Assembly (NCBI GenBank): GCA_905182615.1
Contig: CAJJCG010000034.1
Span: 1-64,000 of the forward strand
Reading direction: 5' to 3'
Source: Alphaproteobacteria bacterium UBA2964
GTDB taxonomy: Bacteria > Pseudomonadota > Alphaproteobacteria > MPNO01 > UBA2964
Length of the DNA: 64,000 nucleotides
Shown: positions 1-64,000 of the stretch, one piece after another
Position numbering within the stretch: position 1 is the stretch's first letter
How the letters are laid out: each line of letters begins with the position of its first letter
Made by a program: the position numbers and the translations under genes
Notes under the pieces: generated by a model
What the model was told of the DNA's origin: nothing
The model's database searches: none
The model's input: the letters and a program-made list of their open reading frames with translations, nothing else

Positions 1-56
1 TGGTTGGAACCAGCGTAGGGAGCCGTCACGCAGGGTTTCTCCCAGCGTTTTACAAG

Positions 57-158
57 ATGGCTTCCAGAGAATTTGGAGCTTTTGCTGCGATGATAGCAAT
101 AATTGGTGGCGGTATTTGTGGACTGGGTGTCGCCTCGCGCCTCGCACAGGTGGCTTGA
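57..158 (+). pseudogene. Possible remnant of an FAD/NAD(P)-dependent oxidoreductase N-terminus (33 codons, then stop)
   Basis: Own translation gives MASREFGAFAAMIAIIGGGICGLGVASRLAQVA-stop. IAIIGGGICGLG is a Rossmann GxGxxG motif, but the frame ends at TGA 156-158. The ORF is too short for the supplied track. Confidence 0.3.
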
Positions 159-234
159 ATTATCGTATCTGAAGGGCTGAAACAGGAATAGGTTTCGCGA
201 ATATTTGTACGCTTATAAAAACTAGGAGTGAGTT

Positions 235-1419
235 ATGAGAATTAGGATTCTGGCAGCAGTTGCTGTTTTAGTAGGATTTGTCGTTGGCAATACGGGTCTA
301 TCAGCCAATGAAATTGTACTAGGTCTGAGCTTTGGTAAAACTGGGCTTTATTCGACAACCAACAAGACGACGGAAATTGCGGTCGATATCGCCGTGGCAG
401 AAATTAACGCTGCGGGCGGGGTCAACGGTAAGAAAATCCGCATTGTCAAATTCGACACAGCCGGTGATCCCAAACAGGCTGTGGTTGCGGTCCGCAAGTT
501 CGCCCGTGACGATAAAGCGCTTGGCGTCATTGGGCCGTTTTCATCCAGTGAAGCGCGCGTTGCGTTTGCCGCCGGTGAGCGCGAAAAGATAGTTCAGATT
601 CCTAACGCATCATCCGCCCCAAAACTGGCGGATAAATTTTCCTATGCGTATCGTTTGACGGAAAGCGAATACCTGCAATTTGCCCGCGTCATCAAGACCA
701 TGAAAAAGCGTGGTGCACTGAAAAAATCTGTCGCAATCCTTTATGGCACAGATGATGTCGTGTCCAAGGCGGTCGGTCTGTACATCATGAAGCCGATCCT
801 GACGAAGGAGAACGTGAAGATTACCGGACCCATTGGGTTTGCGACCAAAGCGTTCGATGTGTCGCCGCAAGTGTCGCAGCTTAAAGGCAAGAAACTTGAT
901 TACGTCGGACTTGCCGGGATTGCGCCGATCGCTATTCGTGTGGTTAAGGAAATGAAACGTCAAAAGATCAATGTGCCGATCTTGGGTGCCCAGATTTGGG
1001 CCGATCCCGATATCGTTGACAAAATGGGGACCGATGCTGATGGCGCCGTTTTCGCCGCTTCATTTTACTATGATTTGAATGAACGGACTCGCGCCTTTAG
1101 CCGAAAATATGCTGCGGAAGTCAAAAAGCGCGGTATCAAAAAGCCTTGGCCGCATCATGTTGATGCCTCGGCTTATGATATTGTCTACGTCTTTAAGAAA
1201 GCGATGGAAGTCGCCAAGGTCACGGGTGATCCCAAGAACCTTAAAGCCGAACGAACGGCGATCCGTGATGCGCTGCTGACAACCACCTTTGATCTGGTTC
1301 AGGGCAAGGTTTGTTTTGAAAAGACTGGTGATGCGCAGCTACCGGCTTACGTCATGACTATGAAAAACCGGAAATGGGAGTTGCTGGACACCCATCCAGC
1401 GCTGCCCTGTAAAAAATAG
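235..1419 (+). CDS. ABC transporter periplasmic substrate-binding protein, Leu/Ile/Val-binding (type 1 PBP) family
   Basis: 394 aa with an N-terminal signal peptide (MRIRILAAVAVLVGFVVG). It has the LivK-like pattern GLSFGKTGLYS...INAAGGVNGKKI...D...P, ending at a TAG stop. Confidence 0.85.
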   Translation: MRIRILAAVAVLVGFVVGNTGLSANEIVLGLSFGKTGLYSTTNKTTEIAVDIAVAEINAAGGVNGKKIRIVKFDTAGDPKQAVVAVRKFARDDKALGVIGPFSSSEARVAFAAGEREKIVQIPNASSAPKLADKFSYAYRLTESEYLQFARVIKTMKKRGALKKSVAILYGTDDVVSKAVGLYIMKPILTKENVKITGPIGFATKAFDVSPQVSQLKGKKLDYVGLAGIAPIAIRVVKEMKRQKINVPILGAQIWADPDIVDKMGTDADGAVFAASFYYDLNERTRAFSRKYAAEVKKRGIKKPWPHHVDASAYDIVYVFKKAMEVAKVTGDPKNLKAERTAIRDALLTTTFDLVQGKVCFEKTGDAQLPAYVMTMKNRKWELLDTHPALPCKK

Positions 1420-1443
1420 GCAGTCTTCTGTTTAAGACATTAG

Positions 1444-1471
1444 CGGCGGGGGGGAACTCCCGCCGTTTTTT
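1444..1471. terminator. Rho-independent terminator between convergent genes
   Basis: CGGCGGG (1444-1450) pairs with CCCGCCG (1459-1465) around an 8-nt loop, followed by TTTTTT (1466-1471). Confidence 0.6.
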
Positions 1472-2381
1472 ATGACTCGCCGATACCGTCTTTCATCCGA
1501 AAGCCCGCGCCGTCCTTCTCAACAGGTCCATAGCCCGGAGATTGAAAATGCGCAGGCAGGATAAATGTGTCGCTGCCGACAAAACGGTCGAGCAGTCCAG
1601 TGCGTGTCTCACGTGACATCTGGGCGTCTTCGCAAAAAAGGGTCGACCATTCGGGGTGTGCAAGCTGGACCGGGTGATGCATGACATCGCCGCAAATCAC
1701 CGCATGAGTTTTGGCGGCTTCGCCGACATGCAGAACCATATTGCCGGGAGTATGGCCATAGGCAGGTTCGGTGTTGAGACCTGTAGCGATCTCGTGAGTG
1801 CCGTCGATGAGCTTTGCCTGGCCAGATGCCATGACCGGTAAGACACTGTCGGCATGCGATCCATACATGATCGGGTCGTCGCTTTGGGCCTGGCATTCTT
1901 CCCAGAATTTATATTCGCGTTCGGCAAATAGATATTGAGCATTGGCAAAGGTCGGCACCCATTCGCCATCGACTTGTTTGGTGTTCCAGCCCACATGATC
2001 GGCGTGCAGATGGGTGCACATAACGAAATCAATATCGTCCGGTGTAACACCTTGTCGCGCGAGGTTATCGAGGAACGGCCCTGACCGGTTGTTCCACATG
2101 TCACGACCCGGCCGCTGTTTACCGTTGCCAATACAAGCATCCACCAGGATCGTGTGGTTCTCAGTCTTAATAACATAGGCGTGGAAGCTGAGGTAAAGCT
2201 CAAGCGTATCCGGATTGATATGTTGTGGCCCGAACCGCTGGCTCAATGATTTGATTTCCTCCGGCGTTGCGTCGGGATAGAGCATTGATGCTGGAAACCC
2301 GCCATCGGTCATATCAACCACACGGCCAATATCGATTGCCCCAAACGAACAGCTATCGGTCTCGCGATTCCAGTTAGCCAC
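1470..2381 (-). CDS. MBL-fold metallo-hydrolase (lactonase-like)
   Basis: 303 aa with the HxHxDH motif THLHADHVGW and downstream His/Asp ligands (GHTPGN, CGDVMHH). Confidence 0.85.
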   Translation of the reverse strand: MANWNRETDSCSFGAIDIGRVVDMTDGGFPASMLYPDATPEEIKSLSQRFGPQHINPDTLELYLSFHAYVIKTENHTILVDACIGNGKQRPGRDMWNNRSGPFLDNLARQGVTPDDIDFVMCTHLHADHVGWNTKQVDGEWVPTFANAQYLFAEREYKFWEECQAQSDDPIMYGSHADSVLPVMASGQAKLIDGTHEIATGLNTEPAYGHTPGNMVLHVGEAAKTHAVICGDVMHHPVQLAHPEWSTLFCEDAQMSRETRTGLLDRFVGSDTFILPAHFQSPGYGPVEKDGAGFRMKDGIGES

Positions 2382-4264
2382 TAAACAGCTATTCCTTTTG
2401 CCATCAAATCCGCTATACGGCGGACGAAGGCCGCGGGATCGGGCAGGGGTTCACCTTCAAGAATACGCGCCTGATCAAGAAGCAGCCAGGCAGCATCGCT
2501 GAATTTGCTGCCGGCACCATCGGCGCCCGCGATACCAGCGAGTGCCATGATCAGTGGGTGCTTGCCGTTGACCTCCAGCACGCGGGTGATCTGCTCATTG
2601 AGCTGGTTATGCTGACGCAAGAGTTGCTCCATACGGATATCCATATCGCCGTCATCAGCACTGAGACAAACCGGGCTATCAGTCAACCGGTTCGAGATCC
2701 GGACGTCTTTAATAGAGTCGCCAAGCTCCAGCTTGACCATGGCGACCAGTGCATCGAGACCCGGTACGTTCTCTTCATCCGCCTTCTTGTCATCTTTCTT
2801 GTCGCTGTCGTCGGCACCCTCTTCTTTGATGGCGTCGAGATCATTGCCGGACCGTGTGGCAGAACGTAGGGGTTTGCCTTCATGCTCGCCGACGGCGGGC
2901 AGCCAGAACTCATCGACCGGATCGGTCATCATCAGCACTTCGATACCACGGGCCCGGAAGCCTTCGAGCTGTGGGCTCTTGGTAAGTGCGCCGATATCTT
3001 CGCCGGAGATATAATAGATCGCTTCCTGACCCTCTTTCATCCGACCGATATAGTCTTCGAGGCTGGTCAGCGCGTCATCATGGGTGCTGTGGAACCGCGA
3101 GAGTTTGAGGACCGCTTCGCGGTTGTCCTGGTCCTCATAGATGCCTTCTTTGAGGACTGCGCCAAAATTCTCCCAGAAGGTTGCATAATCCTCGGGCTTC
3201 TTATTGGCCATCTTCTTGAGGTCGCCCAGAACACGTTTAACCAGAGCCGTCTTAATTCGGGCGAGCGCTGGATTGTTCTGCAGCATTTCGCGGCTGACAT
3301 TGAGCGGTAAGTCTTCGGAATCGATCAGCCCTTTCATAAAGCGCAGCCATGGCGGGCAGAGCTCGTCACAGTCATCGGTGATGAAAACCCGTTTGACGTA
3401 TAGTTTGACGCCGTGCTTGCGGTCCGGTGAGAAAATATCCATAGGGCGCATCGCTGGAATGAACAATAACCCGGTATATTGCACCCGACCTTCGGCGCGC
3501 CAATGGATGGTCATGGCAGGTTCGTCGAAGGCGTGGCCGATATGGCGGTAGAACTCGGTATATTGTTCAGCCTTGATGTCTTTTTTCTGGCGGGTCCACA
3601 GCGCCGACGCCTGATTAAGGGTCTCCTTAGTGTCATCGATCTCCATCATGATTGGCAGCGAGATGTGATCTGAATAGGTGGAGACGATATGGCGCAGCCG
3701 CATCGGCTCCATAAACTCCGCCGCATCTTTTTTCAGCTTCATGACGATAGAGGTGCCACGACTATCGCGTTCCGCTTCTTCGATAGTGAACTGGCCTTCG
3801 CCGTCTGATGTCCATTTCCATGCCTGATCTTCACCCGCCCGGAGGCTGGTGACCTCGACCATGTCAGCTATCATGAAGCAGGAATAGAACCCAACACCGA
3901 ACTGACCGATCAGGGCGACGTCGTCATCTTTCTCACTGCTCAGCGCATCGATAAAGGCGGAGGAGCCCGAGCGGGCAATTGTGCCGAGGTCCTCGATCAA
4001 GGCTTCGCGGTTCATGCCGACGCCGTTATCGGAGATTGTTAGGGTTTTGGCTTTTTTATCGACAGACAGTTCTACTCGGAATTCGGAGTCGTCAGCGGTC
4101 AACGCAGGTTCCGTGATCGCTAGATAACGCAGCCGATCGCAGGCGTCCGAGGCATTGGAAATCAGCTCGCGCAGGAATATTTGTCGGTCGCTATAAAGCG
4201 AATTGGCGACAATTTTGAGAATCTTACCGACTTCGGTTTGAAAGCTTAGGGTTTCTGCAGTCAT
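2381..4264 (-). CDS. htpG: Molecular chaperone HtpG (Hsp90)
   Basis: 627 aa carrying the Hsp90 signatures FLRELISNASDACDRLRY, DNGVGM and GQFGVGFYS. Confidence 0.97.
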   Translation of the reverse strand: MTAETLSFQTEVGKILKIVANSLYSDRQIFLRELISNASDACDRLRYLAITEPALTADDSEFRVELSVDKKAKTLTISDNGVGMNREALIEDLGTIARSGSSAFIDALSSEKDDDVALIGQFGVGFYSCFMIADMVEVTSLRAGEDQAWKWTSDGEGQFTIEEAERDSRGTSIVMKLKKDAAEFMEPMRLRHIVSTYSDHISLPIMMEIDDTKETLNQASALWTRQKKDIKAEQYTEFYRHIGHAFDEPAMTIHWRAEGRVQYTGLLFIPAMRPMDIFSPDRKHGVKLYVKRVFITDDCDELCPPWLRFMKGLIDSEDLPLNVSREMLQNNPALARIKTALVKRVLGDLKKMANKKPEDYATFWENFGAVLKEGIYEDQDNREAVLKLSRFHSTHDDALTSLEDYIGRMKEGQEAIYYISGEDIGALTKSPQLEGFRARGIEVLMMTDPVDEFWLPAVGEHEGKPLRSATRSGNDLDAIKEEGADDSDKKDDKKADEENVPGLDALVAMVKLELGDSIKDVRISNRLTDSPVCLSADDGDMDIRMEQLLRQHNQLNEQITRVLEVNGKHPLIMALAGIAGADGAGSKFSDAAWLLLDQARILEGEPLPDPAAFVRRIADLMAKGIAV

Positions 4265-4419
4265 GCTCGGCGGTCTCTCTTCTGCTATCCGTTATTGTCC
4301 AGTGATTGTGTGGGCCAGAATATGTGACTTCAACGCCGTCTCCGCAAGGCCCCTTTATAGGCGATCTTGAGTTTCAATCAGCACTTGTTTCCAGCAACTT
4401 GAATCGCCACACTTTATTC

Positions 4420-6930
4420 ATGTTCACGCTGGTAAATCCTCCGAAAATTACGGCTGTCTTGGGCCCGACAAATACCGGGAAAACCTATCTCGCGATTGAA
4501 CGCATGCTGGGTCATCGGACCGGCATGATGGGCTTTCCACTGCGATTGCTGGCACGTGAAAACTATGACCGAGTGGTGAGCCTTGTCGGCCCGCGCCATG
4601 TTGCGCTGGTCACGGGTGAGGAAAAGATCATCCCGCCAACGGCGCGGTATTTTCTGTGTACCGTTGAATCAATGCCGGTAACCCGGCTGGTTGATTTCCT
4701 CGCAATTGATGAAATTCAGCTCTGTGCTGACCCTGAGCGGGGTCACCTTTTTACCGACCGCTTGCTGCGTGCCCGGGGGCAGTCAGAAACCATGTTTCTC
4801 GGCTCTGAGACGATTAGGCCGGTCCTACGCAAGCTGGTACCGGAGGCCGAGTTTGTCTCTCGGCCGCGTTTCTCAAAGCTGACCTATAGCGGTCCTAAAA
4901 AACTGACGCGGATGAAACGTCGGAGCGCGATTGTCGCATTTTCGGCCAGTGATGTGTATGCGTTGGCCGAGCAGATCCGCCAGACGTCAGGTGGCGCGGC
5001 TGTTGTGCTCGGGGCCCTTAGTCCGCGGACGCGTAATGCCCAGGTTCAGATGTATCAGGAAGGCGAGGTCGATTACCTGGTCGCGACTGATGCGATCGGC
5101 ATGGGTCTGAATATGAATATCGATCATGTTGCGTTCTGGCGACTGCATAAGTTTGATGGATTGCGGCGTCGGCCACTCGCCGTGGATGAAATTGCCCAGA
5201 TCGCTGGGCGAGCCGGGCGCTATATGCAAGACGGCACATTTGGCACGCTGGCAGAGCTTGGGATGCTTGACCCCGAAACCGTCGAGGCGGTGGAGAACCA
5301 TCGGTTTCAAAGCATACGCGGCATCTGGTGGCGCAACAGTGACCTTGAATTCAAGAATCTGACGTCTTTGCTCAAGAGTTTGGATGCATCACCACCATCG
5401 CGGATTTTGCGCCGCGTCCGTGAAGCCGAGGATCATGGCGCCTTGCGCCGCCTTGCGCACGACAAGTCTATCGCTGATCTGGCGGGCAATCCCGATATGG
5501 TCCGCTTGATATGGGAAGTTTGCCAGATTCCCGATTTTCGCAAGACCATGCCAGACGCGCATGTCCGATTGCTGGCAACGATATACCAGCATCTTGCGGT
5601 GGGGGAGGGACGGTTACCGACCGATTGGGTCGCTGCGCAGCTGGTTCGGCTCGAACGGTTTGATGGTGATATTGATACCTTGATGGCCCGTATCGCCCAT
5701 ACCCGGACCTGGACCTATATTTTACATCGCACAGACTGGATTGCTGATGCCGCAAGCTGGCAGGACCGGGCGCGGCTTATCGAAGATCGATTGTCGGATG
5801 CTCTGCATGAACGGCTGACGCAACGGTTTGTTGATCGACGAAGCGCTACCCTGGTTCGCTCACGCGGCAAAGATATCGAAGCGGATGTTAATGAGGACAA
5901 TGATGTCTTCGTTGAGGGCATGCTGGTCGGTCGCCTCGAAGGGTTGCGCTTTATTACTGATCTGTCTGCTACATCTGGCGATCGTCGCCTGCTGACCGCG
6001 GCTGCACATCGGGGATTGCAGCGCGAGATGGGACGGCGGGTCTCGGCGCTTGAAAATGCCAAAGACGCGGAGTTTACACTATTGGATGACGGAACAATCC
6101 GATGGCAAGACCAGATGCTTGGTAAGTTGACGAAGGGGGCGGATATTCTGTCGCCGCGCCCACAGGTGGCGACCAGCACTATTTTGCCAACGACTTTGCG
6201 GGATCGGGTTGAAGGGCGATTGTTAAGGTGGTTCGACGAAGTTTTGCGGCGGGCATTTATGCCTCTCGTGACAATCCCCGTCGCTAAACTTACAGGCCCG
6301 GCTCGTGGTATCGCCTTTCAATTGCGCGAGGGGTTGGGCTCTATTGCTAGGTCTGGTGCGCAGGCACAAATTTTAGCGCTTTCATCGCAGGACAAAAATA
6401 CTTTTCGATCCTGTCGTATCAGGGTTGGGCCGCAGACGATCTTCATCGCGTCACTGTTAAAGCCGCGTGTCGTGACCCTTCGAGCCCAGCTATGGGCGGT
6501 CTGGAATGTGCGGGAGGTCCCAGTCCTGCCATCACCAGGGCTTACGACCCTTTCGGTCAAGGGCGAGGCAGTAGCCGGGTTCTATGCGGCGATTGGTTTT
6601 GTGGCGCTCGGGGACCGGCTCATTCGGGCCGATATTCTTGACCGGGTGGCTACCGCACTCATTCGTCTGGCGCGCTCTGGAAGCTTTGCGTTGCCAGATG
6701 ACATACCTTCCTTGCTTGGTTTGAACGTGGCTGAAACGCAGACTCTGGTGAGGCAATTAGGATATGCCGTTCGCCCGGATGGCTCGGTCGCCCGCAAGGC
6801 TGGAAAACGCCGTCCTAAAAAGAGCACGGACCAGACGGGGTCGCCATCACAGAAGGTAGCGCGTAAACGCCGATCAACTATACCGGCGCCTGATTCTCCC
6901 TTTGCCAAGCTCGCGGAGCTGAGCCTGTGA
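4420..6930 (+). CDS. Suv3-like ATP-dependent helicase-related protein
   Basis: Walker A GPTNTGKTY, DExx box LAIDEIQL and helicase-C motifs ATDAIGMGLN and QIAGRAGR. I moved the start from the track's 4306 to ATG 4420 (MFTLVNPPKITAVLGPTNTGKT). Confidence 0.85.
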   Translation: MFTLVNPPKITAVLGPTNTGKTYLAIERMLGHRTGMMGFPLRLLARENYDRVVSLVGPRHVALVTGEEKIIPPTARYFLCTVESMPVTRLVDFLAIDEIQLCADPERGHLFTDRLLRARGQSETMFLGSETIRPVLRKLVPEAEFVSRPRFSKLTYSGPKKLTRMKRRSAIVAFSASDVYALAEQIRQTSGGAAVVLGALSPRTRNAQVQMYQEGEVDYLVATDAIGMGLNMNIDHVAFWRLHKFDGLRRRPLAVDEIAQIAGRAGRYMQDGTFGTLAELGMLDPETVEAVENHRFQSIRGIWWRNSDLEFKNLTSLLKSLDASPPSRILRRVREAEDHGALRRLAHDKSIADLAGNPDMVRLIWEVCQIPDFRKTMPDAHVRLLATIYQHLAVGEGRLPTDWVAAQLVRLERFDGDIDTLMARIAHTRTWTYILHRTDWIADAASWQDRARLIEDRLSDALHERLTQRFVDRRSATLVRSRGKDIEADVNEDNDVFVEGMLVGRLEGLRFITDLSATSGDRRLLTAAAHRGLQREMGRRVSALENAKDAEFTLLDDGTIRWQDQMLGKLTKGADILSPRPQVATSTILPTTLRDRVEGRLLRWFDEVLRRAFMPLVTIPVAKLTGPARGIAFQLREGLGSIARSGAQAQILALSSQDKNTFRSCRIRVGPQTIFIASLLKPRVVTLRAQLWAVWNVREVPVLPSPGLTTLSVKGEAVAGFYAAIGFVALGDRLIRADILDRVATALIRLARSGSFALPDDIPSLLGLNVAETQTLVRQLGYAVRPDGSVARKAGKRRPKKSTDQTGSPSQKVARKRRSTIPAPDSPFAKLAELSL

Positions 6931-7286
6931 CGCCGCCGGGACCGTCAATTCGGCTCGATAAATGGTTGTGGCATGCGCGATTCTTTAAGTCGCGGTCTAT
7001 GACAGGCAAAATTTGCGGTTCAGGCCGCATCCGAGTTGATAGCACATCAGTCGAAAAAGCGCATTATGGCGTCCGAATTGGACAGGTCGTGACTTTTCCG
7101 CAAGCGCATCGTATTCGAGTGGTAAAGGTGCTGGGACTGGGAACGCGCCGAGGTCCGGCGCCGGAAGCACGGTTGCTCTATGAAGATTTATCGGTTGAAA
7201 CGCCCCGTGTGCCGCTTTTGCGGGGTGTCAGGCCAATACCGGTTGCCCGTTGGGATAAACGAGATCGAAATAAGGATGTGTGGTGA
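6927..7286 (+). CDS. RNA-binding S4 domain protein (Hsp15-like)
   Basis: 119 aa with IRLDKWLWHARFFKSRS typical of the S4/Hsp15 family. The GTG start overlaps the helicase TGA stop. Confidence 0.8.
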   Translation: MTPPGPSIRLDKWLWHARFFKSRSMTGKICGSGRIRVDSTSVEKAHYGVRIGQVVTFPQAHRIRVVKVLGLGTRRGPAPEARLLYEDLSVETPRVPLLRGVRPIPVARWDKRDRNKDVW

Positions 7287-7741
7287 TTAAAAAGATTCAG
7301 AAGTTGTTGGGTTTAAGTAGCGACGTTGCGGAGAAAGCTGGGGATATCGATGATGTTCAGCTGGCTGCAGCTGCGCTCTTGGTTGAAGTCGCGACGGTTG
7401 ATAAGGATTTCGATGTGGCAGAGCGCGCCAGAATTCTTGACTTTGTGCGGGATCGATTTTCCCTTGAGGAAGATGTCGCTGGACAATTACTTGCAAAGGC
7501 AGAAGCTGAGGTTGAGGGGTCCGTTCAGCTTTACGCTATTACCTCTGCGATTCGGCAGGGATTGTCCTATGAAGATCGTGTTGAGTTAATGGAGTGTTTA
7601 TGGCACGTCGCCTATGCCGACGGCGAAGCTGATCCTTTTGAAGATCAGCTAATGCGGCGGATCGGCGAGCTTATCTACGTAACCGACCGGGATCGCGGCG
7701 AAACCAGAAAGAAAGCGATTGCTGAAATAAGAGGCGATTGA
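7280..7741 (+). CDS. TerB-family (tellurite-resistance-like) protein
   Basis: 153 aa. The acidic helical repeat pattern (AAALLVEVATVDKDFDVAE...LWHVAYADGEADPFE) is typical of TerB-like domains. It overlaps the upstream gene by 7 nt. Confidence 0.7.
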   Translation: MVIKKIQKLLGLSSDVAEKAGDIDDVQLAAAALLVEVATVDKDFDVAERARILDFVRDRFSLEEDVAGQLLAKAEAEVEGSVQLYAITSAIRQGLSYEDRVELMECLWHVAYADGEADPFEDQLMRRIGELIYVTDRDRGETRKKAIAEIRGD

Positions 7742-7924
7742 CGCTTATTTTTTGGTTAAAAATGTCTTTAAAGCTCGGTCGTGACTGCCGAAACAAAAAT
7801 TTGTTTCACAACAGCGTTGCGCCGAACGCCCTGAAATAGTAGAGAAATTGAAGTTGAGCGCCTCATTAGGGGTATAAAGGCTGCCGCGTTATATTTTGGC
7901 AGCGGGGATTAATCGGAGACAGGT

Positions 7925-8260
7925 ATGACATACGTCGTCACGGAAAGCTGCATTAAGTGCAAATTTATGGATTGCGTTGAAGTATGCCCGGTAGATTGCT
8001 TCTACGAGGGCGAGAATATGTTGGTGATTCATCCAGATGAATGCATTGATTGTGGCGTATGTGAGCCGGAATGTCCGGCTGAAGCGATCCAGCCCGATAC
8101 CGAGACAGGCGCCGAGAAATTCCTCGAAGTAAACGCGAAATTTGCTGAGGAATGGCCCAATATCACTCGTAAAGGTGATGCACCTGCCGATGCCGACGAC
8201 TGGAAAGACGTCGCTAATAAAATGGAAGACCATTTCAGCGAAAAGCCAGCTGGCGGCTGA
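7925..8260 (+). CDS. fdxA: 7Fe ferredoxin FdxA ([3Fe-4S][4Fe-4S])
   Basis: [29 protein letters not shown]...[16 protein letters not shown] is the canonical Azotobacter-type ferredoxin Cys pattern. Confidence 0.95.
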
Positions 8261-8564
8261 TTGTTATCGCCTGGATTCAAGAAGGCGCTCTGATTTAGCG
8301 CCCTTACAGGGCGGTTCAGCAAGATACCTTGTTCTTTTGCCGAATTTTGTGTTATGGCACTTCGGATTATCAGCGCATGTACTTGGGCTGTATTAACTGC
8401 GGTGCCGGGTTGGATATGAAGGCAAAGCACCCTATATCAGGTAATTGACCGATATAGGGCGGCAAATTTCATGAATCAGTCGCAAAATTCGAGTTCAAAA
8501 CATTCGAGTTCGTAATATTTGCGAAGAAACCTAATCGCATCCGCGTTTTAGACGAGAGATTTTT

Positions 8565-9122
8565 ATGGCAACCAAAGCGAAGGCTAAACCCAAGGCCAAG
8601 AAGCTACCTTATGCGGCCAAGGACTATGTAGTGTATCCCACCCATGGGGTCGGGCAGGTAACTAACGTTGTGAAAGAAGAAATCGCAGGGTTTGAATTAC
8701 AGCTCTACGTAATCAACTTCGCGGCCGAGAAAATGACTTTGCGCGTGCCGGTTGGCAAAGCGGCGGAAGCGGGTCTGCGTAAAATCAGCAGTAAAGACAA
8801 GATGCAGACAGCTGTTGGCACGTTGAAAGGCCGCGCCCGCGCCAAGCGGACGATGTGGAGCCGCCGGGCCCAAGAGTACGAAGCCAAGATTAACAGCGGC
8901 GACCCCGTTGCGATTGCCGAAGTGGTACGCGATTTGCATCGGCCGCCCGATCAGCCGGATCAATCCTATAGCGAACGGCAAATGTATGAGGCGGCGATGA
9001 GCCGTCTGGCATTGGAACTGGCACTGGTTGAAAAAATTGAGCTTGAAGCTGCAACGGCCAAGCTGGCAACCATGCTGATTAAGACAGCACCGCCGCCCGC
9101 GCCAGAGACACCAGAGAGCTAG
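8565..9122 (+). CDS. carD: CarD-family transcriptional regulator
   Basis: 185 aa with the N-terminal CarD/CdnL/TRCF-RID-like segment YVVYPTHGVGQV...F..E.MTLRVP. It sits in the conserved position after fdxA. Confidence 0.92.
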   Translation: MATKAKAKPKAKKLPYAAKDYVVYPTHGVGQVTNVVKEEIAGFELQLYVINFAAEKMTLRVPVGKAAEAGLRKISSKDKMQTAVGTLKGRARAKRTMWSRRAQEYEAKINSGDPVAIAEVVRDLHRPPDQPDQSYSERQMYEAAMSRLALELALVEKIELEAATAKLATMLIKTAPPPAPETPES

Positions 9123-9141
9123 TTTTCTTTGAAATTGAATT

Positions 9142-9180
9142 AAAACGCCGCCTGCGAAAACTGGGCGGCGTTTTATTTTA
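9142..9180. terminator. Bidirectional rho-independent terminator
   Basis: AAAACGCCGCC (9142-9152) pairs with GGCGGCGTTTT (9164-9174) around an 11-nt loop. It has an A-tract upstream and a T-tract downstream, and lies between convergent carD and the cyclase remnant. Confidence 0.65.
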
Positions 9181-11030
9181 TCCGAAAAACATCTACCGGC
9201 TCGTTCCGGCGTCTTATGGGTTGTGATCCTAAAACCTTCAGCACGACGTTTTTTGTAACTTTTTGCGCGACGGCGCCACTCACCAAAACAGTGACATCGC
9301 TATCGCTATCGGCCAGTGGTTTGCAGAGCTGTTCAATACGTTGTGCCAAATTTACCGTATAGCCAACCAGCGTGTAGTTAATCCGGCCCGGGGCACCGAT
9401 ATTCCCTGCAATGGCACTTCCTGTGTGGATGCCAATTCCCATCTTGATGGTAGGTAATCCGATTGTCGCCCGATGTCGGTTTTCCGTATCAATCGTTTTG
9501 CGGATCGCCAGGGCGGCAGTGGAGGCGCGATTGACGTGATCTGACATCTTTGTGGGGGCTCCCCAAAATGCCATGACGGAATCACCGATATATTTATCGA
9601 TTGTGCCCTCGGTTTCTTCGACGCAACTAGCGATTAATCCGAAATGCTCGTTGAGCAGGTGTGCTACTTCTGATGCGGCCAGAGATTCGGAAAATGTCGT
9701 GAAGCTTCTAATGTCGGTAAACATCACGGTGACGTCACGCTCTGCGGAGGCTAGTCGGCATGAGGTGCTTTCGTCGCTGAGAAGTTGATGAACCAGTGTC
9801 TTGGGAATGTAGGTCTCAAAGGAATGTAGGTCTCAAACCACTTCAACCCGGTGGTCATGGAATTGAACGCGACAGTGGCATCATGCAGTTCAATCAGTCT
9901 GCTGCGGTTAACATGCGGCGGTGGATCAAGTTTTAACGTTCTGATCTGGTAGGCCGCCACCGCAAGCCCTCGCATGGGCTGTGCCATGCGCCGCCCGAAC
10001 CATAAGGTGACGCCGACGGCGAAGAGCACGACAACCATTCCCGTTACGCCAGCACGCCACAATCGTGAAAATTCCGTACCCCAGATATTTTCCAGCTTGA
10101 TGTAACGCCCGGCATAAATTGGAACAGCGGATAATCCATCGAGCCGTTGATATATAATGGCGTAGATCTCGTCCTTATAATAGGGCAGGTGGCAGCGCGT
10201 TCGCTATGTCCACCCGTTTTAGTTTTTTGTTCCAAATGTTCTCCAGAACGGGATCGCCAATCGTGCGCCGGCTGGGGATCGGTTCGTCTTTATCCCGGGA
10301 ATAGCTGCCACCTGCCATATGGGCGTGTGCCAAAACATGTTTGTCACCATAGAACAGAAAACAGCGTGCCTCGTTAGCTGTCGTGTCTATCTTCGCTAGA
10401 TAGCGGGATAAATCAGACAGAGCTAAACTGCTAAAATAGGCCCCGATAAATTTACCATTTCGATATTCCGGGGTCCGTCTGTTGAGGAGTGTCGCTCTAA
10501 TTCTGTTGGCCCAAACCAGGTCTCCCCAAAATGGTTTGCGCACAGTAGGGGTTTCCATAAACGCTGTTTGAAATACCTTTCGGTCACTCCAGTCTTCTTT
10601 GGTGAGCTGGAAGCCATCGCCGACCCGGCTCAACAATGATGCCTGCAATTCCTTGGAAATAAAGGCGGCGTTAATGACCTGTGGTGTTAGGGCAAGACTG
10701 CTACGCATGCGCGCCCCCAAGGGTTTACATATTATCAAGATCAATATCTCCAGCGGCAATTAACGCCGTGATAGCAGAAGTTTATTCCACCATCGGGTTG
10801 ATATGGTCGCGCAGCCGCTGGTCCAGTAAATCAACTGTCAGCTCAGAACGATCGCGTATCAAGCTGAGGGTATTTTCGCGCGCGATCCACAGTCCTATGC
10901 CGAGAACACCAGCGGCGGCAACAAAGATCAAAAACTCAAACCCCAGCGTAAGGGCGGTGGCAATCGACATGCGAAACCGCGGCTGCGCCTCTGACGTTTT
11001 AGGAAAATATTCATTCTCAGGCACAGTCAT
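9173..11030 (-). pseudogene. Membrane-bound class III adenylate/guanylate cyclase (TM, periplasmic sensor, TM-HAMP, cyclase), multiply disrupted
   Basis: Four consecutive same-strand ORF fragments sit in frames 0, 2, 1 and 2 (10782-11030, 10175-10759, 9751-10062, 9173-9727). The last fragment carries the cyclase core (MFTDIRSFTTFSE...GDSVMAFWGAP). There is also an in-frame TAA at 10779-10781. Confidence 0.85.
9804..9837. repeat. Perfect 17-bp tandem duplication (GGAATGTAGGTCTCAAA x2) causing a frameshift in the cyclase gene
   Basis: Copies lie at 9804-9820 and 9821-9837. Deleting one copy joins the HAMP fragment to the cyclase fragment in frame, giving ...WFETYIPKTLVHQLLSDESTSCRLASAERDVTVMFTDIRSF... 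Confidence 0.95.
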
Positions 11031-11071
11031 CGATGCAGCCTATGGATTGGACGTTGCGCTACGGGCAGCCG

Positions 11072-12532
11072 TCAGTCAGTGACAAGCTTGACGCGTTGTC
11101 CTGGGCGCAGCTGTGCGCTGTCGTGTAATCCGTTTAACACTCTGAAGCGTTCTTCCGAGAAACCGTCTTCACCAGCCATACGGCGCGCTACCGAGGCCAC
11201 CGTATCACCACGCCGCGTGCGGACAATTCTGATCCTCAAGGGCTTAAGGGCTCTGATTTCACGTTTGGTCAAAAGGCGGAAACTATAGGTGGTCCGGCGG
11301 AACGGTTTGGATAGCCGGTTGGTGTCCTGGGATTTGGTCCGAAACATAAAGCGATAGATGGTGTGCAAATCCTTACGGATAGCTATTGCCCGGATAGTTT
11401 GACCACGCTGGTGGAAGAGGCCAGTGGCCGCGTCGAGTCCATTTATGTTTAACCGTTCGACATTCCTCAAATTGGCATTGCGGCCCCAGATTTCCTGCAG
11501 GTAATAGGTGATGGGACCATCTGCAGATCGCTTAGCGGAATCGAAAATGATTGTCGCGTCATTGGGCCCCTTGGCAAATACCGCTTTGGGGGTGTTAAAC
11601 AGGCTAAAGCCTTCCGGGACTTCGAAGCGGAATTTTAGTTTGGGGTGGCTAAAGATCCGGCCTCTGATTAACCCCTGATCGGGAGCGTCGCCGTACAGCA
11701 TGCCATTGATTTTGCGCAGATAGATATTGCGCGCCCGCATCGGCTTTTTGACCTTGTATTTACGCGCTTGCTGGCTGGCGAGACGCACGCGTTCGGCGGG
11801 TGCGGGATGCGTCGCGAGATAATTAAACTCATCAACCTTGTCCGGCGATTTTCCCTGCCGTCTTGCTTGCAACCGTGACGATGCTCGCATCTTGCGCAGA
11901 AAATACACCATCGCCTCCGGGTCATAGCCGGCGCGTGACATGTAGCGTAGCGCCAGACTGTCGGACTCGAGCTCATGTTCCCGCGAATAGGAGCGCAAGG
12001 CACTACCAACAACGAGACTGCCGAGATCTGCTGCGGCCCGTCCGCCAGCGATACCGACACCGGCTAACAATATATTGGCCAGCAGGCCTTGGCCTTCGCG
12101 CCGGCCATGATGCAGCGCGTTGATATGACCGAGCTCATGCGCCAATACACCTGCGAGTTCGGCTTCATTTTCAGCGAGGGCCATTAGGCCACGGCTGATA
12201 TAGATATAGCCACCGGGCAGGGCGAACGCGTTGACGATCTTCGAGTTAAGCAAGGTGAATGTGTATTTGAAGGTCTTACGCTCGACGGTGCGGGCTAAAA
12301 GCTGGCCTATACTGTCGACGTAACGGCGAAGTTCGGGTGAGCCAAACCGACCACCAAACGCTTTGATGATCTGTGGATGCTGTTCGCGTCCGACGCGCAG
12401 CTCCTGTTCGTTACTGGACATGCCTGTAAAGACGCTTTCGCCTGTGGCGGGGTTGGTCGTACAGCCAGACAGGCTGGAGAAGAGGAGGCCTGCGGTTAAG
12501 CCAACGGCTATAAGTTGACGGGATTTTTCCAC
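11072..12532 (-). CDS. M48-family zinc metalloprotease lipoprotein with C-terminal LysM-like domain
   Basis: 486 aa with lipobox LSGC, zinc motif AHELGHINALH and a C-terminal GDTVASVARRM...LNGL...LRPGQRVKLV segment. Confidence 0.9.
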   Translation of the reverse strand: MEKSRQLIAVGLTAGLLFSSLSGCTTNPATGESVFTGMSSNEQELRVGREQHPQIIKAFGGRFGSPELRRYVDSIGQLLARTVERKTFKYTFTLLNSKIVNAFALPGGYIYISRGLMALAENEAELAGVLAHELGHINALHHGRREGQGLLANILLAGVGIAGGRAAADLGSLVVGSALRSYSREHELESDSLALRYMSRAGYDPEAMVYFLRKMRASSRLQARRQGKSPDKVDEFNYLATHPAPAERVRLASQQARKYKVKKPMRARNIYLRKINGMLYGDAPDQGLIRGRIFSHPKLKFRFEVPEGFSLFNTPKAVFAKGPNDATIIFDSAKRSADGPITYYLQEIWGRNANLRNVERLNINGLDAATGLFHQRGQTIRAIAIRKDLHTIYRFMFRTKSQDTNRLSKPFRRTTYSFRLLTKREIRALKPLRIRIVRTRRGDTVASVARRMAGEDGFSEERFRVLNGLHDSAQLRPGQRVKLVTD

Positions 12533-13374
12533 TTTAAATTCTTTATTTTGTCTAGATGGGATGCTTCAATCATGGCGCCGTTGAATTTTTTTAGCCAGCC
12601 CCGAACGCGGATCTTTTCCCCCTGGTAGGGATCGATGGTGGGCCCCTTACGCCAGAATTGCCGCATTGTTCTGGGAGACATGGTGATTGTGAAATACTTA
12701 CGTCAGTTTTCGCCAAAGTTGAGATAGGCGCGTCCCCAGACGACGACAGCTTTCAGGACCTTGGCCTCGATGAGCTGAAAATTTCGCAAATACCGCTGGG
12801 TCTGCTGGTGATTGATAATACGGTAATAGGAATGTCCCCATATACCGAGTTTTGCTTTGCTGGCGTTTCTTTCATGTTTGAGCATTTCGGCGATCCGCGA
12901 ACGGTTGTCGGGAAAGCTGTAAACCCGCACCATGCCAGCTTCAAGCAACGCGCCCTGAGTCCAATTTAGATTCTTAAAAAATAAATGAGCAAGAAGCCGT
13001 CCGTGACGATCAATTTTACGGCCGCTATAATTTAACGTGAGATCTTTCCCTAATAAGAGTTTTGTGAGTACCGCCTTGGAGACCGGCGCCAAAGGCCGGG
13101 TCGGGAAGTTTCAACGTTCCAACGGTAATTTGGGAGACTGAATGCTGACGAGGCGAACTTCAGTGCCGTTATTTAGGACCAGCGTGTCACCATCGACAAC
13201 CGATTTTACAGCCCCCTTGGCGACAGGCCCCGGCCATTGTGCCGGGGGCTTACGGGCGATGGCGGGACCGGCTGCGCTGGCGATCACCAAACAAGCTAGG
13301 AGAAATCGGGGTGTCGCGAGATTTCGGCGCATTGGCGGGATTATTCTGCAGCGTTTCACGGGCTGTCTTTCCAC
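12508..13374 (-). pseudogene. Thermonuclease (SNase) family gene interrupted by two in-frame TGA codons
   Basis: A single reading frame runs 13374 to 12508 and gives the signal peptide, VVDGDTLVLNNGTEVRLVSIQSPKLPLER-TGA(13111-13113)-NFPTRPLAPVSK...YLNFGEN-TGA(12703-12705)-RKYFTITMSPR...IRVRGWLKKFNGAMIEASH. The tail overlaps the M48 start by 25 nt. Confidence 0.8.
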
Positions 13375-13477
13375 GGACTAATTCGTCGGCTATAGAATAA
13401 CGCCAATCCTACCAATTACCCAATGACCAGATATCGGGTGGTTGAACTTAGTACAGTAGAAGTCAGAGTTTTTGTTA

Positions 13478-14428
13478 ATGACCCGCGAACAGCTTTTCCC
13501 ACCCATTAACCCCTATGAGTCCGGTCGCTTAGCGCTGGACGGCACCCACATTATGTATTGGGAACAATCGGGTAATCCGCATGGCGTTCCGGTGGTCTTT
13601 TTACATGGGGGGCCGGGAGCCGGGGCAACACCGGTGCATCGTCGGTTTTTCGATTCGTCGGCATATCGCGTCATCATATTTGATCAACGTGGGGCGGGAA
13701 GGTCCGAGCCACAGGGTGAGCTAACCAACAACACGACGCAGGATCTCATTGACGACATCGAGGCCCTGCGGGTTCATCTCGGCATTGATCGCTGGATGAT
13801 CTTTGGCGGATCGTGGGGCAGTACATTAGCTTTGGCGTATGGCCAGACCCACCCTGACCGCTGCATTGGGTTTGTCTTGCGCGGTATTTTCCTGGGCCGA
13901 CAGCAGGAGCTCGATTGGTTTCTCTATGGCATGAAGACGGTCTTCCCGGAAAACTGGAACCGTCTCGTTGAACAGCTTCCGATCGAAGAACGCAGCGACA
14001 TCCTGACCGCTTACCACCAACGCCTGATGAATACTGACCCTCGCGTGCATCTGCCGGCAGCGCGGGCCTGGAGCGCTTTTGAGGGAGCCTGCTCGACCTT
14101 GTTGCCGAGCCCCGAGACCGTGGCAGCTTTCAGCAGTGATGCGTTGGCTTACGCTTTGGCGCGGATCGAAACCCATTACTTTGTCAATGATCTGTTCATG
14201 GAAGAAGATGCGCTTCTTAAGGGTGTTGACCGAATCCGCGATATTCCGGGCGTTATTATTCAGGGCCGCTATGACATGGTCTGCCCGATCACCACGGCCA
14301 ACGCGCTGCATGAGGCGTGGCCGGAGGCCGAATATGTTGTTGTGCCGGATGCCGGTCATTCGGCAATGGAACCCGGTATTCGGGCAGCGCTGATCCGGGC
14401 GTCGGAACGGCTTAAGCATCGCCGCTAG
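13478..14428 (+). CDS. pip: Prolyl aminopeptidase (proline iminopeptidase)
   Basis: HGGPG oxyanion motif and nucleophile elbow GGSWGSTLAL, in an alpha/beta hydrolase of about 316 aa. ATG 13478 is preferred over the track's TTG 13472. Confidence 0.92.
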   Translation: MTREQLFPPINPYESGRLALDGTHIMYWEQSGNPHGVPVVFLHGGPGAGATPVHRRFFDSSAYRVIIFDQRGAGRSEPQGELTNNTTQDLIDDIEALRVHLGIDRWMIFGGSWGSTLALAYGQTHPDRCIGFVLRGIFLGRQQELDWFLYGMKTVFPENWNRLVEQLPIEERSDILTAYHQRLMNTDPRVHLPAARAWSAFEGACSTLLPSPETVAAFSSDALAYALARIETHYFVNDLFMEEDALLKGVDRIRDIPGVIIQGRYDMVCPITTANALHEAWPEAEYVVVPDAGHSAMEPGIRAALIRASERLKHRR

Positions 14429-14528
14429 AGTTGGCGTGTAACATTCGGTTTGCAGCTTTTCGGCTGCGGCTTGCCGATTGCGCTGTGAGGGCTGATCCTT
14501 AAGATCACAAAAATATTTATTCTTTGTC

Positions 14529-15413
14529 ATGCGGTGGTTTGATATGAAACATAAACGGCATATTTTTTTGGCTTTAGTAGCACCTCTTGCAGTGCTGACA
14601 TTTGCACCAACGGCTCATTCCGGAACGACCGCGTATGATATGTCGCGGCTATTGAACGAGCCGCACCCGTTTGCTGCCGATGTTGTTGTACAGTTCCCGC
14701 CAACGATTGTGGCGTTGCAGCCATCTGGTGCCAGCACTTATACAACACCTGGTTGGGCGACTGGTCTCGTCCGTCAAGGGCAACCTTATCCCGTCCGCCG
14801 ATCAAACAGGCCAGCATCAAGCCAGCCCGCCCCTCAAGGCGCTGGTGCGTCGACGATCCCTGGATCCTTGCCGCCGCAGCTGGCTTTTCCGATGCCGACC
14901 TCTATCCCAGCGTCGAAATCCGCTGCCGTGACATCGGTCATCAGGGCGCCGGCAAAGAAGCCGCCCGTTCAGGTGAGCCAGGCCAGCTTGCGATCTGACG
15001 ATCTAAGTTATTTGACCCTTGGCGCGGGCTATTACGATATCAATGACAATCAGGGCGCGGCTGAGTTTCGTCTCGAGTGGCGCCTTAAGGAGATGTTCTG
15101 GAAAATTCATCCCTTTGTCGGTCTGATGGGGACAAGCGACGCCGCCATTTATGGATATGGTGGCATCGCATTCGATTGGAAGCTCGGTAAGTTTGTCTTC
15201 ACGCCCTCCTTTGCGGCAGGCGCCTATCGTGATGGCGATGGCAAAGACCTGGGACACGTTGTCGAATTCCGTTCGGCTCTAGAAATTGCGTATGAATTCG
15301 AGAACCGGCATCGCTTGGGACTGATTTTTTATCATCTGTCGAATGCCAGTATTAGCGATAATAACCCTGGCACAGAAATCCTTAGCCTGGGGTATTCGAT
15401 ACCGCTTGATTGA
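14529..15413 (+). CDS. Acyloxyacyl hydrolase / PagL-like outer-membrane lipid A deacylase family protein
   Basis: Signal peptide, a Pro/Ser-rich linker, then a beta-barrel-like C-terminus with FYHLSNASISDNNPGTEILSLGYSIPL (the His...Ser pair typical of PagL). The start could instead be ATG 14544. Confidence 0.72.
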   Translation: MRWFDMKHKRHIFLALVAPLAVLTFAPTAHSGTTAYDMSRLLNEPHPFAADVVVQFPPTIVALQPSGASTYTTPGWATGLVRQGQPYPVRRSNRPASSQPAPQGAGASTIPGSLPPQLAFPMPTSIPASKSAAVTSVIRAPAKKPPVQVSQASLRSDDLSYLTLGAGYYDINDNQGAAEFRLEWRLKEMFWKIHPFVGLMGTSDAAIYGYGGIAFDWKLGKFVFTPSFAAGAYRDGDGKDLGHVVEFRSALEIAYEFENRHRLGLIFYHLSNASISDNNPGTEILSLGYSIPLD

Positions 15414-16185
15414 GGCTTGACGCTCGCTGAGTGCCGTTAAGCCTGTCGCCACCTTTTTGTGCGACGGTTTTGCTTGACTGAGGGCGAAACGATACGGTTT
15501 TCATTTGATGCGGCGGCTCTTTCTAGCGGTATTCTGCGGATTAGTGATCTTTTCTGACGGTGTTGTTGCGGCACCTGGCAATCAGCCTCGTGCGACCAAC
15601 GCACCAGACTCTGCAACAGAAACGCAATGCCACCCGCGCCCGCATCCTTGGGCAGCAAACCAAGCATTTTACTTTGATCTATGCCCAGCTCCGTAAGATG
15701 CAGTCTAAGCCCTGCGTCGGCGGTGATCGGCTCGACCCCAAAATCCGAATTTGTCTGCCACGCAAGAACCGCTATATGCCTTATAGCCGCTGGGGTCCTG
15801 CTGCTGGCCGCTACCGCGCGCGCGACAAGTTTGATCTTATTGCCTGTGCAGGAGGCCTTAAGGGTCGTTACCGTCCCGGTAAACAACATGCCCAGCTGCC
15901 CTCACAATCGGCGCGAATGTATAGCACGGCGTTGAAGCGGCTGACGCGGGCCGCTCATCATTATCGGGCCAAGCTACAAAATATGTACAAAGAAGCGCCG
16001 CGCAAAACGGTCTGCGAGCGCCGCGCCTGTATGATTGCTATACGCAAGGGGTGTGAGGATATCGCCCGGCTTTTCTGCAAATAGCGGGTTTTCGCTAAAT
16101 CGGGTTCTGCCGGGGTTTATTTTCGGCTTCACTATCGTATCGTTGGACAATACAAGATAATACTTCCAACAAACGGATTACTGCG

Positions 16186-17643
16186 ATGAAACCCACCAAC
16201 CTGCTCTTCATAATGGCCGATGAACATAACCGGGCGATGATGAGTTGCAGCGGTCATCCGTTGGTAAAAACACCAAACCTTGATGCGCTGGCGGCGCGCG
16301 GTACCCGCTTTACCAATGCCTATACAAACTGCCCGATCTGCGTACCGGCCCGCGCCTCGATCGCGACGGGGCGTTATAATCACGACATTCGCTATTGGGA
16401 TAATGCCACCGCCTATGACGGGCGTATCAAGGGCTGGGGTCATCGATTGCAGGATGCCGGGGTTCCGGTCGAATCAATTGGCAAGCTGCATTACCGGCGC
16501 GATGAAGATCCGCTCGGCCTCGATGTGCGTCAGGTGCCGATGTATATCAAGGATGGTGTCGGGTCGATTTCTGCCGCTCTGCGTGATCCGATGCCGCCAT
16601 TTGATCCGGCGTCCAAAGAGAAGCCTGGCTTCGCCTCTAAAGCCTGTGGGGGCGAGTCGAACTATACTAAATATGATCTCAAGGTTGCTGATCTGGCCTG
16701 TGAATGGCTGGAAGGCGATGTCGCAGCAGATGGTGAAAACCCCTGGTGTCTCTATGTCAGTTTCCTATCACCGCATTATCCGCTGACCGTGCCAGAGCCG
16801 TTCTTCAGCCTCTATGATCCCGCCGACATGCCTGATCCCAAGCTCGACCCTGAAGGTGGCTATGAGCGTCATCCCTGGGTTGATGTCCTGGCGTTGCGCC
16901 AGCCGCATGCCAATGGCCTGACGCCGGAAAAATCACGTGCTGCAATGGCGGCTTATCTCGGGCTATGCTCATTTATTGATCATCAGATTGGCCGGGTGCT
17001 GGAGGCACTTGAGACGGCCGGACTCACCGAGAATACGCGTATCATCTATACCAGTGATCACGGCGAAAATGCTGGCGCCCGCGGGCTGTGGGGCAAATCG
17101 GTGATGTATGAGGAAAGCACTGGTATTCCGATGATGGTCGCCGGACCGGATGTGCCGGTAGGGCAAATCTGTGATACGCCAGTGTCGTTGGTTGATCTTT
17201 ACCCGACAATTACCCAGGCCATCGGGATTGCGCCTGTTGACGCCGAAGTTGACCTGCCTGGAAACTCGCTGCTTGATATTGCGGCGGCAGGATCTGATCC
17301 GGAACGCATCGCGTTTAGCCAGTATCATGCCAGCGCCTCGCCGACCGGAGGGTTTATGCTGCGTAAGGGCAAGTACAAGTTCAATTACTATGTCGATTAT
17401 CCCCCGGAGTTGTTTGATCTCGAGGCTGACCTAGAGGAGGAAAACGATATCGCGGGTGACCCGGCCTATGCCGATATATGCAAGGAATACGAAGCCTTGC
17501 TGCGGCGGATCGTTGACCCCGAACTTGCCGATCGGCAGGCCAAGGATGACCAGAATGCGATCATCGAATTTCACGGCGGCCGCGAGAAAATTCTGCGCGA
17601 CAAGTTGGGCGTGCAGTCCTATACGCCCGCGCCGGAGGTTTAA
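16186..17643 (+). CDS. Cys-type sulfatase (formylglycine-dependent), no signal peptide
   Basis: 485 aa. The N-terminus MKPTNLLFIMADEHN enters the conserved core immediately. The CxPxR motif is C-V-P-A-R (NCPICVPARASIATG), followed later by SDHGE. Confidence 0.9.
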   Translation: MKPTNLLFIMADEHNRAMMSCSGHPLVKTPNLDALAARGTRFTNAYTNCPICVPARASIATGRYNHDIRYWDNATAYDGRIKGWGHRLQDAGVPVESIGKLHYRRDEDPLGLDVRQVPMYIKDGVGSISAALRDPMPPFDPASKEKPGFASKACGGESNYTKYDLKVADLACEWLEGDVAADGENPWCLYVSFLSPHYPLTVPEPFFSLYDPADMPDPKLDPEGGYERHPWVDVLALRQPHANGLTPEKSRAAMAAYLGLCSFIDHQIGRVLEALETAGLTENTRIIYTSDHGENAGARGLWGKSVMYEESTGIPMMVAGPDVPVGQICDTPVSLVDLYPTITQAIGIAPVDAEVDLPGNSLLDIAAAGSDPERIAFSQYHASASPTGGFMLRKGKYKFNYYVDYPPELFDLEADLEEENDIAGDPAYADICKEYEALLRRIVDPELADRQAKDDQNAIIEFHGGREKILRDKLGVQSYTPAPEV

Positions 17644-17691
17644 GCTGTACCCTATCGCGTCGTATAGCAGGTTATGCTACAGCGCAATTGC

Positions 17692-17731
17692 GCACCCGTA
17701 GCTCAGTAGGGTAGAGCACAGGATTCTTAAT
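17692..17731 (+). pseudogene. Truncated tRNA: 5' half only (acceptor 5' strand, D-arm, 5' anticodon stem and loop reading CTT, Lys-like)
   Basis: GCACCCG TA GCTC AGTAGGGTA GAGC A CAGGA TTCTTAA, after which the sequence turns into an AT-rich non-tRNA stretch. No complementary TCCTG, T-arm or 3' acceptor strand follows. Confidence 0.6.
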
Positions 17732-17925
17732 ATATAGTCTCAGCCTATCTATCTAAAAAGATAAAGGGGAACAATCGGTTATACTCTATAGGTTTGTTCA
17801 ATATTCCCCTGTTAATGATTTGTGAAAATTATTCACCATTCTTCTAATTGGTTTAACCCAATCCTGCTGACCAGGAAAACGAACGAGTTGTCGCTTCTTG
17901 TTAGAAGGATTACTCTGATTATAGT

Positions 17926-18002
17926 GGTCCCGTAGCTCAGTAGGATAGAGCGCGAAATTCCTAATTTCGAGGCCAGTGGTTCGAATCCACTCGGGATCAC
18001 CA
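17926..18002 (+). tRNA. tRNA-Arg (anticodon CCT)
   Basis: 77-nt cloverleaf folded by hand: GGTCCCG/CGGGATC acceptor, GCTC/GAGC D-stem, CGAAA-TTCCTAA-TTTCG anticodon arm, AGTGG-TTCGAAT-CCACT T-arm, and an encoded CCA. Confidence 0.95.
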
Positions 18003-18057
18003 GAATCATTCCCTACCTGTCCCACGAATAGGCTATTGTCCCGACACCCCCGAGAGG

Positions 18058-18963
18058 GTGAAATGCCTTATGAAAAAAAATGCATCTGTCATCGGCTATA
18101 TCTTAGTTATTATCGCGGCACTCGCGTTCGCCGGTAATAACGTCTTTGCCGTCTGGGTATATGACGGTGGTACAAAGCCACTAGCGCTCATAACCGTTCG
18201 AAATATATTCGCGTTGATCGCCTTGACGGTAATGATGATGATAGCGGGGCGGACCATCTCCCTGCCCCGGCCAGAACGCAACGCTGCGCTCGGATTAGGA
18301 CTGCTCAACTCGACGATGGCGTTCTGTCTGATGTCGGCCTTCAACCATATTGCTGTAGGTCTCGCCGTCCTGATTTTCTACCTGTACCCGGTGTTTACGG
18401 GGCTTGGCGCGTGGTTGTTGCGCCGAGAAGTTCTCAACCGAGGCATATTTGTCGGCTTGGTCGGCAGTTTTGCCGGCCTAGCCTTAGCGTTAGGCGATAC
18501 GGGTGGAATTACCAGCATGCGGGGCATGGCCTTTGCAGCCGCCGCAGCTCTGATTATGACCTGCGTTATCCTGATCAGCGGACGCCTACTAAGGACCGAT
18601 AATGTGCGCGCGGTCACGCTACATATGCATATTTCTGGATCGTTAATGTTCGTTGTAATAAGCCTGATTGTAGGCGATTTCTCGTTGCCACAAACAGACC
18701 GCGGCTGGGTGGGAATTATTGCGGTTCCGGTATTTTACACAATTGCCGTCGCAACGTTTTTTGCCGGTATTGCATGGATAGGCGGTGTCCGTACATCCCT
18801 AGTCATGAACCTCGAGCCGATAGCCAGCATCGCTCTTGGATCCATCTTGCTAAGCCAGTTCTTGTCAGATCGGCAGCTTATTGGCGCGGCACTTGTTATC
18901 GCCGCAGTGACTGCCGTTAAGTGGCTAAACGGCAAGAAAACAGCTTCTAAAAACTCTACTTGA
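18058..18963 (+). CDS. DMT-superfamily (EamA-like) transporter
   Basis: 301 aa, about 10 predicted TM helices, two EamA-like halves. The start may be ATG 18070. Confidence 0.82.
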   Translation: MKCLMKKNASVIGYILVIIAALAFAGNNVFAVWVYDGGTKPLALITVRNIFALIALTVMMMIAGRTISLPRPERNAALGLGLLNSTMAFCLMSAFNHIAVGLAVLIFYLYPVFTGLGAWLLRREVLNRGIFVGLVGSFAGLALALGDTGGITSMRGMAFAAAAALIMTCVILISGRLLRTDNVRAVTLHMHISGSLMFVVISLIVGDFSLPQTDRGWVGIIAVPVFYTIAVATFFAGIAWIGGVRTSLVMNLEPIASIALGSILLSQFLSDRQLIGAALVIAAVTAVKWLNGKKTASKNST

Positions 18964-19324
18964 ACGATATGACTACCCATTTTCTCCAAGTTTGACTATC
19001 TCGGCATTCCCCAGTTTAGCGGTTGCGTCATATCCTTCAGTCATTCTTCGCAATCTCCTTTCCTATAAAGTTCATTACCAACATTCGCACCAACCCAGGC
19101 TCGGGATAGAGATCGTGTAGCACTGAAACTGTTGGCTGACCGAGATCAGTTCTGGACGTCATCGGGTTCAATCGGCATATTTTTGGTCCTTGAAAGATCT
19201 ATGCAGTGGTTTTGCGGAATACGTCGCTGAGATTAAGTGGCGACAGCATAGGGGCTGACAGGACTATATGAACGAAATAGAGAAAAATTTTAACCACAAC
19301 TATAATAAAGAGAGGCTTTATCAC

Positions 19325-20305
19325 ATGAAGAAAGTGTTTTTAGCGACTACAATGGCACTGGCTGTGTCGTTTCCGGTCTTTAGCCCGCCACAGGCGTTTG
19401 CTGAAGAAGTGACACTAAAATTGGTTTCGATGCTGCCCAAGAAGACAGCGATCGGGGCTACCTTCAATGGCTTCATCAATCGCCTTAACGAAAAATTTAA
19501 GGGTGAGTTTAAGATTGACTGGCGTGGTGGCCCGGAAGTAGTTCCGCAATTCAAGCAGCCTAATACGGTGCGTATCGGCGCGGTCGACATGACTTTGACG
19601 AGTCCGAGCTATGCGAATGGGATTTTGAACGTTTCGGGTGCTGCCAACTATTCCAACAAGCAGTATACCGAAATTAAATCCACGGGTTACCTTGACTACA
19701 TGACCAAGCTGCATGCCGCGAAAGGCCTTGTCTATATTGGTGAGCTGCCGGTTTCTAAATTGCTCTTCCACGTCTTCCTCAAGAAACCGATTAAGACGCT
19801 CAGCGACTTCAAAGGATTGAAAATCCGTGTATTCCCAGCCATCGCACCGGCGATGAAGGCGTTGGGGGCCAACCCAATTGTCCTTCCCATGCCTGCAATC
19901 TATACAGCCATGGAGCGCGGTGTTGTGTCAGGCTTCGTGACCGGAGTCGCGGGCGTTGCCAAGCAGTTTAAAGGCCTGACCAAAGCCTATGTGGCGCAGG
20001 GCTTCTATCGCGCGACGTTCCATCTTCTGGCAAACCCAAAGACTTGGGCTAAGGTTCCAGCCGCAACGCGAGCCAAGGTTATCGACTTCGTCCGCAACGT
20101 CGAGCCTGCGACGTATGAAGCAAGCTGGGATGCCCGTCTCGAGGAGGGATATGCCGCGCTTAAGAAAGATGGTGTACAAGCGGTTCGGTTCTCAGCCGCC
20201 GAAACGGAAAAGTTCAAGCAGATCGTTCATAACGCTGCTTGGGACGCTGTCAAAAAGAAGGCTCCTAAGGAAGGCGCCAAGCTGCAAAAGATGCTGTTGA
20301 AGTAA
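19325..20305 (+). CDS. TRAP transporter substrate-binding protein (DctP family)
   Basis: Signal peptide MKKVFLATTMALAVSFPVFSPPQAFA, DctP-like body, and followed directly by Q and M subunits. The start is moved to ATG 19325. Confidence 0.9.
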   Translation: MKKVFLATTMALAVSFPVFSPPQAFAEEVTLKLVSMLPKKTAIGATFNGFINRLNEKFKGEFKIDWRGGPEVVPQFKQPNTVRIGAVDMTLTSPSYANGILNVSGAANYSNKQYTEIKSTGYLDYMTKLHAAKGLVYIGELPVSKLLFHVFLKKPIKTLSDFKGLKIRVFPAIAPAMKALGANPIVLPMPAIYTAMERGVVSGFVTGVAGVAKQFKGLTKAYVAQGFYRATFHLLANPKTWAKVPAATRAKVIDFVRNVEPATYEASWDARLEEGYAALKKDGVQAVRFSAAETEKFKQIVHNAAWDAVKKKAPKEGAKLQKMLLK

Positions 20306-20425
20306 ATACAGCCCCTAATGCAAGAAATACTAAATTCGACCTGGTTGGTGACCCTTAGGGGTAATCAGCTAGGTCGATTATTATAAATCAATTGAATACA
20401 GCTTCACTCGACAGAACGGCACCTA

Positions 20426-20956
20426 ATGCGGCAGGTACTAATAACAGCAGGACAATGGCTTGACCGAGTAAACCGGTTCTTAGCTGTTATTGCTTGTACG
20501 CTTCTTATTCTCATCACCTTGGCGATTTGCATCGAGATCGTCAGCCGCTCATTCTTTGATATTTCGAATCCTTGGCTCGTCGAGCTAAGCGAGATTACGC
20601 TCTTATATACGACGTTCCTGGCGGGAGCGTGGGTACTCGGACGCGAGAAACACATTGCCATTGATTTAATTATCGACAGTATCAACCCGAGGACGGCCAG
20701 AGTTTTACATTTTGTGCTGTCACTGGTCGCTGGAGCGGCTTGTTTCATCGTGTGCTGGTTCGGAATCGTTACGGTGATCGACCAGTACCAAAACGATATT
20801 CGTGAGCCCACTATCATGGCGCCGATGACTTTCTGGATCACAGCTGTCGTGCCATTTGGGCTGTCTCTCCTGGGAATAGGGTTTCTGCGGCGCGGTGTGA
20901 GGGCACTTTTGGGACTCCCCATGGCTGTCGACGGACCTAGTGCAGAGGAGGCATAG
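20426..20956 (+). CDS. TRAP transporter small permease (DctQ family)
   Basis: 176 aa with four TM helices, positioned between the P and M subunits. Confidence 0.85.
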   Translation: MRQVLITAGQWLDRVNRFLAVIACTLLILITLAICIEIVSRSFFDISNPWLVELSEITLLYTTFLAGAWVLGREKHIAIDLIIDSINPRTARVLHFVLSLVAGAACFIVCWFGIVTVIDQYQNDIREPTIMAPMTFWITAVVPFGLSLLGIGFLRRGVRALLGLPMAVDGPSAEEA

Positions 20957-20958
20957 CA

Positions 20959-22272
20959 ATGTTGTGGTGGGAATCATTTCTAATCATCATGAGCTGTCTC
21001 TTCGTGCTCATGTTCATCGGTATGCCAGTCGCATTTTCATTTTTGGTGATTAACATCATTGGTGCGTTTTTGTTCTTTGGTGGTATGAGCGGTCTTTTAC
21101 AACTCGTTATCCAGATATCAGAATCGTTGAGCACATTTACCCTAGTGCCGGTCGCCCTTTTCCTAGTCATGGGCGAGATCATGTTTCACTCCGGAATTGG
21201 GTATAATCTTTTGGATACGCTCGACAAATGGTTTGGAAGCCTTAAAGGGCGTCTCGCCCTCATGGCGGTCGGCGGCGGCGTTTTGTTCTCGACGCTTACC
21301 GGGAATAGTATGGGAAGCGTTGCTCTCCTCGGGTCATCCTTGGTGCCGGAAATGGAGAAACGCGGCTACGGTAAACCCATGTCTTTGGGCCCAATTTTAG
21401 GCAGCGGCGGCTTGGCGATAATGATTCCTCCCAGTGGCCTCGCTGTTCTCCTGGGCGTTGTAGCGGAGTTATCCATTGGCCAAATACTTATCGCCATCAT
21501 CCTCCCGGGCATCATCATGGCGGTGCTGTACACACTTTATATCATCGGTCGTTGTACCTTTGACCCAAAGGTCGCTCCGGCCTTCGAGGTCGAGTCAGTC
21601 CCTTTGTCAGAAAAACTCAAAGCAACAGCCATTCACATATTACCTGTCGGATTTATCATCTTTATGGTGGTTGGTGTGATCTTTGCGGGACTTGCCACAC
21701 CGAGCGAGTCAGCGGCGTCAGGCGCGTTTGCGACGTTCTTGTTGGCCACCGTCCAAGGACGCATGAGCTGGACGGTCTTTCGCAAGGCTATGATCGGCAG
21801 CCTGGAAATTTCGGTAATGCTGCTGTTTATCATTTCAGGAGCGTTGGCCTTTACCCAAATTCTCGCCTTCACTGGTGCAACAGAGGGACTTGTCAATTTA
21901 GTCCTTAGTTTTGATGTCAGCCCAATGGCCGTTGTGGGTCTCATGCTGGTTACTGTCATAGTGCTCGGCATGCTTATGAGTCCGGTACCCATAATGCTCG
22001 TGACCTTGCCGGTCTTCATACCGGTCGTCGAGAAACTCGGCTTCAACTCCATCTGGTTTGCGGTTCTCTACTTAATCGCCATCGAGACTGGGTCTACGTC
22101 GCCACCATTTGGTGCGGGCTTGTTTGTCATGAAAGGTGTGGCGCCAAAAGGGACAACCATGAACGAGATCTACCGTGCCGCGGTACCATTCCTAATATGT
22201 GATTTGATGGCCATCGTGATCATAATGTTTGTGCCGGCGATTGTATTCTGGCCGCTTAGCTTCATGAACTAA
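20959..22272 (+). CDS. TRAP transporter large permease (DctM family)
   Basis: 437 aa, polytopic, with DctM signatures (LVPVALFLVMGEIM, IETGSTSPPFGAGLFVMKGVAP). Confidence 0.92.
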   Translation: MLWWESFLIIMSCLFVLMFIGMPVAFSFLVINIIGAFLFFGGMSGLLQLVIQISESLSTFTLVPVALFLVMGEIMFHSGIGYNLLDTLDKWFGSLKGRLALMAVGGGVLFSTLTGNSMGSVALLGSSLVPEMEKRGYGKPMSLGPILGSGGLAIMIPPSGLAVLLGVVAELSIGQILIAIILPGIIMAVLYTLYIIGRCTFDPKVAPAFEVESVPLSEKLKATAIHILPVGFIIFMVVGVIFAGLATPSESAASGAFATFLLATVQGRMSWTVFRKAMIGSLEISVMLLFIISGALAFTQILAFTGATEGLVNLVLSFDVSPMAVVGLMLVTVIVLGMLMSPVPIMLVTLPVFIPVVEKLGFNSIWFAVLYLIAIETGSTSPPFGAGLFVMKGVAPKGTTMNEIYRAAVPFLICDLMAIVIIMFVPAIVFWPLSFMN

Positions 22273-22355
22273 CGATAGGGATTCCCGGGCTGACTTGTTT
22301 ACAGCATTGGGAGGTTGATTGTTGTCGTCTTATCTTGTCGCTGTTTCAACTATGC

Positions 22356-22379
22356 ATTTCTAGACTTAGAATTTCTAGA
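22356..22379. promoter_or_regulatory. Direct repeat ATTTCTAGA (x2, 15-bp register) immediately upstream of the second sulfatase; candidate operator
   Basis: Copies lie at 22356-22364 and 22371-22379. The second copy contains the 8-bp palindrome TTCTAGAA, 15 nt before the start codon at 22394. Confidence 0.3.
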
Positions 22380-22393
22380 ATGAAAGAAATCTG

Positions 22394-23974
22394 ATGGTTA
22401 AAAAACGTCCCAACTTCATAATTTTTATGACGGATCAACAACGCGCTGACCATTTGGGGTGTTATGGAAATTCTGTCGTAAAGACCCCTAACATTGATTC
22501 TATAGCAGCTCGTGGCGTGCGCTTTGACAAATTCTATGTTTCAAACCCGGTTTGCCAACCCAATCGTGCCTGTCTCGCAACCGGACAACTAAGTAGCGTC
22601 AACGGGGCGCGGCACAATGGGATTGCTATGAGTTTAGACAGTGTGACCTATGCCGACGTCTTGCGCTCTTCTGGATATAAAACAGGGTTGATTGGTAAAG
22701 CGCATTTCCAAAACGTATCGCCTCTTCCGCCACCGCTGCGAGAAACAACAGGTGAAGGAATCGAACCTGATGAGGAAATGCGTCGTGCGCGACGGGACCA
22801 AAGATCAGGCGACGCTTATAAATGCGAAATTCGAAAATTATGGGCTGAAAACCCGGACCGTAAACTCCCTATGCCGTATTATGGGTTTGATCATGTTCGC
22901 TTGTGCATTGGCCATGGAGATCAAGTGGAGGGCCACTATTCCGGTTGGTTGAGAGATAAATTAGGCGGAAATCCTGATCCGCGCGGTCCCCAGAACGCCT
23001 TGGATGACAAGGCTGATCATGAACCACAAGTCTGGGCGACTGCGGTGCCTGAAGAGCTATATCCGACTCGCTATATAGAAGAGGAAGCGATCTCTTTTCT
23101 TAATCAGGCTGATGATGAAACACCCTTTGCATTAGTCGTTTCTTTTCCAGATCCGCATCACCCTTTTACACCGCCGGGACGTTTTAGGACGATGTATAAA
23201 CCCTCAGATGTGGCCATACCCGAAAGCTTTAACAGCCCAGTGAGTGAACGAGGCGATATTACGTCAAATACGCGCGCCACATACAAAATGGGAGATGACA
23301 ATCCTCATGCCTATTGGCCTTTTCATCCGACCGAGGAACATTTACGAAAAATGATCGCGCTAAATTATGGGTCAATTTCATTTGTTGACGAAGCGATTGG
23401 CAACATTCTGACTAAATTGGACAAAACTGGTAAGGCTCAAGACACAATTTTATGTTTTATGTCCGACCACGGAGACTATATGGGAGATCATGGAACCGTG
23501 TTGAAACAGGGACTGCATTACAACGGTGTCATTCGTGTGCCTTTTATCTGGTCAGATCCGCGGGCAGCTAATGATCAATCTAAGACTGACCTACAAGGCA
23601 GCGCAATTGATTTTGCCCCAACTGTTCTCCAACGCGCAGGGCTCAAGGTGCCCATTGGTATGCAGGGCGTTGATTTATTTGCCGCAGATACTGAAAACAG
23701 ACCGGTATTGATCGAAGATCAGGGCACCCAAATTTACGTTCATGGAGACTCGCAATGCGCGATAATTTCTGTGGTTCACGATGGTTGGCGAATTAGCTTA
23801 TTTGAGGGCGAGGATATTGGTGAGTTATTTGATCTCAACAATGATCCAATCGAAATGAATAATCTCTGGGCTGAGCCAAATGTGGCGGCGAAAAAGTTCG
23901 ATATGCTCTATATTTTAGCGCTTCAACAACTCAAGCTTCGAGATAGATCACTCTGTGCCACTGCCCAAGCTTAA
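22394..23974 (+). CDS. Cys-type sulfatase, no signal peptide
   Basis: 526 aa with N-terminus MVKKRPNFIIFMTDQQRADH. The CxPxR motif is C-Q-P-N-R (SNPVCQPNRACLATGQ), followed later by SDHGDYMGDHG. Confidence 0.9.
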   Translation: MVKKRPNFIIFMTDQQRADHLGCYGNSVVKTPNIDSIAARGVRFDKFYVSNPVCQPNRACLATGQLSSVNGARHNGIAMSLDSVTYADVLRSSGYKTGLIGKAHFQNVSPLPPPLRETTGEGIEPDEEMRRARRDQRSGDAYKCEIRKLWAENPDRKLPMPYYGFDHVRLCIGHGDQVEGHYSGWLRDKLGGNPDPRGPQNALDDKADHEPQVWATAVPEELYPTRYIEEEAISFLNQADDETPFALVVSFPDPHHPFTPPGRFRTMYKPSDVAIPESFNSPVSERGDITSNTRATYKMGDDNPHAYWPFHPTEEHLRKMIALNYGSISFVDEAIGNILTKLDKTGKAQDTILCFMSDHGDYMGDHGTVLKQGLHYNGVIRVPFIWSDPRAANDQSKTDLQGSAIDFAPTVLQRAGLKVPIGMQGVDLFAADTENRPVLIEDQGTQIYVHGDSQCAIISVVHDGWRISLFEGEDIGELFDLNNDPIEMNNLWAEPNVAAKKFDMLYILALQQLKLRDRSLCATAQA

Positions 23975-24048
23975 TCCAATGTAATGGAAGTCTCACCGTT
24001 CGCTTATATTCGACGTCGAGCGACTGGAGGATTGGGCACAGTAAATAG

Positions 24049-24393
24049 CGCCGGGCGGTTCTTTCGCCCTTACTAAGATCGATCACTGGTACTGCACATT
24101 TAGCTTATTTACCCCCCGAACGCGTTGTTGGTATCAGCAAGCTGGCGCGGGTAGTTGATGGTTTTGCACGTCGTCTGCAAACTCAAGAAACCCCTCCCGC
24201 ACAAATAGCGCGTTGTATCGAACAGGCACTTAAGCCTTGAGGCGTTGCGGTCATCATCAAGGTACAACATCAATGCCTGACGACGCGTGGTGTCAATAAA
24301 TCCGGTGTGGCAATGGTGACGAGGATCATGATCGGAATCTTTGATAGCGATCCGGTAATGGAGCGACCGCCGATGGATTTGATAAATTCCTAA
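24049..24393 (+). pseudogene. folE: GTP cyclohydrolase I (FolE) C-terminal remnant with an in-frame TGA
   Basis: Own translation, not in the track: ...[50 protein letters not shown](24238-24240)-GVAVIIKVQHQCLTTRGVNKSGVAMVT...-TAA(24391). The N-terminal part of the gene is missing. Confidence 0.7.
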
Positions 24394-24775
24394 TAGTAGA
24401 AATTTGTGGTCGTCGATCAACAAAGTAGATCCCGTGATCAAAAATATTCCATGCTAGGCCGGAACGGGTAGTATTGATAATGCGTTAATTTCTGGAAGAC
24501 AGAGGTTTATCTTTGCGGTCACGGCCAACATTACCGCGGTGGAGCCCGGTGAATGCCGGAAAATATACTAACCGCACAAAGGGGCTATCAGCGCGCTGAA
24601 AACAAACGCCATCGAATAAAGCAGACGGGTCTTCGCCCACTTACTGAAAACCTTTCTACCGGTCGAATAGAGAAATCACTGACCAAATCGAGGTCAAATT
24701 AACTTGTCATTTATTCAAAAGGCGGGGAGACAATAAATATTGAGTGTTTAATATGCTTCGGCTTTTTAGTGTTAA

Positions 24776-25600
24776 TTAACGGTTTCCCTTAAGACGAAAC
24801 ACCACTGGAAGGTCGATGCTGGCTTTTATCGGACTTTTCCCGCGTAGCGCTGGCTGAAAGTGCCAACCTTTGATTGCTTTCATTGCGGCAACGTCAAGTA
24901 AAGTGTGCCCGCTCGATTCCAGCACTTTTAAAATGCTCGGTCGTCCTAGGGGGCTTACCGTGACCCGAAGGATTAGCCGTCCTTCAAGTCCCAGGTGGCG
25001 CGCTCGGCGGGGATATTGGGGTAATAAATTTTCTGCCAGAGTATCGAGTTTTGGGGGCACAATCGGCACAGTTGATGAAATTTTTTTTACGGCGATTGAA
25101 CGGGAATTACCAATTGAGCCAGATGTTGTTGACATCACATTTGACGATTTAGCCTTTTTTTGTGGTGAGAGAGGTTTTGTTTTATTTGCCCTAATTGTTG
25201 TTTCGGTTGAAGAACTTAGTAGTCCGGGTTTTTTGAGGTTCTCTGGTCGAAAAAGGTTAGGTCTGGGTTTTGGTATAGTCGCAAAGATGATTTTTTTCGT
25301 TGTCTTTATTAAATTTTGTTTCTGTGTAATACGTCGTGAGAGGTTATCGATTCCAGACGGTGAAATTTTTACTGGTTTTATTCTTTTCGTTTCGGTTGTG
25401 CCTTGTTCTGCGGATGTGAAGTCTGTTGTAATCTCAACATTAAAGATCTGTGCTGGAATTGGCGCTGAATGATTGCTGTCCATCATTAGTATCGTTACTA
25501 GTAGGGCTAAATGTCCAAAAAATGAAATTAAAACAGAGAAAAGCCACGCGTTGTGTGTGCGTGCAATTGGTGCATGAAAATAACGCACCGGCTCAATCAT
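24776..25600 (-). CDS. tonB: Energy transducer TonB
   Basis: N-terminal TM anchor, a Pro/Lys-rich spacer, and a C-terminal TonB domain (YPRRARHLGLEGRLILRVTVSPLGR...KGWHFQPA). It overlaps the upstream ABC ATPase by 4 nt. Confidence 0.85.
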   Translation of the reverse strand: MIEPVRYFHAPIARTHNAWLFSVLISFFGHLALLVTILMMDSNHSAPIPAQIFNVEITTDFTSAEQGTTETKRIKPVKISPSGIDNLSRRITQKQNLIKTTKKIIFATIPKPRPNLFRPENLKKPGLLSSSTETTIRANKTKPLSPQKKAKSSNVMSTTSGSIGNSRSIAVKKISSTVPIVPPKLDTLAENLLPQYPRRARHLGLEGRLILRVTVSPLGRPSILKVLESSGHTLLDVAAMKAIKGWHFQPALRGKSPIKASIDLPVVFRLKGNR

Positions 25601-26406
25601 GGAGTGCCGTTTCCTAGCCTGGCTTTTACCTTTTCAATTGTTGTATGCTGCAATACATGCAGTTCGCCGCCTTGTTCAAGAACCGAGGCATCGATTGAAA
25701 AGACGCGAGCTAAATTTTTGGCGGTTAAAATTTGTTTGGGCGCGCCAGAAGCAGCAATTTTTCCATTGAGGAGTAGAATAATTCGATCACAAAAGCGTGC
25801 CGCCAATGTTAGATCGTGCAGAGCTGTTATGGCCGCGCCACAGTCATCCGCATGTTTGCGTATTAGCTCCATAACGCGCAGCTGATGATAAGGGTCCAAA
25901 TTTGAAATAGGTTCATCGGCTAAAAGGATCGACGCGCCGGTAACCAATGCTCGCGCGAGCATTACCCTCGCACGTTCTCCACTGGATATTGCATTCGCTG
26001 CACGCTTACTGAGATGGGCTACATTGCATCTCTCCATCGCGTGTATAACAGCGGCTTTGTCCTCTGCTGTTGGTCTACCCCAAACACCCATATGTGGAGC
26101 GCGCCCGAGGCCTACCAATCTTTCAACTGAAATAGGCCACTCGGTTGTTGCCCCTTGCTCTAGATAGGCCAGACGTCGTGCACGTTCGTGCGGTGTATGC
26201 TTGGTAATTGATTTCTCATCTAGCAGTATCGTTCCACGGTCGGGCATAATCAAATTTGATAAAGTTCGAAGCAGGGTTGTCTTGCCTGATGCATTGGGCC
26301 CGAGTAATCCGACCAGTTCTCCAGACTTTAGGTCGAGCGATATACCATTGAGTAAAGTTCGATCTCCAAGTCGTACATATAAATTATTTGCAACGAGGTG
26401 TCTCAT
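25597..26406 (-). CDS. ABC transporter ATP-binding protein, iron-chelate/cobalamin (FecE/BtuD-like) type
   Basis: Walker A GPNASGKTT, signature SSGERARV and Walker B ILLADEP. Confidence 0.92.
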   Translation of the reverse strand: MRHLVANNLYVRLGDRTLLNGISLDLKSGELVGLLGPNASGKTTLLRTLSNLIMPDRGTILLDEKSITKHTPHERARRLAYLEQGATTEWPISVERLVGLGRAPHMGVWGRPTAEDKAAVIHAMERCNVAHLSKRAANAISSGERARVMLARALVTGASILLADEPISNLDPYHQLRVMELIRKHADDCGAAITALHDLTLAARFCDRIILLLNGKIAASGAPKQILTAKNLARVFSIDASVLEQGGELHVLQHTTIEKVKARLGNGTP

Positions 26407-27410
26407 ATTGTTCCCCGACGCAGTTTTAAAAGTAAGAACAAGAAAAATGGGGCACCAATTAGAGACGTCACGACACCAAGTCGAATCTCAATACCCGTGG
26501 ATAAAAGCCGGACGGCTATGTCGGCAGCTATTACGAGCGCTGAGCCGCCTAGTAGTGACACGCCTAGCAATCTTCCTGGTTCAAAGCCCACAAAAGGCCG
26601 CAGTATGTGTGGTACAATTAGTCCTACAAAACCAATTGCGCCGGATATCGACACTGCAGCACCGACAGCGATAGCGATCCCTAGGACTAGACGTACGCGA
26701 AGCGTATTCAACGAAACACCGAGGCTTGATGCTGTATCCTCGCCGAGGCTTAGAATAGAGAGTGAACGTGCCCCGCTTAGCATCAGTACCCAACCAACTC
26801 CCATTGCTGGTGCCGCTAAAGCTACATGGGTCATAGAGCGGTCTGTTAGGGAGCCCATTAGCCAGAAGGTGATTTCTAGTGCGGCGTAAGCACTCGATGC
26901 TAGATTGATGGCTAATGCTGTTAGTGCGCTGGCGAAGCTTGAAATCGCGACGCCAGATAAGATTAGGGCAAGGGGAGAGGCATTCCGACCAGCTAATAAA
27001 AATAACATTGCTACGGCAATCAGAGCGCCAATCATCCCAGCGATGGGCAATGCTAATATTGAAATTTCGGCAAGACCAAAATAAAGCACTAGTGATGCAC
27101 CTAGCGCCGCACCGGATGAAGCTCCTATAATTCCTGGTTCCGCCAATGGATTGCGTAATAAGCCTTGCAACGTGGCTCCAGCAAGCCCTAGCGTTGCCCC
27201 AACTAGCGCCGCAAGGATAGTTCTGGGTAATCGGATTTGGTTGACAATAATGGCCGACGGCGACTGGTCTGGTGCAACCAATGCAGCCCAAACGGCATTG
27301 ATTGAAAGGGTCGATGGCCCGATAAACATAGACGTTATAAAAAGTAACCCAACAAGTAATGCTAACCCGGTATAGAGGGTGAAGGTCTTTTGGTGAGTTT
27401 TGCGGATCAT
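26403..27410 (-). CDS. FecCD/BtuC-family ABC permease
   Basis: Polytopic, with the FecCD pattern (RLPRTILAALVGATLGLAGATLQGLLRNPLAEPGIIG). The start is set at ATG 27410, which overlaps the upstream TGA (ATGA). Confidence 0.9.
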   Translation of the reverse strand: MIRKTHQKTFTLYTGLALLVGLLFITSMFIGPSTLSINAVWAALVAPDQSPSAIIVNQIRLPRTILAALVGATLGLAGATLQGLLRNPLAEPGIIGASSGAALGASLVLYFGLAEISILALPIAGMIGALIAVAMLFLLAGRNASPLALILSGVAISSFASALTALAINLASSAYAALEITFWLMGSLTDRSMTHVALAAPAMGVGWVLMLSGARSLSILSLGEDTASSLGVSLNTLRVRLVLGIAIAVGAAVSISGAIGFVGLIVPHILRPFVGFEPGRLLGVSLLGGSALVIAADIAVRLLSTGIEIRLGVVTSLIGAPFFLFLLLKLRRGTI

Positions 27411-28282
27411 TTCTTCAGACTGCGACGAATGGCTGCGAGTTGCTTGACCGCTAGGGCGGAGTACCACGCCCCACAGGACCATAATTTGTTGGGAATAAAT
27501 GCAATCTGCCAAGGACCCTTAGCTAGTACAGGGTGTGCATAGCCAGCACGGGAGAGTGATGGGTGCGGGTCATCTCCCATCCAGTTCACTAGAAGTGAGG
27601 GCCTCGCTGAGATAAGAGTTTCTAAGGGTAAATGACCGAGTGCCCCCATTTTTAACCGTACTGCTAGATTTTCAAAACCGGCAGAAATTAGTATAGAACT
27701 TTCAAGACTGCCACGTCCGCTAGTGAATCCCATAGGCTGGTATATAGCGGCGAGTGGTCGACTACCGTAAATGTCAGTTACGGCAGTTTCCAGCTGCTGA
27801 TCCATTTTGGCGATTAAAGTTTTCCCTTTTTTCGGATTTCCTAGAATGTCTGCTAGAAGCTGGATTTGTGCTCTGATGTCATCGAAATTTGTCGATAAGG
27901 CGAGCTCTAGCACTCTATAGCCCAGTGCCTGAAGAGATTCGATAGTGGCGCGCGCTGACATAAAACCGGCTAGAACGAGGTCAGGCCGTAGGGCGACGAC
28001 TTCCTCAGCCGTTCCATTATTGAGCTGTATTCCTTTTGCCGCATTCGCCATATACGATCGCGATTCGTCTGTTGCCAAATAGCTCAAGGAAGCGATTTGG
28101 GCTCTATTGGCCAGCGCAAGGGTGAATTGATCGGCGCATAGATGAATTGAAACTATGCGCTGCGGCATCTCTTCTGCGATGGCTAACTTTTCTACGATGG
28201 TTTGAAAAAACATTATGGCCAGAACAAATGCTGCCAGCCCGCCTCTATTTTCCATCGAGTGCGTTCCTTTTAACTCCATCAC
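27407..28282 (-). CDS. Periplasmic binding protein of the BtuF/FecB (cluster A-2) family
   Basis: The signal peptide starts at internal MENRGGLAAFVLAIMFF, followed by RIVSI..C..Q..L.L and the PDLVLA pattern. It lies in the operon between the receptor and the permease. Confidence 0.85.
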   Translation of the reverse strand: MMELKGTHSMENRGGLAAFVLAIMFFQTIVEKLAIAEEMPQRIVSIHLCADQFTLALANRAQIASLSYLATDESRSYMANAAKGIQLNNGTAEEVVALRPDLVLAGFMSARATIESLQALGYRVLELALSTNFDDIRAQIQLLADILGNPKKGKTLIAKMDQQLETAVTDIYGSRPLAAIYQPMGFTSGRGSLESSILISAGFENLAVRLKMGALGHLPLETLISARPSLLVNWMGDDPHPSLSRAGYAHPVLAKGPWQIAFIPNKLWSCGAWYSALAVKQLAAIRRSLKK

Positions 28283-30357
28283 ATTTTAATTCCCACCCGA
28301 AAGAAGTAGGTTCTGCCAGGTAAGGTTTGTACGGAATAACGACCGGGGGTTGTATCACTTGCTGTACCAAATGTTTGATAGTCTTGATTGAGTAAATTAC
28401 TTATTGAGGCTGACCAGTTTAGATTCTTATATTCGCCGTTTAGCTTTATGTCCCAAAGGGTGAAGTCAGCAAGCCGTTTAAAATTACCAGCTTCGTCATT
28501 GGCCAAACGCCTTTGACCTTCGTAGGTTATGACGGAATCAAAATTTAACCAATCGTTTAGCTTCCATGTTAGGCCAGCACTGGCAACGATATTTGGAACT
28601 AATGGAACATCCTTGCCATCAAAAGGTCCGGCACCGAACTCTGCTTTCAGCAAGGTCAGATTGCCCCGCAATTTGAGGGCCTTTTTAAGTTTGATACTGC
28701 CGGTGCTTTCCAACCCGTAACGATATACTGGCTCGATGTTTTCATTCGCTCCAAAAGTAGTTGTACCATCAGGGTCAAAGCGAATCTCATCGCGCGTTTT
28801 AGAGTAAAATACTCGAGTGTCGGTAAGGATATTTCTGAATTTGAAACGAGCTCCGGTCTGAACTTCCCTTGACGACTGATTTTGTAATTCAAAGGTGTTG
28901 AGTGCGTAGGCCGTGCCCGAACGCTCGTCTAGTGTCGGAGTACGATAACTGCGACCTATATGGCCGTAAACGTTCAGATGCCTGTTGAGCCGATAGTCGA
29001 TGCCTAAATTTAGCGCATATTCGAGATCAGAATCGGACATGGTCGGACGGAAAGTGGTTTGTGGGTACCCAAAAGAACCGGGGTTATTGGGAAATGCGGT
29101 ATCGCCGATTTGGGTGGTAATCCGTTCAATCCGGGAACCAAAGCTCATTGACAATTTTTTAGTCAATTCAAGAGCTGACTGGGCATAAAGTGCGGCCGTG
29201 TATTGGTATGCTTTGACTCGAGTAAATGGGGCGTTATTTGGCGCACTTTTTCGGTCCGAGTTGTAATCAACATAATACAGATCAGTGCCAACCGTGCTGG
29301 TCAGGTTTTTGTTTGCAAGAATTGCGTTTACTAATAAACGCGGTGTGAATCCCCACGTGGTCAGGACCGTATCGCGAGATGATTGCTGATTGCGAAAATC
29401 ACTATCCTGATCTTTCCGCCGAACGCTGGCATCTAGTATTAATTCTGTATCATCATTAAGAAAAAATGATCCGCCCATATAGGCGGCCATACCATTTGAA
29501 AGTGCAAAATCATTGGGCGTCTGTGCACCCCTTGGGTTAACAAGGTCGTTTTGTCCAGTACTCGGGTCGACGATTCTGCCACCCGGCAAACCAAGGGTTT
29601 GATCGTCGAAATCGACGTGCAGGAAAACATCTCCTGACGTGAGTCTTTTGCTTAACTTAAAGGCCAGAGTGCTTTGCCTTAGACTACTATTTTCTCGATA
29701 ACCATCTCCAAGTACCTTGTTGCCATATGCACTTAGGAAATAGCCGTCAGTAGCTTGAGAGGCTGTAAAATTTATCTCACGCAAACGATCTGATCCATAG
29801 CCGCTCTTTATCTCGCCATGGATTCCATCCTTAAAATGCGATTTAGTAATGATATTGATCACGCCCCCCTGCGCCCCACCGCCATAAAGGACACCGCCGA
29901 GATTACCTCTTGTGATTTCTATCCGATTAATACTATCTCGTGGAATGGAAGAAAAATCGACTGCAGCTAGGTCGAGATCTGTCAGACGCCTACCGTTTAT
30001 CAGTATTAGCGTGTTAGCGGTTGCCGGTTCACCGAATCCGCGTATGTCAATCGTTTGGCCAGCGCCATTTGTGCTACCGTAAAGCTCTTGCAACTGTACT
30101 CCAGCTTCAAATGACAAAATCTCTGGTAAGGTTCTTCCTGGTGATTGATTAATTTGTTCGGAGGTTACAATCGTCGTGGACGTTCCGGATGCCGCTCCCG
30201 TTAGCCCGCTGTCGAGGCGTGAAGCAGTGACTAAGATAGGTGGCGCCGTTATTCTGTTCTGAGCGCTAACGTCTTGGGTGACTAATAAAACAGCACTGAT
30301 AGTCAGGAGGGCGTTGGTAATTCGTTTAGTGATTCCAGGGGCGGGTATTTTGTTCAT
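28279..30357 (-). CDS. btuB: TonB-dependent outer-membrane receptor, cobalamin (BtuB-like) by riboswitch context
   Basis: 692 aa with a signal peptide, TonB-box-like PILVTASR, plug motifs (IDIRGFG, TLILINGRR) and a beta-barrel body. It lies directly downstream of a cobalamin riboswitch. Confidence 0.88.
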   Translation of the reverse strand: MNKIPAPGITKRITNALLTISAVLLVTQDVSAQNRITAPPILVTASRLDSGLTGAASGTSTTIVTSEQINQSPGRTLPEILSFEAGVQLQELYGSTNGAGQTIDIRGFGEPATANTLILINGRRLTDLDLAAVDFSSIPRDSINRIEITRGNLGGVLYGGGAQGGVINIITKSHFKDGIHGEIKSGYGSDRLREINFTASQATDGYFLSAYGNKVLGDGYRENSSLRQSTLAFKLSKRLTSGDVFLHVDFDDQTLGLPGGRIVDPSTGQNDLVNPRGAQTPNDFALSNGMAAYMGGSFFLNDDTELILDASVRRKDQDSDFRNQQSSRDTVLTTWGFTPRLLVNAILANKNLTSTVGTDLYYVDYNSDRKSAPNNAPFTRVKAYQYTAALYAQSALELTKKLSMSFGSRIERITTQIGDTAFPNNPGSFGYPQTTFRPTMSDSDLEYALNLGIDYRLNRHLNVYGHIGRSYRTPTLDERSGTAYALNTFELQNQSSREVQTGARFKFRNILTDTRVFYSKTRDEIRFDPDGTTTFGANENIEPVYRYGLESTGSIKLKKALKLRGNLTLLKAEFGAGPFDGKDVPLVPNIVASAGLTWKLNDWLNFDSVITYEGQRRLANDEAGNFKRLADFTLWDIKLNGEYKNLNWSASISNLLNQDYQTFGTASDTTPGRYSVQTLPGRTYFFRVGIKM

Positions 30358-30544
30358 TGTGCACTCTGTCTTTAAAAATATGTGAAGACAGGCACGTGCG
30401 GCCGCACCAAGAGGCGTAAATCCATCCCCTAGGCTGAAAAGCTGTATTACCTTTATCTATAAGGATGTTTTCCTTTTCCATCCGAGCTCTCCATTGCATG
30501 GCAAACGCCTGCGCCACCACAAACAGAGAAATCTGTTCCGCCAG

Positions 30545-30770
30545 TCGCCTCGCCCGCCGGATGGGTGACAATATTGACGGCAGGTCTCCTGGCTCGTGGA
30601 TCTTCACCGACATTTGCCTTCCCAGTTTCCCAGTGGCATATCTTAAATGTCAGCTCATCACTTACAGTTGCGAGGGCAGCCATGGCTTTAGATATTGTTA
30701 ACCTTAGACTTGGCTAAAATCCTTACCATGTTCCCTTTTCATCCCGACATGGGAACCGTCAGTAGCCGAT
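30545..30770 (-). promoter_or_regulatory. Cobalamin (B12) riboswitch in the btuB-like leader
   Basis: The minus strand reads ...GGTTCCCATGTCGGGATGAAAAGGGAACATGGTAAGG...CCCTCGCAACTGTAAG...GCCACTGGGAAACTGGGAAGGC...GGTGAAGATCCACGAGCCAGGAGACCTGCCGTC. The B12 box AGCCAGGAGACCTGCC corresponds to plus 30579-30594, and GCCACTG to plus 30631-30637. Confidence 0.85.
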
Positions 30771-30912
30771 ATACTCGCGTCAAGAAGCACTCGCAAGAAC
30801 TTTTGAAATAAACCCAGAGTTTTGGTTTGGAGCACCTTTTTTGTCCTGAGAATTTTGAGCAATAATTAGGCGCCACCCGTGAATTAACGCTCTATAATCA
30901 TAGTATGAAACC

Positions 30913-31539
30913 TCAAGGCGATGATACATTGTCTACGGTTATGTTAACATTTTCGATGCGCCACCAGACATCTGCACCGCGTTCAATAGCATTAATTCGT
31001 GTGAGGGAGAGCGGAGCAATATAAAATGATAATCCAGCTCGTGGCTCGGTTTGAGTTGCCATTGAGATCGCGGCGCGGATTGATCCGGCATGCGCAATGA
31101 TAATAATATCGCTACCGCGATGAGTTTTAATTAATTTATTAACAGTTCTTGCAATACGGCGGGCAACATCTGAAAAGCTCTCCCCGTTTGGCGGGTGATT
31201 ATTGACGGCATCGCTCCAGTAAGGTGTCTGTTCTTCCTGTGGAATTGTGTCCCAGCTCCGACCTTCCCAATCACCAAAAAATTGTTCGCGGAGGGTGTCG
31301 TGGTGTTTTATTTCAATTTCTGTGGATTTTTGCCGCGCAATTTTCTCGGCGGTCTGCCGCGCCCGTGCGAGAGTGGTTGTCACCCAGACTGCGTCGTCGG
31401 GCAGTTTGCCAGCGATAGCTATGAAGGCACCATCGTCTGATAAATCCGCTGCAATATCGCTTTGCCCATAAAGAATGTGGTCGGGGTTAATCACCGGGGC
31501 ATGTCGAATCCACCAAAAGCGTGTTGTAACAGCGGTCAT
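30913..31539 (-). CDS. Histidine phosphatase family protein (alpha-ribazole phosphatase CobC-like by context)
   Basis: RHG-type motif WWIRHAPV and distal IIAHAGSIRAAI. It is divergent from cobT. The start is set at MTAVTTRFWWIRHAPV (31539). Confidence 0.78.
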   Translation of the reverse strand: MTAVTTRFWWIRHAPVINPDHILYGQSDIAADLSDDGAFIAIAGKLPDDAVWVTTTLARARQTAEKIARQKSTEIEIKHHDTLREQFFGDWEGRSWDTIPQEEQTPYWSDAVNNHPPNGESFSDVARRIARTVNKLIKTHRGSDIIIIAHAGSIRAAISMATQTEPRAGLSFYIAPLSLTRINAIERGADVWWRIENVNITVDNVSSP

Positions 31540-31870
31540 ACCACACTGACCCCAACGGCAATGATCAGAGACATGTCTTTTAGAGTTAGCAAGGCAAGGA
31601 AGGTTACACATACCGCTGAAGTCTCTGGCGCACTCATAACCCCGAGGTAATCGGCTCTTGCCGGCCGTAAACTTACGTCGGGAGGTTCCAGCAGGGTTAT
31701 GGGTGGTTTGTTGCGGTCAAAGGGGATCTTAAGGCGCATCCGGAACTCGAGACAAAGTTTGATTATAGACGCTATTGCCATGCGGTAGGTATACCCTATT
31801 TATCGTCGTTACTAATCAGCCACTTGCTCTGAAACCGACTTGGGATTACTGGTGCATAAACTGACCTTAA

Positions 31871-32908
31871 ATGGCAATAAATTCAATGGACCCGATTAAA
31901 TCACTCGACCAAATTCGTGACCTCTTGCGTGATCTGCCCGCAGCAAATGAAGGCGCTATGACTGCTGCAAAATTACGAGAGGTGACCCTTGTCAAACCGT
32001 CTGGTGCCTTGGGACGCCTCGAAGAATTATCTGAATGGCTGAGCGGCTGGCAGGGCCATCACCCTCCAAAGGCTGAAAAATGCCAGGTCGCCGTCTTTGC
32101 CGGTAGCCACGGCGTTACAGCGGAAGGCGTTTCTGCTTTTCCAGCAGAAGTCACCGAACAGATGGTGGAAGGCTTTAAAAAAGGGGCCGCGGCGATTAAT
32201 CAGCTGTGCCAAATCCAGGGCTGTGAGCTCAAAATTTATGAAGTTGCGATCGAAATTCCGACACGCAATTTTATGGATAAACCGGCCATGGAAGACGATG
32301 AATGTGCCGAAGCGATGGCCTTTGGCATGTCCGCTGTCGAGGAAGGACTTGATGTCTTATGCCTTGGAGAGATGGGTATCGGTAACACCACGGCAGCAGC
32401 AGCGATTTGTCATGCTCTTTATGGTCAGGATGCAGAGTTCTGGGTTGGACCGGGTACGGGCGTTGTCGGGGATGCGTTGACGAATAAAATTCGCGTTGTG
32501 AATGAAGGTGTCGCTAAGCACAAAGACGCAATGACGGATGGGTTGGAAGTACTGCGCCATGTTGGTGGGCGTGAGTTGGCGGCGATTGCGGGCGCGATCA
32601 TTGCTGCAAGATTGCAGCGGATTCCGATTGTACTTGATGGTTATGTCTGCACTGCTGCTGCTGCGGTTTTACAGGCGGTTAATCCGTCGGCACTGGATCA
32701 CTGTGTCGTAGGGCACGTCTCTGCCGAACCTGGTCATATCAAACTTCTGGCGGAGATCGATAAAGAGGCTTTGCTTAATCTCGGCATGCGGCTTGGTGAA
32801 GGTTCGGGTGCCGCACTAGCAGTTTCAATCCTTCATGCAGCAGTGACCTGTCACACCGGTATGGGATCTTTTGATCAGGCTGGAGTGGCTGAGAAGCTCT
32901 CCGATTAG
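31871..32908 (+). CDS. cobT: Nicotinate-nucleotide--dimethylbenzimidazole phosphoribosyltransferase
   Basis: 345 aa with CobT signatures KPSGALGRLEEL, LGEMGIGNTTAAAA and LRLGEGSGAALA. Confidence 0.95.
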   Translation: MAINSMDPIKSLDQIRDLLRDLPAANEGAMTAAKLREVTLVKPSGALGRLEELSEWLSGWQGHHPPKAEKCQVAVFAGSHGVTAEGVSAFPAEVTEQMVEGFKKGAAAINQLCQIQGCELKIYEVAIEIPTRNFMDKPAMEDDECAEAMAFGMSAVEEGLDVLCLGEMGIGNTTAAAAICHALYGQDAEFWVGPGTGVVGDALTNKIRVVNEGVAKHKDAMTDGLEVLRHVGGRELAAIAGAIIAARLQRIPIVLDGYVCTAAAAVLQAVNPSALDHCVVGHVSAEPGHIKLLAEIDKEALLNLGMRLGEGSGAALAVSILHAAVTCHTGMGSFDQAGVAEKLSD

Positions 32909-33678
32909 CTCTTCCGCCATTGAGGTGGCACTCCTGGGGGCAGTTCCTCTAAATCTTTCAGATGCTCATGCCGGTAAGTTTCCGAAGTGCAGCCCCAGCG
33001 TAGACGGCACATTTCTTCGGCAACTTCTTCAGCACGTTGTTCAAGCTCTGCATAATTTAAATATTTTGCCGCAAGGTCGAGCTGCCGCCGTGAATGGTCT
33101 TCATCTGCAAGTTCGTGTTCAGCAAAGAAGATTGCGGCTCGGTCTGTTCTCCTAATCCCGTAATGTTTCTCGAAGGCTGGGAGCACAATTTCGCTGTTGA
33201 GGGCAGGCATCTGTCCTTCCTGGGTAAACATCATGGCGAGCACGACGCCGACAGGTTCTTCGCGGGCGCTGTGCAGGTAATAAAGGGCGCGGCCATACCA
33301 GGCCGGTGTCATATCGACATTAAGGACTTCATCTTTGCTCATGCCGGCCTTGTCGCAGAAATCGTAAATCATATCCATGTGATCATGGGCGCCGTGATCG
33401 GTATTGCCGCCAATCAGACCCTCTTCCTCGGCGATGTTTTCAACCAACATCTTGCGGACATCTGCAGGGCCACGGGCATATAGGTGACCGAACGCCTGCA
33501 GCCCATAGCGCACATATTTGGCATGCTGCGCCATATAGACGGCCAAAACACGTAGATCGAGTTCGCCCGCCGCCAGTAGCTTCATCATTGGGTGGCGTTT
33601 GAAATGCCACTTGTCCCGGATCGCAACGATGCGATCAATAATGCCATCGGTGGAATCGGTTTTCATCTGTGTGGCCAT
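32905..33678 (-). CDS. Heme-oxygenase-like fold, iron-containing redox enzyme family protein (PqqC/TenA-like)
   Basis: 257 aa, all-helical, with clustered Glu/His candidate metal ligands (ENIAEEEG, HGAHDHMDM, FTQEGQ, FFAEHELADEDH). The family call comes from my own pattern recognition only. Confidence 0.65.
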   Translation of the reverse strand: MATQMKTDSTDGIIDRIVAIRDKWHFKRHPMMKLLAAGELDLRVLAVYMAQHAKYVRYGLQAFGHLYARGPADVRKMLVENIAEEEGLIGGNTDHGAHDHMDMIYDFCDKAGMSKDEVLNVDMTPAWYGRALYYLHSAREEPVGVVLAMMFTQEGQMPALNSEIVLPAFEKHYGIRRTDRAAIFFAEHELADEDHSRRQLDLAAKYLNYAELEQRAEEVAEEMCRLRWGCTSETYRHEHLKDLEELPPGVPPQWRKS

Positions 33679-33692
33679 GATAATTCTCTCTG

Positions 33693-35339
33693 TCAGTCTT
33701 TCTTTACCGGCGGGCCGCCGAAGGGCCGAGCGTATGCGCCAATTGTTGCCATATCAACTTCGATCATCGTCGACCCGTTGGATTTCAGGGCGTTGCCGAT
33801 GGCGGTATTGGCATTGGTGAGATCGGATAGTTTTTCGTATTGCCAGCCATTGCTGTCGGCGACGGCAGAAAAATCCGGGGTGAAGATATCCGAAAAATAT
33901 CGACGGCCACCATATTGAGCGTCCTGGATATTCTTGATGACTTCATAATCCTGGCTGTTCATCAGGATCAACGTGATCCGGACACCTTCCTGGGTGGCGG
34001 TTGCTAGTTCACCGATATTGACTTGCAACCCACCATCGCCCGCGAGACAGATAACGTGTTTGTCAGGTTCTGCGATGGCGGCACCGATGGCCATTTGGAT
34101 GCTTTGCCCAATGCCGCCGCCTGCGGCATGTACGCCGTCACGCGGACCGTTGATGAGAATGGCGCGGTTACCCCAAGTGCTGTTAGAAATCGTGACATCG
34201 CGCACCCACAGGAAATCATCTCCGCCGTTGGATTGAATGGCGGTCAACAATTCACCATAGGGCGCTAACCCTTCCTGCAAGAATATTTCTGCTTTGGCCC
34301 GGGCGGCTTTAAGGTCGCCGATGAATGCAGGGTCAATATCTATTTTGCCGCTGAGCCGGTCGGCCAGTGCATTGAGTGTTTGAGCACTGTCGCCGAGCGC
34401 AAATTGATCTGGAATATAGGGCCGATTCCTTGCAGCGCGGCCATCGACATCGATTTGGTAGAACGGTCGCGGCAGACGGAGTTGATATTTTAGCGTCTCG
34501 TTGCCACGTAGTCGCGAACCAGCAACCAGTATTGCATCGCAACTGTCATAGAAGGCTTCGACAGCGCCATAAATATTATAGGCACCCAGCGTTGCCGGGT
34601 GATCTTCCGCCACGACACCGCGACCCTGTGTACTGGTGACGATTCCGAAGCCCATTTCAATAAATCTGTTTACGGCATCGCCGGCATGCCGAGCACCGCC
34701 ACCGAGCCATAACATAGGCCTTTTTGCTTTGACGAGCTGATCTGCCATGGCATCGAGAGCTGCTGGGTCGTGTTCAATGACTTTGAGGAGGAGGGGAGAC
34801 AGGTCTGATGGCCAATCGATTTCGGTTTGCTGGATATCGATTGGCACCTCGACACTAACCGGGCCGGTTGGTGCGGTCATCGCATCCCGAACAGCCAGCT
34901 TAAAAACATCCAGGGCCGTATTGGCATCTATCACTCGCCAAGCGCTTTTGGAAACCGCCTTGAGCATTGTGAGTTGGTCGCGTGCTTCATGGATAAAGCC
35001 ATGCTCTTTATCGACATGTTCGAGATCTATCTGACCAGTGATATGGAGCAGAGAAGTTCCCGCGGTCTGGGCCTCAACCATTGCGCCAGACGCGTTCCCC
35101 GCCGCTGTCCCGGTGCTGGTAAAGGCAACGCCCAGACGCGCGCCGACACGGGCATAGGCATCCGCCATGTTTATCGCGCCGGGTTCGCTGCGGGCGCTTA
35201 TATAACGCATTTTACCGCGTCGCCCGAGCGCATCGAGAAACGGCATATTGTGGATCGAAATTACGCCAAAGGCAGCGCCAACCCCGCATTCCTCAAGAAA
35301 GGCCATTATGACCTCACCAACAGTCGCTTTATCCGACAT
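33693..35339 (-). CDS. Thiamine-diphosphate-dependent enzyme (acetolactate synthase / benzoylformate decarboxylase superfamily)
   Basis: N-terminal PYR domain with the catalytic Glu context (ARSEPGAINMADAYAR) and the ThDP-binding motif GDGGLQVNIGELATA...N. The start is set at ATG 35339 (MSDKATVGEV); the track start at 35564 overlaps the SDR gene. Confidence 0.88.
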   Translation of the reverse strand: MSDKATVGEVIMAFLEECGVGAAFGVISIHNMPFLDALGRRGKMRYISARSEPGAINMADAYARVGARLGVAFTSTGTAAGNASGAMVEAQTAGTSLLHITGQIDLEHVDKEHGFIHEARDQLTMLKAVSKSAWRVIDANTALDVFKLAVRDAMTAPTGPVSVEVPIDIQQTEIDWPSDLSPLLLKVIEHDPAALDAMADQLVKAKRPMLWLGGGARHAGDAVNRFIEMGFGIVTSTQGRGVVAEDHPATLGAYNIYGAVEAFYDSCDAILVAGSRLRGNETLKYQLRLPRPFYQIDVDGRAARNRPYIPDQFALGDSAQTLNALADRLSGKIDIDPAFIGDLKAARAKAEIFLQEGLAPYGELLTAIQSNGGDDFLWVRDVTISNSTWGNRAILINGPRDGVHAAGGGIGQSIQMAIGAAIAEPDKHVICLAGDGGLQVNIGELATATQEGVRITLILMNSQDYEVIKNIQDAQYGGRRYFSDIFTPDFSAVADSNGWQYEKLSDLTNANTAIGNALKSNGSTMIEVDMATIGAYARPFGGPPVKKD

Positions 35340-36126
35340 GGCGTGACAGCCCTCCTGAAAGATCAATGGTTGAACCGGTGGTGTAGGACGATAGTGGCGT
35401 GCCCAAGAAGAACAGGGCACGGGCCGCTTCCTCGGGTTTGCCAAACCGCTCAAGTGGGATGCCTTTGGCGACAGCCTGTTCTTTGAGCCAGTCGTCATAG
35501 GCAGGTCTGTTGTCCGGCAAGGCGTCGTAGCGCCGTTGCCACTGTGCTGATTCAACAACACCAATAAGGATAGAATTGACCCGGATATCTTTTGGTGCCA
35601 GCTCTCTCGCCATCGAATGGATAAGGCTCAGCTGTCCGGCGCGAGCAGCGGAGGTGGCGACAACATGCGGTTCTGGCTGGCGGGCGATCAGCGAGCTGGT
35701 ACAGACGATTGCGGCGTTGTCGGATTTCTCCAAATATGGCTGAAAGGCTTTGGAGGGGCGAAGCACGCTAAAGAACTTGAGGTCCAGCTCTTCACGCCAG
35801 GCTTCGTCGCTGGTGTCTTCGTATTTAGAAACGCGTGCTTGTCCAGCGTTGTTGATCAACGTGTCGACACTGCCGAAATGATCAATTGTCTTCTCAGCAA
35901 AATTTGCGACGCTGTTTTTGTCCAAAACATCGCATGGGGCCGCGAAGAGCTGATCGTCGGATTGGTTTGCTGTCAGTGTGGCCGTCGCGTTATCTAGCCG
36001 ATCTTGATCACGGCCGCATATTGCAACGTTGGCACCGGCCTCAAGAAACAGTTTGGCTGTCGCCAGTCCTATCCCTGATGTGCCCCCGGTGATGACGGCG
36101 GTATGGCCTGATAAATCAACATTCAT
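35329..36126 (-). CDS. SDR-family oxidoreductase
   Basis: TGGTSGIGLA cofactor motif, NNAG, and a catalytic S...Y/K region. 265 aa. Confidence 0.92.
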   Translation of the reverse strand: MNVDLSGHTAVITGGTSGIGLATAKLFLEAGANVAICGRDQDRLDNATATLTANQSDDQLFAAPCDVLDKNSVANFAEKTIDHFGSVDTLINNAGQARVSKYEDTSDEAWREELDLKFFSVLRPSKAFQPYLEKSDNAAIVCTSSLIARQPEPHVVATSAARAGQLSLIHSMARELAPKDIRVNSILIGVVESAQWQRRYDALPDNRPAYDDWLKEQAVAKGIPLERFGKPEEAARALFFLGTPLSSYTTGSTIDLSGGLSRHVG

Positions 36127-36944
36127 CCTGTTAGTCTTTCCTGCTTATTGACCGCCGGGTGGTAGTTGAGTTGGCGGGACAGATCACTTGTCGCCTGCAA
36201 TACCCGGTCGATATATTGATCTTTCTCAACCTTGCCATCCTGAAAAATAACATTGATGGCAGCAATCACGCGTCCGCTGCTATCCCTTACCGGGGCGGCG
36301 ATGGAGCCGATGCCGTGTTCAAAATAAGCCGCGCTGAAGGCATAGCCGCGAGTGGCGTCACCTTTGAGAACTTTCTTCAATGCTGGGAGCGTTTCCGGGG
36401 TCTGATCGGAATAGCGCGGCAGTTTGTCGATTGGGTAAACACCCTGCAGTTCTGTATCGGTGAGGTCGGCAAGCATGACGCGTCCAAGGATAGTCGCGTG
36501 CGCTGGAAACCGTGTGCCAATGGTGACCGAGCTGGCAAAGGTCGCCTTGGCGGCAGATTTGACGACAAACACCATGTCTGTGCCATCGCGGATGGCGAGA
36601 TGTGATGAAAACCCTGTCTCGTCGCGTAGTCGGTCGAGGATTGGCCGGGCAAGTTCTGTTACCTCCATCGAGGCGAGGTATTCAAAGCCAAGCGACAACA
36701 CACCGATTCCTAGCCGGTACTCGCTTGAGTGATCAACTTTTTCCAATAACCCCGAATATTCTAGTGTTTGCATGAGGCGAAAGACAGTGGATCGCGGAAT
36801 GCCAAGCTCGCGCGCGATCTCCGGGGCGCCAAGCTGGGTTCGTTGCCGGTCGAAGGCGCGCAGTATTTGCAGTCCGCGCTGTAGGCCGGGAACGATATAG
36901 CGCTCCGCATCCTGTGATGGCTCGACGGGTGTCGTCTTAGCCAT
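36123..36944 (-). CDS. IclR-family transcriptional regulator
   Basis: N-terminal wHTH (LQRGLQILRAF....LGAPEIARELGIPRSTVFRLMQTLE) and a C-terminal IclR effector domain. The start is set at MAKTTPVE (36944). Confidence 0.9.
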   Translation of the reverse strand: MAKTTPVEPSQDAERYIVPGLQRGLQILRAFDRQRTQLGAPEIARELGIPRSTVFRLMQTLEYSGLLEKVDHSSEYRLGIGVLSLGFEYLASMEVTELARPILDRLRDETGFSSHLAIRDGTDMVFVVKSAAKATFASSVTIGTRFPAHATILGRVMLADLTDTELQGVYPIDKLPRYSDQTPETLPALKKVLKGDATRGYAFSAAYFEHGIGSIAAPVRDSSGRVIAAINVIFQDGKVEKDQYIDRVLQATSDLSRQLNYHPAVNKQERLTG

Positions 36945-37776
36945 GTTGCCCCGTGATAAACTCGAGCACAGCCGCGTTAAACTGCGGTCCGTTCTCGACA
37001 TAGGAGGCATGCCCGACCCCTGGTAGTGTTTGGTATTTTGCGTTTGGATAGGCATCGGCAACTGGTCGGCACACGGCTTCTGGTGTCACGGTATCTTCGC
37101 TGCCGCACATGACCAATACTGGACCGTGATAGGCCGGGGCGTCGCCGGTGAGGTGGCTATTGGCCAGCAATTGTGCGGCCTGTTCATAGCCGTCGGGGTT
37201 AAGCTGGCTCATATTCCAGCGCACTAAATTCCAGGCTTCATCTGAGGCGTTTGACGAGAGCAGTGCTGAAGACCGTTTCTCGGCAAGACCTCTCGGTCCT
37301 AGCTCGCGTATCGCTTTGAGCCGGGGGTTGAGTTTTTGGGCGCGAGTTTCAGGACCAGCTTTGCCATAGCCGTTGGCGGGGTCGGCGACGATCAACGTTG
37401 GTAATTCACTATGGGTGCTGGCGTAGCTTCCGGCGGTGAGGGCGCCAAACGAATGGCCAATGAGCACCGCTGGTTCGATTTTGAGCGCTGCTAACAGAAA
37501 CTCCAGAACGGCTGCATATTCTGCGGCGACGGGCGAAGGATTGTCGACTGGTGTCGTCGCACCATAGCCCGGCGCGTCCCAGGCGATGACGCGGTAGGTG
37601 CTGGATAATTCATCGAGTTGACTAAGCCATGAGCCTGAACCTGATCCGATGCCATGCAGCAAGACCATCGCCGGACCGCTGCCGCTCTCCCGGAAAGAGA
37701 AATGACGGCCATCGGCCTCTACAGTTCGCAGAGGGAAGCGGCTATCAACCGTATGTTCTGTCGGGACGGAATCCAT
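36937..37776 (-). CDS. Alpha/beta hydrolase (meta-cleavage-product/C-C hydrolase-like)
   Basis: HGIGSGSG oxyanion region and nucleophile elbow GHSFGA, with a distal GHASYVE His. 279 aa. Confidence 0.87.
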   Translation of the reverse strand: MDSVPTEHTVDSRFPLRTVEADGRHFSFRESGSGPAMVLLHGIGSGSGSWLSQLDELSSTYRVIAWDAPGYGATTPVDNPSPVAAEYAAVLEFLLAALKIEPAVLIGHSFGALTAGSYASTHSELPTLIVADPANGYGKAGPETRAQKLNPRLKAIRELGPRGLAEKRSSALLSSNASDEAWNLVRWNMSQLNPDGYEQAAQLLANSHLTGDAPAYHGPVLVMCGSEDTVTPEAVCRPVADAYPNAKYQTLPGVGHASYVENGPQFNAAVLEFITGQHG

Positions 37777-37792
37777 ACGTCGCGCGGGTCCT

Positions 37793-38344
37793 TTATTTTC
37801 GCTTCAGCTGGGCAAGAGGATGATCCGACGGATAGGTTGGGATCACTGGCTTTTTGCTGCCGAGCATGACCAGCATCAGTGCCTCTTCCTTACCTATATT
37901 GACCAGCTCTCGATAGACGCCGGGCGGAACAGACATCAGGTCACGTTCTTTGAGGATGGTTTCGTAGCGATTGTCGTTATCCCCATCGACGATCAAACGA
38001 ATGCTGCCGCGCAGCATGAAAAAAACTTCCTCGACGTCAATATGGATATGCGGTGGTCCTTCACCGCCGGCGGGCAGGATCATGGTCGAAAACGTGAAAT
38101 GTTCTGACGGGATAACGTTTTCATCATTTTCTACCCCAGCGGCGCCGGTCCCCATATAGCGGCACTGTGCGCGGGCATATTTGGGGTCGTAATCCGCCTG
38201 GAATTTTAGGGCGTCCCAGTCATAGGTGCGGGTTTCGAACCGCGCTACCCGAGATTCCATCCATTCATCAAACGATTTGTTTTCTGGTTGAGTCCAGGTT
38301 TCGATTTCTTCTCTTTGAAATTCTGCTGAATCAGGCATGATCAT
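37793..38344 (-). CDS. Cupin-domain protein
   Basis: 183 aa with the cupin metal motif context GGEGPPHIHIDVEEVFFML..G. Confidence 0.72.
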   Translation of the reverse strand: MIMPDSAEFQREEIETWTQPENKSFDEWMESRVARFETRTYDWDALKFQADYDPKYARAQCRYMGTGAAGVENDENVIPSEHFTFSTMILPAGGEGPPHIHIDVEEVFFMLRGSIRLIVDGDNDNRYETILKERDLMSVPPGVYRELVNIGKEEALMLVMLGSKKPVIPTYPSDHPLAQLKRK

Positions 38345-38368
38345 TCCTTTCAGTGCGTGGTATCTTTG

Positions 38369-39406
38369 TTAGGCGGTCGCCTGATGGGCGGCGAGTTCGG
38401 TAAGCTGTTCTTTGGCCATCCCGGTCATCAGTCTTCTGACGCGGGTCAGTCCAACATCGTGGGCATTGAGCCCTTCAAAATCGCGGGCATTCGAGGACAT
38501 GTCTTCAAGCACGACGCGGTCCTGTTCTAGGACATCCCAGTGCAACCCTTCGAGCTGTGTCTTGTACATGAACTTCCAGACATCACGCTGCCAGCCTTCG
38601 ATTTTCCGGGTGCGCCAGAAATAAACTTGGCAATGCTCTTCATCGATTGGTGTTACATAGCCAACGATATAAAAGCTGCCGCCCGGACCGGCGTTTTTGC
38701 GGTAGGGAATAGAAAGCAGCATCCACATGCCGCCGGAAAACCCAATCTCTACCCAGTCGAAATTGACGTCGCGCTGGCCGACTTTCTCAAAAATCAGCCC
38801 GGCATTGGTGTCGCGAACTCGCATTTTGGCGGTCTTGTCGCCAAATGCCATTGAGTGGGATTGGGAGTGTAGATAGGCGCCATGCATGGGATCCATGACA
38901 TTATCGACCGCGTAGCGGTAATTACATTTCCAAGTCGCCGTACATAGCTGGTGACCAAATTCTTCGCCAGCCAATTGTTCAGGAAATTCCAGTTCCGGCG
39001 ATTCGGCATGGGCGTCATCGCCGAAATAGAGAAAGATCGCGTCATGTACTTCTTTGACACGGTAGGCGCGGGTGGTGTGTTGGCCCTCCATTGAACAGTT
39101 TTCAATGGCCGGGACACTTTCGACCTTGCCCTCACCGTTAACTTCGATGCCGTGATACCAGCAGGCGAGCCGGTCGCCGAGGTTCCAGCCCAGCGACAAA
39201 CGCGCACCGCGATGCGGGCAGCGATCTTCGATGGCGTGGACGGTGCCGTCCTTTTCGCGCCACAGCGCGATATTTTGCGATAGCCGGGTGATACCAAGCG
39301 GTTGGTTACTGAGCGCCCAGCTCGGCAGGACGGGGTACCACAAATTCAACAGACCGGTTTCGAAACGGGATTCTATTTCGTCTGGTGATATATCGTTGTC
39401 AGCCAT
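38369..39406 (-). CDS. Rieske [2Fe-2S] non-heme-iron oxygenase, alpha-subunit-only (KshA/phthalate-family-like)
   Basis: Rieske motif CPHRGARL...CWYHG and mononuclear iron motif DNVMDPMHGAYLH. The start is set at ATG 39406, which is preceded by AGGAGG; the track uses an upstream TTG. Confidence 0.9.
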   Translation of the reverse strand: MADNDISPDEIESRFETGLLNLWYPVLPSWALSNQPLGITRLSQNIALWREKDGTVHAIEDRCPHRGARLSLGWNLGDRLACWYHGIEVNGEGKVESVPAIENCSMEGQHTTRAYRVKEVHDAIFLYFGDDAHAESPELEFPEQLAGEEFGHQLCTATWKCNYRYAVDNVMDPMHGAYLHSQSHSMAFGDKTAKMRVRDTNAGLIFEKVGQRDVNFDWVEIGFSGGMWMLLSIPYRKNAGPGGSFYIVGYVTPIDEEHCQVYFWRTRKIEGWQRDVWKFMYKTQLEGLHWDVLEQDRVVLEDMSSNARDFEGLNAHDVGLTRVRRLMTGMAKEQLTELAAHQATA

Positions 39407-39420
39407 GCGTCCCTCCTGGA

Positions 39421-39711
39421 TCAAGTTCCCAGTTTTTTCATTTCGGTTTGAAAACTGTCTTCGGTCCAGTCTGACCCGTCCGGGGATTTGACATTGCGCT
39501 TGTTAAGCTCGGCAACAATGTCTGAGAGCTCTTCCACTCCGGCACCAAATATCCCGGTAAGCGCTTCACACAGTGAGAGCTCAAACTCGGTGGGGGGTGC
39601 GGGTCGGGTCTGCCACGGAACATTGACGATGGCGGACGGGTCTTCGATACGACCCCGCCCGGTATCGGAGTTCAGTGGTGCGCCGTCTTTTAGTTGGGGG
39701 TTATGATCCAT
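39421..39711 (-). CDS. Small hypothetical protein (96 aa) leading the Rieske operon; C-terminus resembles a recombinase-type HTH segment
   Basis: MDHNPQLKDG...ELSDIVAELNKRNVKSPDGSDWTEDSFQTEMKKLGT. Its stop lies 15 nt before the oxygenase start. The family resemblance (LN..G...P.G..WT) comes from memory only. Confidence 0.5.
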   Translation of the reverse strand: MDHNPQLKDGAPLNSDTGRGRIEDPSAIVNVPWQTRPAPPTEFELSLCEALTGIFGAGVEELSDIVAELNKRNVKSPDGSDWTEDSFQTEMKKLGT

Positions 39712-39747
39712 CTTCTTTTCCCGTCGTTTACGTATTACCGCCAAATT

Positions 39748-39771
39748 CGTTGTTTCATATATAAAACAACG
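39748..39771. promoter_or_regulatory. Perfect palindrome CGTTGTTT-N8-AAACAACG; candidate operator (IclR?) for the Rieske operon
   Basis: The 8-bp arms lie at 39748-39755 and 39764-39771 with AT-only-rich spacer CATATATA, 37-60 bp upstream of the first ORF of the operon. Confidence 0.4.
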
Positions 39772-39871
39772 TTTTATTTGTGAAATATCACATCATGAGG
39801 ACCGGAGAGAGTCAACGAAGATTTTTATAAATTTTGGGCCCATAACGCCGCTTCAACAGCCCGCTGACGAA

Positions 39872-40204
39872 TCAGGCCCGGGAGTTTGCGGCCACCGGCA
39901 AAGACACAGCGATTGAACTGGTTGGGTACATCTTCCCACTCATCGCCATTAACGCGTTTAAGGAGGGTTGAGCTTTGCAGTGAACCAGCACCAGGATGTC
40001 TTTTTCGAAGCTGCTTTCGATAGGATTGATGATCGCCTGATCAATTAGCGCATGAAACGCGCCAAGCCCGGTGACGGTCGCAATGGTCACGAACTTGGTT
40101 GAGCCGTTAAACGGCTTGTGCAAATTCTCCCGCACATACTGGGTTTTTTCGGCAACAGATTTGATCGCCTCCCGCATTTCTTCGCGGCTATTCTGTTTAC
40201 TCAC
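39872..40204 (-). CDS. Hypothetical protein (110 aa)
   Basis: The GTG start overlaps the upstream stop (GTGA). I recognise no family. Confidence 0.4.
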   Translation of the reverse strand: MSKQNSREEMREAIKSVAEKTQYVRENLHKPFNGSTKFVTIATVTGLGAFHALIDQAIINPIESSFEKDILVLVHCKAQPSLNALMAMSGKMYPTSSIAVSLPVAANSRA

Positions 40205-40452
40205 AGGCTGGTTCCCTTTGGTTTACGGGGTTTCAGTTTAAGTCGCTGCCAGTTCTCGCCGGCCCCGGCGATGCAGGACGGCCCAGCTGGTAGAGTGAGG
40301 ACCAGTGTCCAGCTTCCTTTGGCGGAGGTGAACAGTTGCATCACGGCATTGCCATTGGTGACACCCAGCTCGGTGGGCCGCTCATTGTGCTGGTCGAATA
40401 GAAACTGGCGAAGCTCGGCCAGCGTTCCGGTGCATTGCGTAAATTGCTGCAT
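40201..40452 (-). CDS. Hypothetical small protein (83 aa)
   Basis: The pattern C..L..L...........G...N.V..LF.S..GSWT......G..C..A.G..W resembles small secreted proteins I recall from Rhizobiales. No signal peptide is present here, and an in-frame stop lies 10 codons upstream. Confidence 0.4.
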   Translation of the reverse strand: MQQFTQCTGTLAELRQFLFDQHNERPTELGVTNGNAVMQLFTSAKGSWTLVLTLPAGPSCIAGAGENWQRLKLKPRKPKGTSL

Positions 40453-40564
40453 CGGAATGGATGCGGGTGGATGGCCAAGCGCTCATCCGAATGAGATGGC
40501 GAGTTCAGTCAGCACGGTTTAATATCTCCGTTTTCTGCCATTGGTTCTGTTGGAAAAGCGCATA

Positions 40565-40590
40565 CGAAAAACCCCGCGCGCGGCGGGGTT
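40565..40590 (-). terminator. Rho-independent terminator after the VanA-like oxygenase gene
   Basis: On the minus strand, ACCCCGC / GCGGGGT stems (plus 40571-40577 and 40583-40589) enclose a 5-nt loop and are followed by TTTTT (plus A-run 40566-40570). Confidence 0.7.
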
Positions 40591-40715
40591 GGTCAGGCTT
40601 GTCGGTGAATAGATTTAGCGCAGCGGTGATTGCTACGATGTTAGAAGTCTAGCAGATGAAACAGCGTTTAGTCAATGACAAAGGAAAGTGTTCCTATTTT
40701 ATTAACGTTAAAAAA

Positions 40716-41762
40716 TTAGCTCGCGGCGTTCTCTGCCGCGATCAGATCGTCCATGATACGGCGCATCTGTAGCGGTGGGTTGTCGGCGTTGATATCAATT
40801 AGCCCGTCAAACCCAATGCCGCCTAGCCGTTGCTGTTGAGCTTCGATTATCACGACATCCTCCTCGAAGGTGGCCTTGGCGCCATCATGCAGAATGTCGG
40901 TCATCTTGTCATCTTCGAGCGCGAAGTCTCGAACATAGGCCCAATGATAATGCGTTGAGGTATCGGTCTCCGGTGTAATCATATGGGTCGACCAGATCGA
41001 GATGCCCTGCGTGCGATCACCATCTACCGCACCGGTATCCGCCTTGGCACAACCGACATCGAATGCCAGCGTTGAAGGCGCGAGCCAGGTAGTGGTTTGC
41101 CAGCGATCGACCTTACCGTCGAAGCCACCTGCCTTGGCAAAAAGGGGTGGCGCATCATGGCCAAGAATCCAACGCGATACGGCAACCGACCGATCATCGC
41201 GCTCGACCTTTACCGGTACCTTGGCTTCCTCGGGGTCGGCCGACAGAGTGTTTTTGTGCAAATAAGTCACGTGGGTGAAGTCGAGCAGGTTATCGACCAG
41301 CAGCTGATAATTGCCCTGCATCGGGATATAGCCGGTGGCCGATGTCCAGCCCGCGTCGTCGAGCCAAAAATAGTCCGGGATGGTGCTCTCATCGACCTGC
41401 GCCGGGTCACCCAGCCAGATCCACACCATGTTCCAGCGTTCAACGACGGGATAGGCGCGGACCTTTGCCCCTGGCGGAATTTGGGCCTGGCCGGGAACTT
41501 CAATACAGGCGCCAGTGGCATCAAATTTAAGTCCGTGATAGCCGCACCGAATGCCGTCATCCTCGCATTCGCCGACTGACAAAGGCGCGGCACGGTGACA
41601 GCATTTGTCTTCAAGCGCGACTGGTGTGCTGTCCCTGGTGCGGAACAAAACCACAGGCTCATTGAGAAATGTTTTGGCGATCGGTGTCGCGGCGGGCAGC
41701 TCATGCGCCCATATCGCGGCGTACCAGGCATTCTTTAAAAACTTGGCTTTTGTTTCAGCCAT
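40716..41762 (-). CDS. Rieske [2Fe-2S] oxygenase, VanA-like (aromatic O-demethylase/hydroxylase class IA oxygenase component)
   Basis: Rieske motif CCHRAAPLS...CGYHG followed by a VanA-type catalytic domain (NLLDFTHVTYLH). 348 aa. Confidence 0.9.
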   Translation of the reverse strand: MAETKAKFLKNAWYAAIWAHELPAATPIAKTFLNEPVVLFRTRDSTPVALEDKCCHRAAPLSVGECEDDGIRCGYHGLKFDATGACIEVPGQAQIPPGAKVRAYPVVERWNMVWIWLGDPAQVDESTIPDYFWLDDAGWTSATGYIPMQGNYQLLVDNLLDFTHVTYLHKNTLSADPEEAKVPVKVERDDRSVAVSRWILGHDAPPLFAKAGGFDGKVDRWQTTTWLAPSTLAFDVGCAKADTGAVDGDRTQGISIWSTHMITPETDTSTHYHWAYVRDFALEDDKMTDILHDGAKATFEEDVVIIEAQQQRLGGIGFDGLIDINADNPPLQMRRIMDDLIAAENAAS

Positions 41763-41889
41763 GACGTCATTCCTTGCAGGCTTGTCTTGCTATCTAGAAG
41801 GATAGCGGCAATCACCAAATTTGTTCAAGTCTGGTGAGGCTAGGGCGGCCTTTTGTTGCGCTTCCTGTGATGGTGTAGGCTGACACACC

Positions 41890-43233
41890 ATGTCTGATGC
41901 AACTAGCCCCTCTTCCCCGAACCCTGCCCCCGCGCTTATTCCGTGGCGGGTGCAGTTACCGGTCTATGGGGCGGCGATGTTCTCAAACAGTTCGTTACAT
42001 CTCTATAACGTCGTGGTGCCGCTTTGGACAGCTACGCTTACCAGGGACCCGCTGATCATCGGCATCGTCCTGGGCGCACGCCATATTCTGCCAATGCTGT
42101 TGCTGATCCATGGCGGAGCGATGATGGACCGCTTTGGCACAAGGCGCGTGATGATGATCTTCGCCAGTGCGGCGGTGGTTATCCCGATGCTGTACCCCGC
42201 GGCGCCCCTGATCCCGATGCTGATCCTATTTCAAATGTTTGGCGGGTTAGCGGTGATGACGACCTGGATTGGCGCCCAATCGTTGACGGGCAGTTTGATG
42301 CGTGGGCAACCGATTTATACTGGGCGTCTGACGCTGGCGACGCGTATTGGCACCATCTTTGGCCCGCCAACCGTTGGCGTTATCTGGGATGTCGTCGGGG
42401 CGTGGTGGGCGTTTTCATTCCTCAGTCTGTGGGCGGTTCTGACAATTGTTTCGACATTCTTTGTGCCGGAAACGGCGAAGCCAAAAGTGGCGGCAGATGC
42501 TCCTCCCAAAACCGCGACGACAATTCGCGATATCATGCCAAAGCTAAGCGATTATCTGGATGCTTTCCGGCTCGTCGCTATCCCGGCGATAGGGTTGGTC
42601 TTTATGGTAACGATTCTGCGCCATTCCGGCGTTGCCATGCAGTCCAATTTTTATGTCATTTATCTCGATGGCATCGGGATATCGGGCACTATGATCGGTA
42701 TTCTGTTTTCGGTGCTCGGTGCTGTTGGTGGGGTCGGCGCGATCAGCACTGGCTGGCTGGCGACAAAGTTCTCCAATCGGCGAATTCTCCTGTCCTCTAT
42801 TGCGCTGGGTGTCTTCATGATGACCATTACGCCGATTATCGGCTGGACCGGTTTCACGATGGATGTCGCGCCGGTCGCCGCGATTTTTGATTTGCTTGGG
42901 TTGGATATTGATCTTGCCCCGGTCGCTGGTGTGCTGGGGCTTTATTTCTTATTCGTGATTGCAATCGCGATTCGAGGCGCGACCTCGGGTGTGGCGCAGG
43001 CGATGGAAATATCCATCATCGCCCAGGCGGCTGGTGCGGCACAGGGCAAAGGGGCGGCGTTGCGGGTAACGGCCGGCCGGTTGGCGGCGGTGTTCCTGCC
43101 GATCCTGATGGGAGCGATTGCGAAGGTCTTCGGCTTGGAGGTGTCATTCTTTATTGTCGGTGGCGGGATTCTTGCGGTTCTCGGCTGGCTCGCGATCCGG
43201 GACTCCGGCGCACAAGAAAAACCGAACGCTTAA
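41890..43233 (+). CDS. MFS transporter
   Basis: 447 aa with about 12 TM helices and the MFS loop motif GGAMMDRFGTRRV. It is divergent from the VanA-like gene. Confidence 0.87.
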   Translation: MSDATSPSSPNPAPALIPWRVQLPVYGAAMFSNSSLHLYNVVVPLWTATLTRDPLIIGIVLGARHILPMLLLIHGGAMMDRFGTRRVMMIFASAAVVIPMLYPAAPLIPMLILFQMFGGLAVMTTWIGAQSLTGSLMRGQPIYTGRLTLATRIGTIFGPPTVGVIWDVVGAWWAFSFLSLWAVLTIVSTFFVPETAKPKVAADAPPKTATTIRDIMPKLSDYLDAFRLVAIPAIGLVFMVTILRHSGVAMQSNFYVIYLDGIGISGTMIGILFSVLGAVGGVGAISTGWLATKFSNRRILLSSIALGVFMMTITPIIGWTGFTMDVAPVAAIFDLLGLDIDLAPVAGVLGLYFLFVIAIAIRGATSGVAQAMEISIIAQAAGAAQGKGAALRVTAGRLAAVFLPILMGAIAKVFGLEVSFFIVGGGILAVLGWLAIRDSGAQEKPNA

Positions 43234-43859
43234 TTTAGGTATGTGCGTGGTAGCCAGAGTGCGATATCGGATAACGCCATTACCAGCGCTAATGCGATGA
43301 GCTGTAACCCCACAAACGGCATACTGCCGCGCCAGATTTCCTGCATCGAAACGACAGATGACGCTGCTCCTTTAACATAAAACAGCGTGAACCCGAAGGG
43401 TGGGGTCAGAAAGCTGGTTTGTAAATTGATCGCCATGAGGATGGCCAACCAATATAGAACTTCAGCCTTGGAAACATGGCCGTCGAAGTCGAGTAGCTCG
43501 ACGATGGGGACGAAGATCCGCAAAACGATGAGTGTGATCTCGATCCAGTCAAAGGAAAACCCCAACAGAAAGATCTCGGCCATCAATGCCGCGAGTATGC
43601 CCCAGGTACCGTGCCCGCTGGATTCCGCTAACCCGGTGATAACGCTGTTGCCACCAAAGGGTCGCAACACGAGAGAAAACGCGGTCGCGCCGATAAAGAT
43701 ACCAAACAGCATGCCGTCGGTAAGTACGGCACGCCCCAGGGAGTCCCGGACTACGCTGAAATAGGACACCGGTATGGAGGAAATGGCTTGCTGTTTTTGG
43801 GCGAGGCTCGGCATAAAGAACGCCAGCAGTAGTGCGCTGAAGGCGCCAACCCCTGCCGT
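43230..43859 (-). pseudogene. C-terminal fragment of a TRAP DctM large permease
   Basis: Only about 200 C-terminal residues remain (…LAILMAINLQTSFLTPPFGFTLFYVKGAA…FPxIALWLP-like end). The frame begins right at the stop codon of the upstream isochorismatase gene, and no N-terminal half is present. Confidence 0.8.
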
Positions 43860-44555
43860 CTATTCGTTGGGTCGGTTCTTTAGCACAGCGATAACTTCAT
43901 CAGCCGTCATGACATCACCGAATTGTTGGATCATGTTTTCCAGTGCCGCGCGATGCTCGTCGTCAGATAATGCTGCACAACAATCTTCGACCATGACAAC
44001 CTGATGGTCTAACTGCATGGCATCCCGACCGGTGCTTTCGCAACAAATATTGGTTTTGGTGCCTGCGATTAGTACGTTTTGTATAGCGTGGCTGGAAAGC
44101 GCGCTTTGCAGCATCGAGGCGCCGGGCGTTAGAGCTGAATAGCGGTTTTTGCGAATATGGAGATCGCCTTCCTGCGGGATTAGGTCGCGCCAGATTTGTT
44201 CCCCGTGGCCGCCCGGTGACAGATATTCCTGTCGGTCGCGCCGGACATCTTCGGTGACGAAATTCTGGAGGAACGTCTCCCAATCGCTGCGGCCATTGGA
44301 GAAACTGGTGGCGCTGGTGACCCAGACAACAAGGCCGCCAAGATCGCGCATCTCAGCACACAGGCGGGTAATGTTGTCACATAGGCCACGCGAGGCGGCA
44401 ACCTCCGCTGGCGCACCTGGTTCGCAAAACATGTTCTGCATATCAATGACCAGAAGTGCGGTCCGTCGGGGGTCGAGTGCCTCAAACAAATGATGGCGCC
44501 CGCGTCGGGCCAATACCCGGTCGATGATTTCTTGTCTTACTGTTACATTGTGCAT
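43860..44555 (-). CDS. Isochorismatase-family cysteine hydrolase
   Basis: 231 aa with the pattern TALLVIDMQN...(K)...NVLIAGTKTNICCESTGRDA, which carries the catalytic Cys. Confidence 0.88.
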   Translation of the reverse strand: MHNVTVRQEIIDRVLARRGRHHLFEALDPRRTALLVIDMQNMFCEPGAPAEVAASRGLCDNITRLCAEMRDLGGLVVWVTSATSFSNGRSDWETFLQNFVTEDVRRDRQEYLSPGGHGEQIWRDLIPQEGDLHIRKNRYSALTPGASMLQSALSSHAIQNVLIAGTKTNICCESTGRDAMQLDHQVVMVEDCCAALSDDEHRAALENMIQQFGDVMTADEVIAVLKNRPNE

Positions 44556-44634
44556 CCGCTGACCCGCATAGTTTTTCTATATGTCCTACCTTATAGTTTA
44601 CAGGACGCGCCACGATCACAGAAGGAGTGTTGTC

Positions 44635-45042
44635 ATGCCTGATGCTGTTGCCGCTACTGGACCGCATACCCCAAATTTTAACGACAGTGCAATGAAACCA
44701 TCGAGCACCCGCTATCTCGACGTCGATGGCCTGCCCTGGATGGACACATTTTATGACGGGATTAAAATGAAGATCCTGTTCAAGGATGAGCAGCGCGGTG
44801 TGATGACGGCTTTATTTCGCTGGCAGCCTGGCGCGAAACTCCCGATGCATGAGCATACTGATGTTGAACAGAGTTATGTTCTCGAAGGCAGCCTGTGCGA
44901 CTTCGAAGGGGAATGCAAAGCCGGAGACTATGCCTGGCGCCCGGCCGGCAGCAAACATGATGCCTGGTCGCCCAAGGGCTGTCTTTTGCTGGCGATTCTT
45001 CTCGAGCCCAACAAGTTTCTTGAGGGCCCTGAGGCATCTTAA
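44635..45042 (+). CDS. Cupin-domain protein (ChrR-like cupin)
   Basis: Pattern W.PGAKLPMHEHTDVEQSYVLEGSL.D. ATG 44635 is preceded by GAAGGAG. Confidence 0.7.
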   Translation: MPDAVAATGPHTPNFNDSAMKPSSTRYLDVDGLPWMDTFYDGIKMKILFKDEQRGVMTALFRWQPGAKLPMHEHTDVEQSYVLEGSLCDFEGECKAGDYAWRPAGSKHDAWSPKGCLLLAILLEPNKFLEGPEAS

Positions 45043-45044
45043 AA

Positions 45045-46016
45045 CTACGTCACCGGCACGAATAACTCTTCGATCGGAACTGGCTCAGCGATCAAATACT
45101 GTTCGTGCAGGTGTTGTACCAGTGTTTCTAGCGTTGACCGGTTGGCTTCGAGTCCGTAGGGCCATGGATCGCCATCAAAGATCTCGTCTACCTCATCCAT
45201 ATCGGCAAACATAAAAGGCAGCATGCAGTGCTGTGCTGCCGAGATACGAAGTTTGTCGAGCGCCCAGTTTTTTGAGGCATCGAAAGCGTCATAAAGACTT
45301 TTGGCGATCCACGGATTTGCCTCATAGACGTCCTGGTGGATAGCAATCACATGCATGATGGGATGAATCTTTGTACGTTCGTAAAACGCCCGCTCTATCG
45401 CTCGGTACTCCGGAAACAGCCGGACAACATCGGGATGCTTGCCCATTGCTGCGGGGCGCCGTGATCCCAGTATGGCATCAATTTCACCATCGGCGAGTAG
45501 ATCGCTCATTGATTTTCCGGAACTGTTGGGTTCCAGGGTCGGCGGCACTGATGGCGATGTAGTTTCAATCTTGGCGTGCTCACCGGCCTGCTCAACCGAC
45601 CCTTCAACCCAGCGCACTGTTGACCAGTTGACATCATAGTCATGCTGTAGGTGACCACGGATCCAGACGGCGGCGGTCTGTGAATGTTGTGGCACACCGA
45701 TGCGTTTGCCTTCGAGGTCCTTGGGTGAGGTGATCCCCGCATGCTTGTTGATGTAGATAAAGCCGTGACGGAAGGCCTTGGACGGAAAGACGGGAATACC
45801 GACAAACGGAAAATTGCCGCGTAACGAGCGGGTAATAAACTCAGAGCTGGAAAATTCCGACACATCGAATAATCCACCGCCGAGCATGCCGTCGAAAATT
45901 CGGCGTGGGGCATTGATCTCATTGAATTCGAGCTCAATGCCTTCCGGTTGGACGATCCCGTATTGCAGCGCGTCGAGCCGGTCATAACCGCCAGCGGCAA
46001 AGCGAAGTTTTAACAT
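45045..46016 (-). CDS. 4,5-dihydroxyphthalate decarboxylase-like protein (PBP/NMT1-like fold)
   Basis: 323 aa. The N-terminus MLKLRFAAGGYDRLDALQYGIVQPEGIELEF..I...RIFDGML....FDVSEFS matches my recollection of the PhtD/Pht5 family. No signal peptide. Confidence 0.65.
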   Translation of the reverse strand: MLKLRFAAGGYDRLDALQYGIVQPEGIELEFNEINAPRRIFDGMLGGGLFDVSEFSSSEFITRSLRGNFPFVGIPVFPSKAFRHGFIYINKHAGITSPKDLEGKRIGVPQHSQTAAVWIRGHLQHDYDVNWSTVRWVEGSVEQAGEHAKIETTSPSVPPTLEPNSSGKSMSDLLADGEIDAILGSRRPAAMGKHPDVVRLFPEYRAIERAFYERTKIHPIMHVIAIHQDVYEANPWIAKSLYDAFDASKNWALDKLRISAAQHCMLPFMFADMDEVDEIFDGDPWPYGLEANRSTLETLVQHLHEQYLIAEPVPIEELFVPVT

Positions 46017-46072
46017 TTATAGAGCTCCTAATTCGTGCGACCGGGGTTGGTTGTCCCATCTTCTCCGATAGT

Positions 46073-46780
46073 ATGGCGTCTAACGGAATTCGTCTATCGA
46101 GGGACATTATGGGAACAACAGTTGATTTAACTGCATCGGACGGCCATCAATTTACGGCCTATCTCGCTGAACCAACCGGCACGCCGCGTGGTGGCATCGT
46201 CATCGGGATGGAGATGTATGGCGTTAATGATTACCTAAAAAGTGTTTGCGATAAATATGCTGCGGCGGGCTATTGCGCTATTGCGCCAGCCTTGTTCGAT
46301 CGAACTGAGAACGATCTGGTTTTGCCTTATGACGCAGAGGGCATGAGGCGTGGCAAAGAAATCAGTCATGCGGTGAATTATGATCAAGTGCTTGATGATG
46401 TGACCACGGCGGCCGCGCATATTGCCTCAGCCGGAAAGGTCGCTATTTCCGGCTATTGCTTTGGTGGCACCATCACTTGGCTGGCGGCGTGCCGCTGTGA
46501 ATTTGATGCGGCGATTGCTTTTTACGGCTCCAACATGTGTGATTTCCCGGACGAGCACGTGAAGTGCCCTATTATCAGTCATGTCGGTTCCCTTGATACT
46601 GCGGTGCCACCGGAAGACGTCGCGATGTTTGAGGAACGTTGCCCCGAAGTCAGTTGGTATATTTATGAGGGCATTCGCCATGGCTTTGACAGCCATGTCC
46701 GGCCGGAACGGTATAATGCTGACGCCTCAGCCTTGGCTTGGGAACGCACCCAAGCCTTTATGGCTGAGCACGTTGGCTAG
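46073..46780 (+). CDS. Dienelactone hydrolase family protein
   Basis: Nucleophile context ISGYCFGG and a distal H (IRHGF), with DLH-like length. The start may be the internal ATG 46109. Confidence 0.86.
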   Translation: MASNGIRLSRDIMGTTVDLTASDGHQFTAYLAEPTGTPRGGIVIGMEMYGVNDYLKSVCDKYAAAGYCAIAPALFDRTENDLVLPYDAEGMRRGKEISHAVNYDQVLDDVTTAAAHIASAGKVAISGYCFGGTITWLAACRCEFDAAIAFYGSNMCDFPDEHVKCPIISHVGSLDTAVPPEDVAMFEERCPEVSWYIYEGIRHGFDSHVRPERYNADASALAWERTQAFMAEHVG

Positions 46781-46791
46781 GGCTTAGGGAA

Positions 46792-47406
46792 TTATGGCCG
46801 TGGGTTTTGTTTGCGGTCATACATAGCTTTGTCAGCCTGCTCCAAAGCGTCCGTTGCACTCATCTTTGAAGTTACCTCGACAACGCCGAAAGTCGTGGAC
46901 AAGGTGATCGTGCTATCGGCCAGTTTAATTCTTGCCTGTTTGATGAGTTCCTGCAGGCGCAACGTTTTTTCTCCAGCAGTTTTGCTATCTGCCTGCGCGA
47001 GCAGGACACCGAACTCATCCCCGCTGAGACGTCCGACAAGGTCGGAGGCGCGAACATTCTGCTGTAAAATATCGGCTAACGTCATCAGCGCAGCATCGCC
47101 AGTGGCGTGACTATGTTGGTCATTAAGCTGTTTCATCCCGTCGATATCAAGATATAGCAGGCAGTTGGTGCCGCCATAACGTTCGGCATAGGCCTTGGCC
47201 CGGTTGATTTCCCGCACAAAGGCACGCCGGTTGACGACGGGCACGATTGGGTCGCGATCTGCCAGTGTTTCGAGCTCAGCAATCCGGTTGTTATTGGCCT
47301 CGATCTCTTCCCGCAGCGCATTAATCTCGGAAATCAGTTGTTTGATTGCGTCTCGGGCTGCTTTCGGTATGTTCTCGTCACCGAGATCGAGCGTGTGAGA
47401 TTCCAC
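46792..47406 (-). CDS. Diguanylate cyclase (GGDEF domain) with N-terminal coiled coil
   Basis: Active-site variant SGDEF (GRLSGDEFGVLL) with an RxxD I-site (RASD) five residues upstream. The N-terminal 50 aa are heptad-like (ISEINALREEIEANNNRIAELE). Confidence 0.9.
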   Translation of the reverse strand: MESHTLDLGDENIPKAARDAIKQLISEINALREEIEANNNRIAELETLADRDPIVPVVNRRAFVREINRAKAYAERYGGTNCLLYLDIDGMKQLNDQHSHATGDAALMTLADILQQNVRASDLVGRLSGDEFGVLLAQADSKTAGEKTLRLQELIKQARIKLADSTITLSTTFGVVEVTSKMSATDALEQADKAMYDRKQNPRP

Positions 47407-47545
47407 CGCACCGGGTTTCTGGTTCTTATTTTCAGATTATCTGTTCATCGTATTTAACTAACTCCTGACCGGCGACAGTAACCGTACAACGGCATAATAT
47501 CATTATAGAAAATCTTTTGCCTACAACCATCGGATGGTTTGAATA

Positions 47546-48799
47546 GTGACGAGCGACAAACCCAAAAGCCGCGGCCTGATCGGGGCTTTTTCGCACCGTA
47601 ATTTCGCGATTTTTGTTGCGGGAAATTTTCCATCCCAATGTGGTGTGTGGGCGCAGCGTTTGGCGATCGGGTGGCTTACCTGGGAATTGACGGAATCCGG
47701 CTGGTGGCTTGGCTTGATGGGGTTTGCCGATTTAGTGCCCGTGGTCCTCCTCAGTCCAGTTGCAGGGTATATGGCTGACCGGTTTGAACGGATCAAGCTG
47801 GCCCGCATTATTCAGTTTATGAATGCCATGGTGACGGCTCTGCTGGCCATAACGGCTTTTGCCGGATGGTTAAATATTGAGCTCTTACTGTTGTTTGCCT
47901 TCATCACTGGCATGGATCACGCAATGTTTCAGCCGATCCGAAGTTCATTGCCACCCGAACTGGTGCCACGTGAAGACTTGCCCGCCGCCATCGCCTTTGG
48001 TGGGTTTACCTGGAATAGCGCGCGATTAATCGGGCCGGCGATTGGGGCGACGATCCTCCATTACTTTGATGTGAACACGGTCTTTTTGGTCAATACCTTT
48101 CTGTATCTTTGGTTCTTTGCAGCGCTGTGGATGGTGCGTGTACCACCAGCGCCAAAGCGTCCACCTTCCGGTCTCTCTATTCTCGGGGATATCATTGCCG
48201 GGTATCGCTACGCGGTGTCGCATCCGGTTATCGGACCGTCACTCGTTATCCTTTTTGGCGCATCGTTTCTGACAAGACCGTTGGTCGAGCTGATGCCTGG
48301 ATTTTCATCTGGTGTGTTTGGGCAGGGTCCGGGCGGTCTCGCCATTTTAACTTCGGCGATGGGTGTCGGCGCAGTTATGGCGGGTATCACAATAGCCCAG
48401 CGTGGTCGGTTTGAGGGCTTGGCAAGAATTACGGCTTACGCGGTGCTCGTTGGCGCCATCGTTCTCGTAGTGTTCACCAACACAACTCATTTCGAAGTGG
48501 CCGTGGTTTGCATGGTGTTCTTTGGCATTCAGTACTCTCTGGTAGGGACCTGTATTCAGTCACTCATCCAGGCTGTTGCCGATGAAAGGATGCGCGGCAG
48601 GGTCTTGGCTCTCTACGGGTTGATCTGGATCGGTAGTGCAGCAATAGGGTCGTTGGTAATGGGAGCGCTGTCTGACGTCTTTGGCCTCAGCAAACCGATA
48701 GCGGTGAGCGGGATGGTTTGCCTCGCTGTCTTCGTATTCGCGTGGCGGGCAAAAGAACCAATTGAAGCAATAATCGCAAAACAGCAGGATCGGAATTAA
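47546..48799 (+). CDS. MFS transporter (EntS/MFS_3-like)
   Basis: 417 aa with about 12 TM helices, a GTG start, and the motif PVAGYMADRFERIK. Confidence 0.83.
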   Translation: MTSDKPKSRGLIGAFSHRNFAIFVAGNFPSQCGVWAQRLAIGWLTWELTESGWWLGLMGFADLVPVVLLSPVAGYMADRFERIKLARIIQFMNAMVTALLAITAFAGWLNIELLLLFAFITGMDHAMFQPIRSSLPPELVPREDLPAAIAFGGFTWNSARLIGPAIGATILHYFDVNTVFLVNTFLYLWFFAALWMVRVPPAPKRPPSGLSILGDIIAGYRYAVSHPVIGPSLVILFGASFLTRPLVELMPGFSSGVFGQGPGGLAILTSAMGVGAVMAGITIAQRGRFEGLARITAYAVLVGAIVLVVFTNTTHFEVAVVCMVFFGIQYSLVGTCIQSLIQAVADERMRGRVLALYGLIWIGSAAIGSLVMGALSDVFGLSKPIAVSGMVCLAVFVFAWRAKEPIEAIIAKQQDRN

Positions 48800-49413
48800 A
48801 CCTGCCAGAACCTTTCATCCAGATTGTTTAGATCGTCTGGTTCGTCGACATCGAAAGCCAGGTTTGGTCTTTCAATGATCTGGACATCACAACCTGCCTC
48901 TATCGCGATATTACGGTGTTTTTCGAAGCTGTTCGTCCCAAACGAAAACTTAAATGAATCTGGTGGCCGTATGTAGAGTGCGTTGGTACCGTGTTGGGTT
49001 CCGTCCGGTGCGATGGTAACAAGCTCTGATTTTGATGTGTGATCCTCTATGCTCGTGAGAACGGCTGATAAGTCTGTTGGGGCAAGCTTGGCCAGATCGG
49101 CAGGGACGACAAGAAATCCGGACGCACTGAGTACGACACTCGCTTTGCGGGCCACATCAAGAGCAGCGTTTAGGTTAGAAATTTCAGCTTCGAGAATTGC
49201 GTGAGCGCCGGCCTCTTCAGCGAGGCTCAGAGCCTCTTCGTCACGACTGATAACGATCGTATCGACTACTCCTGGCGTCGCGAGCGTGGTCTTGAGCACA
49301 TGGCAAAACATATTTCGAATCAGCGCTTGTCGTTGGTCATCTGCCAACACCGATGCTAATCGGCTCTTGCCTTCTGCAAAGGGTTTGACAGGAATGACCG
49401 CGGCAACAGACAT
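48796..49413 (-). CDS. cofC: 2-phospho-L-lactate (or analogue) guanylyltransferase CofC/FbiD
   Basis: N-terminus VIPVKPFAEGKSRLASVL and ...VVPADLA, typical of CofC. It is the last gene of the F420 operon. Confidence 0.85.
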   Translation of the reverse strand: MSVAAVIPVKPFAEGKSRLASVLADDQRQALIRNMFCHVLKTTLATPGVVDTIVISRDEEALSLAEEAGAHAILEAEISNLNAALDVARKASVVLSASGFLVVPADLAKLAPTDLSAVLTSIEDHTSKSELVTIAPDGTQHGTNALYIRPPDSFKFSFGTNSFEKHRNIAIEAGCDVQIIERPNLAFDVDEPDDLNNLDERFWQV

Positions 49414-49418
49414 GAGCG

Positions 49419-50369
49419 TTAGGAGCCTTTCCGAGACAAGGTAGCTGCGAGATTTAAAGTTTCCTGTGCTAAAAGGGCTTCGTCCTCGGCTGATTTCATC
49501 AATGTGTTCGTAACCTGTACACCGATACCAGTGGCCATGATTTGTTCGGCCAAATCGACGTCTTCGTTGTCGATCACTAGCCCGTCGATCAAGTTACCAT
49601 AATGCTGTGCAATCCCACGCGGCGATACCGGCAGGCCGAGCTCCGCCATCATCTTGGCAGCTGGGCCCTTGACGGCCTGACCACCAATGATCGGTGATAC
49701 TGCGATAATAGGGACTCCCGCATTATTAAGGGCATTGAAAACGCCGGGTACGCTGAGAATAGGGTCGATACTGACATACGGGTTAGAGGGACAAAACATG
49801 ATTGCCGTTAGAGACGGGTCCCTCAGTGCGGCCTTAAATTGTGGGGCTGGGACGGCCTCCTCCATGCCCTTATAATGAACACCGGTGAACGTCGGCTCGC
49901 AGCGCAGGCGGACGAAATAATCCTGAAAAAAGAAATCACCGTCTTTGGTATCGACCACGGTGCCAACGCGATGATCTGTCATAGGCACGATAGAATGGGC
50001 AATTTTGTGCTGCTGGCACAACGCGCGGGTGACCTCGGAGAGGGTCTGGCCCTCGGTCAGACGGCGGGTGCGTTCGATATGAGTGGCAAGGTCTTTGTCG
50101 CCGAGCTGGAACCAGTCTTCGCCGCCAATTTTCTTGAGAGATTCCATAAAGTTCCAGGTCTCGTCCCGGATACCCCATCCGCGTTCAGTGTCATTAATGT
50201 CTGCGAGTTTATAGAGAACGGAATCTAGATCCGGGCAGATAAAGTAATCCAGATGCAGAAAATCATCACCGGTATTTACCGCGATCACCAACTCTGAAGG
50301 GTCGAGGATACGGGTTAATCCGTGCGCCAGCTTTGCGCCGCCAACACCGCCTGCCAATGCGACGATCAT
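49419..50369 (-). CDS. cofD: 2-phospho-L-lactate transferase CofD/FbiA
   Basis: MIVALAGGVGGAKLAHGL N-terminus and ...NPYVSIDPIL. 316 aa. Confidence 0.92.
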   Translation of the reverse strand: MIVALAGGVGGAKLAHGLTRILDPSELVIAVNTGDDFLHLDYFICPDLDSVLYKLADINDTERGWGIRDETWNFMESLKKIGGEDWFQLGDKDLATHIERTRRLTEGQTLSEVTRALCQQHKIAHSIVPMTDHRVGTVVDTKDGDFFFQDYFVRLRCEPTFTGVHYKGMEEAVPAPQFKAALRDPSLTAIMFCPSNPYVSIDPILSVPGVFNALNNAGVPIIAVSPIIGGQAVKGPAAKMMAELGLPVSPRGIAQHYGNLIDGLVIDNEDVDLAEQIMATGIGVQVTNTLMKSAEDEALLAQETLNLAATLSRKGS

Positions 50370-50385
50370 ATCAACAACATTTTGC

Positions 50386-51216
50386 TCAGCGGAACAAATC
50401 CTGTTCCTGGGCGCGTATCAAATCCTGTGCGTTTCCCTGTCCGGTTTGTACGGCGTAGCCACGTATATGAACCGCGGGGCGCCCTTCATCCGCCTGCCCC
50501 ATAACGATGGAGGCGGCGGCAGCCAATTCGTCGGCGAGTCCGACCTGTGTTGCTTGAAGCGGACGATCAAATAAGTCATGGCGGCCATTGAGGTCGAGGA
50601 GAGCATCGATCCCCGCCGTGCCGATCGCCATACCGACGGTGCCGTTGCGCCAAGCCCGTCCGACGCTGTCATTGATAATTACGGCGACATCAGCACCGGT
50701 CTTTTCTCGGAGGCTGTCGCGGAGAAATTGACAACTACCGTCAGGGTCCTTGGGAAGCAGTAATACCTGTTGTTTGGCATCGTCTTCAGTCGCGCCTCCA
50801 AGCGGTTCGACATTGGAGGAGTCGATACCCGCATTGGCCATAACGATGCCGAGATTGTGCTCGACGATCAGGACGCCTTTGCGTTTTCTAACCACGCCTC
50901 TGGATTCCGAAAGAATCAATTCGACTAGTCTTGAGTCTTTGCCGACCTCTTTTGCAAGCTCGATAGCGGCAGGGGACGGCGTGACAGAATCCAGTGCGGC
51001 GTAGCGGTCCTCGGATTTTGAAACAATTTTCTGGGCCAGCACTAAAATGTCACCGTCTTGCAGTGTTATGCCACATCTCAGTAATCCGTCGCATATGATG
51101 CTCCCTATATCGTCACCGGGGTTGACTAGTGGAATGCCTGGCAACGCAGATATAGAGAGCTGACCGCTGGTTTGGGCAGCGGTGTCGATCTCCGAATTTG
51201 TCGGAGAGGCATCCAT
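50386..51216 (-). CDS. cofE: Coenzyme F420-0:L-glutamate ligase CofE (single-domain form)
   Basis: Pattern GDILVLAQKIVSKSE...GIVMANAGID.SN. At 276 aa there is no C-terminal nitroreductase-like FbiB domain. Confidence 0.88.
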   Translation of the reverse strand: MDASPTNSEIDTAAQTSGQLSISALPGIPLVNPGDDIGSIICDGLLRCGITLQDGDILVLAQKIVSKSEDRYAALDSVTPSPAAIELAKEVGKDSRLVELILSESRGVVRKRKGVLIVEHNLGIVMANAGIDSSNVEPLGGATEDDAKQQVLLLPKDPDGSCQFLRDSLREKTGADVAVIINDSVGRAWRNGTVGMAIGTAGIDALLDLNGRHDLFDRPLQATQVGLADELAAAASIVMGQADEGRPAVHIRGYAVQTGQGNAQDLIRAQEQDLFR

Positions 51217-51219
51217 TAC

Positions 51220-51912
51220 TCAGCCTTTCGATTCTGCTGGCGTGCCGGTGATACGAATACCGGAGCCCGGTATTTTGTGAGCGCGATTTATGGAGATTAG
51301 AACCGATGTCATGGCTTCCGCCGCCGCGGCATTGGCCAATGGGCCTGCGTGCCAGCCGGTCATCCCTGCATCTTTGGCTAAGTCGATTACTATTTCCCGC
51401 GCGGATTTCTTATTGCTGCAGACCAGGACATCGCAATCAATTTTGTGGTCGAGGTCAGCAAGATGTTGGGCGGCGATGTTTTGAAACGCTGCGACGACCG
51501 TAACTTCTTCGCCGAGCATTTTCTGCACGGCGACAACAGCTGAGCCGCCTTCCGGCAATTGGACTGTCCCGACTTTGGGCGGCACCAAAGGTGCCGTGAC
51601 ATCGATAAGCAGTTTGCCTTTAAGGGCACCGGCAATCGGGGTGATGGTGTCGATTTGATTTGAATAGGGGACTGCTAAAACAGCAATCTGGCACTCCGTT
51701 GCGGCAGAAAAATTGTCAGCACCCCGGACATTACCCCATTTGCTGCCAGCTGGCGCCATAGCGATAATCTCTGTAGCGACCTGCGTCGCACGACTGGCGT
51801 CACGCGATCCAATTATGATGTCATGCCCGGCCCTTGCCCAACGCATAGCGAGGCCGGAGCCTTGATTGCCAGTGCCGCCAATAACGGCAATAGCGGATTT
51901 GGTGTCAGTCAT
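51220..51912 (-). CDS. npdG: NADPH-dependent F420 reductase (Fno/NpdG family)
   Basis: IAVIGGTGNQGSGLA Rossmann motif with Fno-like length. ATG 51912 is preceded by AGGAA; the track start is TTG 51927. Confidence 0.86.
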   Translation of the reverse strand: MTDTKSAIAVIGGTGNQGSGLAMRWARAGHDIIIGSRDASRATQVATEIIAMAPAGSKWGNVRGADNFSAATECQIAVLAVPYSNQIDTITPIAGALKGKLLIDVTAPLVPPKVGTVQLPEGGSAVVAVQKMLGEEVTVVAAFQNIAAQHLADLDHKIDCDVLVCSNKKSAREIVIDLAKDAGMTGWHAGPLANAAAAEAMTSVLISINRAHKIPGSGIRITGTPAESKG

Positions 51913-51923
51913 AAGATCATTCC

Positions 51924-54299
51924 TCAAGCAATCGCCGCCAGGGGCTCCGCATTATAGGACGCTGCTGCGCGTTCAGATGTGACGTCATTATACAGAGTTG
52001 TCCGCTGAACGGCGCGCCGCCCAGCATTTTTGATTATCCGCTCCATCTCATAGGGTTCACATTCTTGGCCGTGGACTGTACCCGCCGCCCGGGAAATGCT
52101 CTCATTCATCAGAGTGCCGCCAAGATCATTGACCCCGGCATTCAGGCAGGCCTGGATACCCTCCTGGCCCATCTTGACCCAGGAAACCTGAATATTGCGA
52201 ATGACTGGATGCAAAACAATCCGAGCAATAGCGTGCATTAAAATAGACTCACGGAAGGTTGGCCCGCGCCGGGCAAACCCTTTGAGATAGATCGGCGCTT
52301 CCATATGCACGAATGGCAGCGGAACGAATTCAGTAAACCCGCCGGTTCGTTCTTGAAGCGCTCGGATACGCAGCAAGTGCCGTGCTAGATGGACGGGCCG
52401 TTCCATATGGCCATACATAATTGTGGCCGTTGTTCGGAGGCCTAACTCATGGGCGGTTTCCATCACCGACAACCATTCTTCGGTGTTGAGCTTGTCGGGA
52501 CAGAGCGTTGCCCGAACCTCGTCATCAAGAATTTCTGCCGCGGTTCCGGGCAGTGTCGATAGTCCTGCTTCTTTGAGACGTGACAGGAAGTCTTCAATAG
52601 TGAGATTTGAGGTATGTGCCCCTTGGGTGATTTCGAGTGGTGAAAAAGCGTGGATATGCATATCCGGTGCGGCGGCTTTGACGGCGGCGCAAATATCCAG
52701 ATAGGTCTGACCGGTGTAGTCGGGATGAATACCACCTTGCAGACAAACTTCCGTAGCACCGCGGTTCCAGCCTTCTGCCGTGCGACGTCCAATTTCTTCC
52801 GTGTCCAGGCGGTATGGTTTGCCGCGGAGGGTCTTTGCCGTCTTGCCTTTGGAAAAGGCACAGAAGGTACAGCGATAGGTGCAGATATTAGTGTAGTTGA
52901 TATTGCGATTTACGACATAGGTGACATCGTCGCCGTTTGTCGACTCGCGCAAAGAATTTGCGGTCTCACAAACTTTCGCGAAATCGATATCGCGCGCCTG
53001 AAACAGTCGAGTGATCTCTATCTCGTTTGGCACATCGCCGACCGATACCTGTTCGAGGATGGTGCTGATGTCGTTTGAAGGGTGAGAACGATGTATTAAG
53101 ATTGCGGGTGGTTTGATGTCAACACCCGGCGCCCAGTCTTCTGTGCGGGCCAGCCCATCCGCGTCGCTAGCGCGAATAGCCGCCTTCGCCATTCCGGCTG
53201 TCATCCAGCGCGAGGCATCAAAGATGTATGACGGGTAGACTGCCAGCCGTTCGACTAAAGTCTTTCCAGTCTCTGCTGTGCGGTCTGCCAGCGCGCTAAT
53301 TTCTGGCCAGGCGGCTTCGGGATTTACGTGATCGGGAGTGACCGGTGAAATACCGCCCCAGTCATTCAACCCCGCAGACACCAATTGAGGGTAGACTTTC
53401 GGGCTGAGATTAGGGGGTGCCTGAATATTCATGTCCGGCCCAAAGATCAGACGGGCGCAGGCGATGGTCCAAAGCAAATCATCGAGATCGGGCTCCGGCG
53501 CGTTGGCCATGCGGGTCGTCGGTTTGGCCCGAAAATTCTGGATTATAATTTCCTGAATATGGCCGTAGGTTTCGTGTAGGTCGCGGATCGTCAGCAGGTC
53601 GTTGATGCGCTGTTCCCGTGTCTCGCCGATTCCGATGAGAATACCCGTCGTGAAGGGTACGTTGGCTTCGCCAGCATTGCGCAATGTTTGTAGTCGCGCC
53701 TCCGGCATCTTGTCGGGGGAACCAAAATGTACCCCGCCGGGTTCACATAAGGCATGGGCGGTAGATTCCAGCATCATGCCCATTGAAACGGTGACCGGGC
53801 GCAGTACGTCTATCTCTTCCCGTGTCATTGCACCCGGATTTGCATGGGGCAATAACCCAGTCTCCTCAAACACCAGTCGGCACATTGCCGCCAGATACTC
53901 GATGGTCGAGGCATATCCCAATTCGCTCAGGGCTTCGCGCGCCGCCTCGTAGCGCAGTTCGGGCTTGTCGCCGAGTGTAAAGAGCGCTTCTTTACAGCCC
54001 GCAGATTTACCCGCGCGTGCAATCTCGAGAACCTCACCCGGTGATAGGTAGGGGGTAGAGACATTGCTAGGTATCGTCGCAAAAGTGCAGTAGCTGCAGC
54101 TATCGCGGCACAGCCGCGTCAGGGGAATAAAGACCTTACGAGAATAGGACAGGCGGTCCGCATGGCCGCAATCGCGCAGCGTCGCCGCCTGCTCAAGCAA
54201 TGTTGGTAGCGGAGCATTCAGTAGATAGTCAGATGAAATCGTTTGCGCGCCCAATGAGGCTGTCCCGATACGGATGACGTGAGTGATATTTGCGACCAT
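51924..54299 (-). CDS. fbiC: Bifunctional FO synthase FbiC (CofG + CofH radical-SAM domains)
   Basis: 791 aa with two radical-SAM CxxxCxxC motifs (CRDSCSYC and CTYRCTFC). Confidence 0.95.
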   Translation of the reverse strand: MVANITHVIRIGTASLGAQTISSDYLLNAPLPTLLEQAATLRDCGHADRLSYSRKVFIPLTRLCRDSCSYCTFATIPSNVSTPYLSPGEVLEIARAGKSAGCKEALFTLGDKPELRYEAAREALSELGYASTIEYLAAMCRLVFEETGLLPHANPGAMTREEIDVLRPVTVSMGMMLESTAHALCEPGGVHFGSPDKMPEARLQTLRNAGEANVPFTTGILIGIGETREQRINDLLTIRDLHETYGHIQEIIIQNFRAKPTTRMANAPEPDLDDLLWTIACARLIFGPDMNIQAPPNLSPKVYPQLVSAGLNDWGGISPVTPDHVNPEAAWPEISALADRTAETGKTLVERLAVYPSYIFDASRWMTAGMAKAAIRASDADGLARTEDWAPGVDIKPPAILIHRSHPSNDISTILEQVSVGDVPNEIEITRLFQARDIDFAKVCETANSLRESTNGDDVTYVVNRNINYTNICTYRCTFCAFSKGKTAKTLRGKPYRLDTEEIGRRTAEGWNRGATEVCLQGGIHPDYTGQTYLDICAAVKAAAPDMHIHAFSPLEITQGAHTSNLTIEDFLSRLKEAGLSTLPGTAAEILDDEVRATLCPDKLNTEEWLSVMETAHELGLRTTATIMYGHMERPVHLARHLLRIRALQERTGGFTEFVPLPFVHMEAPIYLKGFARRGPTFRESILMHAIARIVLHPVIRNIQVSWVKMGQEGIQACLNAGVNDLGGTLMNESISRAAGTVHGQECEPYEMERIIKNAGRRAVQRTTLYNDVTSERAAASYNAEPLAAIA

Positions 54300-54351
54300 A
54301 CTGCGTTAGCGAGGCGAGGAAAAGAAGGGCTGATTAGAGGCCTGTAGAAAA

Positions 54352-55455
54352 ATGACGGTTCAAAAAGTAACAATATTGGGAGCAGGGCACGGAGGCTGTG
54401 CGGCAGCGGCCGATTTGACCGCGCGCGGTTTTGAGGTTCGCCTGCATGCGCGCCGCGAAGAGAGCCTGGCGCCATTGCGTGAACAAGGCGGCATTCAGGC
54501 AGCTGGCGTTCAGGATGGATTGTTCCCGGTTCACTTGCTGACCACTGACATAGAAGCGGCCATAACTGGCGCTGATATAATCATGTTGGTGGTGCCGTCG
54601 GTGGCGCATGGATTTTATGCGGAGGCACTGGCGCCGCTTTTGACGCCGGATATCCCGGTATTTGTAAACCCCGGCCATACAGGTGGGGCGCTGCATTTCG
54701 TCAGTGAATTGCGTCGCGCTGGTTACACCGATCCGGTTAAAACCTGCGAGACCGTCACGCTCACCTATATATGTCGTAAAACCGGACTGGCATCGGTTGA
54801 AATTTTTTCCTATACCAAGAAGCTAAAATTCGCGGCCTTTCCTGGCAAGCACGCGCAGGACATGTTTGACCTCGTCAAACCGCTTTACCCGAAAATCACC
54901 TTGGTCAGCAGCGTCTTGGAAACAGCACTGACCAATATCAATGCCGTGTTCCATGCACCTGGTATGTTAATGAACGCTGGATGGATCGAAGATACCGGCG
55001 GCGATTTTTTGTTCTACCGCGAGGGCATTACGCCGGCGGTCGGCCGGGTTATTGCTGAACTGGATGCCGAACGCATGGCCGTGGCCAAAGCGCTTGGTGT
55101 ACCGACGGCAAGCTTTCTGGAAAATTTCTATCAGGCAGGCTTAACAACATTAGAGGCGAAAGACTCCGGCGACATTTCGCGGGCTTGTGTTGAGAGCGAA
55201 CCAAACTGGAAAATCAAAAGCCCACCGTCGCTGGATCATCGCTACATCCATGAAGATGTCGGCTATGGGTTGGTGCCGTTTGCCGGATTTGGCCGTCTGG
55301 CTGATGTGCCGACACCAACGATTGATGGGATTATTCATCTGACCTCGGAAATGATGGACATACCCTATGCGACCGATGGTCTGACGCTTGAGGCCATGGG
55401 GCTCGGCGATCTTGATGCCGAAGGTGTTCTGAAGTTCGTCGAGGAGGGTGCGTAA
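54352..55455 (+). CDS. NAD/NADP octopine/nopaline (opine) dehydrogenase family protein, paralog A
   Basis: 367 aa with N-terminal Rossmann KVTILGAGHGGCAAAADL and a helical C-terminal domain with the E.RY..EDV.YGLVP pattern. The family call is by recognition only. Confidence 0.78.
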   Translation: MTVQKVTILGAGHGGCAAAADLTARGFEVRLHARREESLAPLREQGGIQAAGVQDGLFPVHLLTTDIEAAITGADIIMLVVPSVAHGFYAEALAPLLTPDIPVFVNPGHTGGALHFVSELRRAGYTDPVKTCETVTLTYICRKTGLASVEIFSYTKKLKFAAFPGKHAQDMFDLVKPLYPKITLVSSVLETALTNINAVFHAPGMLMNAGWIEDTGGDFLFYREGITPAVGRVIAELDAERMAVAKALGVPTASFLENFYQAGLTTLEAKDSGDISRACVESEPNWKIKSPPSLDHRYIHEDVGYGLVPFAGFGRLADVPTPTIDGIIHLTSEMMDIPYATDGLTLEAMGLGDLDAEGVLKFVEEGA

Positions 55456-56564
55456 TGGCTGCACCTGTACAAAGCATTGCGATCTTTGGCGCCGGTGGCG
55501 GTGGCACATCCGCAGCGGCCCATCTGACGACTTTAGGATTTCAAATCCGTCTCTATAGCCAGGACGAAAGCGCGCTGGCCCCATTACAGGAAATCGGTGG
55601 CATCGAATACGATGCGCCGTTTGGCAAAGGTTTTGCGAAAATTCCGGTAATTACGTCTGATGTCGCGACCGCGATGGCCGGGGCAGAGTTGGTGATGATT
55701 GTCAGCCCGGCGCATTTGCATGAGAAATGGATTTCTGCCGCAGCACCCCATCTGACCGATGATCAAACCTTGTTTGTTTCGCCGGGTCATACCTTGATGC
55801 TGATCCCGCATATCCTGCGCGCCAATGGAATCAAGAATCCGGTGTTTTGTGAGACCGCGACGCTACCCTATCTCTGTCGTCGTACCGGCCCGACCACCTG
55901 TCGCATTTCGCGGGTGTCAGATTTTATGGTGTTTGGTGGCTTTCCGGGTGTTGCGACCAAACGTCAGTATGACATCGTCAGCACCGTCTATCCAGCGGTG
56001 AAGGAATTCTCCAACGTGCTGGAAACGGTCTTTCCTTATGGCAATGCCATCCATCATCCACCGGCTTTCTTGTGCAATGCCGGGCGGATCGAGGCGACGG
56101 GCGGCGATTTTCGGCATTATTATGATGGCATCACGCCATCAGTCGGGCGGTTGATCGATGCCGTGGATCACGAACGGGTCGCGGTGGCTGATGCGTTGAA
56201 TGCCAAGACTATGCCGTTTGTCGAGCTATTCTATCAGATGGGCTATACGACGGAGGCGGCACGCGAGAGCGGTATCGCCTATGAGGCGTTTCATCAGAGT
56301 GAACCAGATAAATGGATACCGGCGCCACCGCAGCTTGAGCACCGCTATTTTCTAGAAGATGTGCCCTATGGCCATATCATCTATTCAGAGCTTGGCCGTC
56401 TGGCCGGTGTGCCGACCCCGACGATTGACCACATCATTCATCTCGCCTCGGTCTCGCTGGGGCGTGACCTGACGGCGGATGCGCTGACGCTGGAGAAGAT
56501 GGGCCTCGCAGGGGTGACGAAAGAAAGATTTCTTGATCTGCTGGAAAACGGATTTGACAATTAG
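55455..56564 (+). CDS. NAD/NADP opine dehydrogenase family protein, paralog B
   Basis: 369 aa with SIAIFGAGGGGTSAAAHL, colinear with paralog A throughout (…LEHRYFLEDVPYGHI…PTPTIDHIIHL). The start overlaps the A stop (TAATG). Confidence 0.78.
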   Translation: MAAPVQSIAIFGAGGGGTSAAAHLTTLGFQIRLYSQDESALAPLQEIGGIEYDAPFGKGFAKIPVITSDVATAMAGAELVMIVSPAHLHEKWISAAAPHLTDDQTLFVSPGHTLMLIPHILRANGIKNPVFCETATLPYLCRRTGPTTCRISRVSDFMVFGGFPGVATKRQYDIVSTVYPAVKEFSNVLETVFPYGNAIHHPPAFLCNAGRIEATGGDFRHYYDGITPSVGRLIDAVDHERVAVADALNAKTMPFVELFYQMGYTTEAARESGIAYEAFHQSEPDKWIPAPPQLEHRYFLEDVPYGHIIYSELGRLAGVPTPTIDHIIHLASVSLGRDLTADALTLEKMGLAGVTKERFLDLLENGFDN

Positions 56565-56576
56565 GGAGATACGACG

Positions 56577-57575
56577 ATGGCGGTAAGACTTGGGATGCGG
56601 TTTGACGGGTTTGATCCCGTTGGTGAAACCATTGAGGTGGCGGCACAGGCGGAAGAGGCTGGTGCGGATACGATCTGGATGGCGGAGCATCTTGGTTATC
56701 GTGAGGCTGCCGTTTCCTGCATGGCTTTTGCGCTCAAGACGCAGCGGGCGATGGTTATCCCGACCGCTGTCATGCCCTATATCTGGCACCCGATGCCGAC
56801 CGCGATGCAGTTCGCGACTATGGCGGAAGCGGCGCCGGGCCGCGTTGGCATTTGCGTGTCGGTTGGCAATCTTTTGAACCTGCGCGAATCCGGGGTGCCA
56901 CATCCTGAAAAGCCGGTGCGGGTCATTCGCGAATATGTCGAGGCCTTGCGAGCCTTGTGGAATGGCGAGACGGTTGATCAGGAAGGTTTGATCTGGCAAT
57001 TACGTGGCGCGCGGTTGGCGTTCAAGCCGCCCAAACCGATCCCGATCTTTATCGCCTCGACAGGCCCACAGGTATTGGGACTTGCAGGTCGTATTGCCGA
57101 TGGCGTGCTGTATTCTGGCGGGCTGTCACTGGCCTCCATCAAAAAATGTGCCGACTTTGCAGATATCGGCATCGCCAAGGCGGGACGCGACCCGTCGGAA
57201 GTCCGCAAGGCGGGGTTTGTGTATTTCGCCTGTTCCAAAAACGGCACCGATGCAGTTGAAGCCAACCGCCGTAAAATCGCCTTCCTGTTCCGCAACTCTG
57301 CCCAGGCGGACAATATAGCTTCGGTCGGTATCCCGATTGATCACGAAGCGATTATTGAGCTGGTCAAAGCCCGGAAATTGGACGAAGCCGCGCAGCTGAT
57401 CCCACCCGAAGCCGTGACCCAGTTCACCGTCGCAGGCACACCGGATCAATGTCGCGAACAGTTGCAGGCCTATATCGATGCCGGGGTTGAAGAGCCAGTG
57501 ATTGAGGTCAGCGGCAATGACGAAGAAAAGGCATTGGCGCTGGAAGTTATTCGCGAGTTTACGGCGGGCCGGTAG
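56577..57575 (+). CDS. Luciferase-like (LLM) oxidoreductase, Mer/Fgd-like (putatively F420-dependent), paralog A
   Basis: 332 aa with the TIM-barrel LLM pattern (GADTIWMAEHLGYRE...). It resembles proteins usually annotated as methylene-H4MPT reductase-like. F420 dependence is inferred from context. Confidence 0.8.
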   Translation: MAVRLGMRFDGFDPVGETIEVAAQAEEAGADTIWMAEHLGYREAAVSCMAFALKTQRAMVIPTAVMPYIWHPMPTAMQFATMAEAAPGRVGICVSVGNLLNLRESGVPHPEKPVRVIREYVEALRALWNGETVDQEGLIWQLRGARLAFKPPKPIPIFIASTGPQVLGLAGRIADGVLYSGGLSLASIKKCADFADIGIAKAGRDPSEVRKAGFVYFACSKNGTDAVEANRRKIAFLFRNSAQADNIASVGIPIDHEAIIELVKARKLDEAAQLIPPEAVTQFTVAGTPDQCREQLQAYIDAGVEEPVIEVSGNDEEKALALEVIREFTAGR

Positions 57576-57594
57576 GGCCTGACAGGAGACGATC

Positions 57595-58581
57595 ATGCCA
57601 AAGATTGGCATCCGATTTGACGGGTTTGAAGATGCGCCGGAAACATTCCGGGTTGCCGCACTGGCCGAGAAAGCTGGTGCGACTGGGCTGTGGATGACTG
57701 AACATATTGGCTATCGGGAATCGCTTGTCTCATGCATGGCTTTTGCCATGAAGACCAAAAACGCGATGGTCATTCCGGCGGCAGTCACCCCCTATCTGTT
57801 TCACCCGACACCGACCGCGATGTCACTAGCGACGATGGCGGAGGCCTTTCCGGGCCGGGTTGGCGTGTCGGTTGCAATTGGTAATACGCTGGACCTCAAA
57901 GAATCTGGCAAGGAACCAAAGGATGCCGTGCAGGCAGTAGAAGATTATGTCCGCGATCTCCGCGCTATGTGGACGGCCGAGGCGGTTGAAAGCGAGACCG
58001 AGGCCTATAACCTCGCCGGTGTACGGATGTCCTTTAAGACTGATAAGGCGATCCCGATTTACGTGACGGCGCTGGGCAGTGAGGTTGCGTCAAAGGCGGG
58101 TGAAGTTGCTGACGGTATGTTGATGTCCGCTGGGTTCTCAGTGCCGTTTGTTGAGAACTGCCTGAAACGGTTTCGCGAAGGGGCCGCGCAGGCAGGGCGG
58201 GACGTGTCTGTTCTACGCACCGCCGCGTTCATCCACTTCTCGGTCTCGGAAGATGGCCATTCAGCGCGCGAAGATGTCCGCCGTAAGCTGGCCTTTCTAT
58301 TTCGCAACCGACTGATGGCAGAGAACATTGCCTCCTCCGGTATCCCGATTGATCAGGATGCCATTGTTGATGCGGTCGCGGCACGTGATCTCAAAAAAGC
58401 CGCGACCCTTGTGCCTGATGAAGCCATTGAAGCTTTCGGTGTCGCGGGCACCGTGGCGGATTGTAAGAAAAGCCTTGAGGCCTATGTCGCGACCGGGCTC
58501 GACGAGCCGGTGATTCAGGTCGCCGGTGATGAGGCTGCCAAGACCCTGGCTCTGCAGGTGATCAGAGAATTTACGGGGTGA
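57595..58581 (+). CDS. Luciferase-like (LLM) oxidoreductase, Mer/Fgd-like, paralog B
   Basis: 328 aa, colinear with paralog A (IRFDGF..........A.AE.AGA...WM.EH.GYRE..VSCMAFA.KT..AMVIP.AV.PY..HP.PTAM). Confidence 0.8.
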   Translation: MPKIGIRFDGFEDAPETFRVAALAEKAGATGLWMTEHIGYRESLVSCMAFAMKTKNAMVIPAAVTPYLFHPTPTAMSLATMAEAFPGRVGVSVAIGNTLDLKESGKEPKDAVQAVEDYVRDLRAMWTAEAVESETEAYNLAGVRMSFKTDKAIPIYVTALGSEVASKAGEVADGMLMSAGFSVPFVENCLKRFREGAAQAGRDVSVLRTAAFIHFSVSEDGHSAREDVRRKLAFLFRNRLMAENIASSGIPIDQDAIVDAVAARDLKKAATLVPDEAIEAFGVAGTVADCKKSLEAYVATGLDEPVIQVAGDEAAKTLALQVIREFTG

Positions 58582-59088
58582 GACCACAGCCAAAGATAGA
58601 AATAAGCACGTCGTTGCCGGTTGTCTCATGAAATTCAATTTCAATCCTCATTTATCGAACTTCGGTCCGCGTTCGCAAACCGTAAGAAACCCGTTAAGGA
58701 AACGGCGGCGCCGATTAGAAAACCGATGACGTAAAAAGCCAATAGTGCCGTAGCAATCGATAGTGATGATGAACTACAGCTGTATCTCTAAATTTTAATT
58801 GGTTTCCCGATCGATCTTAAAGACAGTGCCGCTGAGAATGCCAATGACCCGAACGCAACGGTTAGAAACAGATCGAAAATGCTGATCATGCTTTCAGTAT
58901 AAGTCGTTGCTGTTGCAACCAAAAAATCCACAATTTCTTTGTCAACTATCGCAATCTACTCCTGCAGTAATAGAAATATTAGCTTGATTTTTCCTGTATA
59001 AATTGGGTGGGAAACCATACGAATGAAGTTTGCCCAACATCATTTGCTGTAGGCTTCACAGCGGACATTTTCTTTAGCAATTGGTTCC

Positions 59089-59985
59089 TTAAAACTCCAT
59101 TAAATCTTCGGCAACGATGACCTCGCCGGCGTAGTGTTTCCTGACCTCTTCGGCCCAGGGCTCATAATCCGATGAGTTGGCGCGCTGGGTGAGATGGGAC
59201 AGTACTACCTTTTTGACACCAGCCTGTGTCGCCAGCATACCGATTTTATCTAGATCCATGTGCCCCATGGCCGCCTGACGCATGATGCCTTCCTGTTCGA
59301 CTTCGCTCATGGCCTGCCAGCGTCCGTCTTGAATCATCTTACTTTTGCGGTCGTCACAGGAAGAGGTTTCGGTCACCAAAATATCGGCATCCGCGGCCAG
59401 CTCTGTGACAGCGGGGGTGAAACCGGTATCGCCGGTAAATGCGATCACACGATCCGGGGTCTCGAAACGGTATGAATAGGACTTAAAACGACCGGCGGCC
59501 CCTCCCTGATGGAAGCTGAAATGGGTGTTCTCTGTTGCGTAAACGCGAATGTTGTCATCCTGATATATCTCGCCGACGCCGACATCATGGCCATAGAACA
59601 TCTGATCCAGCGGGATACTACGGCCACCATCGGCGATGCGGATGTCGGCACTGATGCTGCATAATTGCACAGTCGCATCTACAAGTTCTTTGGTTCGCGG
59701 TGGGCCATAGACATTGATCGGTTCGGAACGATGCCCGTCCCACGCCAGAGACATCAGGGTCCCGAGTCCTGCCGTATGATCATCATGATGATGGGTGAGA
59801 AAGATGATCCCGACATTGCGGACCTCTGCTCCAGCCCTCGCCATACGTCGCGCGACACCGTCGCCGGCATCCACAACATAGTATGTGCCGTTTACGGTAA
59901 GGAGATGGGATGTTTGCGCCCGACCCGGCGTCAATGACGGGCCAGCCGAGGTACCGAGAATGATCAAGGACGATGGTGTGGACAT
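59089..59985 (-). CDS. MBL-fold metallo-hydrolase (RNase Z/beta-lactamase-B-like)
   Basis: HHHDDH motif (FLTHHHDDHTAG) with distal GDTG and SH ligands. The start is set at MSTPSSLIILGTSAG (59985). Confidence 0.85.
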   Translation of the reverse strand: MSTPSSLIILGTSAGPSLTPGRAQTSHLLTVNGTYYVVDAGDGVARRMARAGAEVRNVGIIFLTHHHDDHTAGLGTLMSLAWDGHRSEPINVYGPPRTKELVDATVQLCSISADIRIADGGRSIPLDQMFYGHDVGVGEIYQDDNIRVYATENTHFSFHQGGAAGRFKSYSYRFETPDRVIAFTGDTGFTPAVTELAADADILVTETSSCDDRKSKMIQDGRWQAMSEVEQEGIMRQAAMGHMDLDKIGMLATQAGVKKVVLSHLTQRANSSDYEPWAEEVRKHYAGEVIVAEDLMEF

Positions 59986-60564
59986 TATATTTCTCTCTTT
60001 TGTGTGAAGGCCAGAACTACCTAACTGCCAGCAACCCCCATTTCTTCCCGGTCTATCAGGAAGCTGAGAAACTGAACCGGCCCATTTGCATTCATACCGG
60101 ATCAGGCGCACCAAAGCTGATGGAACTATACAATCTAGAGCGCAATCATTCCTTCGCACATGGCCGGGTGTTGCCGCTCTTTGCGTTCAGGGATCTCGTC
60201 CATAATGGCATTCCGGAAATGTTTCCGAAATTGCGCTTTGGTTTCGTAGAAGCATCCGCTGGTTGGGCACCGTTTATTGTCCATATTTTTACGGCGTTTG
60301 CTGGCCAAGAACAGGAAGTTCTCGAACAGTCAGGATTTGTTCCACGAGTACCGCATATTTATTGCCTGCGAGGCGGACGAAGACATACCCTATCTCACCA
60401 ATTTTATTGGCAGTGATAATCTGATTACTGGTTCCGATTACGGCCATAACGACCCGGCCGCTGAACCAATGCTGTTGAAATCTCTGGCGTCACGGGTCGA
60501 TCTGTCGACTGAGCCTCAGGACAGTATTCTGAAAACCAACTCGCGGGTGCTCTGCAGGATGTAG
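59973..60564 (+). pseudogene. Amidohydrolase_2 (ACMSD-like decarboxylase/hydrolase) remnant, N-terminally truncated and frameshifted
   Basis: Two overlapping fragments in different frames: 59973-60416 (…NPHFFPVYQEAEKLNRPICIHTG…FVEASAGWAPF…) and 60277-60564 (…YRIFIACEADEDIPYL…GSDYGHND…). The N-terminal roughly one third is absent, and that space is occupied by the opposite-strand MBL gene. Confidence 0.75.
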
Positions 60565-60568
60565 GCTC

Positions 60569-61684
60569 TTAGCCGATCCGGTAAAGCGTATCGGTATCCG
60601 TTGAATCTGACAGGAGTTCTGCGCCGGTTTTGGTGACCGTGATCATATCTTTGAGCTGTAGCCCAAAGCCGTGACCGGTTTGGTAAACCAGTGGCTCTAT
60701 GCCGAGCACCATGCCGGCTTCCAGCGTGTATTCGTCGTACTTCCCGAGATACGGGTCTTCATGCAGATGGAGCCCGATGCCGTGTCCGACAAAAGAGATT
60801 GGTGGCAGGCCGAGCTCGCCAAACTTTTCGAGAAAGATTTCGTAAACCCGTTTGGCGCTGGCACCGGGTTTGATCGCGTCGAGCACGCGGTATTTACACT
60901 CGACGAGATTTTTCCATATCTCGACGGCTTTTTCTGGCGGGTCCTCGACCGACGCCGTACGGCAGACACCGGCATGGTAGCCACCGATGATCGAGAAGAT
61001 TTCGACACGGCAGATATCTCCCGCTTCCAGGACGCGTTCGGTGGGTCCGACATTAGGCAGCTCTGATCGTGGCCCGGTGGCGACGATCATCAATTTGAAA
61101 TGTTCTGCGCCTTGTTCGTAAACACTGCGGGTGAGGGCAGCGGCCATATCCATCTCGGTCATGCCAGCTTTGACAGCGTCGAATGATGCTGCAATGGCGG
61201 TGTCAGAAATACGTGATAGGCGACGAAGCAAATCGATCTCGTCTGTTGATTTGATCTGACGGAGCTGATCAAAAATTTGATCCGCCGCAATAAACATCGC
61301 GCCCGGCAGAAGGCGCTTCAGATGTTCGTGATCACCGGCTGGGAGATAGTTCATCTCGATACCGATTTTACCATTGGTCGCGCCGAGATCGGAGAGTAGT
61401 TGGGCGAGGGAGTTCATGGGCTTGTCGGTGAACTCGCCCCAGATACGAATATCCGCATCGGGGACTTTGCCGCGCACGGTGGTTTCTTCCATGTCGACTG
61501 CGACGATGCCGGATTTGCCGTCTGAATTTACGGCGCAAATCGCGTGCCGCCAGCGCATCAGCGGCTGTGAGGGGACAACAAATCCGGTGCCATAGGCGAA
61601 GTTTTCGGGCGATATAGCGACAAGCACATCAAGCCCCGCCGCTTTCATCGCGGTCTTTTGTTTTTGAATGACGTCTTTACGCAT
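60569..61684 (-). CDS. M24-family metallopeptidase/hydrolase (Xaa-Pro peptidase / creatinase-like)
   Basis: 371 aa with a creatinase-like N-domain and a pita-bread C-domain carrying metal ligands (GDICRVEI, GYHAG, GHGIGLHLHE, EP, E). Confidence 0.87.
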   Translation of the reverse strand: MRKDVIQKQKTAMKAAGLDVLVAISPENFAYGTGFVVPSQPLMRWRHAICAVNSDGKSGIVAVDMEETTVRGKVPDADIRIWGEFTDKPMNSLAQLLSDLGATNGKIGIEMNYLPAGDHEHLKRLLPGAMFIAADQIFDQLRQIKSTDEIDLLRRLSRISDTAIAASFDAVKAGMTEMDMAAALTRSVYEQGAEHFKLMIVATGPRSELPNVGPTERVLEAGDICRVEIFSIIGGYHAGVCRTASVEDPPEKAVEIWKNLVECKYRVLDAIKPGASAKRVYEIFLEKFGELGLPPISFVGHGIGLHLHEDPYLGKYDEYTLEAGMVLGIEPLVYQTGHGFGLQLKDMITVTKTGAELLSDSTDTDTLYRIG

Positions 61685-61685
61685 A

Positions 61686-62696
61686 TCAGTCGTTCCTCTC
61701 TTCGCGTAACAAATTCAACCGTTTTAGTATCTCTCGATCAGTACCTACGAACAATTTAGCACCGTAGCGACCCGCTGTATGGCTGTAGCGATTCCAGTGG
61801 GGCAGGGTGAAGACATCATAGCGTCCCCAGTTGATCACTTCTTCGCCAATTGTTGATTGTCCTTCACCCTCAATCACCAGACAAAATGCGTTGGCGGTGC
61901 TGCGAAACGGAATTGTGGCTTCATTGGCGGCAAGCTCAACCATATAGACATCGAAAATATTCATCGCCGGGCCGCCGGTCGCTGGATTGATGTAGCGTAG
62001 CGTTTTGGAGCCGTCATTGGCTGGCTGCATGGCGGCGAGCATCGTGCAGACATCCTCCCAGGCATATCGGAATTGTGGCGAGTAGGCTGGCATCGTAATA
62101 CCAGGTCCGGATTGCGGCAGGAGCCCGCCATGTTGATAGGCATCATCATTTGGCAAGGGTGGAAAGTTCCCGGCCGGGCCGGGGTCAAAAAACTGGGTAT
62201 GCATGGCGCGGTGAAATGGCACGTCGAGCGAGTCCAGCCATACAATCCGTGAATCACCTTGATGGGAGTGTTCGTGCCACGTGCCGCCTGGCGTAATGAT
62301 CAGGTCACCTTTATTCATGGGGCAGATCTTGCCATCGACGGTGGTTGTGCCATCGCCACCTTCAAGGACGAACCGCAGCGCATTTGCCGTATGCCGGTGT
62401 ACCCGTGCGGTTTCGCCTGGCATGAGAACTTGAATGCCGCAATTGAGGTTGGTCGTCACATTGTTGCCAGCGGGATTGTCGAGATCAGGGTTCCACAACG
62501 ACAACACTCGCCGTTCGGCAGCTTCCATGCCCGTTGCTGCAACCGCCTGATCGAGCAACGGCTCGATCTCTGTCCAGCGCCAGGCACGGGATGGTTCGGA
62601 AACTGGCTCGCGTGGATTATGCGATGTCCGTTCCCACAATGCCTTTACGCCGGCGGCTTCCATGCCAGTGTGAAATTCGTCCTGCTCTACCATCAT
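61686..62696 (-). CDS. Bicupin ring-cleavage dioxygenase, gentisate 1,2-dioxygenase-like
   Basis: 336 aa with AERRVLSLWNP, the ...PGETARVHRHTANALRFVLEG...TWHEH cupin His motifs, and a second cupin half. Confidence 0.8.
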   Translation of the reverse strand: MMVEQDEFHTGMEAAGVKALWERTSHNPREPVSEPSRAWRWTEIEPLLDQAVAATGMEAAERRVLSLWNPDLDNPAGNNVTTNLNCGIQVLMPGETARVHRHTANALRFVLEGGDGTTTVDGKICPMNKGDLIITPGGTWHEHSHQGDSRIVWLDSLDVPFHRAMHTQFFDPGPAGNFPPLPNDDAYQHGGLLPQSGPGITMPAYSPQFRYAWEDVCTMLAAMQPANDGSKTLRYINPATGGPAMNIFDVYMVELAANEATIPFRSTANAFCLVIEGEGQSTIGEEVINWGRYDVFTLPHWNRYSHTAGRYGAKLFVGTDREILKRLNLLREERND

Positions 62697-62771
62697 CTAC
62701 GTTCTCTCCGGTTAGGCTCTAAGAGTGAACGTTTCAGGCAGTATGCCGCAAGCCCAATTGGAAAACTTTGA

Positions 62772-63752
62772 TTACGTGGTGTTGCTGAGCTGTTTGGTGA
62801 GCCGTCGGGCGATGGCGCCGATAACGCGCCGTCGGTACCACGGTTTAACGGTTGTCGTCAGCATCGGTTTCGCCTGGCTCTGAACCATCTCGGCAATTTC
62901 ATCCAGTGCGCCATCATTCAGTTCCGTACCGCTGAATTTCTCCAACCCTTTGATCAAATGCGGGTAGGGGTTCACTGCCGTTAAGGCGATCCGCAGTTCT
63001 TCAATTTTGTCGCCAGATTGCTTGACCCAAACGGCAGCACCGGCGAGCGGGAAATCGATAGAGCCGCGGACGCGAGCTTTCTCATAGGCGCTGGGCATGC
63101 TCGCTTCGGATTTGGGCAGGTGTAAAACGGCGAGCAATTCGCCGGGCTCAAAAGCGAGGTGGTCCATCCCGTCATTGTGGTAGATATCGGCAAGTGGGAC
63201 ACGACGGCGACCATTCGGTCCGACCAAATCAACCTCGGCATTGTGAACCAGCGCAGCGGGCGCGACGTCTCCTGAAAATGCCGCGAAGCAGTGTTTGCCG
63301 CCGGGCGCGACATGACACACTGTGCCGTTTTTCTTCAGGCAATAATCGTTGGATTTCCGCCACCATTCCGATTGGTTATAAAAGAGGCATCTCGTGTCGA
63401 GGCAGAGATTGCCGCCAACAGTGCCGTACGCTTGATGAGTGGGGCCAGCGACGGCAGCCGCCGCTTCGGCGACGGCAGTGAAATGTTTCAGGACCCGCGT
63501 ATCTTGGGACACAGTTTCAAGTGTGACACCCGCCCCGATATGCAGACCTTCGTCGTCTTCAACAATTTCCCGCAATTCACTGACGACGGAGAGATCGATC
63601 AGAGCTGCAGGTTGTTCGATGCCGCGCCGGACATTGACGATCATGTCGGTGCCGCCAGCGACATACAGCGCGCCATCGGTCTCATTGCGCAGCTTTACTG
63701 CTTCCTCGATTGACGTTGGACGGTGCAGTACAAAATCAGGCATTAATTCCAT
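62772..63752 (-). CDS. Xanthine dehydrogenase family FAD-binding subunit (CoxM-like)
   Basis: PCMH-type FAD domain (YVAGGTDMIVNVRRG...) and a CO-dehydrogenase flavoprotein C-domain. The start overlaps the upstream stop (TAATG). Confidence 0.88.
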   Translation of the reverse strand: MELMPDFVLHRPTSIEEAVKLRNETDGALYVAGGTDMIVNVRRGIEQPAALIDLSVVSELREIVEDDEGLHIGAGVTLETVSQDTRVLKHFTAVAEAAAAVAGPTHQAYGTVGGNLCLDTRCLFYNQSEWWRKSNDYCLKKNGTVCHVAPGGKHCFAAFSGDVAPAALVHNAEVDLVGPNGRRRVPLADIYHNDGMDHLAFEPGELLAVLHLPKSEASMPSAYEKARVRGSIDFPLAGAAVWVKQSGDKIEELRIALTAVNPYPHLIKGLEKFSGTELNDGALDEIAEMVQSQAKPMLTTTVKPWYRRRVIGAIARRLTKQLSNTT

Positions 63753-64000
63753 TACGCACTCACCTTTTGGTCTGCATTCTTGCGGGCTGCTTTTTTCTTC
63801 TCTTCCATAATCTCCATCAACCGGTCCGGGGTGATTGGCAGTTCCGATACGCGAATATCCAAAGCGTCGGCGATAGCGTTGGTCAGCGCCGGCAGGAACC
63901 CGGCTAGCGATGCTTCGCCTGCTTCCTTGGCACCAAAAGGTCCGTGTGGATCAATCGATTCAACGATATGAGTTTCAATCGGCGGGCTCTCGATGATCGT
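63752..64000 (-). CDS. Xanthine dehydrogenase / aldehyde oxidase family molybdopterin-binding large subunit, C-terminal end (partial, continues beyond the window)
   Basis: Own translation: TIIESPPIETHIVESIDPHGPFGAKEAGEASLAGFLPALTNAIADALDIRVSELPITPDRLMEIM...-TAA. GAKG/E.GE is typical of the CoxL/XdhB C-terminus. It is absent from the track because no start lies in the window. Confidence 0.85.
   Translation of the reverse strand, partial: TIIESPPIETHIVESIDPHGPFGAKEAGEASLAGFLPALTNAIADALDIRVSELPITPDRLMEIMEEKKKAARKNADQKVSA

Follow-up and report, generated by a model that had tools for sequence, protein, structure and literature searches.

In an uncultured marine alphaproteobacterium, the genes for coenzyme F420 biosynthesis (cof genes) stand head-to-head with an enzyme set that recurs in hundreds of related species and whose conserved core consists of an opine dehydrogenase (ODHa), a luciferase-like oxidoreductase (LLMa) and an M24-family hydrolase (M24a). 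The gene identities, the conserved catalytic residues, the conserved synteny and the recurrent linkage to cof genes are established here. As to function, we lean toward a substrate-inducible, F420-linked catabolic island for an imported N-substituted carboxylate of the imino-acid or opine type. According to a review, the two Alphaproteobacteria examined to date yielded no more than traces of F420. The placement of the island head-to-head with F420 genes offers a concrete and testable candidate for F420 use in Proteobacteria. In the literature that we searched, we found no paper describing the combination of F420 with ODH, LLM and M24 enzymes and no characterized pathway joining opine dehydrogenases and LLMs with F420, in agreement with the initial annotation.

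Gene content of the locus

The window, that is, the whole stretch of 64,000 nucleotides that was analyzed, contains all nine ORFs of the initial annotation in their places, and every sequence detail given there was correct (Table 1). The cof genes, described as packed with gaps of 3 to 16 nt, are separated by 5, 16 and 3 nt, a divergent gap of 52 bp lies between fbiC and the plus-strand operon, the two ODH genes share a TAATG stop/start overlap at 55455, and gaps of 12 nt and 19 nt follow between ODHb and LLM1 and between LLM1 and LLM2, respectively. For npdG, the TTG start proposed by the ORF finder creates a 4-nt overlap with fbiC. The true start is likely the ATG at 51912, judging from a GAGGA motif 8 nt upstream and a product of 230 amino acids, the same length as in relatives; if this ATG is used, the npdG-fbiC gap is 11 nt.

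Table 1. Features of the F420-linked locus (positions in the window)
Feature	Position	Strand	Evidence and remarks
cofC	48796..49413	-	TIGR03552, 152 bits (cut-off 105); Pfam CofC
cofD (phospholactate transferase)	49419..50369	-	TIGR01819, 312 bits (cut-off 257)
cofE (F420-0:gamma-glutamyl ligase)	50386..51216	-	TIGR01916, 261 bits (cut-off 181); 276 aa
npdG/fno (NADPH:F420 oxidoreductase)	51220..51927	-	TIGR01915, 207 bits (cut-off 150)
fbiC (fused CofG/CofH FO synthase)	51924..54299	-	NF006687, 1140 bits (cut-off 1018)
Divergent control region common to fbiC and ODH operon	54300..54351	.	52 bp, from sequence
ODHa (ODH1)	54352..55455	+	Pfam Octopine_DH, 151 bits; island anchor gene
ODHb (ODH2)	55455..56564	+	Pfam Octopine_DH, 143 bits; accessory paralogue
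LLMa copy 1 (LLM1)	56577..57575	+	Bac_luciferase, 192 bits; predicted F420-type
LLMa copy 2 (LLM2)	57595..58581	+	Bac_luciferase, 150 bits; tandem paralogue
M24a	60569..61684	-	Pfam Creatinase_N and Peptidase_M24; convergent with ODH-LLM operon

Judged against NCBIfam equivalog cut-offs, all five cof gene products score above threshold, and a domain search found two radical-SAM domains in FbiC. The operon is a classical F420 set and probably serves as a portable F420 supply unit. The earlier description of a complete set holds for CofC, CofD, CofE, NpdG and FbiC but needs one qualification, since CofE is a single-domain protein without the FbiB nitroreductase domain and a search of the window for a nitroreductase or FbiB C-domain homologue found none. 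Given this, the linker could be 2-PL, PEP or 3-PG. CofC belongs to the 2-phospho-L-lactate guanylyltransferase family, but this name applies at the family level and the actual linker substrate may differ. In an alignment of 12 cof-ODH junctions, the divergent 52-bp region is conserved across the marine clade, including the 9-mer AGGAAAAGA at 54317-54325, while a promoter consensus scan of this region gave matches only at chance level.

The two opine dehydrogenases, which are 46% identical to each other, far exceed the Pfam Octopine_DH cut-off of 30 bits, and ODHa matches CENDH (1bg6) with an E value of 8e-56. Residues H201, R297 and D302 are invariant in all 77 ODHa sequences, and the same triad is invariant in 26/26 ODHb sequences. 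These His, Arg and Asp residues align with catalytic residues of CENDH, which bears out the original family assignment. The end of beta2 in ODHa reads H-A-R-R, suggesting an NADP(H)-type enzyme.

LLM1 and LLM2 (52% identity) were called Mer/Fgd-like on first inspection. The top NCBIfam and PDB matches of LLM1 are all F420-dependent (Mer, with 1z69 at 2e-36, Fgd, Adf and fHMAD), and FMN-type families score 2 to 3 times lower, placing the LLMs with the F420-type rather than the FMN-type subfamilies, as had been proposed. However, their scores lie under the cut-offs of every named F420 subfamily in NCBIfam. The resemblance to Mer is one of scaffold, and the LLMs are neither Mer nor Fgd. Mer (methylene-H4MPT reductase; 1z69, 8qpl) is the closest solved structure to LLM1 by sequence, and both have the TIM-barrel LLM scaffold, a conserved Phe233 and the non-prolyl position of the bulge after beta3. 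In contrast, LLM1 carries Arg8 for the catalytic Glu6 of Mer and Asn98 for Asp96, with Ser180 at position 178. The Glu6 position is Ser in many LLM1 relatives, and Glu is not among the commonest residues there in 80 family members. The same 80 sequences form a coherent subfamily, with H38, P62-T63-A64, N98 and S180 each present in at least 67. We infer from these similarities that the LLMs use F420.

M24a, which lies beyond the feature delimited by the initial annotation, has a creatinase/prolidase fold with a degenerate metal site and scores below all NCBIfam cut-offs. Its ligand pattern, E-G-H-E-K in all 46 M24a sequences, is non-canonical, as it is in both M24 subfamilies of the island, so that a creatinase/DoeA-like hydrolase fits better than a prolidase.

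Conservation of the island and its linkage to cof genes

We compared 80 related loci, 51 of which contain ODHa and extend for 7 kb or more to either side of it (fully flanked). Among these 51, an LLM gene is present in 42, M24 in 38, an MLE-type epimerase in 30, ODHb in 22, cof genes in 21 and Tct genes in 21. Unbiased ORF clustering over all 80 loci recovered ODH in 77, LLM and M24 in 57 each, MLE in 39, ABC ATPase in 25, fbiC in 24 and GntR in 14, and the LLM gene lies immediately 3' of ODH in 30 loci. The conserved core is therefore ODHa, LLMa and M24a. Beyond this core, most relatives have a further M24 and a further ODH gene, an epimerase of the MLE subgroup, a regulator of the GntR type and importers of the TctABC or ABC type. 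The "2+2 cassette" of paired paralogs turned out not to be the conserved unit. The second LLM occurs only in a subset of close relatives (it is absent in loci L001, L011, L012 and L016), which, together with the patchy ODHb, makes the suggested obligate A/B heteromers unlikely. ODHa is also not exclusively tied to the island, given that at seven of the fully flanked loci, and at a few others whose flanks are shorter, TctC genes alone accompany it; in addition, no LLM was seen within 10 kb at the cof-linked loci L018 and L022.

Cof genes lie within 10 kb of ODHa in 41% of the fully flanked loci, whereas only about 0.6% would be expected by chance for a stretch of some 25 kb in a genome of 4 Mb. 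This linkage takes at least six junction layouts and occurs in marine Rhodospirillaceae-like MAGs, Pseudolabrys, Defluviicoccus and others. The arrangement of cof and ODH genes is not due to chance: the cof-ODH junction is seen again in many relatives, and the claimed link between cofactor genes and enzyme set recurs far above expectation across divergent Alphaproteobacteria. In the remaining 59% of fully flanked loci, cultured Rhodoplanes spp. among them, no cof gene lies within 10 kb, and the island is accompanied by transporters, hydrolases and regulators. Seven cof loci sampled regardless of ODH contained no ODH gene. Six of them had different LLM genes or PNPOx genes as neighbors, so that cofactor genes standing beside their user are the local rule. 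The cof operon is evidently mobile.

Proposed function and alternative explanations

The following sequence of reactions, like their catabolic direction and the class of the substrate, is our inference. The fbiC-npdG-cofE-cofD-cofC operon would supply the deazaflavin cofactor, with NpdG/Fno equilibrating F420 with NADPH. The M24 enzyme(s) may first cleave an amide or amidine C-N bond by hydrolysis, after which the MLE enzyme, where present, could epimerize the alpha-carbon. ODHa and ODHb would then interconvert a secondary amine and an alpha-imino/alpha-keto acid with NADP(H), and LLMa may use F420(H2) for hydride transfer at the C=N (or C=O) of a carboxylate-bearing intermediate, for which Apd6 offers a precedent. 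Finally, Fno would move hydride between the NADP(H) pool of the ODHs and the F420 pool of the LLM.

In the clade of the window, neither the MLE gene nor the GntR regulator is present and no Tct or ABC importer is adjacent, so that the catabolic reading rests mainly on its relatives. The islands with no cof gene within 10 kb, the ODHa loci with TctC genes only, the two cof-linked loci where no LLM was seen and the trace levels of F420 likewise count against this reading. In place of the genes that its clade lacks, the window has an EntS-like MFS_3 gene (47546-48799) directly beside cofC, as do eight related loci. Opine dehydrogenases are reversible and serve as synthases in known systems. These observations would suit a biosynthetic island, in which the ODHs would join an amino compound to a keto acid, as CntM does in making staphylopine-type metallophores, the LLM would use F420 to provide or modify a precursor, and MFS_3 would export an opine-type metallophore or osmolyte. 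We regard this as unlikely, given that MFS_3 is restricted to the marine clade and convergent with cofC, and hence not cotranscribed with it, and that most relatives combine the ODHa-LLMa-M24 core with GntR, periplasmic binding proteins and TctABC/ABC importers, as well as with two hydrolases and an epimerase, a gene content typical of catabolic islands.

That the adjacency is functionally meaningless, either because the LLMs are FMN-dependent or because the cof operon landed beside an unrelated island, would accord with the mobility of this operon, with the subthreshold LLM scores and with the majority of island loci that have no adjacent cof genes. The linkage in 21 of 51 loci with its varied layouts, the F420 dependence of all strong LLM relatives and the junction kept across the marine clade nevertheless make this quite improbable. 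We find it hardly credible, too, that ODH and LLM are accessory F420-biosynthesis genes, for instance providing a lactyl/glyceryl linker precursor or reducing dehydro-F420-0 in place of the FbiB nitroreductase domain. Such a role could account for the single-domain CofE, the control region common to fbiC and the ODH operon, and the standalone nitroreductase that adjoins fbiC in one other cof locus (L094), but it is at odds with the absence of ODH from all seven independently sampled cof loci, with the 59% of fully flanked islands that have no cof gene within 10 kb, and with the low identity to LLM1, about 25%, of the LLMs beside cof elsewhere. Lastly, the LLMs are almost certainly not genuine methylene-tetrahydromethanopterin reductases of a C1 pathway, despite Mer being the top match, since they score 164 and 137 bits against Mer cut-offs of 276 and 349, lack its catalytic Glu6, differ from it at Asp96 and position 178, and have no H4MPT-pathway genes beside them among the annotated ORFs of the window.

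Comparison with known systems

Several known systems come close to parts of the locus. CENDH, the N-(1-D-carboxyethyl)-L-norvaline dehydrogenase of Arthrobacter sp. 1C, resembles ODH1 over its full length, and both have the Rossmann GxGxxG motif and an identical His and R-Y-x-x-E-D in the alignment. The two differ at the end of beta2, where CENDH carries an acidic residue, as in NAD-type enzymes, and ODHa the putative NADP-type sequence. CENDH also stands alone, and no link between it and F420 is known. The same fbiC/npdG/cofCDE set is found, for example, on Sinorhizobium meliloti pSymA, A. rubi pW2_73_1 and Aromatoleum aromaticum EbN1 plasmid 2, where, as in the window, a putative F420-dependent oxidoreductase (LLM or FDOR) adjoins it. 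There, the neighbors are LLMs of other subfamilies (TIGR03619) or PNPOx-type proteins, and the surroundings comprise CoA-transferases, oxoprolinase-like genes or aminotransferases, with no ODH, M24 or MLE gene.

The npd cluster for picrate and 2,4-dinitrophenol in Rhodococcus and Nocardioides, of which F420 biosynthesis genes are, to our knowledge, not a part, differs from the island in being actinobacterial, in its nitroaromatic substrates and in lacking an opine dehydrogenase, an M24 hydrolase and an MLE epimerase. Like the island, this catabolic cluster pairs npdG with luciferase-like F420H2 enzymes, the LLHT hydride transferases "Fht," so that in picrate catabolism an LLHT system is coupled to Fno and hydride from NADPH is delivered via F420 (PMC8498797). 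Apd6, an LLHT of the LmbY type, uses F420H2 to reduce pyrroline-2-carboxylates at their endocyclic imine in 4-alkyl-L-proline biosynthesis (PMC8498797). Although these reductases belong to Streptomyces secondary-metabolite biosynthesis rather than to a proteobacterial island, they show luciferase-like F420H2 enzymes acting on an alpha-imino acid, the class of compound that opine dehydrogenases handle.

F420 biosynthesis genes and a divergent ODH-LLM operon

The five minus-strand genes that the initial annotation had read as an F420 biosynthesis set (the cof genes: fbiC, npdG, cofE, cofD, and cofC) appear identically in our ORF map, and all five products, i.e., FbiC, CofC, CofD, and CofE of the F420 pathway and the NADPH:F420 oxidoreductase Fno (NpdG), score above the cutoffs of their curated NCBIfam equivalogs. 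Intergenic gaps on this strand are 5, 16, and 3 nt. The TTG start assigned to npdG by the ORF finder makes this gene overlap with fbiC; an alternative ATG at 51912 has GAGGA 8 nt upstream and gives a product of 230 amino acids, as in relatives, and an 11-nt gap. CofE is a single-domain protein of 276 amino acids, and no dehydro-F420-0 reductase, either as an FbiB C-terminal nitroreductase domain or as a stand-alone homolog, was found in the window. Such an enzyme is needed only if the linker substrate is PEP and is unnecessary with 2-PL or 3-PG. A candidate for a separate dehydro-F420-0 reductase is the stand-alone nitroreductase-family gene directly after fbiC in L094 (12378-13040, plus strand), a cof locus free of ODH genes; used as a tblastn query, it gave no match within the window.

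Between the start codon of fbiC, which ends at 54299, and the first ATG of the plus strand, at 54352, lies the same 52-bp divergent gap that was reported earlier. The operon starting there had been described as two colinear opine-dehydrogenase-family paralogs followed by two colinear luciferase-like oxidoreductases, and the domains and the ORF map agree with this: ODH1 and ODH2 (46% identical) share a TAATG overlap and exceed the Octopine_DH cutoff of 30 bits with scores of 151 and 143, and LLM1 and LLM2 (52% identical) start 12 and 19 nt after their preceding genes. Beyond the range covered initially, M24a, a creatinase/prolidase-fold protein, is encoded convergently with this operon.

Aligned cof-ODH junctions of the marine clade have divergent regions of 40 to 127 bp. 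The 9-mer AGGAAAAGA (54317-54325 in the window) is kept in every one of them (L009-L017) and is not kept in the soil-type junctions L026 and L051; it could act as an operator or as part of a promoter or ribosome-binding site. A consensus scan of 48.5-59.2 kb for sigma-70 promoters and terminators gave no more sites than shuffled sequence. The fbiC-ODH region also provides a compact divergent promoter that could serve in reporter work.

Features of the window and their assignments
Feature	Coordinates	Strand	Assignment
Low-GC region	24776-32908		TonB, ABC ATPase, FecCD permease, Peripla_BP_2 binding protein, TonB-dependent receptor
194-aa ORF	43230-43814	-	DctM, C-terminal third only
NMT1/SsuA-fold gene	45045-46016	-	4,5-Dihydroxyphthalate decarboxylase homolog
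MFS_3 gene	47546-48799	+	EntS-like transporter
cofC	48796-49413	-	Equivalog, 152 vs cutoff 105; matching Pfam domain
cofD	49419-50369	-	Equivalog, 312 vs cutoff 257; matching Pfam domain
cofE	50386-51216	-	Equivalog, 261 vs cutoff 181; matching Pfam domain
npdG/fno	51220-51927	-	Equivalog, 207 vs cutoff 150; matching Pfam domain
fbiC	51924-54299	-	Equivalog, 1140 vs cutoff 1018; matching Pfam domain
ODH1	54352-55455	+	Octopine_DH + Rossmann domain
ODH2	55455-56564	+	Octopine_DH + Rossmann domain
LLM1	56577-57575	+	Bac_luciferase, 192 bits
LLM2	57595-58581	+	Bac_luciferase, 150 bits
LLM2-M24a interval	58582-60159		No long ORF for about 500 bp, then the MBL-fold gene
MBL-fold gene	59089-60159		RNase Z/GntH-like
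M24a	60569-61684	-	Creatinase_N + Peptidase_M24
Upstream of M24a	61686-62696	-
Upstream of M24a	62772-63752	-

The conserved unit is an ODHa-LLMa-M24 island

Alphaproteobacteria MAGs hold numerous well-conserved homologs of ODH1 (ODHa type), with 65 to 98% identity among the top 120 matches, and when one genome per GTDB species was scanned, at least 560 stretches were seen to encode a relative. The plasmid collection held no close homolog, the best matches (Aminobacter, Shinella) being 38% identical. We compared the 80 best of these at least 560 loci, each with 10-kb flanks. Their sources include marine Rhodospirillaceae-like MAGs, Pseudolabrys, Defluviicoccus, Xanthobacteraceae, Bradyrhizobium, and a small number of MAGs from Methylomirabilota and Burkholderiales, and cultured carriers among them include Rhodoplanes roseus, R. 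elegans, R. azumiensis, and Siccirubricoccus phaeus.

In a tblastn matrix of the 51 loci with at least 7 kb on each side (referred to as fully flanked here), LLM genes were present in 42, M24 genes (Creatinase_N plus Peptidase_M24) in 38, genes of the muconate-lactonizing subgroup of the enolase superfamily (MLE) in 30, ODH2-type (ODHb) paralogs in 22, Tct genes and F420 biosynthesis genes in 21 each, and Mo-hydroxylase subunits in 14. Unbiased all-against-all clustering of the ORFs from all 80 loci ranked the gene types in the same way; it was run without an overlap filter, which in high-GC DNA loses genes to antisense ORFs. The clusters covered ODH in 77 loci, LLM and M24 in 57 each, MLE in 39, TctC in 26, a NitT/TauT-type ABC ATPase in 25, fbiC and fno in 24 each, cofD in 23, cofE in 21, cofC in 17, TctA in 16, GntR in 14, a periplasmic binding protein in 11, and an ABC permease in 10. 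Typically the genes are arranged as [GntR] M24a-ODHa-M24b-MLEa-LLMa-(TctCBA or ABC)-ODHb-(LLMb), with an LLM gene directly downstream of ODH in 30 loci and an M24 gene adjoining ODH in 25.

The conserved unit is thus an island and not the cassette of two ODH and two LLM genes that had been proposed from the window. The second LLM is limited to some close relatives and is absent from L001, L011, and L012 (86 to 90% identical) as well as L016. Obligate ODH1/ODH2 and LLM1/LLM2 heteromers, an earlier suggestion for the paired paralogs, are unlikely, given that the second copies are missing from most relatives.

A separate arrangement was seen in eight loci (L030, L035, L039, L050, L053-L055, and L063), where an ODHa-type gene (62 to 67% identical to ODH1) is accompanied by one to three TctC genes and no LLM, M24, MLE, or cof gene lies within 10 kb. 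ODHa with TctC genes only occurs in seven fully flanked loci and a few with shorter flanks, so the ODHa subfamily is evidently used in a second, TctC-linked context.

Other genes in the window

The MBL-fold gene between LLM2 and M24a looks like an insertion, because among relatives it is present only in L010 and elsewhere M24a directly follows LLM. One of the two genes directly upstream of M24a encodes a gentisate-1,2-dioxygenase-like bicupin (224 bits against a cutoff of 442); the other encodes an FAD subunit that passes the 4-hydroxybenzoyl-CoA reductase beta equivalog (431 against 404). In relatives, Mo and 2Fe-2S subunits come after the FAD subunit, and xanthine-dehydrogenase-family genes are found near the island in 14 of 51 loci.

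On the other side of the cof genes, the 3' end of the convergent MFS_3 gene overlaps that of cofC by 4 nt, a position kept only in the marine clade (8 loci). The cytoplasmic NMT1/SsuA-fold protein is a clear homolog of 4,5-dihydroxyphthalate decarboxylase (PDB 9jp7, E = 8.6e-64); members of the same family lie within the islands of L021 and L027, flanked by M24a and MLE. The window's protein may take part in the pathway, or it may hint that the substrate is an aromatic or heteroaromatic dicarboxylate. The 194-aa ORF matches DctM at profile positions 260-410 of 413 and is likely a truncated TRAP permease or a pseudogene; in L001, DctP adjoins an isochorismatase gene. Farther away, the listed genes of the low-GC region (46 to 50% versus 53 to 56% elsewhere) lie next to histidine-phosphatase (CobC-like) and DBI_PRT (CobT) genes. 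Probably this cluster serves the uptake and salvage of corrinoids or siderophores, and it was possibly acquired horizontally.

Opine dehydrogenase residues are conserved and the LLMs form an F420-type subfamily

ODH1 matches the opine dehydrogenase of Arthrobacter sp. 1C (CENDH, PDB 1bg6) over its full length (E = 8e-56), and the alignment places the same residues at the His of "...NAVxH..." and in the "R-Y-x-x-E-D" segment. H201, R297, and D302 (a His plus Arg-x4-Asp signature), which from structure papers on CENDH and octopine dehydrogenase we take to be the catalytic positions, show no variation across 77 ODHa and 26 ODHb sequences from the related loci; G10, G12, and G15 of the N-terminal Rossmann GxGxxG motif are invariant too. 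Enzymes of this class join amino acids to 2-keto acids by reductive condensation with NAD(P)H, a reaction for which the ODHs would be candidates. Because strand beta2 ends in H-A-R-(R/N/S) in ODHa and in an acidic residue in CENDH, we infer that ODHa prefers NADP(H), which would match the NADPH-linked Fno.

Family profiles assign the LLMs to F420-type rather than FMN-type relatives, as had been expected. Both are Bac_luciferase TIM-barrel proteins whose strong NCBIfam matches are of F420 type only (Mer, MSMEG_2249, NP1902A, Rv3093c, and Fgd), FMN-type families reaching at most 70 bits. For LLM1, the top 12 NCBIfam and top 10 PDB matches are F420 enzymes, the latter led by Mer, the F420-dependent methylene-H4MPT reductase (1z69, 2e-36), Fgd, Adf, and the F420-dependent hydroxymycolic acid dehydrogenase. 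All scores nevertheless lie under the cutoffs of the named F420 LLM subfamilies, the best being Mer PRK02271 (164 against 276).

The determinants of Mer are Glu6, whose E6Q variant retains 0.4% of kcat, Asp96, a carboxamide at position 178, and Phe233; in jMer, Glu6 is the catalytic Glu at the end of beta1, and Gly61-Val62 forms a non-prolyl cis-peptide that backs F420 in the bulge after beta3 (Gehl et al. 2024, PMC11094777). In LLM1 these positions align to Arg8 (Glu6), Asn98 (Asp96), Ser180 (position 178), Phe236 (Phe233), and Thr63-Ala64 (Gly61-Val62). The last pair, a candidate for the cis-peptide position, is non-prolyl and conserved (T in 67 and A in 76 of 80 related LLMs). The commonest six residues at position 8 are R (29), S (27), A (6), N (5), F (5), and Y (2), and Glu is not among them. 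Conservation of H38, P62, T63, A64, N98, and S180 ranges from 67 to 77 of the 80 LLMs.

The LLMs, described at first as Mer/Fgd-like, resemble these enzymes but were rejected as either Mer or Fgd. That they are true Mer is next to inconceivable, with scores of 164 and 137 against cutoffs of 276 and 349 and Arg8 in place of Glu6. An assignment as Fgd fails as well (TIGR03554, 89 against 420 bits), the catalytic Glu, presumably Glu109 in Mtb Fgd1, being aligned to Asn98. Given the scores below cutoff, the replaced Mer residues, and the conserved positions in 80 relatives, the LLMs are a coherent, unnamed subfamily that has an F420-type scaffold and is distinct from both Mer and Fgd. Its basic residue at the barrel mouth would be compatible with an anionic substrate.

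M24 and MLE partners

M24a and M24b score under every NCBIfam cutoff and resemble PepQ, DoeA, and creatinase. The metal ligands were read from the alignment of M24a to P. furiosus prolidase (1pv9), whose dinuclear-metal ligands D-D-H-E-E we take to be D209, D220, H284, E313, and E327. At these positions M24a has E-G-H-E-K in 46 of 46 sequences and M24b E-N-H-E-E in 23 of 23, so the canonical dinuclear prolidase site is absent. We therefore rejected a role as canonical prolidase (Xaa-Pro dipeptidase); hydrolysis of an amide or amidine, in the manner of creatinase or DoeA, is more likely. The MLE partner belongs to the muconate-lactonizing subgroup (229 bits against a cutoff of 335), and the solved proteins most similar to it are N-succinyl-amino-acid racemase, dipeptide epimerases, and 4-hydroxyproline-betaine 2-epimerases; no MLE gene was found anywhere in the window. 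Each of the four island families (ODH, LLM, M24, and MLE) therefore includes enzymes whose substrates are N-substituted or cyclic imino acids.

The island is recurrently linked to F420 biosynthesis genes

The linkage of the F420 genes with the ODH/LLM set, suggested at first by the window alone, was borne out by synteny: cof genes lie near ODHa in 41% of the fully flanked loci, compared with a chance estimate of ∼0.6% (a ∼5.5-kb cof operon inside a 25-kb window of a 4-Mb genome). This is the strongest point of the F420 case. The junction takes at least six layouts: fbiC/ODHa-ODHb-LLM in the marine clade; this layout plus M24a and MLE upstream of cofC in L017; fbiC/ODHa-LLMa with convergent M24a-MLE in L026 and L051; fbiC-GntR/M24a-ODHa-M24b-MLE-LLMa in Pseudolabrys (L043 and L052); fbiC-(AMP-binding)/ODHa-LLMa in eight Defluviicoccus-like loci; and co-directional or split arrangements in L073 and L056. 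In a rough neighbor-joining tree of FbiC without support values, island-linked proteins interleave with those of ODH-free cof loci, a pattern more in line with repeated docking or loss than with a single inherited block. FbiC identities level off at 64 to 69% across phyla among the best 120 matches to the Pseudolabrys and window queries.

As a reciprocal sample, we took seven cof loci irrespective of ODH (S. meliloti pSymA, A. rubi, Aromatoleum EbN1, and four long contigs). No ODH gene was present in the seven, and in six of them the cof genes had other LLM and/or PNPOx-type genes as neighbors, the LLMs being only ∼25% identical to LLM1. Together with the recurrent island linkage, this suggests that proteobacterial cof operons are portable cofactor cassettes placed next to their users, of which the ODHa-LLMa-M24 island may be one specific, recurrent example.

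A possible F420-linked catabolic pathway

Past synteny and residues, everything that follows is what we infer. On balance, we lean toward an F420-linked catabolic island in which the LLM is the F420 enzyme. The GntR-controlled island would take up an N-substituted carboxylate, the M24 enzyme(s) would open an amide or amidine bond, and MLE would set the configuration of the alpha-carbon. ODHa and ODHb would then interconvert a secondary amine and an alpha-imino or alpha-keto acid with NADP(H), LLMa would exchange hydride between F420(H2) and the C=N or C=O intermediate, and Fno would join the NADP(H) and F420 hydride pools. The substrate class, an N-substituted carboxylate of imino-acid or opine type, is rather doubtful. 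Stated in full, our tentative proposal, which is somewhat more likely to be wrong than right, is that the island encodes an unrecognized F420-dependent catabolic pathway for an abundant imino-acid/opine-type nitrogen compound in at least 560 species-level genomes, mostly Alphaproteobacteria. In this pathway the LLM would serve as an F420H2-dependent reductase or dehydrogenase of alpha-imino acids (C=N), and Fno would couple it to the NADP-dependent ODHs. Such a pathway would give F420 its first defined physiological use in Proteobacteria.

The window's clade has no MLE gene, GntR regulator, or adjacent importer and carries the EntS-like MFS_3 gene instead, which leaves room for a rival reading, biosynthesis and export of a product; in view of the Tct and ABC genes of the typical island, we consider this improbable. 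No cof gene lies within 10 kb in 59% of the fully flanked island loci, and L018 and L022 have cof and ODH genes and no LLM within that distance. That the adjacency is meaningless, or that the LLM is an FMN enzyme, is very unlikely beside the observed linkage and the F420-type profiles, and slightly less credible still are ODH and LLM genes accessory to F420 biosynthesis, which the ODH-free cof loci argue against.

Should the LLM turn out to reduce imines or ketones of carboxylated substrates with F420H2, it would also merit interest in biocatalysis.

Relation to known F420 systems

According to a 2021 review (PMC8498797), no F420-dependent enzymes outside Actinobacteria have been studied experimentally in bacteria and why Proteobacteria make F420 is an open question, in agreement with the initial view that its role there is largely unassigned. 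ODHa, LLMa, and M24a, with or without MLE, offer a specific and testable answer: their link to the cofactor genes recurs in marine and soil Alphaproteobacteria, and cultured carriers exist (Rhodoplanes spp. and Siccirubricoccus phaeus). The same review (PMC8498797) marks "Fgd" in Alphaproteobacteria with a question mark, and we speculate that LLMa-type proteins may account for part of these predictions. The literature searched, beyond which earlier work may mention neighboring LLM genes, yielded no combination of opine dehydrogenases or the island gene set with F420, in keeping with the earlier statement that no characterized pathway is known to join the ODH and LLM families with this cofactor.

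The island is of a general kind already known, that of F420-dependent gene clusters that have an Fno of their own. Its closest functional analog is the actinobacterial npd picrate system, with Fno and LLHT hydride transferases, and its closest structures are Mer for the LLM and CENDH for the ODH. The closest chemical precedent for the LLM, in a comparison of chemistry only, is Apd6, an LLHT type that reduces the endocyclic imine of pyrroline-2-carboxylates with F420H2 (PMC8498797).
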